Shown here in pieces: positions 1-64,000 of a stretch of 64,000 nucleotides of DNA. This stretch comes from Tubiluchus corallicola (lineage: Eukaryota; Animalia; Priapulida), in contig JAQGDQ010000556.1 in the NCBI GenBank assembly GCA_030141605.1, forward strand, positions 62,001 to 126,000. Reading direction: 5' to 3'. Each line of letters begins with the position of its first letter. Within the stretch, counting starts at the first letter, position 1. The notes under the pieces were generated by a model that saw only the letters and a program-made list of their open reading frames with translations, did no database searches and was not told the origin of the DNA. Position numbers and translations under genes: made by a program.

Positions 1-238
1 AGTGCTATCGAAGAGAGATGTGGGTACAATAAATTACAAAATACTTACAATTTCAGCAGTGAAATGTACAGACAATAAAGATGCACATTACAGACAACAT
101 ATATAAGCAGCAAAATGAAAAAGAAACAGTGCTATACTAGTTATAATACCGAAATATAATTGTTGTGTTAGTTATTTGTTACTTAATTGGTAAAAACTGT
201 ATGGCAATATATTGTATAAATATATTCTTTGTTTTGTG

Positions 239-619
239 CAGTGGTTCTTAACCTTGTTGGAGGTACCGAATCCCACCAGTTTCATATGCGCATTCACCGA
301 ACCCCTCTTTAGTGAAAAATAAAATATGATTTTTTTTTCAAATTCAAGACATAGATATGTTTTTTACTGGTACACAAAATGAGCCGTGCACGAACATCAC
401 CTTGTTCAAAGAACAAAACCAACACAATGCATAAACTCACAACAAATTACATACCTGCAAATCAGTGTGACTTCTGCTGCTGCCTTTGAGAGACCAGTTC
501 AGATATGCGTGGCTTCACCTTGGCAAGTGCCACTCTCCTGCGGCGGAGGCTGTGCCGAACCCCTGAGATCGACTCACCGAACCCCTAGGGTTGGATCGCA
601 CCCAGGTTAAGAACCACTG
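239..619 (-). mobile_element. Non-autonomous hAT (Charlie/Buster-type) DNA transposon retaining the transposase C-terminus
   Basis: TIRs are CAGTGGTTCTTAACC / GGTTAAGAACCACTG. The 8-bp TSD is gttttgtg (231-238) / gtttagtg (620-627). Minus strand ~462-536 reads RVALAKVKPRISELVSQRQQQKSH*, resembling Buster-type transposase C-termini. Confidence 0.88.
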
Positions 620-783
620 GTTTAGTGAGTGCATTAATAGTCTATGTTGTTTGTAGTTTAATAGTTCATGTCGGTGTCAGTTCTAGTGGGTTCTTTGTTG
701 GGTTTGCACTCTTTCAGTCATTATCGTATATGTTTGTCATTGGTTGGGTAGTTACTCAAGGATTAGGCTGAAAAGGCTTACAT

Positions 784-1228
784 CAGGGGTGTGCAAATTA
801 TGACTAGCCGGGCCACATTAAACTTTCTGGCAATTCCTGCGGGCCACGAGCAGTTTGATCAAGGAGCCAAGTACAGAAAGGCCTAATAACGATTTTTTGC
901 ATCCGGATCTGCGCACATCATTACTACCACACTCAAAGAACTAGTTTAGAAGTTATTAAAATTTATATTACAAATCATGTATTTCTACTTTCAGGACAGA
1001 TAGTGGTAATTTCAATACAATGCATATTAGTAGTGCGTATCACACAGTCTGTGTAGTACACTGACATTAAGCTACAACCGTCTTGTAAGGGTTAATGCCA
1101 TCTGATCTAGTGGAAAAAACTACCCGCACTATCTTTGCAATCGTGGCGCAGACTTCAGCTGGATCGTGTGGGCCGCACTTTCATTAGGTTGACAAATCTC
1201 TTCGCGGGCCGCACTTTGCACACCCCTG
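784..1228. mobile_element. hAT-type MITE
   Basis: TIRs are CAGGGGTGTGCAAA / TTTGCACACCCCTG, with a perfect 8-bp TSD gcttacat (776-783, 1229-1236). A degenerate left-end relative lies at ~31542-31605. Confidence 0.9.
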
Positions 1229-1450
1229 GCTTACATTTTAAATTCTGCAGCCATTGCGTGCAAATTTGGACGTGATTTGTTTCCGAATCATTTGAATTTC
1301 GGTTCCATCATTCTTGTTTAAATGTACAACTTAAGCTTTGTTGTCTTACCTATGAGGTCTGCGATTTAAGTAACAGCTAGAGTTATGCTGGCCAAGTTAA
1401 ATATCTGCTGGTTTAGACTGTTGTTGTAGCGGGGCTCTAACTTCTACACT

Positions 1451-1576
1451 GTAGCGTATCAGTTGCCAAGGTGACGTAGCGTGTCAGTTGCCAAGGTGAC
1501 GTAGCGTGTCAGTTGCCAAGGTGACGTAGCGTATCAGTTGCCAAGGTGACGTAGCGTATCAGTTGCCAAGGTTGAC
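1451..1576. repeat. 25-bp tandem repeat, ~5 copies
   Basis: Unit gtagcgt(a/g)tcagttgccaaggtgac repeated directly. Confidence 0.92.
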
Positions 1577-2054
1577 GACAGCAGTAGTTGACGGCCAAGA
1601 GATTAACTGTATTGCATAACATTCTTTGACTTGGCAAGGCAGCCAATATTTAGCTAGTACTTTTCGGTAACAAAGTAACTCTATAAACCGGTCTGTTTTG
1701 CCATGATGTTGCGTTAGTCAATCATTAGGCTGCAGCTAAAACCATTCATATTCCCAAGGACTAGAGAAAACAAATAATAAGATCGGTGATAGGTATGCCG
1801 AGAGCTCTTTGTTAGAGTAAGGCTGTGCGGTATTGCTCAATGGTAGTGTGCTCCCTTTCCGCCCCGGGAAGTCGGTAGTTTCAACTCCCAACCCGGTCTT
1901 ACTGCTAAAGAAAAAAGTAGTACCGCTGGTTCTTGGACCTAGCACATGTGCTTATCAAAGTAACATACATTAATAATAATTGGGATCACCTTAGAAATAA
2001 GTTTTAAGTTACTTAAGGTGTTATCCCTAGGTGGTGCTATATATTAAATGAAAT

Positions 2055-2531
<477 letters not shown>

Positions 2532-2656
2532 AAGCTGATTTAATCATAAGCAACCATTCAGTTATTCTGTTTTCTAATTTGTTTTGTCTATTTAGGTGAA
2601 TTCCGTTTTCATTTCCGTTGTTTATAATACAGAGTTAGAAAGTCAGATTGATTTGA

Positions 2657-2854
<198 letters not shown>

Positions 2855-2943
2855 TAAAAAAACAATTATTAATGAATCTGCTTTAATGTTTGATGTAATT
2901 AATGGTAAATTACATATTGCTGCTTTGTGGTCTGACCATTATA

Positions 2944-3498
2944 CAGTCAACCTCGGATATAAGGGACACCTCCGGACAGGAAAAATCGTCCCTTATATCC
3001 GATGTACCTTATAGGCGAAGTTGAGTCAGACCGAGGGTGTATCTAGACCTGTATTTTTCTGTACTTTTCCCCATATTTTTATGGGTTATTGCTACACATT
3101 CAGTGCAAACGGTATGCAGGAAGCTCCTTCAGTATGTGACCGCGGAAACCCAGCTGTTCGAAGGCTCAGTTTGCTAAAAATTGAGGACAAAAATCGATCA
3201 ATTTCACTTTGATCATAGGGTCCCTTATGTGCGAGGTAATTTACCTGGGTATGTATTACACGGGACCTGAAGATATCGTCCCTTATAACCCAAAGTCCCT
3301 CAGATCCGAGTACCTTATATACGAAGATTTTTACATAGGAAAAACGTTATGAAAAATCGGGGCCGGTGTTGATGGTCCCTTATAAGCGAGAACCTTATAT
3401 ACGATACGAAGATTTTTACATAGGAAAAACGTTGCAAAAAATCGTGACTGGTGTTGGTGGTCCCTTGTAAGCAAGTAGCTTATACCCGAGGTTGACTG
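2944..3498. mobile_element. Tc1/mariner (pogo/Tigger-like) MITE in CtBP intron
   Basis: TIRs are CAGTCAACCTCGG(A)TATAAG / CTTATA(C)CCGAGGTTGACTG, flanked by TA on both sides, with internal subterminal repeats ccttata..cga. Confidence 0.88.
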
Positions 3499-3575
3499 TA
3501 ATGATGTTTAACGTTTAGTTTACACACATTATTTTCTAGCAAACATTGTATACAACGAGAAATTATATTTTGCAG

Positions 3576-3967
3576 GCACCTTGAAGGACTGTCCTAATCT
3601 TATTTGTACGCCTCACGCATCATGGTACAGTGACGCCAGTGTCACCGAGCTCCGAGAGATGGCAGCAGGAGAGGTGCGCCGCGCTTTGGTCGGTCGCATA
3701 CCCGACAGTTTGCGCAACTGTGTGAACAAGGAATATCTGCGTAGCAACGTATTTCGCGACGGCTTGAACGGGCAGCCGCCGTTCAACTTCGCTCCGGTCG
3801 GCATACCACATTCCACGACGCCAATAGAGCCGCACATACCGGTCGGACCCATTCCCGTGGCGCATCCGGGAGCTGTCCCGATCCAGCCTCCGCACTCGAC
3901 GTTACCGGATGCGCCGACGAGTATGGCCGCATCAAAACCGGAGAGCGGGGCCGGAGATACGCATTAA
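3576..3967 (+). CDS. CtBP: C-terminal binding protein, last coding exon
   Basis: The tttgcag acceptor is in phase with the previous exon. [17 protein letters not shown]...[30 protein letters not shown] is CtBP-typical (catalytic His), followed by a Pro-rich tail and TAA. Confidence 0.96.
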
Positions 3968-4598
3968 ACACGTGAACGAGTATCATCGGTGGTGCGAGCG
4001 AAAATTTAGACTGAGGTTTCGCACGGTACATACACACACTCCGTGTGCTACATACACACCCCGTGTGCTAGACTATACAACCCCATTGCGTTTGAACTTA
4101 ATACTTTTGTCAACGTATGTCTATAATCAGCGTTACATCATTCAACGGTAATCATTGCTACTACGTCACTCTGCAGTAATCGGTGTTTCCTCGTTCTGCA
4201 GTAATTACTTCAGATCTGTAAAATGTCACCATAGTTGCTTTTATTAAGTCTGTAGAATACTATTGCGTATTGATTGTGTAAAATTTAACATAACGGCGTG
4301 TAATATTGCTAATTTTGATTGTGTGTATTATTCTATTCATCTTTTATCCCTTTTAGAGCACTTGTAATTATACTGCTATTAGCACTTTTGTTGTAGTATG
4401 AATAGTCCTGAGTGTTGCTTCATTTCAAAAGGAACTTATTACTAAATAATGTTAGTAGATCAAGGTTTCCCGTATTTCCTTTTTGAATGTCACAATTGGT
4501 AATTATTTGTGCGTTTTTCTCTATTCTGGGAGATGCTAGTAACAAAAGCGAGGAGCCCAAGTTTCGTTACAAGTTATCTTTCGAGCTCAAAGGTGCGA

Positions 4599-6190
4599 CT
4601 CCACGCGTGCGTGATCCGTAATGCGTTTATGGTTTGTATTTAAAGGACAAGAAAAGGGGCACCTAAAGTAGGTTTCAGAAAAATCGCCTTAAAAAATTAT
4701 GTTACTTTATAGCAATTTTTTGCGTATATCATACTTGCACTGAAAGGAATTTTAGTTTGTTTTCATATTAAATTCCCCGCAATACTGTTCCGAAGTCTCC
4801 ATTACATGACGTCATGTACCAAACGTAAATCAAGGGAAGAAACGGCAATGTTAAATTTTGTCTCTAAAGACTTTCCGGGCAAATCGATATTACTTAGATT
4901 TTCGCTTACCTACTAGAAAGACTTATGTAACTAGAAAAGAAAATTATTAATTATTTAAAATGTTTTCATCAATTGGTAAAATGTCGCTGACTCACCCTCC
5001 AGGGTGCATCACTCACTAACTTAAAAACATATTTTTAATCTTATTGACAAGATACAGTAATTTTAAATTTTATTTAGTTAGTGACTTGTGTGCTACGAAT
5101 GCTCTGATTGTTTTTTCAAACTTTACAAAATGTTATCTGAACTTATTTCAAATGACCTGTGAAAATGCTGTATCCAACTGTCATCGCGGGAGTTTAAATT
5201 TACATGTATTTTTTACACCGCGTGACTGCCGGAATTTTTCATGCTTTATGTTTATGAAGGGTTTTCTTTTGCTTTAAATATGCTGTAGTGTTTCCATGCA
5301 TACGTGATCCACAATCCATAATGTGTGATGCGCGATCCGTATTCATTCGAATCTGCTCGTTATCTTCCGATTACGAATCACGCGGCAATGCGTAGACGGG
5401 AACCTGGCGAAGCTTTTCGCGGATTGGAAATTCTGGTTAGGTAAATTTTGGTCACTTCAGGGGCGTACATACAATAATATTTCTTTTATATTAATTTTTA
5501 AGCGCTGGAAGAAATGGGTGATTCTGTGCCATGAATCTAGTTGCAGATCTTCTTATTCTTCCCGGCTTTTTCCTATGCGGGGTCGCCGTTGTGAATGAAT
5601 CTTCTCCACGCATTCCCATTGTTGACCATCTCTTCATTTATGTCTTCCCTTCTCACCTGATCTTCACCGACTCTTCTTTTCAGGTGTCCATACCATCACA
5701 ATCTTGCGAGACTTCCACTACTTTTATTGTTCCTCTGATATTATTATTTCTAATTTTATCTCTTCTTGTTATTCCCACCATCCATCTCAATATCCTCATC
5801 TCCACCACACCCATTTTCTTCTCTTCGGTCTTCTTTAGAGAAGCTGCTTCCAGCCCATAGATTAGAGCAGGTCTGACCACTTCTTTGCGGACTTTATCTT
5901 TAAGTCTCACCGACTCATTTATAGAAGGTTTTGGCGCAGTTTTTACAGGCGGATGCCCTTCCTGACCCTAACCCTCCCTATTTACCCGGGCTTGGGACCG
6001 GCACTGAGTTGGGCTGGTTTGCCCCCCCCCCCAGTGGCCAGGTTATGAATCTAGTTGCAGATATTTCACTAAAATTGAGTGATGAACACGGCAGAAAGAG
6101 CACCATGGGTTTTATTAATACGCATAGCATTTACGGTCGCATGGAAACTGTCGATCCATATTACGGATCACGCGTTACGCGCGCGTGGAA
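4599..6190. mobile_element. Putative old DNA transposon with imperfect TIRs, host of the RTE-derived insertion
   Basis: TCCACGCG..CGTGATCCGTAAT at ~4600-4622 versus ATTACGGATCACGCG..CGCGTGGA at ~6160-6189. Related motifs occur internally at ~5300-5385. Confidence 0.4.
5549..6044 (-). mobile_element. Bipartite non-autonomous RTE-derived retroelement (copy 1)
   Basis: The 18-bp TSD is atgaatctagttgcagat (5531-5548, 6045-6062). It has an RTE-like 5' part (CGGTCCCAAGCCCGG..AGGAAGGGCATCCG), an RTE ORF C-terminal remnant VVRPALIYG..EMRILRWMVGITRRDKIRN and a GAA-repeat tail. A near-identical copy is at 43151-43650. Confidence 0.9.
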
Positions 6191-8085
6191 TTCTAGTTTA
6201 ACAATGTGGCAGTTATCACTGATACGTTTTTTTTAATTTCGTGATTGTGTGGCGAGAGTTGACCATATGAGCATCGTGTGTTAGAGTGATTAAGAGGCGT
6301 CGCTTGCGCTTTTATTACGAGAAGTGATAATTAGATTTGGTAAGAGAACCTAAATGGACTTTGGACAGTCGTTTCAAACTGCTTTTATTTAAACTTGCAC
6401 TTTTGCTCGCGTGTTTTTGAGTTGTACGCTCGTACATTAGACTATGTAACTTGCTTTTGCGATCGCGTTTCGCATCTGTCTTCTCAGCTGCGAGAGTGAA
6501 CGGCATTGAAGAAAGCTATTTGAAGCAAATTGGTGTGAGAAGAAGCGGCAATTTCACTTTAGCATATCCTCGTAATGAACGGGCAAAATCGTTAATCAAA
6601 AATCTCGAATAACAGAACCGTTATGTTACATAATCATTAATGATGTTAATTCTAATAATGTGTAGCTTCTGTGAGCTGCGCAATGATGGCTTAGGGTCAG
6701 TTTAGATTTTTTCTTTCTTCCTAAAAAGTCACAAAAGTCTTCTTCCGTTACAAAAAGCACATCGTATTACAAATTAATGTGGCTGATGTAATATTACTTT
6801 GTTATAATTAGAATATTTTTGATGTTTTTTAAACCTCGACATGTTACAATCTGGTACCTTGTCGCTGTTTTGCGAGATCGAAATTGAAAGCTCAGCATAT
6901 CTATGGTCTTTTGCTTACACATTCCCCATAAAAAAATTGATAAAATCAAACTTTTCTTTGAAAGCCCGTGTAGTGTGTTAAATTGCCATCGAAATTTTGT
7001 ACCAGACAGACGAGAAAATTTAACTCCACGGTCTCAATGACTCGGTTTCAAGTTGTTCTCAAGACGTATGAGATGCATTGTACGTTGCATTATTAAGTCT
7101 CGTTGTCTGCTGGTCTGTCATATTCGTGATCTGTCATTTCCTATCATGGATGTGGTATATTTTACGTAGGGCAGACAATGAGACAACTTTGTTCTTATAT
7201 TCAGTGCGCAGCGCCACCGTGGTTGGCACTCAGAAAATTTTTGAATCGCTAGAATGCCGGAGAAGCATTTTTGAAGAGAAAATATGGAGTTATGCAGTTG
7301 TTAAAGGAAAGAACAATTGATTGTTCGCATAAAGCAAAAAAATGTTACCTCGGCGCTAGGCCTCCCTGGAGGGTGAGGCCCCAGGGAAGTATCCCCATTC
7401 CCCCTCCCCTGAAATAGGCCCTGCTCATATTTACAAACAGTATCAGTTTGAGTTCAAATATTCTCATTGCCTCAATTATTTTATTGCTGTGTTGGTAAAG
7501 ATTTTAGCTGTTTTGCACTAGTTATTGCCCTGAATGCAGCTGTGTTCATATTTTGTACAGTGTAAGTTTGCACGATTTCTCTACTACAGTTGGACACAGT
7601 CTAAATCTTTCACTGCCACTGAATGTAACCTTTCAGTTCACTAGTAACTAGGCTGTAGTATGTAAATTGTACAACATTTTGCAATACGTGAATTGTCGTA
7701 ACCTCATAACGGATATTCATACATAATTATGGTATTAATGCCCTGTATGACATCACTTTCAACATATTTAAAAATTATTGTATACCAGTCACTGCATACA
7801 CATGATATGTGTAATTAGTTTTGTAATATTTAAAATACATAATCTCTGTCACATCGAATTTTCTGTTTGATGAATTTCTTTTTTACATACATTCTGGACC
7901 TATAACAAGGTTCGATTCGATTATGCATTATTTACCTGTTAGTTCCTGCTATTTAGTTTCTTATTACACAACAATATGTAAAACTCAGAAGATAATGAAC
8001 TAATACATTTATAGTTGAAAACAACAAACTTTATTAAAAATTTTAACTTAAAATTAACTACATATATTTCATTAATGTATGGTGT

Positions 8086-8685
8086 AAAAAAGTCACAATT
8101 TTGACACAGGAAAAAGTCACAATTTTGGCACAGGCAAAAAATCACAATTTTGACACAAGAAAAGTCACAATTTTGGCACAGGAAAAAAGTCACAATTTTG
8201 GCACAGGAAAAAACTCACAATTTTGACACAGGAACAGTCGCAATTTTGGCACACAAGAGTCACAATTTTGGCACAGGAAAAAAAACTCACAATTTTGACA
8301 CAGGAAAAGTCACAATTTTGGCACAGGAAAAGAGTCACAATTTTGGCACAGGAAAAATCAATTTTCGCACAGGAAAAGTCACAATTTTGGCACAGGAAAA
8401 AACTCACAATTTTGACACAGGAACAGTCACAATTTTGGCACACAAGAGTCACAATTTGGCACAGGAAAAAAAACTCACAATTTTGACACAAGAAAAGTCA
8501 CAATTTTGTCACAGGAAAAGAGTCACAATTTTGGCACAGGAAAAAAGTCAATTTTGTCACAGGAAAAGTCACAATTTTGGCACAGGAAAAAACTCACAAT
8601 TTTGACACAGGAACAGTCACAATTTTGGCACACAAGAGTCACAATTTTGGCACAGGCAGGGAAAAAGTCACAATTATGACACAGG
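8086..8685. repeat. ~21-24-bp minisatellite (aaagtcacaattttggcacagg)
   Basis: About 27 directly repeated units. It explains the ORFs at 7939-8711. Confidence 0.95.
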
Positions 8686-8930
8686 AGGAGTTGTAAAAAG
8701 GGCGGCTCCATAACAAATCATTAGTAGTTCGTTTTGTAAAGGACACCCGCCTTATGCAAACGGGGCTTCATGTTCAAGTAGAAACGGGCCAAAGAACGAA
8801 TTTTTAACTCCAAAGTATTAGGTGTTACCATCTCTTTCACAAGGCTCAAGAAACAGTATCATTATAAACTAAATAACCTACATAGAGTTTAAAATTAACT
8901 ACATATATTTCATTAATGTATGATGTATGT

Positions 8931-9468
8931 CGTCTAATGCCAAATCACGTTGAAAACACCGGTTCTCGCCTGATCGCCGAAGTTAAGCAAAGTAGAATCT
9001 AGTTAGTACTTGGATGGGTGACCGCCTAGGAATACCCGGTGCTGTAGGTTTGCGAGATGTCCACACTGTATCTCGACACTAGGCAGAGGAGCTGTACAAT
9101 GGGTAGAGGGCGGAGGAGGTCAAGTGACTCAACGACAATGTGTAGAGGAGTAAACCTTCCAAATCAGGAGTGGAGCCCCGAAGGCGGACCAGTGCAGCAT
9201 GCTCACTGACTCCGGCAGCTCCTGCAGCCGACCTGGTGCCAAACGTAACGCTCTACTTTCCTTTAGACTACACCAGCGAGGAAGAGAGGGGGTTCCTGTT
9301 GTCTGGGCAACTCAGGATCTCCATACATCTTGCCCAGGCGAGCGCCCTGGAGACGTTCAAGGATCGCACTGTTCAGCCACAGTCGGCGCTGCAGCTCCAT
9401 CAATGTGATCAATAACTGACTCTCTTGGCGCACACTCCATTGTCTTCTCAGACAGGATGCCAACCACA
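8931..9468 (+). mobile_element. 5S rRNA-derived SINE (SINE3-type)
   Basis: A full-length diverged 5S head (~8932-9050) is followed by a ~420-bp GC-richer body. The whole is bounded by an 11-bp TSD atgatgtatgt (8920-8930, 9469-9479). Confidence 0.8.
8932..9050 (+). pseudogene. 5S rRNA-like sequence (SINE head or pseudogene rather than a functional rRNA gene)
   Basis: GTCTA..CACGTTGAAAACACCGGTTCTCG..CGAAGTTAAGCAA..GTTAGTACTTGGATGGGTGACCGCCT.GGAATACC.GGTGCTGTAGG matches metazoan 5S with A and C boxes. It has several stem-breaking substitutions and only TTT after it. Confidence 0.88.
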
Positions 9469-10377
9469 ATGATGTATGTATTAATGTAAGTCAATTTTTA
9501 ATACTGGCACATAAAAACATCTATAGTTAAAAACAGCACAACTTTATTAAAAATTTTATATTAAAAAGTAAAAATCATGCCAAACGTTTCGACAAGCTGC
9601 TGCTAACAGAAACCAAATAGGTAATGAATAAACAGACTGTATTTAACGTGTGAAAAATACACATCACGTACGAATGCATGTTTAACTAGTCATTGATACC
9701 TTTGACCATCATGATCGCTGTTTTATTTTTGGATACGATGAATGTATTTGAGTAAAACTCATAATTTGCAGTTGGTCTGGTACATTCAGTAAATGGACAA
9801 GATTTTGAAGGTTTTAGTGGCATTGGTTTGTGCAGTGGTTGTGGTCGTATCTGTACTTTGGGTTTTAATACGTACGTATAATTTTTTAAAATGTGGTAGG
9901 CCCATGTGTAGCTACACGTAATGCTGTTAGAGCTAATAAATAAAATTAAATTAAATATCACAGTGAAAATTTCCACTTTATGCTAAAGAGGAAGCCACTT
10001 CATTAAAATGGATACACTTTCACTTTTAAAATTTTTTTTATCATCGAAGTAATCATTGCAATTTGCATGATTACAAAACTCTGCAAAAATGTAACTTTAG
10101 TTGCAAATTTTATAATGTCTTGTAATCGTACTAGCAATTCTAATTGTAGCAATACTAATCGGTTTCGTAATTGTTTTTATTATAATTCTTTATTTTTAAA
10201 AACCATGTACAGAATACATTCCCTCTATTTTTAGGGATATCTTTAAAATTTATAGAAGCATTTACAACGTATTAAACCTATTCACATAGATATATAATTT
10301 AGAATCCAACGCATGAGACACATTGAACGACAACGATCATATACAATAGACATAGCTACAGATTATAATCCAACACT

Positions 10378-10900
10378 ACATACATACATACATACATACA
10401 GATATGATACATAAGATAACGAACATATTTTAATACTTAGTAACAAAAATTTACACGCATTATATTATACACAATGAAAACAGCAAGTACAATTATAATA
10501 AACATAATTACCAATTCTAATCTAAATTCACACAATCATAAATAAAAACAAAACAGCATATAGAAAACACGACGAGAGTTGTAAAATTTCATCACCAACA
10601 GACTGTTTGTATACGGGCGAAAGACGATAGCAATTCATCCGAGATAAGATTTGCAAAAGCATTTATAGCATTATTATCCCGGCTAGAGAAAACATAGTCC
10701 GAATCTAACGTACGCAGAGTTCTAATAAAATCATTTCTTTTGGCTTGGTTTACTAATGTACATTGAAATAATAAATGGTGTATAGACTGAGGGCTTAACA
10801 AGCAGTTACAGGTGCTATTAAGAGCCTGCCCAATTTTGTTACAAAAATTCCTTTCCGGTTTCGTAAACATGCACAAATATTTAACTCATGTAAAATTCCG
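10378..10900 (-). mobile_element. Degenerate non-LTR retrotransposon 3' remnant
   Basis: Minus-strand peptide CNCLLSPQSIHHLLFQC resembles the C-terminal CCHC knuckle of LINE ORF2. An AT-rich 3' region and a (TATG)n run lie downstream. Confidence 0.4.
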
Positions 10901-11589
10901 TACTGTATACACCATACTTGCTTAAGAATAGTTTTTTCTCAGCCTAATCATCGTTCAAAGTCAAACACGCATGGCGCATGGTTGTAAAAATTTTTGCCTC
11001 GAACACGAGGCACGTGACACCAAGAAGGTTTTTGATTGGCCACGAGCACTTGGCGCGTGGAGAGTTTTTGTTCCAGTTTTAACAGACGAGAAGATGGAGT
11101 GTTTCTGTTTTCAGTCTTCGGTATATTTTTGCCAATTTTGCGATTATATGTGTATAATAAACAGTTGTTGCTTTTTAAACCATTTATTGAAAAGGAAGTT
11201 ATGTCAGTGTTCGTTATTTCACGTTTACGGATTGTTGAAATCGGGTCGTTTCCGACAACTCTAGTGGTTAGATTGTTGATAAAAATGTTCTTGTGGTTAT
11301 TATATTGAATCTATTACTCATTATATGCTCGAATGCCCTCTATAGCTGTAAGTGGAGAGCAACTCATACACAGGTTAACCGATTTGTACTGAAATAATAT
11401 TATTCGATTTGACATTTTTCTTTTGGATACTGAATCTCTAATTAGTATACTCTTAAATGGTAGTGCCCTTCTAAACCATAACCAAAATATAGGTATATTT
11501 TATATTGTTTAAACATATTAAAAATAGTGTTCGATTTGCTTATTAGTGTGGTGCATATTATGCCTTTGCCTATTATACGTAGGATTGTA

Positions 11590-11640
<51 letters not shown>

Positions 11641-11974
11641 TCACTGTATATTAATCTATTTCTATGTATTTGATCTGCAATAGTTACACCATCTGTATGC
11701 CATTTCTTCATCCTGAGGCCTCTTTATTAGTGGTTACCGTAGCCAAAGGTTTTATTTTTTGTCTCTTAGAAAACATTAAGAATATGGTTATTTAAAATAC
11801 TGGATCCAAGAGCAGTACTCCATCAGAGCTGTTTGAGCGTCCATTCCAGCCTCGGACCATGGCATTGTAGTGAAAACTATGAAACAGAACAGATTTGCAG
11901 ACAACTGTTAGCCCTTAACATGACTGCACTAAATTGCAAGCTGTAGTAATAATACGTTTTGGTTATTTTTGCAG

Positions 11975-12399
11975 CAAAATTCTATGACCAATGGTCAGTG
12001 AAATCGGTGCATCGAGTGGCTCAGCCGCAAAACTTCCACGCTGCCTCTGGGAAGAATCAAAACTTACAGAGTTACAAAAAATCTCAGCGAAAGTCAGAAA
12101 GGAAACAAAAGTTAACAGAACTGGCTGAACAGTCCTCAATAAGAACAGTTCACGATGGAACTGCCGGCTCTTGTGCGTTCGACAACCCAGTGGACAATGT
12201 CCTTCCAGCCGTCCGGTCTTATATCGTCCCCTTCAACGACACTGTTGTCAGCATCAACAGGCCTGTCTTTGTGACGGCGTTTGACAAGAGTCATTATAGG
12301 GAAGGCAGCGGGGTCATCAGGGATTTGCGGGAAGCTCCGGGACAGAATTTCACAATCGTTTTTTACGACCTTGGTCTGCTAGAGGAACAAGCTGCGCTG
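11975..12399 (+). CDS. DUF1647-like putative glycosyltransferase-related protein, internal exon (upstream exon not identified)
   Basis: Acceptor ttttgcag, donor ctg|gtgagt. It encodes PVFVTAFDKSHYRE..IVFYDLGL, typical of the DUF1647 family N-terminal part. Confidence 0.8.
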
Positions 12400-12671
12400 G
12401 TGAGTTGTGAGTTTGCATCAATCGCTGGTCATATATCCCGTTTGTCCAATGAAACTTTCTTGCTTTCCTCGACAAACTTAGTCAAGATTCTGTAATATAT
12501 TTATCTTTATATCGGAGATGTAGCACATAATAACAATACACTACAATCAAATTACAATACACACATTACATGCTAGAATTTTGAATTTTTACAATTTTGA
12601 GATTTCATAGCAAGTATCTACGTACCATTTAGTATCCCAAAAATTTATAAATTTGTTTTCTGCATTTATAT

Positions 12672-14518
12672 GTCCGAACTTATCTGGTATCCGTATAAGT
12701 TCTGTGAGGTCTGAACTCATCTGGTATCCGTATAAGTTCAGTGATGTCTGAACTCGTCTGGTATCTATATAAGTTCAGTGACGTCTGAACTCATCTGATA
12801 TCCCATATAAGTTCAGTGATGTCTGAACTCATCTGATATCCATATAAGTTCAGTGATGTCTGAACTCATCTGGTATCCCATATAAGTTCAGTGATGTCTG
12901 AACTCGTCTGGTATCCATATAAGTTCAGTGATGTCTGAACTCGTCTGGTATCCCATATAAGTTCAGTGATGTCTGAACTCATCTGGTATCCCATATAAGT
13001 TCAGTGATGTCTGAACTCGTCTGGTATCCCATATAAGTTCAGTGATGTCTGAACTCATCTGGTATCCGTATAAGTTCAGTGACGTCTGAACTCATCTGGT
13101 ATCCCACATAAGTTCTGTGAGGTCTGAACTCATCTGGTATCCATATAAGTTCAGTGACGTCTGAACTCATCTGGTATCCGTATAAGTTCAGTGATGTCTG
13201 AACTGATCTGGTATCCGTTTAAGTGCAGTGACGTCTGAACTCATCCAGTATCCATATAAGGTCAGTGATGTATGAACTCATCTGGTATCCATATAAGTTC
13301 AGTGATGTCTGAACTCGTCTGGTATCCCATATAAGTTCAGTGATGTCTGAACTCATCTGGTGTCCATATAAGTTCCGTGATGTCTGAACTCATCTGGTAT
13401 CCATATAAGTTCAGTGATGTCTGAACTCATCTGGTATCCATATAAGTTCAGTGATGTCTGAACTGATCTGGTATCCGTTTAAGTTCAGTGACGTCTGAAC
13501 TCATCCAGTATCCATATAAGGTCAGTGATGTCTGAACTCATCTGGTGTCCATATATGTTCGGTGATGTATGAACTCATCTGGTGTCCATATAAGTTCAGT
13601 GATGTCTGAACTCATCTGGTATCCATATAAGTTCAGTGATGTCTGAACTCATCTGATATCCATATAAGTTCCGTGATGTCTGAACTCATCTGGTATCCCA
13701 TATAAGTTCAGTGATGTCTGAACTCATCTGGTATCCGTATAAGTTCCGTGATGTCTGAACTCATCTGATATCCATATAAGTTCCGTGATGTCTGAACTCA
13801 TCTGGTATCCGTATAAGTTCAGTGATGTCTGAACTCATCTGATATCCATATAAGTTCCGTGATGTCTGAACTCATCTGGTATCCATATAAGTTCAGCGAT
13901 GTCTGAACTCATCTGGTATCCCATATAAGTTCAGTGATGTCTGAACTCATCTGGTATCCCATATAAGTTCGGTGATGTCTGAACTCATCTGGTATCCCAT
14001 ATAAGTTCGGTGATGTCTGAACTCATCTGGTGTCCATATAAGTTCAGTGACGTCTGAACTCATCTGGTCTCCATATAAGTTCCGTGATGTCTGAACTCAT
14101 CTGGTATCCATATAAGTTCCGTGATGTCTGAACTCATCTGGTATCCCATATAAGTTCAGTGATGTCTGAACTCATCTGGTATCCGTATAAGTTCCGTGAT
14201 GTCTGAACTCATCTGATATCCATATAAGTTCCGTGATGTCTGAACTCATCTGGTATCCGTATAAGTTCAGTGATGTCTGAACTCATCTGATATCCATATA
14301 AGTTCCGTGATGTCTGAACTCATCTGGTATCCATATAAGTTCAGCGATGTCTGAACTCATCTGGTATCCCATATAAGTTCAGTGATGTCTGAACTCATCT
14401 GGTATCCCATATAAGTTCTGTGATGTCTGAACTCATCTGGTGTCCATATATGTTCGGTGATGTCTGAACTCATCTGGTGTCCATATAAGTTCAGTGATGT
14501 CTGAACTCATCTGGTCTC
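12672..14518. repeat. 37-38-bp intronic minisatellite, ~49 copies
   Basis: Unit aagttcagtgatgtctgaactcatctggtatccatat, with an internal inverted repeat agttcag/ctgaact. Confidence 0.97.
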
Positions 14519-15028
14519 CTCATTTTGTACAGACGTATTGACCTGGATTATTAATTTCATAAAGAACTCATAACAATACAGGCATATGACTGAGATACAA
14601 GACCCTCACAACTTCTTACTAGATATCATCTGTCTTATTTCTAAGCAAGTTTCTTAAAATACTATAAACATGTTTATCGTATAGTATCACATTTTTTATA
14701 GGACATCACGAGCTATCATTTCGTACCTTTTTCTGGCTAAAGAAAAGCTATTTTAAGGATATTAGGGAAATGATACACAAATATTTGAAGTGTTTATTGA
14801 ACTATAGAAAACATGAGTAGCAAAACTGTTGTACTGAACTTTGAGCAAAAACTAGAAAGCAAAAACAGTCAGTAAAACCTGTTTCACAGCCAGTATACAG
14901 GTGTAAAACTTGACCTGTGCAGACATGCATATTGTCATGTTTCTTTATTACCCGAAATTTCTAGAATTGAAGTAGACATAGTAAGACTGAAACGTGTCAG
15001 CCGTTAATGTTTTATTGATTTTTTGTAG

Positions 15029-15133
15029 GTGAAGGAACACTGTGGATGCATCTATAGGAAGTTCCAATTTGACAAATATCCACCTCATGTAAAAGACTTA
15101 CACACCTACTCGTTTAAAATTATTATAATCATG
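15029..15133 (+). CDS. DUF1647-like protein, internal exon
   Basis: Boundaries are tttgtag|...|gtaaga (105 nt, phase 0-0). VKEHCGCIYRKFQFDKYPPHVKDLHTYSFKIIIIM fits the family F.F.KYP.HV..L..Y..K motif. It is not in the ORF track. Confidence 0.85.
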
Positions 15134-15509
15134 GTAAGATAGTTCTCCTTCATAAATATACTACGCTGAACGTCTGCGCATAATAGACTGTTAGTGGGTA
15201 GTTGATAAACTGCGCCAGATTTCTTAAAACAGTTTCCTTGAAACAGAAAATACGAGATGCTAAAACGGAAAATGAATTTCTTCGTATAATTTCAGGCTCG
15301 GGTTTCCTTTTAGTATTTCAGAATCAGAACTGCTACATAGGCATATAAACTGTTCGTTTGGGGTTGGGTTTATTTGCAAAATGACAACATATATACTCAT
15401 TGTAGTTTAAAAATATCTATCTCTAGCATTGTTATAATTAATACAATCCATTAACTATAGATTAATCGTAAGTGTTGAGATTGTTTAAACGATTTAAATT
15501 CTCTATATG

Positions 15510-15542
<33 letters not shown>

Positions 15543-15738
15543 GTAATAACAATATTAATAAATGGTTTATTTCACAAAGGTAAAAAATAAAACTGTCAAC
15601 AGATCACAAGTAAACAACGCATACAGGAACATGTAGGGCTTTTTTAAGCGTATTTAAATAAAAATATCATAATTTATAGTAAACACATGTACTTGTGTGT
15701 CACAATGCGGATTGATTATTATTATTGCGCTTTCACAG

Positions 15739-16392
15739 GAGGCGCTGCAAGAATTTGGCTTCATTCAGTGGGTTGATGCGTCCTACAGGCTTCTTTACGA
15801 CAGATTAGCCGACCAGGTAAAGGTCGTGAACCTGGCCAAAGATGGCGCTGGTTTCTTGCTCTGGACCACAAGTCGTTACATACAATGTTTGATTCACAAG
15901 GGAATGTACGATTTCTTCGGCGAAAGTATTGTACAGTATAGACGGGTTAGGTCAGTCTCGGCTGGCAATGTCATCATGTACAATACGAAGTTCGTCTACG
16001 ACTGTGTGCTTCTACCCTGGGTGACGTGTGGACTGGTCAAAGACTGCATAGCACCGCCCGGTTCTCATCGCGGTCCGTGCAACTGGACCGCGCCCAACAA
16101 TTACTGCTGTCATAGATACGATCTGTCAGCCATAGCGCTAACTTTAGGTCGCTTGTACAATCACTCACACAAAGCATACACGACAAAGATACGCCCTAAT
16201 AAGATAGACAGGGGGAACCAAGTGGGAGTCGGGTATTTCGAAAGCTTACACAAGAAAAAATATAACCTTGTAGATCAATTAGAGGAAACGCTCATTTACC
16301 ATCCGTCAAATCCGTTAGTAAATGTTTCAAACTCCCGAAGAAGAAAGCAAAAGAAAAACAAAGAAGGAGAGGAGAAGAAAAAAGTAATTTAA
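15739..16392 (+). CDS. DUF1647-like protein, last coding exon
   Basis: The ttcacag acceptor is phase 0. Motifs WVDAS, PWVTCGLVKDCIAPPGS and CHRYDLSA follow, then a basic tail and TAA. Confidence 0.85.
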   Translation, partial: EALQEFGFIQWVDASYRLLYDRLADQVKVVNLAKDGAGFLLWTTSRYIQCLIHKGMYDFFGESIVQYRRVRSVSAGNVIMYNTKFVYDCVLLPWVTCGLVKDCIAPPGSHRGPCNWTAPNNYCCHRYDLSAIALTLGRLYNHSHKAYTTKIRPNKIDRGNQVGVGYFESLHKKKYNLVDQLEETLIYHPSNPLVNVSNSRRRKQKKNKEGEEKKKVI

Positions 16393-16470
16393 ACATTCGT
16401 AGGCCGGCTAATGACGTCTCAAGATTTTCAATTATTGTAACCTGGGACGTCACCGCCAGGGTGTGTGATT

Positions 16471-16540
16471 GGTGGCTCAGTTAGTCAGTTCGTTCCCTCC
16501 AATTTCGGAGGCCAAGTGGGCCGGGTTCAATGCCAGGATG
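16471..16540 (+). mobile_element. Degenerate tRNA-derived SINE head
   Basis: A-box-like TGGCTCAGTTAG and B-box-like GGTTCAATGCC, with no intact cloverleaf. Confidence 0.35.
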
Positions 16541-17477
16541 ATGAAAACTTTATAAACACAGACAGAGATTTGTTGAAATGATTCCTCAGTGAATTTTTTC
16601 TGTGTGTTTCATGCTGGCTGTGTTCGGAACAGGTGCTTTGATGGTAACAACACCTGCCCGCTTACCAGCTGAATTAACGAGGCCATTCTATGGTTTTATA
16701 CCCGGTATGTGATGCTAATATGCAATGGCTTCGTAATGGATCAAACCATCACAATATAGGGGTGGGGGTGGCTGCGACGGGAACACAAAAGAATTTCCTT
16801 CATAGCATATGGTGTTCTCAGCAATCTTTATTTCTGTATATAAAAAAATGAGAATAATAAATTTGACTACTTTCACTGCTTACAAACGTATAATCATCTA
16901 ATTATTTGTCGTGAAGCTCACGATTTCTTTATCTTATTTTTTATTAGTTCCTAATTATGATCATTAGTCATATTATTACATTCTCTTGTTAAAACATTAA
17001 AAATCCAACGCAAGAAATTTCAGCTATAAAATAAGTCTATTTCTTTATATACAGTCTAAACTTTCATCCTTGAGCTAGTATGCACAACATTTACCTTCAT
17101 TGAATTGCTGGCTTCCTTGCTTCATGGAAAAAACTTACCTGGGCAGTTGGCTTTCAGAGATCATTGAGTAAGCATGTGACTCAAACTGAGACAATGTATA
17201 GTGTTATTAATGATTTATATAAATAAAGTTCGCCTGTATTCTACTTGAATTCTACCTGCATTCTGATGTCTTAGCAATTACCTTCAGAACTTCTTCATAT
17301 TATAATAACTTAAGGCAGCAAAAGTAAGTATTACTCACGTCGTATGGCTATAACTACTCAACACATCCTTGGCACGTCATACTGGTTTACAGCAAATTTG
17401 GTAGAGACGCTACAAATAATTACTTGAAAATTTATCTAAACATTATTTAACGTTTGCTGAGGCTTCTGTAAGCGTGT

Positions 17478-19895
17478 TTAGTGAGTAATTCATTGATGTA
17501 GTGATGTAATTCATTGGGGACACAGGTCTGCAGTTCATTGAGCCAGTGATGCAGTTCATTGGGAGAGGTCCATAGTTCAGTGAGCCAGTGATGTAATTTA
17601 TTGGGACAGGTCTGTAGTTCATTGAGCCAGTGATGTAGTTCATTGAGACAGGACCGTAGTTCATTGAGCCAGTGATGTAGTTCATTGAGACAGGACCGTA
17701 GTTCACTGAGCCATTGATGTAGTTCATTGGGACAGGACCGTAGTTCATTGAGCCAGTGATGTAGTTCATTGGGAGAGGTCCATAGTTCACTGAGCCAGTG
17801 ATGTAATTTATTGGGGCAGGTCCATAGTTCACTGAGCCAGTGATGTAATTTATTGGGGCAGGTCTGTAGTTCACTGAGCCAGTGATGTAATTCATTGGGA
17901 CAGGTCTGTAGTTCACTGAGCCAGTGATGTAGTTCATTGGAACAGGACCGTAGTTCATTGAGCCAGTGATGTAGTTCATTGGGACAGGTCTGTAGTTCAT
18001 TGAGCCAGTGATGTAGCTCATTGGGATAGGTCTGCAGTTCATTGAACAGTGATGTAGTTCATTGGGACAGGTCCATAGATCATTGAGCCAGTGATGTAGT
18101 TCACTGGGGCAGGTCTGTAGTTCATTGAGCCAGTAATGTAGTTTATTGGGACAGGAGCGTAGTTCATTGAGCCTGTGATGTAGTTCATTGGGAGAGGTCC
18201 ATAGTTCACTGAGCCAGTGATGTAATTTATTGGGGCAGGTCCATAGTTCACTGAGCCAGTGATGTAGTTCACTGGGGCAGGTCTGTAGTTCATTGAGCCA
18301 GTGATGTAGCTCATTGGGACAGGTCTGTTGTTCACTGAGCCAGTGATGTAGTTCATTGGAACAGGTCTGTAGTTCATTGAGCCAGTGATGTAGTTCACTG
18401 GGGCAGGTCTGTAGTTCATTGAGCCAGTGATGTAGTTCACTGGGACAGGTCTGTAGTTCATTGAGCCAGTGATGTAGCTCATTGGGACAGGTCTGTAGTT
18501 CACTGAGCCAGTGATGTAGTTCATTGGAACAGGACCGTAGTTCATTGAGCAGTGATGTAGTTCATTGGAACAGGACCGTAGTTCATTGAGCCAGTGATGT
18601 AGTTCATTGGGACAGATCTGTAGTTCATTGAGCCAGTGATGTAGCTCATTGGGACAGGTCTGTAGTTCACTGAGCCAGTGATGTAGTTCATTGGGACAGG
18701 TCTGTAGTTCATTGAGCCAGTGATGTAGTTCATTGGAATAGGACCGTACTTCATTGAGCCAATGACGTAGTTCATTGGAACAGGACCGTAGTTCATTGAG
18801 CCACTGATGTAGTTCATTGGGAGAGGTCCATAGTCCACCGAGCCAGTGATATAATTTATTGGGACAGGTCTGTAGTTCATTGAGCCAGTGATGTAGTTCA
18901 TTGAGACAGGACCGTAGTTCACTGAGCCATTGATGTAGTTTATTGGAACAGGGCCGTACTTCATTGAGCCAGCGACGTAGTTCATTGGAACAGGACCGTA
19001 GTTCATTGAGCCACTGATGTAGTTCATTTTGAGAGGTCCATAGTTCACTGAGCCAGTGATGTAGTTTATTGGGACAGGAACGTAGTTCATTGAGCCTGTG
19101 ATGTAGTTCATTGGGACAGGACTGTAGTTCACTGAGCCAGTGATGTAATTCATTGGGAGAGATCCATAGTTCACTGAGCCAGTGATGTAATTCATTGGGA
19201 CAGGTCTGTAGTTCACTGAGCCAGTGATGTAGTTCATTGGGACAGGACCGTAGTTCACTGAGCCATTGATGTAGTTTATTGGGACAGGACCGTAGTTCAT
19301 TGAGCCAGTGATGTAGTTCATTGGGACAGGACCGTAGTTCATTGAGCCAGTGATGTAGTTCATTGGTACAGGACCGTAGTTCATTGAGCCAGTGCTGTAG
19401 TTCATTGGGACAGGACCGTAGTTCATTGAACAGTGATGTAGTTCATTGGGACAGGTCTGTAGTTCATTGAGCCAGTGCTGTAGTTCATTGGGACAGGTCC
19501 ATAGATCACTGAGCCAGTGATGTACATAGTTCATTGAGCCAGTGATGTAGTTCATTGTGACAGGTCTGTAGTTCATTGAGCCAGTGATGTAGCTCATTGG
19601 GACAGGTCCGTAGTTCATTGAGCCAGTGATGTAGTTCATTGGAACAGGACCGCAGTTCATTGAGCCAGTGATGTAGTTCATAGGGACAGGACCCTAGTTC
19701 ATTGAGCCAGTGATGTAGTTCATTGGGACAGGACTCTAGTTCATTGAGCCAGTGATGTAGTTCATTGGGACAGGACCGTAGTTCATTGAGCCAGTGATGT
19801 AGTTCATTGCGACAGGTCTGTAGTTCATTGGGACAGGTCTGTAGTTAATTGGGACAGGTCTGTAGTTCATTGAGCAGTGATGTAGTTCATTGGGG
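17478..19895. repeat. 42-bp minisatellite (two 21-bp subunits), ~57 copies
   Basis: Unit tagttcattgagccagtgatg-tagttcattgggacaggtctg. It produces the MNYITGSMNYGPVP ORFs, which are broken by frameshifts and stops. Confidence 0.97.
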
Positions 19896-20856
19896 AAGCA
19901 GCTTACCAAATTGGAGCTGGGGGATTGGACCACTAACTCATGCAGAGCTCATTAGGTTTGCAACTTAGCAGATTGGGAGCTCATTGAGTAGGTTCATTGG
20001 ACTAGGACTCATCAGGACAGAAGCTTTCTGGGCTCGAGATCTGTCGTGTGCGAGCTAACCAGATAGACGCTCTATAACCATGGTAACAGAGCAGAGTTTG
20101 CTAGCCTGGACACTCACTAGGTGTCGTTTGGCCTGCCCCTCGTGATATTACAACTGTAGAGGGAAAGCAAGAGAAAAAACAGGTGTATAGAATAGAGTAA
20201 AGCAACATGTTAGTATGATTTTATTATGCTGAATAAATACTGAACTACCTAACTGATTATTGTCATGAATTTAGTCAGTTAGCTTTTGCAGGCACGGTAT
20301 AGCTGTCTTACGTGATTCATAAATACCCACTTCACGTTTCCATGTTAATAGAACACGTCTCGGCATATCATACAGATTATTTATACATCAGATGTTGCAA
20401 AAATTTGGAAATGAGTAATGTCTGATCGTACTGCCCTGTTCATGTAACAGCTGTGCAGAGATCTAGGTAAACAACAAGCAAGACAATATACCACTATGAT
20501 TTCAAGCAGGATGACGGTGTTGTTCATGGTTTAGAAAATGAACTAGAAGCATGTAGCTTATAATCTGGGATCACCGAAAGCCAAGAATTATTGTAAGTAT
20601 TAATTACTTTGGAATACTGCCTATAATACTGCAGTTTTGTCGTCTTTTTTACTGCTTTTTCATTTGAATTATAATTAATTTAATAAAGACAAACTCAACA
20701 TGCAGTATCGCCAACAGTGTGAAGTTGAACGCTGCTCCGTGAAAATATAGTGTGATTATGTAGTAAATTAATTATGCAAATTAATTCTAATTTCCAACAG
20801 TAACACAAAACCAAATCAAACGCAAGCACATATTTCAGTTAAACAGTTACAGGTTA

Positions 20857-20860
20857 TTGC

Positions 20861-20909
<49 letters not shown>

Positions 20910-21050
20910 ATAGCGGCGGTGGTGGTGGTAATGGTGGTGGTGGTCGTGGTCGTGGTGGTGGTGATGGTGGTGGTGGCAGTAGTGGTGGTGGCGGTGGTGG
21001 GTGGTAGTGGTGGTGATGGTGATGGTGGTGGTGGTGGTGGTGGCGGCGAT
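20857..21050. repeat. (GTT)n/(GGT)n compound microsatellite
   Basis: Directly visible. Confidence 0.93.
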
Positions 21051-21181
21051 GGAGGCGTTGATAATGATGGCAATCGTGGCATTGTCATTTTCATTGATAT
21101 TAGCATTGTCATTGGCATTGATAATGGAGAATTTTTAAATGAAGTTTGTCACCTTTCGTTGTTTGTGTTGACAGGAAAATA

Positions 21182-21973
21182 ATGGGTGATGCTCAAAGTA
21201 CAAAAGAAAGTCAAGAAGTAGAAGCCAAAGCAGAGAAGACAGACTCCTCTAATGCTGGCAATGAAAACGAAGACAAAATGGAAGATGCTCCTGATAAGAG
21301 AACTGCAGAAGCTGAAACAGAAATCAACTTAAACGACGAGGAAGATAAGGAAGATATTAAGGATGCTGAACGGGAGAAGAATGAAAAAGAAAAAAGCTCA
21401 GATGCAGATCAAGCCCTTAAAGACAGAAGGCCAAGTTTATTCGATTCATTGCTGAACATTTTCAGTGAGACATTCGCCATCAATAAACAAGAAGATAATG
21501 CGCCCGGTAATCCCGAGCAAGAAACACAAGATGAAAAAGCTGCCAGCGAGCATGATGACTCTGATAAAGATATTCTCGTCGAGGAGGACATTGAAATTGT
21601 TGTAGTGGAAGAAGCAAAGCAAACTGAAGAGAGCCAGGAAAACGTAAACAAGCCAGAACCAAGACGGACGTTGATTGAGAGACTACAGTCTTTGTTTCGA
21701 GAGCCATCACGCGAGCGAGACGAAAAAACGGAAAAAAAGGCTGTTGTCTATAACGCGGAGGATGATACAGTCACAGCTGAAACAGATCCAAAGGAAGGCG
21801 ATGCAGATACTGCTAAAACGGATCTAAACGAAGAGGATGCTGTTGCACAAGACGGAGCAAGAGATTCGAGTGACGAAGTGCAAGACAGCAAAAGAGGAGT
21901 CGAGGAAACAACAGCTAAAAGCAAACAGCTGAAAAAATTGTTACCGTGTTGCAAAGAAAAGAGTGAGAACTAA
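21182..21973 (+). CDS. Uncharacterised acidic, intrinsically disordered protein (263 aa), possible lipid-anchored scaffold
   Basis: Acceptor ttgacag at 21174, then ATG at 21182 (ataATGG). The ORF is non-repetitive and E/D/K-rich, with N-terminus MGDAQS and C-terminus KKLLPCCKEKSEN. Confidence 0.75.
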   Translation: MGDAQSTKESQEVEAKAEKTDSSNAGNENEDKMEDAPDKRTAEAETEINLNDEEDKEDIKDAEREKNEKEKSSDADQALKDRRPSLFDSLLNIFSETFAINKQEDNAPGNPEQETQDEKAASEHDDSDKDILVEEDIEIVVVEEAKQTEESQENVNKPEPRRTLIERLQSLFREPSRERDEKTEKKAVVYNAEDDTVTAETDPKEGDADTAKTDLNEEDAVAQDGARDSSDEVQDSKRGVEETTAKSKQLKKLLPCCKEKSEN

Positions 21974-22026
21974 TGATTAAGCACGTCGGTATTAATAACT
22001 AGTTTAATTTAAACACATGTACTTAA

Positions 22027-22643
22027 AGGAATACTGCTCCTTCTTAAACTATTGCTCCTAACAATCTACCCCATAAAATATTGAAAGGGAACCTTGTCTT
22101 TTTTTCAAAAGTGATTTACCTGAAAGAATTATTACTGCCGAAATGTAATTTGACGTTCGCAAGACTAGTTTTCCCTCTTACACGTACTTTGCTATTTGCT
22201 AGTTAGATGGACACTAACATCTGCATCTCGGAAATACGTTGCACCAAAACAGGTGCTGTACCACTCTTTTCAGAGAGGTTCAATTGTGACGAGGTGCACA
22301 CATCTGACTGCTCATGCGTGACCACACCGGTAAACTTGAAATTTGAATTTTGAACAAGATTTGTCCAGTTTATTGTATATCACACTGAATATTTTGTATA
22401 GTAGAACTATACTTCAGTTTTTCGCTTTCGCAAAATGCATGCAACATGCTCGTGGAATGTTTGTGCTCTTGAAAATGATGTTCATTTGTGACATCATAAC
22501 TAGCTGGGCCCTCGGCCGTTCGATTAAGTTTTTAACACATTATTTAGCTCTCGGAGGCACTTTGTAATTATGATAGATGTTAAAATATAATACTTTACTG
22601 TATTTCAAAATGGGGTAGAGTATGAAAAATCATCCTGTTTTCC
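22027..22643 (-). mobile_element. Old interspersed repeat (Kolobok-like MITE), related to 33498-34082
   Basis: Reverse complements of aaaaatcatcctgttttcctt and acgttgcaccaaaacaggtgctgtacc match aaggaagacaggatgattttt and ggtacagcacctgttttttgtgcagcgt in the 33.5-34.1 kb copy. It has a TTAA|AGG terminus. Confidence 0.5.
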
Positions 22644-25390
22644 TTAGATCACTAACTGGTTCTATAAGAGCTAGGCTGTTACGAATGCTTCGTTGTGCAG
22701 TGTTCATTATTAACAGCAGTTTGTGTTGAATTTGTTAATATAAAGAATATTATGAAAACACGAAGCAAAGGAAGCTACAAACATGTAATAATAACAAGTA
22801 CAGCGATTGATAAACGAATCTATCAATTATATTAGAAAATAATATGAATTGTATTTATAACTCAGTGGTACATAACAGGCTACGCGGTTATAGTGTCACT
22901 CTACCCGAAGATTGTTTTGTCTTTTCGAATACTGTATTTGAACATATTACGCTTTATATTCTGCTCTTCCTTGCTTTTTGAATTAATAATTCAATAAGCT
23001 TTCTGAAGGTCATGGGTCTTTTCTTCTGAAATTCCCTGGTCGTTTTAATCAATAAAGTCGTCAATAAAACTGATCAGTGAAAACAGAAATTTTGTGACGT
23101 TTCGTCACAAATGGTATATTCTCAAACTATTATAAATATTTATAAAATTATGTGTTTTATTTACATATTCTCATTACATCATACATTGCGGATACTGTAT
23201 AAAAATACTATGTAGTAATATTATTTAATTGCTATTGTATTATATAAAAATTGTAATGACAACAAACATAATGACATCATAGATTATTTATTGTAAAGCT
23301 AATTAGTACCAAAAATCTCCAAATTTTTAATCAGGAATAACATTAAAGTGTTAACGAGATATGCTTCTCTGATAAATGAAATGACAGAATTTTGACTTCA
23401 ATGTTAATCATTGTTATACAGTAGCTTCATCACACAATATTCTATTGTTCAAGAGAAAACAAAAGTTACCATTTACATGTAAGCATTCGCTCACTCATTG
23501 TTGAGATTTCTCATAGTCTGGCTAGCAAAAACTGCAGCAAAACCGTGATGAAACAAGTTTTCTAGGTTTGGTCACCAGATCAAAGGTGCTCGAGTCTGCA
23601 TTATGAAGAATTATGAAGGTGCATAAGAATAAAGTCTAGCTAATGTTTGGAGTTAAATTTAAAAAACTTCATTTCGTTTGTTTGCACATTATTGAGAGTA
23701 AAAACTTTTAGAACGACTTACACGCAAAACAGAACACATGAAACACCATGATAATACGTGATTGGGTAACGTGTCTGTATTCTGACCTGGAAGTCTTGAA
23801 TTTCATGTCACAAGACTTTAGAAATGGTACCTGTCGTTATTTTGCTTGATGCATGATTGCGTGTGGTAATAAACTCTGTTATGATGTTGTAGTCAGTTAT
23901 TTACAGTCAGTGATAAAAAATGGATTCATGACTTGTGCTGATTTTATGACGACTTTAAATAGACCAGTAACAATTACAAACAGTTCTAGGAACTTAGCAA
24001 TTCATACGTTAACATAATTATATTAAAATTAACATTACTAATAATTATTATTGATTTGTTCTTCGCAATTAATGGAATACGTCGTTCCCGTCAGTTGCAA
24101 AGAGCCAAAATCACAGTGGGGTTAATTGGCAATGTACGCAGCTGAAATGTGCGCGTGGTTGACAGAACTAGTGAAAGGCTGCGCCATTAGCATGTATATG
24201 GTGCCATGTATAATTGCAAATTGTGGGTAAAATGTCTAGTGACAACTTGTAGTTCGCATAATGCAAGTTTCTTTTTATTGACTGCTATCTTATTAGTTCT
24301 ACCGTTTTCGAATTTATAATTTAATTTGTGTAAATGTGCTCATACATTGAAAAGTTTCCGAATTGCAAAAAGACTAACATATAACTTCGCTGAACTTTAG
24401 AACAGTATCGTGAGTATGGTTACTGGCTAGTCTTCTATGCTATAAAGTTGAACTTGAGTTGAGCTTAAAGTTGAAAGGTAAACACATGCAAGGCGATTTT
24501 TTTTAAATTGCTAAATTTAAAATTAAATGGTCATCTGCATTACTCTGCGTTGTTGCATTAGTTGAAGTGTAGACATTTATTTAAAGAATCTGTCTATTGT
24601 GGGGAACTGTTTATTGGATTAATTGTGCATAGATGTGTCTGCTTGACGTGGATCCTTTGTCAAAAATGCCTGCCGTAGAGAGGGCACTGTGAAATTACCG
24701 TTGAAGTGAAAACTTAGTTATACTGATCTTATGAACAGGGACCCATGTTTTCAAATTTGTTAGATTGTAACTGTGGTCCAGCTTTTAATTGTCATCAGGC
24801 TTCTCGACCTGTGTCTACCAATTTATGTGTGAATTATGTCAAGTGTTAATTGATTCTTGCAATTTTTGACTTGATTAAACAAAGTTGTATTGAATTTATG
24901 TAGATGATTTTTAAGCTTTTGCTTCATCTGGATGCCGATGTCTAAACAGCCTTGCTTCATGTGATGTAATATTTATGTAACACTCATGTTTGTAATGCTA
25001 CATATATAGCAAATGTCATAATTTTAAAAATTGATAATGTTTCCTAAATTAAACTGACAACATTAATGCCCACCAGTGTTTAACGATCATTTTAGCTATA
25101 TTCGGTAAAGGGTAGCAAATTATAGGTGACTTTATAGTCTTTTCGCTATCCTTTGGTTCTAGATCTATCTGTTCTTTTTAAACATTCTTCAAAACGTATT
25201 AGTGATTACTTTGATTATTTTATTTATCATGTTTTATTGTAGTATTATATAGAGATTTCGCCCCCCGTTCCTCCCAGTGGGCCCGATTCGAAAAATAAAC
25301 CATCAATGGCATGACACTAGATTGAGACCTTTCGTTTGATGTATAAATCGCCGCAAATGGTGCCCTCGTCGAAGCTGTAGCCTCGAATCT

Positions 25391-25424
<34 letters not shown>

Positions 25425-26297
25425 TATATATATATATATATACCAAGAATATTAATATAAGAGATAAATAAAATTGAATTTAATTAAGTTGCATTTGTAT
25501 TAACGTGTGTTTGTTCATTTATACCTAATTTTTTTTGCGATTTGAAGTCGCTTGCCCAGAGAAAATGTAAAGGCGAGACCTGTGTACAAGGATATGATTC
25601 AGCTACTAATGACAGCATAATCACCGAAGCCGACGATAGTTATAACTATGGGATAAATTATTGTTAAACTCGGTGCCGCACAGCTGAGTCTGAGTGAATG
25701 CAGTAGACTTTTGAGTAAAGATGTCATTCCGTGAAATAGTTGCATCCTATTGATTGATAATTTTTGGGAGGCGATTTTAAGGTGAAATTTTTGGAGTCGA
25801 CTTTTACTTACGACATATTTTTGGGAGATGTCGCTAAAGAGACGTCTGCAATGCGAATATGTAAAGAAATAATCCTTCATTATACGCTGGACTGAATGAA
25901 CACTCATACTGTGATACTTCACATAAGAGAATGTTCGCGTCTTGACATTACATCACAAAATTAACAAATATTACTGTAATTTATTTTAATGTATGGAAAA
26001 TTAAGCTAAGATTTATCTATTACCGGTAAATAAACTAGCGACGAAACACTCGATCAGAACATGGAAATCGTCAATGTTGTGCAGGTGCTGCCGCCTGTCG
26101 GCTTCCGTGGGAAGTTTTACACTGGCCTTGTATACGCGTGTCTTATTGACAAAATATCAATTACCAGCATACAAGCATATATAAAACACAACTACGCAGA
26201 GGTTTTAATTTTAGTAAATTATTTTTTTCTTCAAATGGGACGGTCAGTTTCTTCAAATATGACATCATTTACTCTGGAAGATCTTTAATATTTTATG

Positions 26298-26592
26298 GTC
26301 GACTTGTACACAGGTAATATATAAAATGATGCAATTTTTGGTCCTAAAATGCACATCGACTTGTACATAAAGTCGACTTGTACACAGGTAATATATAAAA
26401 TGATGCAATTTTTGGTCTTAAAATGCACATCAGCTTGTACACAGGTAATATATAAAATTATGCGGTTTTTGGTCTTAAAATGCACATCGGCGTGTACATA
26501 AGGTCGACTTGTACACAGGTAATATATAAAATGATGCAATTTTTGGTCTTAAAATGCACATCAATTTGTACATAAGATCAGCTTGTACACAC
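26298..26592. repeat. ~57-75-bp tandem repeat, ~4-5 copies
   Basis: Unit gacttgtacacaggtaatatataaaatgatgcaatttttggtcttaaaatgcacatc. Confidence 0.9.
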
Positions 26593-26877
26593 GTGTATAC
26601 AGTAGTTCCATGTCACCGTGGGGAGATAGATAACATGCAGAACAGAACGCATTGGTCAAGTTTGTGCGTAGCCTTATTGCACTGCTGTGAAAATCCTTCC
26701 CGGAACCTTCCGAAGAAATTATGCATAACATTGTACAACTGTTCCAACTATCGAACATTTTACGCACAAAGTTTGTTCGCTCTTTGTAACTGTTTAGAAA
26801 TACGGTGGTTATTTTCAAAGAAACTCAGTGATTATTCTTTTTGTAGAAAATTTCATTGAATAGCTCAAAATCCAGTT

Positions 26878-26950
26878 ATGTACGCACAGTGGACCCAGTG
26901 GCCTCTCAGTTTACAAGCTCAAACTTATCAGAATGTGCCGCATGAACAAG
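26878..26950 (+). CDS. PNISR: PNISR coding exon 1
   Basis: MYAQWTQWPLSLQAQTYQNVPHEQ, donor aag|gtaatt, phase 1 into (V)DWAALAQQW. Confidence 0.88.
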
Positions 26951-29900
26951 GTAATTAGGTGAAATTACTTACTTCTGAACTTCTTTCTAATTCACTGAAT
27001 TTCTTTCTAATTCATTTCTTTTCTCTATCTCTGTCTATTATTTTATCCTAACTACTCCCTGTTTTTCTATAATTCTCTCTCTTGTAAATTAAGTCGTTTT
27101 TTTCACTTTTCATGGTGGTCTTACAAGCTTTGCTTCTTGACCACCATGCAGCATCTATTTCTTGTTGACAAACTATTATATGTACTTTAGTAACTATGTT
27201 AGTACACTTCTGTTAAATTTTTGTAATTATATTTGGAATTTTTCCCTAACTATATCATGCTATAGTATACTAATGTAGTTCTGTTACAATTATTGTAACT
27301 ATATTTCATTTTCTAGTTATAAGGTATAATAGTTAAAGATAATAATGCAAATTGTAATGGAAAAATACATGCTGAAGTGATAATTAATTACAAAAATTAC
27401 TTATGGGTAAAAGCATAGTCAACACCCTTTTTGGATTTTTATTGATAGAAATAAATGATGGCAAAACATCTCTTGAGTTATTATTACCAAACATGTTTGA
27501 AATTGTTACTTCACATAAATAACCTTAATTTCCAGGTCACTGAAGCACTGTTGCAGCTAGTAATCTTGTCTGAAAAATAAACTGTGCAAAATTTTGACAA
27601 GAAACTCATTTTAACAGTTTGTAAGATTGGCTGTTTTCCTGATTTGAACAGGACGTGTTAAATTTTGTGATCTGAAGTGGAGAAAAATGTGGTTTGATTA
27701 AAATGGCCATTACTCTGTAATCTTTCATCTAATTTATAAAACAAGTATGATTTTATCATCTATATGAATGGACGTTTCATTTGCTGTATTGCACACACAT
27801 CTATGTGAACATTTTTTCTGCGTCACGGGGGCTACTTCTATACTTCTCGGGGTGTTCATTGCGCTTTTGCTCCTACAATTATCACTAATACGAATGGCGT
27901 TCTGCTGTCATGTTGTGTTATGTTATGTTACCTTTTACTTCAATATGAGATAGCGAAAATTGCGCTCATCTACTTGCCCTGCAATTAATCTATATAATTA
28001 CACATTTATTATAATGTAGGTTTGTATATAAATAATGTTTCTTGTTAATAAATAAATAAATATTGTATATAAATAATCTTTGTATGTCACACGCTCGCAC
28101 ACACACAACAAGTAATTGCATACGGTGCTTCATATATAAATAATCAATACAGCAGTAGATATTAGCAGGACTGAACTGCCAGCCTAGGGCATCGTAACGT
28201 CTTAATACACAACAAGTAATTGCATACGGTGCTTCATATATAAATAATCAATACAGCAGTAGATATTTGCAGGACTGAACTGCCACCCTAAGACTCCGGT
28301 TTAGTGATGTGAAAATCTCGCGAATATCACCATTTTCGAATGCAAATCAGATATCTGGAGCAACAGTAATTGATACTTTTAAGCCTAGTTTCTAAGTGTC
28401 GATATTGGCAAGTTAATTTTCGGTATCGTCCCACAATTCATAATGTTTCCTAACTGATGCCGTTTATGTGTTTTATTATTGTAGTTGATTGGGCGGCACT
28501 TGCACAGCAGTGGATCGCACAGAAAGAAGCCGCAAGTGTCCCAACTGTGCCTATCAACGCGGAACTGCACGAGGAAAATGCGCACGTGGCTCCCCCTCCG
28601 ACAGCAACTTCTGGTATTCAGGGTTTTGTATACAACTACAGTGCAGGTACTGAAAGCCGTTCTTGTCAAAAAGACTTCACTTTGATGTTGGTGGACTGTG
28701 TTGTGGTCTAACTTTGGTTAATATTTGTAGCTTTTCGCTTGAAGATATATTGTGTGAAAGAACTTCTTGTTTTGCTTTGGAAAACTATAGAAGCATTTGC
28801 GAGAAATTTTATACATGCAGCTTATCTATATTGACTGTTGTTGTCTTTCAGATCCGAATTTCATACAACATGGTGCAATGGGTTACGGAGGATGGGCTGG
28901 CGGTAACTGGAGCGGACCCGGTGGGTGGAACGTGCCGCCCAGTGTGGTTCAACCCCCCATGCCTCCCATTGAGAAAGCTGTTATAGATTATGGACACACG
29001 CCGACTCAAACGTTTGAACATGATCACGGCAACCAGTTCAGTCATCCCGCTGAGCCGATTGATTATAACCATGGCAACAGCAGTGATGCATTCCAGTATG
29101 AACACCAGGTAAAAAATTGACTGTCCTGTATTTTGCCTTTCACTAACTGTATATCCCTAGATAGAGTTGATACAGGTAAGATACAGGTAAGATAGAGGTA
29201 AACTACAGGTAAGATACAGGTAAGATACAAGCAAAATACAGGTAAGATACAGGCAAAATACAGGTAAGTTACAATTAAAATACAGGTAAGATAGAGGTAA
29301 AGTACAGGTAAGATACAGGTAGAATACATGTAAAATACAGTCAAAATACAGGTAAGATACAAGCAAAATACAGGCAAAATACAGGTAAAATACAGGTAAG
29401 ATACAAGCAAAATACAGGTAAGAGACAGGTAAAATACGGGTAAGATACAAGCAAAATACAGGTAAGAGACAGGCAAAATACAGGTAAGATACAGGTAAAA
29501 TACAGGTAAGATACAAGCAAAATACAGGTAAGAGACAGGTAAAATACAGGTAAGAGACAAGTAAGATACATTTAAAATACAGGTAAGTTACAGGTAAGAT
29601 ACAAGCAAAATACAGGTAAGTTACAGGTAAAATACAGGTAAGATACAAGCAAAATACAGGTAAGATACAAGCAAAATACAGGTAAGTTACTGGTAAAATA
29701 CAGGTAAGAGACAAGTAAAATACAGGTAAGATACAGGTAAAATACAGGTAAGATACATTTAAAATACAGGTAAGTTACAGGTAAAATACAGGTAAGATAC
29801 AAGCAAAATACAGGTAAGTTACTGGTAAAATATAGATTCATACAGTGAAGGTGCAGAGTTTATACAAATTTTTTGTTAATCATATTCTTTTCGAAAAGCA

Positions 29901-32900
29901 AGCCAAGTGAGTGCTGTCTTTGCTTTTATTGATCCTGTGTGTTGCAATCATAAGTTGCTACCAATGCATCATCATCAGAACTGACGTAAATTTGCCGACA
30001 TCTTTAGCACGGTTTTGCGGATTCTGTGAATTATGCGCCCGATGATTGGGGATCTCAGGACTCGATTCACCAACGAGAGAAGAGCAGGGATAGCAGACAT
30101 TTCCGGCATGGCAGAGGAGACAAGTCACATTTCGCCAATTCTGGTGACTCTCAAGTTCCTGAGTTTCCTGCAGACGTGCCAGTAATCGGTAAGCAACCTA
30201 TTTTGTTAATATTTTGTGGCTTTTACAACCACAATCAGCGATGAGAATTTTCCGCGGATACGCGAAATTCCGAGTTTTTGGAAGACCAGTAGTGCCATTT
30301 TTGTAAATTGCGTAAATTTGTTGAGAAAATTTTTACGGTACATTATTTCGCAAGCTGACTGCTAGGTGGCAGGCCGTCACTTTGTTTACATCACGTACAT
30401 CAGTGTAACCACGTGTATGTCTCTATGTATAAAATTATAGAATCACTTGTGCGGAGTTATTTGAGTCAATTGCAGACAGTTTTTATATACTTTTGCATAG
30501 GAGCGACCAGTACTTAGGCGTTTTTGATACAATTAGGTATCATGTATCCTTGATAGTTGGGTATTTTAAATGATGCATGAAACAAGGTAATTGATATTTT
30601 AAGTCCACTTAGAGGCTCTCTATGGTCACAAAATTCTACATGACATGTAAAACCTATACCAAAGACAAAAAATGGTACCGCTGGTTCTTCGAGGTTTTAT
30701 CGCAGTAATTGGGACCCCCTTGGAAATAAATACTGAGTTACTTGGGTTGTTATGCCAGGACCGCTGCCTAAACGAAATCATTATTATTATAATTTGTATT
30801 TCTGAGTCTCTGTGTTTGCGCCAGATGCTCAAAAGCGGAAACAGCTGCCACTGTGGATCAGGCAAGGTTTGGAAAAGATGGAAGAAGAGAAGAGGAAGAC
30901 CCTAGAAAAAGAAAGAAAGAAACAAGAACTTGAACAGAGGAAGCACCAGGACATGGAAATGTCGGACGACGAAGTCGAACATGATGATGAGAAGACGAAA
31001 AGGAAGAGCAGATTCGTAAGTAATCAGCTAGATGTCGGCACTAAAAGTTTTGTAAACAGATGAGATTTTTTAGGAAAAAGTGGGATTCGAGTTTGATTCG
31101 CTTTCCAAAAATATGTATATTGTGAGATTCGGATTTGCTCCGGATTCGAAAATTATTAGGAAAAACGGGATTCGAACTTGATGCTGCTTCAAAAGACACT
31201 TTATATTGTGAGATTCGGATTCGCTCTGGATTGGAAAATTATTGGGAAAAACGGGATTCAAATTTGATTTTGTTTCAAAATACACTTTATATTGTGAGAT
31301 TCGGATTCGCTCCTAATTGGAAAATTATTGGGAAAAACGGGATTGAAATTTGATTCGCTTTCAAAAGACACAATATATATTGTGAGTTTCGGATTTGCTC
31401 CGGATTGGGAAATTATTGGGAAAAACGGGATTTTGTTTCAAACGACACTTTATATTGTGAGTTTCGGATGTGCTCCAGACTGGAAAATTATTGGGAAAAA
31501 CGGGATTCGAATTTGATTAGGTTTTAAAAGACACTTTATATCAGGGGTGTGTAATTGCAAATCATCTGACCTACCGGACCACATTAAGCTTTCCTGTGGG
31601 CCACATACAAGGAGGCAAGAACAGTAGGACCTAAACAGTAAACACTGCAGAGTCGAAGCCAAGCCCTGGGTGACCTTGGGAATTTTAGCTAGATACTTAG
31701 TTTGGTTGCCGTAGCAACAGTTTACATGTATAAAGTTTGCTGTCATGTCTCACTTGATGTAAAGGCTAGCATTTAGTAATCAGCTAAACAGTGAGTCATT
31801 GAGTGCGGACCTAGCTAAAATATAAATAATAGCTTCATATTTTATTATATGTTTCATTTTCTATATAAAATTCATTACGTTTATTGTCGTTTTGGCAATA
31901 AGTGCATATGTATAGTATTATTTTGAATAGGAAAGTGAGGATGAGGAAAGCAGAAGTAACCATGGCGACAGCGAAGTAGACGAAAGTAAATCTGCGAGGC
32001 CGCGATCTCCGTCTCCCGTAAAAACGGAGGAGGAAAGGCAACAAGAATTGGTTTGTACTTCCACGTAGAACGCATGCAGTACCTGCATTTATTAACCCTT
32101 TCACTACGGAGGGCGGCACAGTGCCACCTATGTTTTTCATGCAAGGGACGAGAGGTGGTAGACTGCCGCCCGAGCTCAACACTAAGCGCAGTCATCCAGG
32201 TCTGTTTATTTTGCTGTTACGTCCATGCAAAAACATTGTAGAAAAGTTTAACAGCCGTGGGATTGGGGTTGGTTTGCAACAAGTAATGCTAACCAGCCAA
32301 TCAGCGTCTGAAGCCAGGTGCATTCCGCAATACTGTACTATATAGTATGTTCTCATGCAAAATTGCTTGTTGAGACTTGGTGAAACGTGTGTTTAGTTGA
32401 TTGTTCTGCATTCTTATAAAATAATTGCATATTGTGGATTAGTATTATGACTTTAGCTACTAATTACAACATTCTGTTTTAGTAACACACCACAAAAAGT
32501 TATTGCCAAATGTGCAAAAACCAAATCGGCATTGGCTAAAAAGCAACTACGTAGTGAAAGGGTTAATCTAGATCGATGCACGCTGAGTTCAGAAAATGTG
32601 TAATATGAAATATATTATTATTATTATGTATTTTATTTGAATCTAAAATGGATACGGCACATGTACAACGATGTTCATACACAACAAGTATATATACACA
32701 AAGATAATAGTTAGGAATATTATGAAATGATTAAAATGCTTCATGTAGTGGTTTCTTACAAGTTCAGGGATGAGAATTTTCCACGTATACGCGGAATTCC
32801 GAGTTTTTGGAAGACCAGTAGTGTCATTTTTGTAAATCGCATAAATTCGTTGAGAAAATTTTTACGGACCCAGTACATTATTTCACAAGCTGACCGCTAG

Positions 32901-35900
32901 TTGGCAGGCCATCACTTTGTTTACATCACGTACATCAGTGTAACCACGTGTATATCTCTATGTATAAAAATATAGAATCAATTGTGCGGAGTTATTTGAG
33001 TCAATTGCAGACAGTTTTTATATACTTTTGCATAGAAGCGGCCAGTACTTAGGCGTTTTTGAGACAATTAGGTATCATGTATCCTTCATAGTTGGGTATT
33101 TGAAATTATGCGTGAAACAAGGTAGTTGATATTTTAAGTCCACTTAGAGGCTCTATGTGGTCATAAAATTGCAATTTGTTGCTGGCTGTGCGGCCCCCAA
33201 ACCGCGGCCTGTTTCAGGGTTTTTTGCAATTTGTCATTCTTATCCCTGCAAGATCATAAAATGATTTCTTGATAGGACGCCTCATGTTGCAATTAAATGT
33301 ACAAAGTGCAACCGTATTTCGATCTTAAGTTAAAATCGCTGTGTTAAATAAATGCAACAATTTTGGTATAAATATCTGACTCGAATTCTGTAGTTTTCTC
33401 GAAAAGTTAAGCCTTCGACTGTAGATTATGAAATTTGACAGCAGAGTCCCACAGTAATATATGAGTAGTTTGATATTTTCACTTTGTCTACACTTAAAGG
33501 AAGACAGGATGATTTTTCTTATACTATCGTATTGTCAAGTCCGATAAAAAGTATGCATTTTAACACGATTAATCCCGCAATAGCGTTTCTGATAATTAAA
33601 TAATTGATTAAAACTTAATTAACGGCTGGCGAGCCTAACTATTGATGATATCACAAACTAACATAATTTTCTACGAGCGTGTTGCACGTGTTTGCGAAAG
33701 CGAAAATTGAAGTACACTGCTACTGTAAGACATTCGGTGTGTTGTACTAAAACTAGGCAAGTTTTAAGATAAAAAATTCAGATTTCAATTTTACTGCTGT
33801 GCTCACTCATGAGCTGTCGAACGTGTGTGGCTCATCACAACTAACACTCCGAACTGAGAGGTACAGCACCTGTTTTTTGTGCAGCGTCATGTCTAACTAA
33901 TGACGAAATGCATGTAACAGCGAAGAACTAGTGGTGCGAATGCGAAATTGTGTTTGTGTGGTAACAATTCTTTCACAAAAGTCATTTCACAAATTTTCAT
34001 TAAGAAAATAGTATATTTTCTTTCAATATTTTAAACAGTAGATTGATTTGACCTATATTTTAAGATTGAGTCCGGTTTTGCTTTAAAATTTTTTCTAAAA
34101 ACAGTGTTCCGCGATATGTAAGTCTGACCTGCTAATAGCACCAATTTCACAAGCATATAACAAGATAGGTAAACTATAGAGGTGGTTTGAAATTTAGTTT
34201 CAAGATTTTATTCTGAAATGTGTACATAAACTGTGAAGTAGTGTCATGCTGAAAAGCAGAAAACCAAGTGACCAGAACTACAGGTGAAATCATTTAGGTG
34301 TGAAAACAGGTTTAGAGATTATGCATTCATAAAGACTGTAGAAGCCAATGAAAATTTAAACCGTAAAGAGAAAGATTTAGCAATTTTAACAAGAACGCCT
34401 GAAGGTGGCAGCACTATGCAAAACTCAAAAAAGTATGATGACAATGCAACATAAATTCAAATTTAGAGTAATTAAAATGATTTTCTTCTGTCCAAGAGGC
34501 ACATTAATTTTTTTGCCACTGTTTCAGTACGGTTCATTAAAAAAGAAACTCGTTATGTGAAATGCGTCATAAAGAAGCGAAATTTGAAGAGTTTTTCTTT
34601 GTCAGATAATGAAGACGCGTCGAATGATGACCGAAGTATTATTGACTGTAACAGAAGAATTAATTCATGATATCTCTAGGGAAGTATATAAGCGAGCGCT
34701 GACGAAAGGTAAGCGTTCGTCTATTCCCTATGTGTTTTGTTATAATGATCTATTTGACCGCCAGCTAAATTATGCCTCTCAGAACCATTGTTTCCAAATA
34801 TTAGATCTACACATACTAATATGTACTTGTATAATGATAGGGATAACAGTCAGGGGCGTATTAACCTATAGACTGACTAGGCTGTAGCCTAGGGCGCGAA
34901 TTTTTAGGGGGACATATTTTAGAAAAAAATCTTATTCTCCTCATAAAATTTGTACAATTCCATATTCTTGTGAAGGGTGCATTTTATAACACACCACAGG
35001 CAGTTAATGAGAGCAGGTTGTATGGAAGTGCCACATAACGAACAGGTGCAAGGTATTACACAACCAGCAGTTGTATAGCTTTATTTGAATATAAACGAAT
35101 ACTATGCAAATACATGTAATTAATAATGACCACGTAGGAACTAGGTTAATACTGTTTCTAATACACCACAAATAATTGTTTAAAATCTGCTCATTACATA
35201 AATAACGATGAATTCACAATAGAGTTGGGCGGGACAAAACAATCAGCCTAGGGTAGCGTAAAATCTTGATCCACCTCTGATAACAATACCTGTATGATGA
35301 TAATGATATGCCTGGATCCTTGATCCACCTCTGATAACAATACCTGTATGATGATAATGATATGCCTGGATCCTTGATCCACCTCTGATAACAATACCTG
35401 TATGATGATAATGATACACCTGGATCCTTGATCCACCTCTGATAACAATACCTGTATGATGATAATGATACACCTGGATCCTTGATCCACCTGTGATAAC
35501 AATACCTGTATGATGATAATGATACACCTGGATCCTTGATCCACCTCTGATAACAATACCTGTATGATGATAATGATACACCTGGATCCTTGATCCACCT
35601 GTGATAACAATACCTGTATGATGATAATGATACACCTGGATCCTTGATCCACCTCTGATAACAATACCTGTATGATGATAATGATACACCTGGATCCTTG
35701 ATCCACCTGTGATAACAATACCTGTATGATGATAATGAACGCCTGGATACTTGATACACCTCTGATACCAATACCTGTATGATGATAATGATACGCCTGG
35801 ATCCTTGATCCACCTCCGATAACAATACCTGTATGATGATAATTATATGCCTGGATCGTTGATCCACTTTTCAATCAAAGAATGTTTGAGTCAGCTTATT

Positions 35901-38900
35901 GATTAAACTCTTGGGTAGGTATTAAAATCATTACGTGAATTTTAACTTTTACGTACAATAAAGGATGTGCTAAAAATTGTGATATCAGATGTAATATTTG
36001 CCTTTGTTTTGGTTTGTATCATTATTTTTCACTTCGACGCCATTTTGCATGTTCACGTCTTTAAGTTATTTATAAATCTTGTAGCTGTTTCTGCTTTGTA
36101 CAAAGTTGTTGACATGTTCACTGTTATTCTGTCCAATATATGGTTTGCGTTCTTTATCTAATACGTTATGTAGAAAAGTGGTGATCACTTAAGAGATTTT
36201 AAGTGGTCACAGAAGAGATTTTAAGTGATCACAGAAGAGATCACATATGTGGTTAGCCGCTCGTTATCATCCACGATGAAGATTTTAGGCAGGTTTAGAG
36301 ATGTGTTTCCATTTCTATGAGGAAGTAGTCCATAATGCCGGGCCAAACTTTTGTTACATTTCACCAGGATCTAGACAGATTCTCGTTGCGACATTTTCAG
36401 AATTCACTGTCTAGTTCAAGAACAGTGAATTATAGTTATTGAAACAGTGAAGATTATGAGAATTAATCACTATCAGTACTAATGTCATTTTTGAGAGCGA
36501 GGCGTAACATTTCCCGATTCGGTTTCTGAGCCATTTAGAATTTTGTTGATTCTTATTTTTGCCAGTGAACTAGAATCATCATTTCCGTCATCAAGAAGTC
36601 TTTGAGGCAAGAATTGCTCTAAATTTACATGAAACGGGGAAAATTTTACTGATAACTTGACAAATCGGTCCGTCAAGAGGTGCATCACAAGAATTGCTCT
36701 AAATTTATTTGAAACAGGAAAAATTTTACTGATAACTTGACAAATTGGTTCGTCAAGCAGTGTATCACATGCATTTGACACTGTTCGTCAAGAAGTGTGT
36801 CGCATGCATTTGACACTGTTCGTCAAGAAGTGTATCACATGCATTTGACACTGTTTGTCAAGCAGTGTATCACATGCATTTGACACTGTTTATCAGGAGG
36901 TGTATCACATGCATCACAAGAATTGCTCTAAATTTACGTGAAACAGGAAAAATTTTACTGATAACTTGACAAATTGGTTCGTCAAGCAGTGTATCACATG
37001 CATTTGACACTGTTCGTCAAGAAGTGTATCACATGCATTTGACACTGTTTGTCAAGAAGTGTATCACATGCATTTGACACTGTTCGTCAAGAAGTGTATC
37101 ACATGCATTTGACACTGTTTGTCAAGAAGTGTATCACATGCATTTGACACTGTTCGTCAAGAAGTGCATCACATGCATTTGACACTGTTCGTCAAGAAGT
37201 GCATCTCATGCATTTGACACTGTTCGTCAAGAAGTGTATCACATGCATTTGACACTGTTCGTCAAGAAGTGTATCACATGCATTTGACACTGTTCGTCAA
37301 GAAGTGTATCACATGCATTTGACACTGTTCGTCAAGAAGTGTATCTCATGCATTTGACACTGTTGTCAAGAAGTGTATCACATGCATTTGACACTGTTCG
37401 TCAAGAAGTGATCACATGCATTTGACACTGTTCGTCAAGAAGTGCGTCAAGAAGTGTATCCATGCATTTGACACTGTTCGTCAAGAAGTGTATCACATGC
37501 ATTTGACACTGTTCGTCAAGAAGTGTATCACATGCATTTGACACTGTTCGTCAAGAAGTGTATCACATGCATTTGACACTGTTCGTCAAGAAGTGTATCT
37601 CATGCATTTGACACTGTTCGTCAAGAAGTGTATCACATGCATTTGACACTGTTCGTCAAGAAGTGTATCACATGCATTTGACACTGTTCGTCAAGAAGTG
37701 TATCACATGCATTTGAGACAAGATTTGCTCTAAATTTATGCGAAACAGTCGTTTCCAAACTTTACGCCGTCTGCCTGGGAGTTTGCATTCTCGTTGGCTT
37801 GGCAACGAGGGTAGATCCCTACATTTTTATGTGCAACTCTGAATGGAAAGCGCAGTGTCAAACAACGCTTGGGAAGTAACTAAGTAAACTGGCAAATGCA
37901 AAATGGCCGCATACATGCTTGCACACGCCAGAGAGAGAAAATGTCATATTAGTGCTAGCATTTCTGTATTTTTTCAGCATTCAAGTAAAACCTGCTCTAA
38001 TCTAATTAGAATATAATTATCTAATTAGATTTGCGGTAACGGGCATTGTGCAAATGTTTAGGCAAATAGGTTCCGGGACTCGAGTCGAAATTTTGGCCCC
38101 GAGTGGGCCCCAAAATATCTGTTTCAGTGAATTTTTTGGAATAACGTTTGCAAACACATTCGAGAATCTGCCTACAATCTTTATCTTGCAAAACAGTTTA
38201 ACGTTCTGGTGATTTTCTTGTGTATTTTTGGATATTTTCTTATCCCCGGTAGTATGGTAAGAAGTTTTTCCGAGAGTTGTTGACAGTTGCCACCAGCTGT
38301 CAGCACTTTGGTTAAAGGAAAAGCACATTGATAAGTATGCTGTACATGTTCTCTTGCAGTACGTCTGTGCCGTTACAGCTCTTTTTTAGATTTTGCAAGT
38401 TTTTCAGCCGAAGGATTGTTTAGAAACCCTTTGCTCTGGAAATTAATAAAGTTTGTTGTTGTTGTATATAAAGTTCCGGCAAAGCAGCTCGCTCACACCT
38501 CTGCTTTGACGTCGATCACTGGCGCCATAGGTGAGTGTTTCTCGCGGCGCGTGAGTTGAAAACTGGTAGCAATAATCGCAATCGCATCACATTGCCGGCT
38601 CGGAAATTTATTTAAAGCAAAAGCCAAGTCTCTCGGGAAGCGGAACTCGATTTAATATTTGGGAAAAATGTGTTAGACAGTTTCAGCAATGAAATTGTGA
38701 TAGCATCTCGTGTAATTAGTAAAATTAATTTAAAGTCGCCGTCACTTCACGCTAGGGCGCGCTCATTTTAGACGAAAAATGGCGTCGTCCGGTTGCCGTG
38801 CAATATGAACACTTATCCCACCAGGTACTTCAGAATCTTCTTTTTAACTTATAGAGCGAACTCTCTAAACTAAGTAACCAGCCCGGCATCTACTGCGTGC

Positions 38901-41900
38901 TGGCAAGTTTACATGTGTATCTAAAAGTCAACAAACATCTATAAATTACTTATTTACACAATTAATGTTAATTACTTACACATTTTAAGGTGTAATCTTG
39001 TATATTAAAGTAATGTAACCACTTTAAATTTGATCTAATTGATGACTAATTTCTAGATAACGACAGTTAAGAAACATAACATTAGAATAACTGAACTTCT
39101 AAGCAAACTGTAGAAACTTCTCAACGCGTACCTTCATCACAGCTTGCCTTCACGGCATTCACGCTGCCCAGCAGACACCAGTTTACGTCATTTTTTTTAA
39201 ATATGCCGGCAGCGACGTTCGTTTGGTGGGAGATTAAAAATATTTAAATTTCTTTTACATTTGTAAGCAGAGCATTTTACTCACATATTTGGTGTGGTGA
39301 TTTCAATATTTTTAATTGTACATTAAAATGCAATAAATGTTGTTCGAGGGTTGGTTCTTCCTTTAAATAAGCAGATGTGTATACTTTGCATGTGAGTGCC
39401 TATCTTTTGATAAATATATTTTTTTGCTTAACTTGGCTTATTGGCTTGTGTATTCCGTCAAAAGCACAAAAGGAATTCTAAATTAAAAACGCCGAAAAAT
39501 TTTGCAACTTTGTTGGGACTTGAACTCAAGACTTTCTGCTTCCCGAACACGTTTGCTAATCATCACGCTACGGAGATACCTGACTTTTCAGACTCAGAAA
39601 TGCCAATAGACATCTGTCGGATCATTGCTGATAGTAGACAGTAATGTCTTAATTTGCAATGCGAACGTAATTGCTATCAGTATTCAACTTCGTCGTTTTT
39701 GCTTTTATTTTGGTTAGTTTGTGGTGTCAGGCACTTGCGTTTAGCGAGCACACATTGAAATGATAAATGTGCTCAATGTTCTACTAAAAAGTTTTGAATT
39801 TGAAAAAGTGCTCAGGTCATTGGATAATGAACTGTTCGCAAATTGAATTATGTTGTTACTGGCAAATTAGATTGCTTTTAAGCCATTGTGAGATATTTTT
39901 TGCTTTGATTAAAATGTCTTGTGCTACAAATCTGTTATTGCATACTAAACAAAACATGTCATTTCAACTTACCTTTATTTAGATGGCAAATAATATTTTA
40001 AGAATTATATAGTAGTTTTTAATATTGTAAGTAAACGGTGCTAGCTTGTATGGTGTATGAAATGTTCGTACTAACAACCAAAGTTTAGATAGAACTGTAC
40101 TGCTGTTATTCTAGTTTCTTCACTCTTTGTACAATAAACTCCGCTTAACTGAAATCCAACTGGACCGAAAAAAGAACTTTCAGTGGGCGATGTTTTAAGT
40201 TGGACGATGTTGAGCAATTTCCAGCTTAGAGACTCTAAACCCCTCCTCCAGATGGCGAGCTAAATAGATGGCAGAAAGTCAACCCTTCTGTACATAAACG
40301 ATGAGATTTGATGACATTTACATAAGAAATAACAGAATAACAGACTGCATAAGAAATAACTTACATTAACTTCTCACGAACACAACTACGCTTAACTTAC
40401 ATTAACTTCACACGAGCACAATTACTCTTAACTTACATTAACTTCTCACGGACATAACTACTCTTAACTTACATTAACTTCTCACGGACACAATTACTCT
40501 TAACTTACATTAACTTCTCACGGACATAACTACTCTTAACTTACATTAACCTCTCACGGACACGACTACTGTTAACTTACATTAACCTCTCACGGACACC
40601 ACTACTCTTAACTTACATTAACTTCACATGGGCACAACTACTCTTAACTTACATTAACTTCTCACGGACACGACTACTGTTAACTTACATTAACTTCTCA
40701 CGGACGCAATTACTCTTAACTTACATTAACTTCTCATGGACACAACTACTCTTAACTTACATTAACTTCTCATGGACACGACAACTGTTAACTTACATTA
40801 ACTTCTCACGGACGCAATTACTCTTAACTTACATTAACTTGTCATAGACACAATTACTCTTAACTTACATTAACTTCTCACGGACACAATTACTCTTAAC
40901 TTACATTAACTTCTCACGGACACGACTACTCTTAACTTACATTAACTTCTCACGTACGTAATTACTCTTAACTTACATTAACTTCTCACGGACGCAATTA
41001 CTCTTAACTTACATTAACTTCTCACGGACACAACTACTCTTAACTTACATTAACTTCTCATGGACACAATTACTCTTAACTTACATTAACTTGTCACGGA
41101 CGCAACTATCCTTAACTTACATTAACTTCTCACGGACGCAATTACTCTTAACTTACATTAACTTGTCACGGACGCAACTATCCTTAACTTACATTAACTT
41201 CTCACTGACACAACTACTCTTAACTTACATTAACTTCTCACTGACACAACTACTCTTAACTTACATTAACTTCTCACGGTCGCAATTACTCTTAACTTAC
41301 ATTAACTTGTCACTGACGCAATTATCCTTAACTTACATTAACTTGTCACGGACACGACTACTCATAACTTACATTAACTTCTCACGGATACAATTACTCT
41401 TAACTTACATTAACTTCTCACGGATACATTTACTCTTAACTTACATTAACTTCTCACGGATACATTTACTCTTAACTTACATTAACTTCTCACGGACGCA
41501 ATTACTCTTAACTTACATTAACTTGTCACTGACACAACTACTCTTAACTTACATTAACTTCTCATAGACACAATTACTCTTAACTTACATTAACTTGTCA
41601 CGGACGCAACTATCCTTAACTTACATTAACTTCTCACGGACGCAATTACTCTTAACTTACATTAACTTGTCACGGACGCAACTATCCTTAACTTACATTA
41701 ACTTCTCACTGACACAACTACTCTTAACTTACATTAACTTCTCACTGACACAACTACTCTTAACTTACATTAACTTCTCACGGTCGCAATTACTCTTAAC
41801 TTACATTAACTTGTCACTGACGCAATTATCCTTAACTTACATTAACTTGTCACGGACACGACTACTCATAACTTACATTAACTTCTCACGGATACATTTA

Positions 41901-44900
41901 CTCTTAACTTACATTAACTTCTCACGGATACATTTACTCTTAACTTACATTAACTTCTCACGGATACATTTACTCTTAACTTGCATTAACCTCTCACGGA
42001 CGCAACTACTCTTAACTTGCATTAACTTGTCACGGACACAACTACTCTTAACTTACATTAACTTCTCACTGACACAACTATTCTTAACTTACATTAACTT
42101 CTCACGGTCGCAATTACTCTTAACTTACATTAACTTGTCACTGACGCAATTATCCTTAACTTACATTAACTTGTCACGGACACGACTACTCTTAACTTAC
42201 ATTAACTTCTCACGGATACAATTACTCTTAACTTACATTAACTTCTCACGGATACAATTACTCTTAACTTACATTAACTTCTCATGGATACAATTACTTA
42301 TCCTCTATCCAGCAGGTCACTATATAATAGGTTTAGAGACAGGCAATTTCTTCATATTAGTTCGTCACGTGCATTCGATATTTTGTTATATGTTAGACGT
42401 CATCCGGAACGGTTGAACGGTGAACCGATCGCAATTAATAACGTTTAAACGATTAGCTAAAAAACCTAACTGTCTCATGTCTCAGCCGTAGTAATGATTA
42501 AGTTATCTTTGAAATCACGGCACGGTTTAACCAGTTTGTGTGTATTTGCAGGTCTCGGCGGTTACGGCTCCGAGTCGGACGAAGAAGCGAGCCGGCAGGG
42601 ATCAGTGAGTGCGGCGGAGGATCGCGTCGGCGACGACGGAGACAGCGACAGCGACGCCGAGCTAGAGGCGCAGATTAGGAGGCGCAGGCTAGCATTCGAA
42701 AAGAAAATGGCTGCGCGCAGAGAGGAAGAAGAAAGAGTAAACAGTGGCGATTCGGAGAAAGAAAAAGCTTCTGAAACACAAGAAAATGATGAGGATGGTA
42801 ATTAGATACGTTAATTAAATAAATAAATAAATTATAAATAAATACTGAAAGGGGAAGAAAAGGGGTACAGTGTTCCCTCGCTACTTTGTGTATTGCGGAC
42901 TCGCTGGTTCGAGGGTTTTCAAAAATATTAATGTAAAATATTTATCGTGGTATTTTCGCTGTAGTCCGTCTAAAGTATTTTGCACATGCGTAGTACGTAT
43001 TCTACAGTAATGTATAGATTTGATGAATTTTGCATAAAAAAAATCGCAAAATGTATAAAAATATATTAAAAATAATAATTCTAACATTAAAAGATTATTA
43101 TAAATCATAAAAAATTACCATTTGCAGTAAATAGTGTATTTATTCGGCGGAACCTAGTCACTGGGGGGGGGGGCAAGCCAGCCCAACTCAGTGCCGGTCC
43201 CAAGCCCGGATAAATAGGGAGGGTTAGGGTCAGGAAGGGCATCCGCCTGTAAAAACTGCGCCAAAACCTTCTATGAATGAGTCGGTGAGACTTGAAGGTA
43301 AAGTCCACAAAGAAGTGGTCAGACCCGCTCTAATCTATGGGCTGGAAGCAGCTTCTCTAAAGAAGACCGAAGAGAAGAAAATGGGTGTGGTGGAGATGAG
43401 GATGTTGAGATGGATGGTGGAAATAACAAGAAGAGATAAAATTAGAAATAATAATATCAGAGGAACAGTAAAAGTAGTGGAAGCATCGAAAGATTGCGAT
43501 GGTATGAACACCTGAAAAGAAGTCGGTGAAGATCATGTGGAAAGGGAAGACATAAATGAATAGATGGTCAACAACAGGAATGCATGGAGAAGACTCATTC
43601 ACAACGGCGACCCCGCATAGGGAAAAGCTGGGAAGAAGAAGAAGAAGAAGTGTATTTATTCGGCGGATGAATACACACCAAAAACGAAATGTAGTACTTG
43701 CGCCCGCTTGAGATGCTACTTGCAGACGTGAGATTGTACGCAACACACGATTGGTTGATTGATGGAATGTAAAATAATGTATAAGTACTAAAATAAGTAT
43801 AGCTTCGCAGAATTTCGCTTATCGTGGGTGGGCCTGGAACGGAACAACCGCGATAAGTGAGGGAACACTGTATTCTAAGGTGTACTGCATAAAACCTTTC
43901 ATATTAAGTTATATTGCTTAGAATTATGGTTACCTGTTTGAAAAATTTACATAATTGGCAGAGAATTTTTTTTAGTAATTTAAAACACTTGCACCACCTG
44001 GTAAAGTGGCTTTGCATCGCCATCCAGTTGTACTACTGATTCACCATAAAGTACATGCAGTCATACCTCCGTTGTCGAACGTCTCCGTATTCGTAGAAAT
44101 CGGTTTTCGACCAGAAAATTCGAGTTGAAATTCTCTCCGCTCTCGACCAGAATTTCGGTACTCGACCAACCGCCAAACACGTGATGAATGCATGCGCGGC
44201 GAGCCGAGTAGAGCCGAGCGTAACCGACCGCGCCCGAGAGTAGTCACGCACAAGATTTGAATTGCCTAACATCGCTAAGTGCTTTCTACGCTTATTTTTC
44301 TCCGCTTTTCATGCAGGAACAATTATGTTTTTCTTTCAAAGTAATTCTATTATGATTTTCTTATCAATTATATCATAGCTACTGTTTGAAAAAACATTTT
44401 TGCATTATTATATTTCGTTTTAGTAATACTTTACTGTTCATTTGGTGCTTGAGAACGGATTATTTGCTATTAAATTATTTCTTATGGGAATAAATGATTT
44501 GGTACTCAACCAAATGGGTTTACAAACACTTTTTAGGAACGAATTATGGTCAAAAACAGAGGTACTACTGTAGTTAATCTTTTTGACCATATAATGTCAT
44601 TTAAACTTTTCCTTAGTTAACAAAGCTATGCTATGCAACGAACGCTCTGATCATTTTTTCAAACTATGCACAATGTTGCCTAAACTTGTTTCAAATGACT
44701 TGAAATGTCAAAATGGCTGCGCCTAACAGTCGTCGCTGGAGTTCAGGTTTACTGACAGCATGAAGTAATTCATACTTTAGCTTACTTTGTAGCAAAAAGT
44801 GTATGTTTAGCAAAAAATACACGTGCTCTGATTATTTTAGGCAAAGTTAGCTAAACTTGTTTCAAACGACTTACCATTAAAATGGCTACATGTAATTGCC

Positions 44901-47900
44901 ATCGCAGGAGTTTATATCTACAAGTTTTATATTGTGTTACTGCTAATGCAAGCGCTTTATGCAATAAGACAGTGTGTAAGTGATACAAAGTTTGAAAACA
45001 GATGTTTTAAGCTTCGCTTATGTGTTACTGCTAATGCAAACCCTTTATGCAATAAGACAGTGTGTAAGTGGTACAAAGTTTGAAAACAGATGTTTTAAGC
45101 TTTGCTTATGTGTTACTGCTAATGCAAGCCCATTATGCAATAAGACAGTGTGTAAGTGGTACAAAGTTTGAAAACAGATGTTTTAAGCTTCGCTTATGTG
45201 TTACTGCTAATGCAAGCCCTTTATGCAATAAGACAGTGTGTAAGCGGTACGAAGTTTGAAAATGAATGTTTTAAGCTTTGCTTATGTGTTACTGCTAATG
45301 CAAGCCCATTATGCAATAAGACAGTGTGTAAGCGGTAAGAAGTTTGAAAATGGATGTTTTAAGCTTTGCTTATGTGTTACTGCTAATGCAAGCCCATTAT
45401 GCAATAAGACAGTGTGTAAGTGGTAAGAAGTTTGAAAATGGATGTTTTAAGCTTTGCTTATGTGTTACTGCTAATGCAAGCCCTTTATGCAATAAGACAG
45501 TGTGTAAGCGGTACAAAGTTTGAAAACGGATGTTTTAAGCTTTGCTTATGTAGGCTATTTTCTGTGCTTCAAATACTTCAAGATAAATACCATTATTGTT
45601 TTATTAAAAAGGAACCATGACATACGGAGATTCTGATTAAATTTTTTTTGTGCGTCTCTTAGTTGCAAGACGACCCCAGCAAGATGAATCCGGAGTTGAT
45701 TCGGAGAACGTGGATTCAAATCCAGTGTTTAAGGAGAGCAGGCGACACAAGGGCATTCCTGGACTGGACGCTAAGAAGGAGAGCGACAGCGACGATTCCA
45801 GTTCCGATTCGGACAGCGATAGTGACGCCAGCGTGAAGCGAAAAGCTGGCAGTCTATTGCACGGCCAGAAGAGCAGCAAACATAGTGAACATCGTGAATC
45901 GCAGAGCAAAACACACGGCCGGCATTTGTCAAGCGGTGATCGTGGTAGAAAGCGAAGCGAGGAGAAGACAAGGAGAAGAGAATCTGATAGGCACAAGCAT
46001 AGAGACAGCGAAGACCGGTACCCTAAGCAGTATAGACAAGTAGAAAGGAGTAGAAGTAGGAGTAGAGAAAGAAGAAGACGTAGCCATAAGTCAGACGAGA
46101 GGCGAAAAGAGCGTAGGAGTAGGTCGTACAGTAAGGAACGAGAGAAGGATAGGGAGAGGCGTAGGAGGAAAGAGAGCACTTCTGAGAGGCGTAAAAGTCG
46201 AGACGACGATTCACGACACCGTAAAACTAGAGAGGAGGAATACGTGAGGCATAAAAGTAGAGAGGACAACAGGCGTTATAGAAGTAGAGATAAGGACAAA
46301 TACTCAAGGTCGCATAGGGATAGGGATGATGACAGTGAAAAAAGTCGACACCGGTCGCATCGGACGCTTAGCTCTAGCGCAAGTAAAAATCGTGGCTCTA
46401 AGAAGAAGCGAGAGAGAGAGCCGAGTTCCGAGAGCCAGACGAGTAATTCGAAAGAACGCTCGGCGAAGAAGAAGATGAAGAGAAAGAGCTCAAGCGTAGA
46501 AAAACGCTCGAAGCGCTCGAAGAGGAAATCTTCTAGCAGCTCCAGCAGCTCTTCGACTTCGGAAAAGTCGCCTAATAGGTCTGTATCCGATGATGATGAC
46601 GACGATGACGACGACGACAGCAGCAGCGTGCAGTCGGGTAAGCGGTCGAGTCGAAAACACAAGTCAAAATCCTCGCGTAAGTATCCAGTCTTTGTCGTAT
46701 GCGACATGCGAAATGTAGAAGCTTTGTGTTCATATTGTGTTGGTGGCATAGTTAGATTAGAGAAGTCCAGGGGGCAGCACTTGTTGTTTAATGCTCGGTT
46801 AAAAAGTTATCATTTTGTCAGCGTGGTAAGAAATCGAAAACGTGTGACGGATTGACTTTTCACGAAAACGTGAACTGCATTTCAGAAAATTTCGACAATG
46901 GACAACGGTACTGTAATGTTTACTTCGTTTTTTGTTCTCCTGCGTCAGACATTTTTTCCAAAAGTGCAGCGTATGTTTTACGTGATACGTATTGATATCT
47001 TCGCCTTCTTCTTCGTTAAAATTCAAAGCTAGTCTATAAGTATCGTAGTTTTTTGAAGCGCAGCGGTATGTGCGTTTCTTCACAGATCAGCGTTTTTTGC
47101 ATTTCTCCGCAAATTTGTCTCGCAATTTGCTAAGAGTGATAAAAATTTTTGTTGGCTTCTATAGAAACTTCAGTGGAAAGAAAAAATAACAGAATTCAGT
47201 TTTCCGTCAGTTATTTTTTGTCCTTTTTTTCTTCAATTAAGTTAATTTAAAGCAAAAATTGAAAAAAAACAAATTACCGTGTCCAGTACGGTAGTATTGC
47301 AGTTAATTTTTTTTTACTTTGGCCATAAACACAATGTCAACGTTTGGTTTATTGGCGTAAGTGTATGATGTATTTTTCGTTGGTGGGAGAATGGGTTAGG
47401 TGACATGCCAAGGTACCTCGGCGAGCGGGGAATGCTCTAACCAACGCCGTTGTATATTGCTTATTTTCCTGATCGCCTGTCAGTCGTTTTGTGTCCGTTA
47501 GGGGTGAGCGTTCGAGTTCGGGTTCGAACCAGTTTTTTAGTTCGAATTCGATTCAAACCTAAAATTTAGCTCTTCAACCGCATATGTTCTTCATCATTAA
47601 AATGCTCGAAACGTCGTTCAATTAGCACAATTTAGCTGCGATTTTTAAATAAATTATCAGCGGTTCATCGTCATCATCATCATCATCATCATCATCATAT
47701 GCCCGTCACGTCTATTGTAGACGTTGGACAGGCGGAATTCTAAAATAAAAGAAATCTGCCTTCAGACAGGTAAACGCAGCAGTAATCCAGCAAAAAAAAA
47801 CTAGACACTGCTACGCCAGTGGCTTGTCAGCACCACTTCCGAGTGTCAGCGGTTATACTGCAGAGCAAAATCGAGCAATATGCATGATCTTTGTAAGATC

Positions 47901-48129
47901 ACTTTTTACTGGTGGTTCGAAAGCTTATCCGAAAAAAATCTTTCAAACTCGATTCGAATTCGATTCGAAATACTAAAGCTTGTTTCGATTCTCATACCAA
48001 AATTCACAAATTCAATTCGATTCAAATTTCTTTTTGGGTGGAGAATGCTCACCTCTTGTGTCCGTTCGGAAGTGACGAGTTTCATCCTGTTTACTTGTAA
48101 ATCCTGATTTTTCTTTTGCAGGATCGTGA
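26878..48129 (+). CDS. PNISR: PNN-interacting serine/arginine-rich protein (PNISR/SFRS18), whole coding span, 11 exons, ~803 aa
   Basis: Exons 26878-26950, 28485-28646, 28852-29108, 30008-30188, 30825-31015, 31931-32050, 34606-34708, 38474-38530, 42552-42797, 45663-46676 and 48122-48129 are all GT-AG and phase-compatible (2412 nt). Motifs: DWAALAQQW, KRKQLPLWIRQGLEKME, TEVLLTVT, PAKQLA..SAL.SITG..GLGGYGS and an RS domain. Confidence 0.93.
28103..28285. repeat. ~78-bp direct duplication (period ~104 bp)
   Basis: acacaacaagtaattgcatacggtgc...gcaggactgaactgcca occurs twice. Confidence 0.88.
28485..28646 (+). CDS. PNISR: PNISR coding exon 2
   Basis: Acceptor ttgtag, peptide DWAALAQQWIAQKE, donor cag|gtactg in phase with the next exon. 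Confidence 0.88.
28852..29108 (+). CDS. PNISR: PNISR coding exon 3
   Basis: Acceptor tttcag, Pro/Gly-rich with IDYGH/IDYNHG repeats, donor cag|gtaaaa. Confidence 0.85.
29170..29830 (+). repeat. 11-bp minisatellite (tacaggtaaga) made of 5' splice-site consensus motifs
   Basis: About 60 units. A hand count gives ~35 CAGGTAA, of which 6 are CAGGTAAGT. Confidence 0.96.
30008..30188 (+). CDS. PNISR: PNISR coding exon 4
   Basis: Acceptor ctttag (phase 0), HGFADSVNY..DVPVI, donor cg|gtaagc (phase 1). Confidence 0.8.
30236..30637 (+). mobile_element. Truncated copy of the DNA element at 32765-33248
   Basis: About 400 bp closely matching 32765-33170. Confidence 0.85.
30825..31015 (+). CDS. PNISR: PNISR coding exon 5
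   Basis: DAQKRKQLPLWIRQGLEKME..KSRF, with ccag acceptor and gtaagt donor. Confidence 0.93.
31070..31541. repeat. ~87-bp diverged tandem repeat, ~5.5 copies
   Basis: Unit gggaaaaacgggattcgaatttgatt..tttcaaaagacactttatattgtgagattcggatt.gctccggattggaaaattatt. Confidence 0.88.
31931..32050 (+). CDS. PNISR: PNISR coding exon 6
   Basis: Acceptor gaatag, ESEDEES..RSPSPVKTEEERQQEL (120 nt, phase 0-0), donor gtttgt. Confidence 0.85.
32096..32562. mobile_element. piggyBac-type MITE
   Basis: TTAA|CCCTTTCACTACG ... CGTAGTGAAAGGG|TTAA. Confidence 0.88.
32765..33248 (+). mobile_element. Non-autonomous DNA transposon (CAGGG termini)
   Basis: TIRs are CAGGGATGAGAAT / ATTCTTATCCCTG. A second copy starts at 30236. 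The TSD is unclear. Confidence 0.8.
33498..34082 (+). mobile_element. Kolobok-like MITE
   Basis: Imperfect TIRs TTAA|AGGAAGACAGGA ... TCCGGTTTTGCT|TTAA. A related inverted copy lies at ~22027-22643. Confidence 0.55.
34606..34708 (+). CDS. PNISR: PNISR coding exon 7
   Basis: IMKTRRMMTEVLLTVTEELIHDISREVYKRALTK, the conserved PNISR helix, with gtcag acceptor and gtaagc donor. Confidence 0.92.
35265..35868. repeat. 54-bp minisatellite, ~11 copies
   Basis: Unit tgatccacctctgataacaatacctgtatgatgataatgatacacctggatcct. Confidence 0.96.
36608..37740. repeat. 35-bp minisatellite nested in a larger ~80-bp duplicated unit
   Basis: Unit cgtcaagaagtgtatcacatgcatttgacactgtt. The block caagaattgctctaaattta..tgaaac recurs at ~36608, 36688, 36917 and 37719. 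Confidence 0.94.
38474..38530 (+). CDS. PNISR: PNISR coding exon 8 (57 nt)
   Basis: VPAKQLAHTSALTSITGAI matches the conserved PAKQLA..SAL.S.TG motif. The acceptor is AAG and the donor ag|gtgagt. Confidence 0.9.
40357..42300 (+). repeat. 36-bp minisatellite, ~53 copies
   Basis: Unit cttaacttacattaacttctcacggacacaattact. It explains the LTYINFSRTQLL ORFs. Confidence 0.97.
42552..42797 (+). CDS. PNISR: PNISR coding exon 9
   Basis: GLGGYGSESDEE..DSDAELEAQIRRRRLAFEKK, with ttgcag acceptor and gtaatt donor. Confidence 0.92.
42868..43870. mobile_element. Tc1/mariner (Tigger-like) MITE interrupted by the RTE-derived element
   Basis: TA|CAGTGTTCCCTC ... GAGGGAACACTG|TA. Confidence 0.85.
43151..43650 (+). 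mobile_element. Bipartite non-autonomous RTE-derived retroelement (copy 2)
   Basis: The TSD is tgtatttattcggcgg (43135-43150, 43651-43666). It has the same 5' end, internal junction and (GAA)n tail as the copy at 5549-6044. Confidence 0.9.
44058..44570. mobile_element. Degenerate Tc1/mariner-type MITE
   Basis: Left end CAGTCATACCTCCGTTGTCGAAC versus right-end reverse complement CAGTAGTACCTCTGTTTTTGACC. TA is present on the right only. Confidence 0.5.
44930..45552. repeat. 88-bp tandem repeat, ~7 copies
   Basis: Unit tatgtgttactgctaatgcaagccc(a/t)ttatgcaataagacagtgtgtaag(t/c)ggtacaaagtttgaaaacagatgttttaagctttgct. Confidence 0.95.
45663..46676 (+). CDS. PNISR: PNISR coding exon 10 (RS/charged domain)
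   Basis: Acceptor ctcttag (phase 1), a long R/S/K/E-rich ORF, donor c|gtaagt. Confidence 0.9.
47499..48057. mobile_element. Degenerate MITE rich in TTCGAA motifs in the last PNISR intron
   Basis: Imperfect TIRs TAGGGGTGAGCGTTC / GAATGCTCACCTCTT, with clustered ttcga(a/t) subterminal repeats. Confidence 0.45.
48122..48129 (+). CDS. PNISR: PNISR terminal coding micro-segment (..R S stop)
   Basis: Strong acceptor tttttcttttgcag. C+GA TCG TGA completes KHKSKSSRS*. Confidence 0.75.
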
Positions 48130-48381
48130 AGTCGACCGATTTATCCGGGATGCCATGTAAGTGTACAGTACAATGTAGCCTTTGTAAATAGCTAGCCGTA
48201 GTTCCACGGTTTCGACAAAAATTGTGCATTTTGTGTAGTTAAATGGTTCTTAGACACAATTCTTGTAATATAATTTAGAGGTGCTGTTAATTACAATCGA
48301 TCGTCAGGTTACTGAATGAATTTCTGGTCAAGTTTGACTGCGGTTCGGACGTAATGATCAGGCAGGCCATGAAGGACCTTT

Positions 48382-48468
48382 TCCTTAGAATGATTCTTGA
48401 ATTAAAGATTTCCTTAGAATGATTCTTGAATTAAAGATCTCCTTAGAATGATTCTTGAATTAAAGATC
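48382..48468. repeat. 29-bp tandem repeat x3
   Basis: Unit tccttagaatgattcttgaattaaagat(t/c), in the presumptive PNISR 3' UTR. Confidence 0.9.
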
Positions 48469-51384
48469 TTGTTTTAATTAGCTGGATTAGATTTTCAGTA
48501 GTTCTTGCGCATGCTCACGTTTGCCGTGGCACGGGGAAGCTACAATGGTGGTTTATTACAGAAAACGACCGTCAAAATATGATCGAGTTCTCCCGTGACC
48601 TGCCATCTTTAACATAAAAACATTGAATGTCCTTTATGGTCTCTCGATGATTATTTATTCATTCTAGGAGTTTTTTACTCCAATTTGCCTCATTAGCTTT
48701 AAAATTACAGATAAAATGTAAAAAAGTTTGTACCGTGTGAAGTAAGAACATTAAAAGAAAATTTAGTAGCTAAATATCATTTGAGTGAAAATATACGTGT
48801 TTGCTTTGCGTAGCAAAATCGTCCATAAGTCGGCAATTAAGCTTTTATATTTATTTACGTATCCTGAATCTCTATTTCATGAGGATCATTTTGGTACCAA
48901 GCTCATTGCTCTGTGACTATGTTATTTCTAAGCTGAGATAATCCATGTTGAAGTTGAGGTGCAGGCTGCACACTGAAAAACAACCTTGAGAAAATCTCTG
49001 TTAAAGTCAGCCATTGTTTTTTGTCGCGTTTCTTCAAAACACTTAGCAACCGTACGAAAGTGTGGCTGCTATGGATTTTACAAGAGCAAATTGAAGTTAC
49101 GTTTATATCCAATAGATGGCTCTTCCTGACCGAGATCTAGGCTTGGAAACAGAAAAAATCCGAAGCAAAATGGCTGCTTCCACGAGCTACAATCGGAGTT
49201 TGCAAATACAAGTTTTTGCAATTGCAGTACAAGTTTTTAGCTAGCGAAGTGGGTAGGGTGTTATAAAATTAGATTTTTAGTAATTTTTAAACATTTCCTT
49301 GACAATTTGATGCTAAAATATTGAAGTCCAATATATTTAGCATTTGTTTTTTAAACTCAAAAATTGACATTTGACCAAATTTTTGGTGCATTGTAGTTAG
49401 AAAAAGAGTAAAGTTTACTGCTTAAGAAGAAAATAAACAAGCGCCATATAACTGGTTTCGCCAGAAAAAACTTAGTTAAAGAAATAGGAAACAATGAGAA
49501 TAAACAATAAGAAGTACCTGATTGGTTTGAGATAAATAGGAAATTATTGAGAGACACAAAAGGGTATTCAGTGTTTTTTTGTTTCTACAAATAAACAATT
49601 TCCATGTACGACAGTCAAGTCAGAACTCGAACATTTTTCGCACTTTTAATTTCCAAATTCGAATAACTTTTCGGCACTTGTTCAGAGACGGTGGAAATTA
49701 ACGCTTTCCTAACTGAAGTTATAATTAGTGTTCTGCATCTTCACTTTTCATTGATGATAACATGTCCACACGATACTGACCAATTCATAACAAACTAAAC
49801 ATAACACGTCCACACGATACTGACCAATTGAAAACATACTAAACGTAGTGGTAACAAATAACAACATTTGGCTAATCACAAGAAATAGAACAGCAGAGTA
49901 ATTTGCTAAGATTGTAAGAATAAAAATGTCTCCAAGTGGACATACAATAAAACGTAGTGCAGTAAGCATTAAACAATTGTCTCTTCACAGCGTTATCAGT
50001 GAGCTATCATTGACACAGTATGGTTAGCAACATGTTACCACATTTTGTATGATTATGATACTAAACAATTTACGCGGGTACTTTTGACCGCTCTATTGTT
50101 TAGTCTCAGATTTTGCTCTTTTCTCTTTTTACTTAATGGTCATGCAAACAGTCCAAACTGTGCGAAAGAGTGACCGCTTTAAGTTGCCTGTTTTCCGTTT
50201 CGCTGCTGCTTGAACCGTAACTCAAGATTCGCTTTCGGCAGAAAGGGGTCAGTTTGGTGGCACCAGTTCAAAACTGTTGTGTTATGTATTTACACACGTA
50301 AATTATGTCACTGATTTAGTTGCTGTTTCTCCTTTTTCTGCATGCCTTTAGTACTTATTTACAAACTATAGATAGGTGGACATGTCATTTTAAAAAATCT
50401 CTTGTGTATTTTAAATAGGCAAATTGCCTTTATCATAATTGCTTCTGCTGTAAAATTACTATCTGATTCATTTGTCATAGGAACTAATTGTTCTGATTGC
50501 CTGACGCATTAGTTTCTTCTTGTTATCAATAAAATGAATTTTTTTATACCTCGACATTGATATTTTTCAAGTTTTTTGTCCTTTAGTCCTTATCGTAACC
50601 AGGTAGACAGATCGCTTTTCTACGAGCAAGCACTGTTACTATTAAACCATCATTTTATAACATGAGAACGTCCGCGTAACTCGACAACTTAAAGCGGAAT
50701 ACCTGGGCTAACCGAACAGCCAAAATTTTGTCTACGTGGCTTCAATCACATGATATAGTAGTAATGCATAAACAGTGTCAATGAATGTACAGATGAAATC
50801 TGATTTCAGAACAGGTTGGCTTCTGTCATTATACCGTTAAACATCTTAACTAAACTTCTTTTATAAATGGTGGAATTATAACAGTAGGAACTAGTTACTT
50901 AACCTGGTCTAAAATAAGCCTGAGCGTCATAACCACGTCTGTTGCATTTTCACTATCACATTAGGCTAACGCGATTCTTAGCTTTGAGATAATCACCTTG
51001 GATTGAAATTGAAATGTGGAATCGCTTGACCCAAAGACAAGCTATCTGTGATGAGCCCAGGACGTTGTCAACGAACCAGCTGCCACGATGCTCACCTGAA
51101 GGCTTCACTATTTATTAACAAAGGAAAAACTGATTTTGTGATAATAGTAACATCTTTTTATTGAGCCAATAAATAAGAATTCACAAAACAGAAGTAATTA
51201 CACACTTAAACAAGACAGGAATTGCTAAAACCTCACTGGAACACTCGTCTCAAGGATCAGGTATCTGGCTACAAAGTGTGGAGTGCCATGATTATTTACA
51301 GATACAAAATTACAGATATACAATGCAGCAATTATCACATTAGTCCTCTGGTCCACATTATGAGGCTTGACCACTCATAAAATA

Positions 51385-54300
51385 TTATGACAAGGGCTTC
51401 CAATTCGGTGGATAATAATCTTCCGGATGAAATTGTTGTTGAATTTTACTCCCTGCCTGCATCCCATCGGCAAAGTATATCACATCGCCGCCTGTCATAT
51501 ATGCAGACCACCATCCAAAAGTACCGGTGGTAATCACCATGTGTTCACACTTTTGTAGTAATAACATATCCACTTCGGGCGGTTCATTCCCGTCCATAAA
51601 TATCACATTGTCACCAGCGATGTTTTCCTTGCACCATTGGATTTCATTACTGCACACAACAAATGCCACATCACCGTACCTTTGTTTGTACTCGTCCATT
51701 GCTTTTTGTAAATATTCTGCGCCAGCAGCAACGTATCCCTGTTGCACTTTGGATGCTTCGAGAATGTTTCCTCTTCGAACGTGGACACCGATTACTGAGC
51801 CTGCTTGACGCTGCTTGAGAACGGGATAAACCTTGTCTAGCCATATATTGTCGGCTCTTTTTTGTATGTGCTCGTTGAAGGAGAACTCGTTTTTCAATTG
51901 ATCAATGTATCTATTAAAATATTTGTATGACTGAAGATAACCGCTCAGTGCAATGTTGCGTCCTGGTAGCTGTTCTGTAACTGATTCGTATCTAGAAGCT
52001 TCCGGAAGTGACATTATCTGATAGTCAGTAACAGGTAACGTAGGAGGCCCCGGGATGCGCAGAGCAGATGGCAAATCAAAGAACTCCAAGAGACGAGCCT
52101 CATTGGAAATTATAATATTGCGATTATTTTGGCGCGCTACACCTAGTAGGGAGGCATACTGAAACAGAAGATTACCTAAACCGGCATTCGGTCGAAAAGC
52201 TACAGTGAGATTATATGTTGCAGTTGCTCTTTCTGTATTCTTATTTGAAGTGATAACTTCATTTAGATTTTGTGCCATGCCTCTCTGCCCCTGATTACTT
52301 TCAGTGCTTATCTTTTGCACAGATGGTGGAACCATTGGCTTAACTTGTAAATGATTCTCAGTACTCTTTTGTGCCACACCAAGATGCTTGGCCACTTCGC
52401 TTGCTGACGGATTGTATTTTGCTATTTGTGGGTTTTGTATGTTTGATCTTACTGAATTAACTACAGGACTGCCATACCTTGACATTGTATTGCTGTTGTT
52501 GGTGTCAAAACTAGCTGCACTTCTGTATGTTTCCCTGTTTTGGCTATATGCTTCTGGTTCAAATGATTTCTCCTGATTTGACACTAAGTTAAAAATGTTC
52601 CTTTGAGGTGCAGGCTCTCTGTGGTCAAACATTCCCACAATTTTGTAATTCTGCTTTTGTTGACTTTCTCCAGTAGGTAAATTGCTATGGAGATTGCCTT
52701 CTAACTGTTCGTTTGTTTGATCAACTGGCATTTCAGGCCAATTGTTTGTTTGATACTGATGCTGAGTTTGATAGAAATGGTTTGGCTGATATGGACTACC
52801 TTTTTCCTGAAAAATGTTAGCTTGTTTTTCATTACTAGTTGGCAGATATTTGGTTTGTCGGTAATTTGGCTCATTTTGGATATCGGCTTGGTTTCTGTGG
52901 CTACTGTATTGGCTGTACATTTCATATTTGGTAGCATGTGTATTGGGAAATGATGCATATGGCTGATTACTGTCTGAATAATATTTATCGTGTAAAGTTT
53001 GTTTCTGCTGTGTCATGTCTGAGCCGTATTTTCTCCCTAGTTCCGCGATTCCTTGTTCTGCATAGACACTACTTTCTCTTTCTCTTTGATCTTCATTTTG
53101 TTTTTGTTTGAAAACTTGATGTTGATAATCCATATTTTGATTTACTGAGTACAAACTATTGTTGTTTATTGTTCCACTGTCTTGTTGTTTTTCACTATCT
53201 CTCCTAATCTGGCTTGAGTAATACGCGTTCCTTAATGCTGGCTGTGCCCCGAATGCTTCTGAATTATATTGTCTGCCTAAATATGGTATTCTGACAAGTT
53301 GGGCATTTGATTCACTACTTCTTTCTTTTTGTTCTTTCGTGTCATGGTTGTATACCTGGTGTTGATAATTCGCTTTCTGATTGCCTGAGTATAATCTATC
53401 TAATAGCTCACTGTCTCGTTGTTGTGTGTCGTCATTACTTCCATTATCTGTTTCATACTGATCATTATTATTATTATCATTATTATTATTAATATTACTT
53501 GCTTGATGCTGATAGTAGTTAGAAGACCAATCCTGAGAGCTTTCTCGGTTTTCGATTGCCTGTTGGTTTGAAGCTTGATATTGGTTGCTGATATATTGAC
53601 TGTTTGGATAATAATCAAGCTGATACTTCTGTGTTTCCTGATTGCCAACATCTGGGTTGCTGTAGTAGTTTTGGTTGTTGGTCTTGTAGAGGTTCTCGTG
53701 ATTTCGGTACGGATCAGGAACTTGCGCAAATCCTTGGTGCGTATTTGCAAAACCGTAGCTGGTCGCAGGATATTTGACGGGTTGATTTCGAAGATCTTTC
53801 AGAGGGGAAAATGAAGGACTTACGAAGGGTTTGCTTCTTGGCACATCCTTTAAATTATTTGTGTACAACATGGGGTTAGAACCTGCTGGTTGGGAATAAT
53901 AACTATTGTCTCCTGCGTGCTGATTTGCTGATTGGGAGTAATAGTTATCTTCTCCTACATATTGTTTGTTTTTGTCATTGTTTCCATACGAGTCAATGAT
54001 TATATCATGTTCTGCATATTGTTGACGACTGTTGGTATCTTCATGTGAAGGTTGGCTAGATTTTCTTGCTTCTGCATATAATTCCTTTCTGTTGGAATTG
54101 CTATCCAAGGAATAATCGGGTCTGTTTCCTCTTGCATATGATGCCTTTCTGTCGACATCTACATGGGTGTAATAACTGGGTTGATGTCCTCCTATTGCAA
54201 TGTGCTGATTTGCATTATTTTCTTCGGATGCGTAATAGAGTGAGTTATTTTCACCTTCAGAAGATCGTCGTCTGTCAGAGTCATCGTGCAAGTAGTGATT

Positions 54301-55238
54301 GTTCCCAATTCCAGTTCCATATTGTTGGTTTCTGTACGAATCTGCATCTTGCTCAGCATTGTCATTATTATTCATTTGAAAAGGAGGCACGGCATTTGAT
54401 GCAATTACATTTTGGGAGGACGAGCTCCCTGCATACTCCGGGTGATAGCTAGAACCACCATATTGTGAACTAATCCTCGGTGGACTGTACGCACCATAAC
54501 CAACTTGTTCATCTATATCTGGCTGTTTATTGTATTGAAATGCACCACCGAGTTCTTGAGTATCATACCTACCATACTTGTCTAGGTTTGTCATGAAGTA
54601 GCCGTTTCTATGCCTTATATCTTCATTTTCTTCTTTGTAAGATCTTATAGCTTGTCTTGCATCGTCATTTTCAAAATCATCCCTTGAATTTTCCTCAAAC
54701 TCGTCATCATCCCTTTCACTTGTCATGTGATTACCACCACCTGCAAAGTCACTATTCACGTTTTCAAACATCCTTTCTCGTGGTTCAGTGCTCCGGTGTG
54801 GCTCATCTCCATCTGCAAAGTCATTTGCTTGTCTCCCATCAGCACCGATATGAGGATTTAAATTTTGATTGCTCTGTTGGCCATGGTATATCCATGGCTG
54901 GTTGCTGTCTTGCTTCTGGTATTTCTCATACCCTTTGTCTTGTTTGTATTCAGAGAACTCGTCATTATCTTCTTTTGTAGTTTTGCCAAAATCTGTGGTG
55001 GCTTCTCTTTTCCTGTTTTTTTCCTGTTGCCGACTGGCTTCATCTTTAGTGTAATATTCCACCTTCCAATTTTTCACATCCGGATGTTCTTTGGCTGATT
55101 CACGGTGTTCTGCTTCTTGCTTGCTATCAATGCTCCTCTTGACGACGTCGACCGTTGCCTTAGTTTTGTCACGATTGCTTACTCTTGAGAGCATGTGTAA
55201 TGCAAACACCGAGGCAATCACAATGAAAAACAGCTTGT
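51385..55238 (-). CDS. GT11 alpha-1,2-fucosyltransferase (FUT1/FUT2-like) main exon: TM anchor, very long stem, catalytic domain
   Basis: Minus-strand acceptor tttttcag at 55239 and a 3854-nt open frame. GT11 motifs: GLGNLLFQYASL, GYLQSYKYF, IGVHVRRG, DMLLLQKCEHMVITTGTFGWWSAY and DYYPPNW. Confidence 0.93.
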
Positions 55239-55336
55239 CTGAAAAACAAAAATAAGACAAGGCTCACGTGATATGAGTATTTTATCTTAATATCAAGATT
55301 GTTATAAAATAATGATGCCGGCCAATGTGATTTAGA

Positions 55337-55398
55337 ATACAATCGGGATTTGAACCAGGAACTTGCTACAAGGTACATGCCATAACCACTGGACTACC
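55337..55398 (-). mobile_element. Degenerate tRNA-derived SINE head
   Basis: Minus strand reads GGTAGTCCAGTGGTTA (A box) ... GGTTCAAATCCCG (B box). Confidence 0.4.
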
Positions 55399-56486
55399 AT
55401 GTTCCTCAGCAATCATGGCCGTTCAAAATTCGCTTGTATGGCTAGCCAGTGAGTTTATCATTTCCAATGTTAGGTCAATTATGATGGTAAGTGTTCTAAC
55501 TAATTAGATTAATTTTGAGCCAGAATTTCCCTTAAGTGATTAAAATTGATCTAATTACTCTGTGATACCTGCCCAGCAAGCAAAAGATCATTGGTTCAAA
55601 TCCAGGTTGTGCTTAAACATTTTCGCGATTCCCGCTTTTCAAATTTGGTTTCATAATTCAATCACTTTGTGACCTCAGTCTTGCACCTCAGGTAATATAA
55701 AGTTCTGAAAAACACTGGCTGTTACACAAATCAGAGTGTTGTGAAATGCTTGTAATTGAAAAACAGAATAGGAAATATTGGAAGGATATTGTATAGGAAA
55801 CGTAACAAACATGTAATTTGAATATTGTAGTTATATTTGAAGATCAGATGTTGAACGGTCTCTTTTCTTAGCTGCAACTTTCTCATGGAGAGACAACTGT
55901 GAAAAATTAAGCTGTTGTAATTCGCTTACAGTCACTGAACTTGCATTTCTTGGGGATGCAAGGCGTCCATTATTAAATAATTTATGTTCTAAGTACACAC
56001 GCTAAGTTTACATTTCATCACATCAAAGAATATGACGTATGACATGGCTATTCTTACTGTGATAGAGACAGCACTTTTTTACCTAGCAGCAGACGCTAGC
56101 GTACAGCGTGTTATCTCAGACATGTGCGCATGGCCGCATGCGCATAACAGCCAAACATCACGTTGCTTGAGCTATGAAGCAAATTGTACTTCCCTCACGT
56201 ACACCGGTTCCACACAAGTATAAAGAAAACTAGTTAAAGGAAACGACTTATATTGAATATTGTCGATAATAATGAGTGACAACAGGGGGTGCTGCAGCAA
56301 CAAAGTACTTATACACGAGCCACCACTCTCTATGAAATCATTGTAATTTTTATTTCAAGATTATAAATAATGTTAAAGGGCACTCAAAATCCATCACAAA
56401 GGCTGACCCACAAACCACGTGACCGTGTCACTCAGCCCCGTTCCTGGAGCACATCATGGACCCACACTACAACATGGCGACATGTA

Positions 56487-56992
56487 CCGTATTTTCCCAT
56501 GTATAAGAGACCCTTTTTTGCTCAGAATTTTCACTGTAAAAATAGGGAGTCTCTTATACATGGGAGTAAGTCTTTTCAATAAGATGCATAAATTGTGACA
56601 CTAATGATTTTAAAGAAATAAGTGCTCTACAACTGTTTTATTTCGAATAATTATAGTTTCCTTTCAATAAATCTTCTCCATGGCTAAATTCTAATGATAA
56701 AATTAATGTACCGGGTAAGTTATTATTTTTTTTAAATGTCTCTTTGGTATTGGAGAGAAATCGATTGTCCTGCAGCCAATCAACGCATCTGCATAAGCTC
56801 TCTGCATGCCCGTCGACGTCATTGATACGTCGGCAGAGGTCAACGAGATGAGTCAGCCTAAGCAAGGCGTGTGAATAAAGTTGATGATGAATAATGATAT
56901 TCATTACCAAAAAAACTTTTTTCCAGAATTTTTGCCTAAAAATTGAAGGGGTCTCTTATACACAAGGGTCTCTTATACATGGGAAAATACGG
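56487..56992. mobile_element. Tc1/mariner-type MITE
   Basis: Perfect 27-bp TIR ccgtattttcccatgtataagagaccc, flanked by TA. Confidence 0.92.
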
Positions 56993-57079
56993 TAATTCAA
57001 AGCTGCCCTGGTGTTAATTCTCCCTGCATATTAGAAGAAACCGTTATTATTTTCACGCATGAAGTCTAAGATATATTAA

Positions 57080-57711
57080 CCCTTATAGGGTCACCGAGGG
57101 GTAAAAAATTACCCCCAGACCGGCTTTTTGCATTTTACCCTTTTACCATAGACATCCAAGTAAACCTTTTCTATGACTTTTTCTAAATATGTTTTGTGCA
57201 CAAAATACTTTCAGTTATTTATTTTAAGCGCATTGTCTCACCACGATATAAAAGTGAAAATGCAATATGTCGATTTTTTAAAATTGTCGAAACTTTGCTT
57301 CGCTTGCCTTGTTAGGTGGCAAGCTGTGCTGAAAATCGGCGTGGTTGTTTTGTGGCCAAATTTTTTATCAGTTACTCAAATTAATTCACCTAATAGAAGA
57401 AAGCTGTAGACAATAAATTCAAAATAACAATGATTTTTGCACACGCGTTAGCAATGTCGGTTGTCTACAGTTATTCCAGCATAGATAAGGGAACGTAACT
57501 AAGTGAATTTAAATTTCGTATTACTAGTAAGTCACATGTGTTTAAGCAGAGGTATAATGTATCCTATGGTGGTCAGCATAACCACAAATTATGCTGTTAT
57601 GTTTACTAATAAAACACGCCGGTTTATCAAAAGTAATTTACGAATTACGGTGGGTAGTCCCCCCCCCCCCGTTACCAAAATCCGTTGTAAAAAATCGTGA
57701 CCCTATAAGGG
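57080..57711. mobile_element. piggyBac-type MITE
   Basis: TTAA|CCCTTATAGGGTCAC ... GTGACCCTATAAGGG|TTAA. Confidence 0.9.
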
Positions 57712-57886
57712 TTAAATTATGCGTGTTCATAGTATAGATATGGACAGTAGTATATGGACATGTAGTATAAATAATGTGCGATTGGCCTTCATTTGGCTAA
57801 ATCTTTGTGCTATGTTTACTTATTTGATTCAGTCTGAAATATATATTAAAATTTCACAACTTGAAACCAAAACGTATGAACTAGAC

Positions 57887-58897
<1,011 letters not shown>

Positions 58898-59244
58898 CAC
58901 TAGACAGATACAGAGGACGTTTTAGCTCTTATGCATATCCAGTAAAACAGTAGGCCTAAATGATTACAATTTACGTAAACTTATTAAATTTTCAATATTG
59001 CCAGTAGATTGATGATTAATTGATCGTTTATCGATTAAAAAGAATTACATAATGCAGGCCGAACAGTATCATAGTAGATTAGTTACCTTAAATTACTTTC
59101 AGCAGTAATTTTACTTTCTGTACATTGTCGATATGTTTTACGGTGTCTTTAATGGACATATAAGCCTCGACTTCAGTTCATAGATGTATTATAGATAAAG
59201 AAAATAAAATAAATAAAAATAAATTCTGTAACAACTTGACCTAC

Positions 59245-59290
59245 CTCTCGAACTTGCCCGTATCCAGAATCTACGGATCTGTGTTTGCAT
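59245..59290 (-). CDS. First coding exon of the GT11 fucosyltransferase (cytoplasmic tail)
   Basis: Minus strand ATG..MQTQIRRFWIRASSR G|GTAGGT is phase 1 and joins (D)KLFFIVIASVFALHML, giving a basic tail plus TM typical of type II Golgi enzymes. Confidence 0.7.
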
Positions 59291-59585
59291 ATTGGCAAGT
59301 GTTTGCCTGTCTTTTACCGTCGACTTGCCTTAATTAAGCCTGCCAATTAATCACAGCAGCAAATTAGCAGCACATAGTTACGCATGGCAATAACTACATT
59401 TCCTTGTTCGAGAAAAGGATAAAGAACTGTGTTCCTGAAGCATTATTGCTTGGAGTTCAGATGCAAAAATGATGTGCAAACTATCACCACGCATGGCCGG
59501 GCGGCAGAGGTTGTTCAACCCAAACTGGTTGTAGGTAGAATGCTGCTCGTTCCAGTGGTTGAAATGTATTGTGTAAGATGTGGTA

Positions 59586-60532
59586 CGGGCCTACAATGAT
59601 GGACTGTTTTGATGGTTACATGTAAGACACTGTAAGGGCCTACAATGATGGACTGTTTTGATGATTACGTGTGAGACACTGTAAGGGCCTACAATGATGG
59701 ACTGTTTTGATGGTTACGTGTGAGACACTGTAAGGGCCTACACTGATGGACTGTTTTGATGATTATGTGTAAGACACTGTAAGGGCCTACAATGATGGAC
59801 TGTTTTGATGATTACATGTAAGACACAGTAAGGGCCTACAATGATGGACTGTTTTGATGGTTACATGTAAGACACAGTAAGGGCCTACAATGATGGACTG
59901 TTTTGATGATTATGTGTAAGACACTGTAAGGGCCTACATTGATGGACTGTTTTGATGGTTACGTGTAAGACACTGTAAGGGCCTACAATGATGGACTGTT
60001 TTGATGATTACGTGTAAGACACTGTAAGGGCCTACAATGATGGACTGTTTTGATGGTTACGTGTGAGACACTGTAAGGGCCTACAATGATGGACTGTTTT
60101 GATGATTACGTGTAAGACACTGTAAGGGCCTACAATGATGGACTGTTTTGATGATTACGTGTAAGACACAGTAAGGGCCTACAATGATGGACTGTTTTGA
60201 TGGTTACATGTAAGACACTGTAAGGGCCTACAATGATGGACTGTTTTGATGATTACATGTAAGACACTGTAAGGGCCTACATTGATGGACTGTTTTGATG
60301 ATTACGTGTAAGACACTGTAAGGGCCTACAATGATGGACTGTTTTGATGATTACATGTAAGACACTGTAAGGGCCTACATTGATGGACTGTTTTGATGAT
60401 TACATGTAAGACACTGTAAGGGCCTACATTGATGGTCTGTTTTGATGATTACATGTAAGACACTGTAAGGTCCTACAATGATGGACTGTTTTGATAATTA
60501 CGTGTAAGACACTGTAAGGGCCTGCACTGATG
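59586..60532. repeat. 49-bp minisatellite, ~19 copies
   Basis: Unit agggcctacaatgatggactgttttgatgattacgtgtaagacactgta, decaying into degenerate copies to ~60710. Confidence 0.96.
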
Positions 60533-60789
60533 ATGAATTCCTTAATTTATTTTGGTGCATTATGGACTGTTTTGTTGTATTACATATGAAATCTTGTAAG
60601 GTCCTGCAGATATTAATGGACTATTTTAATGTATTATACACATATGTATTAATTGTGTATTTTGATGTATTATTACACATGGGATGCTGTAAGGACGTAC
60701 ACTGATGCATGTTTTAATTAAAACCGGGTAAATCCAAACTCAAACTTTGGAAGAAATTAAATTCTGGAATGTTTCATAGATGAAAAGTC

Positions 60790-61300
60790 CAGTCTTTGTA
60801 TTGGAGGCGCCGCACACACGTGATATTTGTCAAGATTCACACAAACGTACACACTTTCACGCCGTCTAAGATCATCTGGTACTTATCGTTACAACCTAGA
60901 ACTACTCTTGTTTCAGCTGGAAGTAGATCTTTTACCAGTGCTGCCATCTCGTTTTTGGAATGTGCATTCAGATGAGGTCGAAGACTCCCAGTATTGCTGC
61001 TTCTAAACGTGAATTTAAAACGTTTTTATTCTTAAAAGCTTTTTTTTCAGTTTTTTGTTTTTTTTAATTTGTGTCTGAATAAAGTAGTAGAGTTAGTCTT
61101 TGAAGTTTATACGTAATTGTAGTCGTTAAAAATATTATGGATGTAAATTTTCTTGTTGTTTACAAAGATTTCCTGTAAATTTCAAGTGTTTGTACAGCAA
61201 AAAGCATTTTTAAATGGATTTTAGGCATTAAAATTGTTGTTGTTGTTGTTGTTGTTGTTGCTGCTGTTGTTGTTGCTGTTGTTGTTGTTGTTATTATTAT
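60790..61300 (+). mobile_element. L2/CR1-group LINE 3' remnant with simple-repeat tail
   Basis: Frameshifted peptides SRRLRSSG, PRTTLVSAGSRSFTSAA, FWN and KREFKTFLFLKAF resemble L2 ORF2 C-termini. A (GTT)n/(ATT)n run lies at ~61234-61300. Confidence 0.55.
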
Positions 61301-62805
61301 CCACACAATTTTTATGTGATTATATATTTGTTTATTGAAACACCATTAGATGTTGGGCTGCCGTCCGCTGATAGCAGAGGCAGGACGGATGGCACCGCGG
61401 CCCACACCGTACGGCATATCTTAATTACGTCATTCAACTCCTCACCCTTAAACAAAAATTGAATAATAGAGTCAGTCGAAATACGAAATGAAAATTTATT
61501 ATTGAATATTACACTTTAAATAGGGAATGACCAGCTTACCTACAGGAACAAAGTTTGCGACAAAAGCCAGAGAAATGTGAACAGAGCTGCACATGCTACG
61601 AAAGACACGACCACTGACAAGGGTCTACAGCAGACCTTCCATTTTTAAAAGCTCAAGGATGCACGTGACTAGTGACCTTTACTAACACAAGGTCAGAATA
61701 TGAGTCTGTGATAGATGAAGCCACGTTCACATGCACAACGGAGAAGTCTACTGGATTTCCTTGCCAACATTACATTTCATTTCCTCAATCTTAGCCCTGA
61801 AGTACAATAGAAACAAATAACGTGTCAGCTGCGAATAAACATAGCATATTAAATCAACAGTGAGAGTCGTTTACTGCAAACAAAATCCTCTTAAAAAGGA
61901 ACATTGTGGCTCGAGATTATAAGACGTTGCAGTTAATTCATACAAGATGTACTGGAAATCTTGCATTAGCGTACTTGGCGGCCTTCGCTTGTTGTTGGCT
62001 TTGGCCACCTTGTGGTGATTTTTGGCCTAATCACGTGATCAATTTGATCTGGATCAGAGGCCTATTGTGAAGTGAAGACGTGTCATGATAAGTTAATAAG
62101 ATATTGTCGTTATCTGTTTACAATTGCTCATGATTTGGGGCTAACAACGTATGTATATCCTGAATTACTTAAAAAAAACTTAAATTTAGTTTAAAATAAC
62201 AGCTAGGTATTAATTAATACGATAGTGTAGCGTATGACTCTTAATTATGTAAAATTGACTTTTGGCTAATGTTATTTTTTCGTTATTTGTTTATTTGCTA
62301 TTTTTTGGCACTAATTTCTTATTATGTTTAGTTGGAATAATATGTTCCGGGTAATAAAGAGCAAAGAAAGAGTCAAATTTAATCGAAGCTTCGAATTTCT
62401 GTTTGGTTTTGAAAACCCAAACAGAAGTGATAAAAATAATTATCACAACCATGTTGCACATAGGAGTAATAATAACTCAAATTCCAATTCCATTCAATTT
62501 TTTATGAGGCTGACTCCAGAAAAAGTACAATATTCTTACATAATTAGATATCTTGTCTTATCGTTTATCTCGTTAAAACGAGACAAATTTATCCGCATTG
62601 TCGTTTGGTATGACAGAGAACGAATTTTGATAAAAAAAATTAAAATTATTAAGAAGTGTCAAAGTAAAAATAATTCGTTGTATTGGTTGTGTATAGCTGA
62701 TTATTAGTGTTTTAGGAATGGCAAAACTATGAGGAGGTCAGATTACAAAACTACGCGTTTATTAAACATCAAACACAATAAATATAACAGATAGTAATGC
62801 CAAGC

Positions 62806-62895
62806 CCCCTGATCTATCCTGCTTTCCTTCAGCTCCCAGACTCAATCCCCTGATCTAGCGTGCTCTCCTTCAGCTCCCAGACTCAATCCCCTGAG
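62806..62895. repeat. 41-bp direct repeat x2
   Basis: cccctgatcta...tgct.tccttcagctcccagactcaat occurs twice. Confidence 0.8.
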
Positions 62896-64000
62896 CTGGG
62901 CGCATCACAAGGCTTATATCTCGTGTGCCGAGCTTCGACGCCTCGATTCTGAATCACTTGCTCACGTGACACCACTCCTTAACTGGCTTCATACCAGCAT
63001 TCATCAACATAATTATCTATCATAATCTAACGCTTTTAACATAGTTTAACAGGTTCTCTTTACTGTCACTCATTCTGATAACGTGGATATTTCATGACTA
63101 AGTGCACGTTCATACAGTGCAGTAAACCCACCAACGTTACACATTCTCTGACGGGTTCAAAGAAAATCTTGAATTAGCGATAATTATGGAATCGTAGGAG
63201 AAGCAAACTGAATTTCCGGCGGGGAGGAGCGTAAAACATGGTAACGATATTATACCTTGTCTCACTCGTCTTTTTACACGTATTGATTAACACTGCTCCA
63301 ATACTGGAGATAAACGTGCTACAAACCGTGTATACGTATATAACTTTGACCAGAGAGTGTGCCCTGTGAGTTTTGCGTCCCTATCACTCAGCCTGTAAAA
63401 AGTCACAAATTGGGGGACCCCAAATTTTGCATTTTGGCCCCTCACTCGGGCGTTTAAAGCTTGTCAGTTTTTTAAAACCCCAGGTGCACGTCTGCCCCAC
63501 AGTACCAAAATATGGAAAAAAACGAAATTCCTAGGAGGAGTTGAATTATACTGGAGAAGGAAAAACTGACCAACGCCCACTGTCCTTTCCCCCTTGACTA
63601 GTGGTCAGCGATTGTTATACAATTGTACGTCCACCGCCTAGGGCTACCAACCCTGCGAGTTTGGTGACCCAAGCTTGCAAAACAGCGGAGTTATTAAGCG
63701 TTATTAAGTGGCAGAGAATGAATAATTAAATATCTCAATGAAAAACAGTAAGATTTTGCTATGGCAAAATTAACCATTATAATGAAAAAACCCTCGCTTT
63801 TATGTTAAATTTGAATTTAAACAGTTGCCCCATCAGCACTGCTTTGTTTATTCTCTAGAACGTTCGTTTAAGTTTGAAAATAATGGAAAATGGACTTCAT
63901 TAGCGATTGTTTCAAATGTTAAGAGAACAATTTCACTAATGCAGTGGTAAAGTTTAGTGAGGTAAGTCCAGAATGACCAAGAGAAAAGTATGTGGTATAG

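What the first reader, a model, noticed from the sequence alone, without database searches (positions are those of the whole stretch)
29106..29830. Array of ~35 consensus 5' splice sites right behind a weak donor in the splicing-factor gene PNISR
Seen: the real exon-3 donor is CAG|GTAAAA. An in-frame TGA follows at 29118-29120. About 60 nt later an 11-bp sense-strand repeat gives ~35 CAG|GTAA motifs, mostly CAG|GTAAG and six perfect CAG|GTAAGT, i.e. better U1 matches than the real site. Established: SR-family splicing factors often self-regulate through unproductive splicing and NMD, decoy donors can promote intron retention, and U1 binding suppresses premature polyadenylation. Inference: use of any array donor would include the stop, so the array may be a copy-number-tunable poison switch or U1 sponge. 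Each TACAG|GTAAG is also an AG|GT recursive-splice-like junction.
Basis: partly seen in the sequence, partly recalled or inferred. Interest (0 to 1): 0.8.

Follow-up and report, generated by a model that had tools for sequence, protein, structure and literature searches.

The report
Splice-donor minisatellite inside a PNISR intron
An 11-base repeat copied 60 times in one intron of an invertebrate's splicing-factor gene PNISR carries 35 look-alike splice donors, most predicted stronger than the gene's own; they are likely ignored drifting repeat DNA of a kind known from human and lancelet genes, though a hidden tiny exon in front of the repeat is possible and untested.

Summary
Sixty 11-bp units at 29170-29829 give 35 CAG|GTAA, 28 CAG|GTAAG and 6 CAG|GTAAGT, all sense, in intron 3 of a Pfam-confirmed PNISR gene.

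The exon-3 donor ranks second of nine in this gene. A stop so close to a donor is ordinary (74%). The units lack pyrimidine tracts, intron 3 has no AATAAA, and minisatellites fill 28% of this gene's introns, one with 52 antisense GTAAGT.

Best reading (0.58): a drifting minisatellite of latent donors, mostly silent, working like the human F7 VNTR and amphioxus 'mirages'. The scan found 8 similar arrays in other genomes.

Two differences remain. The array starts 61 nt behind the donor, and 28 copies pair with U1 better than all nine real donors, which mammalian rules say should compete. The spacer also holds a CACTAAC branch-point match and TAG acceptors, so unit 1 may be the donor of a hidden 11-15-nt microexon (0.2). 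Splicing itself was not observed. New variant of a known kind; interest 0.33.

The parts
26878..48129 (+). PNISR gene, my 10-exon model (784 aa, RS-rich C-terminus); no RNA support
   Evidence: N-terminal and PF15996 motifs align with arthropod and fish PNISR
28852..29108 (+). modelled exon 3 (257 nt, phase 1 to 0)
29106..29114 (+). exon-3 donor CAG|GTAAAA; U1 duplex -8.3 kcal/mol, second of 9 modelled donors
29118..29120 (+). in-frame TGA, 10 nt into intron 3; ordinary for this intron DNA
29141..29147 (+). branch-point-like CACTAAC (6 of 7 to the U2-pairing consensus, recalled); the putative branch A is intron nt 38
29158..29164 (+). two candidate TAG acceptors (after 29160 and 29164), pyrimidine fraction 0.70 and 0.55; use not shown
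29161..29175 (+). candidate hidden microexon (15 nt, or 11 nt from 29165) ending at the first array donor; hypothetical
29170..29829 (+). minisatellite of 60 x 11 bp, mostly alternating as a 22-bp dimer; 35 CAG|GTAA, 28 CAG|GTAAG; strong donors 22 nt apart in 20 of 27 gaps
   Evidence: a piece of it also lies in run X1
29261..29819 (+). six CAG|GTAAGT sites (GT at 29264, 29583, 29616, 29682, 29770, 29814)
30006..30188 (+). intron-3 acceptor AG (30006-30007) and modelled exon 4 (30008-30188)

Best explanation
This is an 11/22-bp intronic minisatellite whose unit matches the 5' splice-site consensus; it likely grew by slippage and unequal exchange without selection, and its donors are likely mostly silent, with exon 3's own donor predicted to do most of the splicing. 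Shown: the array, its strand, its donor matches and the upstream stop. Inferred: the upstream donor commits first, as for the F7 VNTR. Donors 11-22 nt apart may also crowd each other for U1, and the upstream stop makes them 'latent' sites. Any leak would give a 167-aa truncated message, probably removed by NMD as a by-product and not as a switch.
For: Minisatellites are everywhere here: 6 long arrays make up 5,265 of 18,897 intron bases of this gene, 28%. Donor-like motifs turn up in other arrays: 52 GTAAGT on the antisense strand of the intron-7 36-mer, 4 sense GTAAGT in the intron-8 88-mer, and 19 sites at -8.5 kcal/mol in the 17485-19872 array. The array looks like ordinary turnover: no indels, shared variant units, decayed edges, and 23 of 30 A-ending units have lost CAGGTAA. 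The same 11-mer forms short tandem arrays in 4 of 4 metagenome loci that share nothing else with the window in the top BLAST rows. The stop is ordinary. Precedent: F7 pseudo-sites stay silent up to a consensus value of 91 (PMC1557585), and mirages do not disturb splicing (PMC3087553). Run X1 holds a 96-nt contig of array units in the window's variant order, so the array is not an assembly artefact.
Against: None of the other 10 long arrays, on either strand, has a site at -11 kcal/mol or better; this one has 28. Mammalian data predict competition: perfect F7 pseudo-sites took about 70-90% of splicing, and of two strong donors 45 nt or more apart the intron-proximal one is used about 100% (PMC3413131). 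The first array donor here is 67 nt downstream and stronger. The spacer's acceptor-like signal is uncommon. 28 of 30 G-ending units keep the donor against 7 of 30 A-ending ones, although distinct substitutions (6 vs 9) do not differ, p=0.61. The host is a splicing factor.
Confidence: 0.58

Rival explanations
1. Hidden microexon ('true mirage'). A branch point at 29146 and a TAG at 29160 or 29164 define an 11-15-nt exon whose real donor is array unit 1, and the array arose by copying that exon-intron boundary. With the branch A only 38 nt from exon 3's donor, the microexon would probably be mutually exclusive with exon 3. Exon 2 to 29164 gives a 702-aa in-frame form lacking exon 3; exon 2 to 29160 gives a 95-aa NMD target. 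If the 52-nt intron can be spliced, exon 3 plus 15 nt gives 789 aa.
For: CACTAAC (6 of 7) plus a YAG with pyrimidine fraction 0.70 occurs at only 2 of 368 other intronic YAGs in this gene, and at 7 of 2,774 YAGs outside arrays on both strands of the window; none of the other 8 introns has it in its first 70 nt. It would explain why the array begins 61 nt behind exon 3, since known donor arrays start at a real boundary. A steric limit of about 50 nt between donor and branch point enforces mutually exclusive exons in vertebrates (PMC7969005).
Against: The thresholds were set after seeing the site. At looser ones (pyrimidine fraction 0.6, branch match 5 of 7), 25 of 368 pass. None of the 9 modelled acceptors meets the strict criteria, so they are not calibrated for this species. 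With three AGs available, an in-frame option is likely by chance. The first 9 nt of the microexon resemble a decayed repeat unit. The shortest modelled intron here is 205 nt. No close homologue was found to test for the insert.
Confidence: 0.2
2. Unselected but substantial mis-splicing. The stronger, intron-proximal array donors take a large share of splicing to 30008, lowering PNISR output through NMD, and the allele persists because the loss is tolerated or compensated.
For: 28 array donors out-pair all 9 modelled donors. The proximal-site rule and the F7 perfect-site result point this way. The last strong donor would leave a 194-nt intron, close to the 205-nt intron 2.
Against: In the known human and amphioxus arrays only the first one to three sites are used. 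Those competition rules come from mammalian minigenes and extracts. Heavy loss of a conserved splicing factor should be selected against (inference).
Confidence: 0.1
3. One reading: a selected, copy-number-tunable poison switch, decoy exon or U1 sponge that regulates PNISR.
For: The host is a splicing factor with an RS-rich tail. Decoy exons need both 3' and 5' sites (PMC6097662), and this locus has a candidate acceptor plus many donors. The 22-nt alternation of intact donors might suit U1 packing (inference).
Against: Described decoys and poison exons are highly conserved and enriched in introns over 1 kb (listing), whereas this is a fast-turnover repeat in an 899-nt intron. The stop is ordinary, intron 3 has no AATAAA, and the monomer asymmetry is not significant. 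The listings showed no paper on PNISR autoregulation.
Confidence: 0.08
4. Recursive or dual-specific splicing: AG|GT junctions in the array act as ratchet points, most plausibly unit 1 (a 67-nt first step).
For: Every intact unit has CAG|GT. Unit 1 has the CACTAAC 30 nt upstream. A tandem array of dual-specific AGGT sites is used in human UBC (PMC10809524, abstract).
Against: The array is 29% pyrimidine. Three AGs lie between the branch point and unit 1, whose pyrimidine fraction is 0.45. The intron is only 899 nt.
Confidence: 0.04

Closest known systems
Human minisatellites that reiterate a 5' splice site: F7 IVS7 37-bp VNTR; also 6-16/IFI6, CBS, LMNB2, PDGF (PMC1557585; abstract, section 9 and passages seen; the others only as summarised in its introduction)
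   Same: An intronic tandem array of sense-strand donor motifs behind an exon; tens of copies (25 pseudo-sites in 6-16); short unit.
   Different: There the first unit spans the authentic boundary and the pseudo-sites equal the real site. Here the array starts 61 nt downstream, shares only CAG|GTAA(AA) with the exon-3 donor, and 28 copies are stronger than it.
Amphioxus 'mirage' minisatellites (Adh3, globins; PMC3087553, passages seen)
   Same: Invertebrate, repeat-rich introns; units of 10-160 bp with AG/GT signals; ordinary repeat turnover; reported not to disturb splicing.
   Different: Mirages span an exon-intron boundary by definition. Here that holds only if the hypothetical microexon is real.
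Latent 5' splice sites / suppression of splicing (PMC3510495, passages seen)
   Same: Intronic donor consensus within 1 kb of the authentic donor, with an in-frame stop between.
   Different: 35 copies in one repeat; described in mammals; silence or stress activation not tested here.
Decoy exons promoting intron retention (SF3B1, OGT; PMC6097662, abstract and section 10 seen)
   Same: Splicing-factor host; a candidate acceptor followed by several donors.
   Different: Decoys are highly conserved and typical of introns over 1 kb; this is a minisatellite 52 nt from the upstream donor in an 899-nt intron.

Membership tests
Boundary-reiterating minisatellite (F7-type / mirage) | Head-to-tail minisatellite in an intron | tested here: met
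   60 x 11 bp in intron 3 of the PNISR model
Boundary-reiterating minisatellite (F7-type / mirage) | Units carry a sense-strand splice signal | tested here: met
   35 CAG|GTAA sense, 0 antisense
Boundary-reiterating minisatellite (F7-type / mirage) | First unit spans the authentic boundary of the preceding exon (exon 3) | tested here: not met
   Array starts at 29170, exon 3 ends at 29108; 12 of 17 bases match in register, 9 contiguous
Boundary-reiterating minisatellite (F7-type / mirage) | First unit spans the boundary of some other real exon (candidate microexon 29161/29165-29175) | tested here: inconclusive
   Acceptor-like signal present, post hoc rate about 0.5-11%; use not observed
Boundary-reiterating minisatellite (F7-type / mirage) | Only the most upstream site(s) are used; length polymorphism | not testable with these tools
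   No spliced reads across intron 3 and no array-spanning sequence from another individual
Latent 5' splice sites (SOS) | Donor consensus within 1 kb downstream of the authentic donor with an in-frame stop between | tested here: met
   definition
Latent 5' splice sites (SOS) | Unused normally, activated by stress or by removing the stop | not testable with these tools
   needs RNA or a minigene
Decoy exon / poison exon | Cryptic exon with 3' and 5' splice sites | tested here: inconclusive
   candidate acceptor at 29160/29164 plus array donors
Decoy exon / poison exon | Typically in a large (>1 kb) retained intron | tested here: not met
   intron 3 is 899 nt; retention not measurable
Decoy exon / poison exon | High conservation across species; NMD-sensitive junctions | not testable with these tools
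   no related animal genome held; nearest exon-5 homologue 62% identical
Recursive splice site | AG|GT preceded by a polypyrimidine tract and branch point | tested here: not met
   array 29% pyrimidine; unit 1 has a branch-point match but pyrimidine fraction 0.45 and three AGs in between

The most novel reading that the evidence does not exclude
PNISR intron 3 hides a microexon that is sterically exclusive with exon 3 (branch point 38 nt from exon 3's donor) and whose donor has been amplified into a 60-unit array. Exon 2 to 29160 gives an NMD target and exon 2 to 29164 gives an in-frame isoform lacking 85 N-terminal residues, so array length tunes the level or isoform of a splicing factor: a VNTR-built poison or decoy switch.
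Probability: 0.08. Interest if true: 0.72.

Novelty: new variant of a known kind. Interest (0 to 1): 0.33.

Why it matters
As a silent array it is a natural test of donor choice. Here 28 stronger, intron-proximal donors sit 67-705 nt behind a moderate one, the setting in which mammalian minigene and extract rules predict that the real site loses. Showing silence would constrain scanning, U1-crowding and stop-dependent suppression models in an invertebrate. If the microexon or a length-dependent effect is real, it would show a minisatellite building a splicing-factor control element, where such elements are usually ultraconserved.

Tried and rejected
RNA test: no RNA holder was listed. This says nothing about expression or splicing. 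Run X1 (kind not on record) runs through exon 4 and both flanking introns without a joint and differs from the window at 11 of 423 bases; it behaves as genomic DNA and may or may not be independent of the window's source. It has no cover over 28630-29169, which includes exon 3 and the spacer, so the spacer could not be compared. X1's array contig has depth 13 against 12.3 for the exon-4 contig, but the tool says depth is no copy number, so I draw nothing firm from it. X2 laid 3 short pieces of a dispersed repeat and nothing.

Genomes and homologues: no whole genome is held, so the genome-wide strand-bias test could not be run. Homologue searches found no close relative to test the exon 3/4 junction or the microexon: 0 of 49 candidates, best 62%, and 16 hits led by spider, tick and other arthropod proteins (a profile led by a spider sequence). 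The two-unit pattern gave 0 hits in genome contigs and 0 in viral contigs. No look-alike stretch exists among the scan's windows. Rfam found nothing at the array.

Other checks: MaxEntScan was not available; U1 duplex energy is a cruder substitute. One MFE fold of 29061-29850 (-0.16 kcal/mol per nt, no shuffle control) was uninformative. Selection on the G-ending monomer was considered and not supported (6 vs 9 distinct substitutions, p=0.61). Origin by copying exon 3's own donor could not be separated from plain donor-likeness (9 shared bases). Assembly artefact was rejected. Turri 1995 on 6-16 is not held. No supplementary files were read.

Full report
OBSERVATION. The array is as described. 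Positions 29170-29829 divide into 60 ungapped 11-bp units with 35 CAGGTAA, 28 CAGGTAAG (22 +A, 6 +T) and 7 CAGGTAAAA, none antisense. All 28 plus-strand CAGGTAAG of the window lie in it. TRF reports period 22, 30.1 copies, 84% matches and no indels: G-ending and A-ending monomers mostly alternate. The donor at 29108|29109, the TGA at 29118-29120 and the acceptor before 30008 are correct. Pfam PF15996 matches 2 of 8 exons scanned. My 10-exon model has one open frame of 784 aa with an RS-rich tail, after boundary corrections; it has no RNA support. The organism is an invertebrate animal; other scan notes suggest a priapulid, which I did not test.

IS IT REAL? Unnamed run X1 has a contig over 29840-30262 with 11 differences and a 96-nt contig of array units whose visible letters follow the window's variant order from 29448. 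The array is therefore not an assembly artefact. X1's independence and array length are unknown.

IS IT MORE THAN CHANCE? The copy number is one amplification, so the question concerns the unit. A random stretch of the window's non-repeat DNA made into an 11-mer tandem carries AG|GTRAG in 0.075% of 20,000 draws. Over the window's 11 long arrays the chance of at least one on a given strand is about 5% (three rates borrowed or interpolated). Six arrays occupy 28% of this gene's intron bases. Weaker donor-like motifs occur in other arrays in either orientation: 52 antisense GTAAGT in intron 7, 4 sense GTAAGT in intron 8, and 19 sites at -8.5 kcal/mol at 17485-19872. Against chance, this is the only one of 11 arrays with sites at -11 or better, and it starts 62 nt from a donor; another array starts 58 nt from one. 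The two-unit pattern also occurs in 4 metagenome loci. TRF gave 3.9, 6.5 and 9.4 copies in L001-L003; L004 has about 3 by eye, just past the stop of an ORF in a gene-dense contig. No splice context was established for them. There were 0 hits in prokaryote genomes and viral contigs. So the unit is uncommon, but within reach of a scan over many windows.

U1 duplex energies (ViennaRNA, recalled U1 5' end) are -5.1 to -9.5 kcal/mol for the nine modelled donors. Exon 3's is -8.3, second best; array donors give -11.0 (22 sites), -12.1 (6) and -8.3 (7). The real donor is thus out-paired but not weak for this gene. A stop within 66 nt occurs in 74% of 19,422 random intron stretches and within 63 nt behind 7 of 9 donors; >98% of human latent donors are preceded by one (PMC3510495, passages). 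Direct use of any of 36 array CAG|GT sites gives 167 aa. The array is 29% pyrimidine against 45-75% at real acceptors, and intron 3 has no AATAAA, which weakens the recursive and polyadenylation ideas. 28 of 30 G-ending units keep the donor and 7 of 30 A-ending ones do, but distinct substitutions are 6 vs 9 (p=0.61), so selection is not shown.

The 61-nt spacer contains CACTAAC (29141-29147; branch A at intron nt 38) and TAGs ending at 29160 and 29164. With the first array donor (GT at 29176) these define a 15- or 11-nt microexon. Exon 3 plus 15 nt gives 789 aa, exon 2 plus 11 nt gives 702 aa, and exon 2 plus 15 nt gives 95 aa. A branch match of 6/7 with pyrimidine fraction 0.70 or more occurs at 2 of 368 other intronic YAGs and 7 of 2,774 window-wide; looser thresholds give 25 of 368; none of the 9 modelled acceptors meets the strict pair. 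The signal is suggestive, post hoc and uncalibrated. A donor-to-branch distance under about 50 nt enforces mutually exclusive splicing in vertebrates (PMC7969005, passages). If real, the array would be a classic boundary copy of a hidden exon.

MECHANISM. Most likely (0.58), slippage amplified a donor-like seed, the copies are latent donors, and exon 3's donor commits first. In F7, pseudo-sites up to consensus value 91 do not compete (PMC1557585: abstract, section 9, passages). Amphioxus mirages do not disturb splicing (PMC3087553, passages). Crowding of U1 at 11-22-nt spacing is my inference; proximal-site use rises only beyond about 30 nt separation (PMC3413131, passages). The same papers give the counter-evidence: perfect pseudo-sites took 70-90% in F7, and the proximal of two strong sites 45 nt or more apart is used about 100%. 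Rivals are the hidden microexon (0.2), heavy unselected mis-splicing (0.1), a selected switch, decoy or sponge (0.08) and recursive splicing (0.04). Decoy exons need both splice sites but are conserved and typical of introns over 1 kb (PMC6097662: abstract, section 10). UBC's dual-specific array is a used example (PMC10809524, abstract only). Splicing of this intron was not observed.

COMPARISON AND NOVELTY. It works like F7-type or mirage donor arrays and like latent 5' splice sites. It fails the membership feature 'first unit spans the exon's boundary' for exon 3 and is inconclusive for the microexon, so I file it as a variant. The scan has noted 8 similar donor or acceptor arrays in other genomes (unchecked notes), and none resembles this sequence. 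Listings from searches (titles and abstract starts only, top rows of up to 717 hits) showed no paper on such an array in PNISR or on PNISR autoregulation; that is limited evidence of absence. Interest 0.33: a real, clean example with one testable oddity (stronger downstream donors, possible microexon), in a class already described.

Noticed in passing
window 40357-42298: 36-bp minisatellite (54 copies) in PNISR intron 7 with 52 GTAAGT on the antisense strand; by eye the sense strand carries repeated branch-point-like TTAAC, ending 254 nt before the exon-8 acceptor.
   Followed up: partly
window 44933-45551: 88-bp repeat (7 copies) in intron 8 with 9 sense GTAAG, 4 of them GTAAGT, ending 112 nt before exon 9.
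   Followed up: partly
window 30227-30635: High-copy dispersed element in intron 4: 879 X1 records were laid on the stretch, with summed depth up to about 39,500 against 12 on exon 4. By eye a second copy lies near 32770-33200 in intron 6.
   Followed up: no
window 8932-9050: Lone full-length 5S rRNA match (Rfam 77.5 bits) outside any tandem cluster; could be a pseudogene or the head of a 5S-derived SINE.
   Followed up: no
window 51385-55263 (-): 1,292-aa open frame with a C-terminal glycosyltransferase family 11 domain (E=3.6e-43) and about 1,000 residues with no Pfam match in front of it.
   Followed up: partly
window 2657-3967 (+): Last exons of a 2-hydroxyacid dehydrogenase-family gene (PF02826); resembles CtBP (name recalled, not tested).
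   Followed up: partly
window 21143-21973 (+): 276-aa acidic open frame with no Pfam match, ending in a CC-containing motif.
   Followed up: no
window about 5520-6040 (-) and 43150-43650 (+): By eye, two copies of one dispersed element that look like the 3' remnant of a LINE.
   Followed up: no
P0056, P0087: Catfish PNISR isoforms of about 390 aa; the one aligned (P0056) ends soon after the part matching exon 7 and lacks the RS tail, so a truncated isoform may be a PNISR control point unrelated to this array.
   Followed up: no
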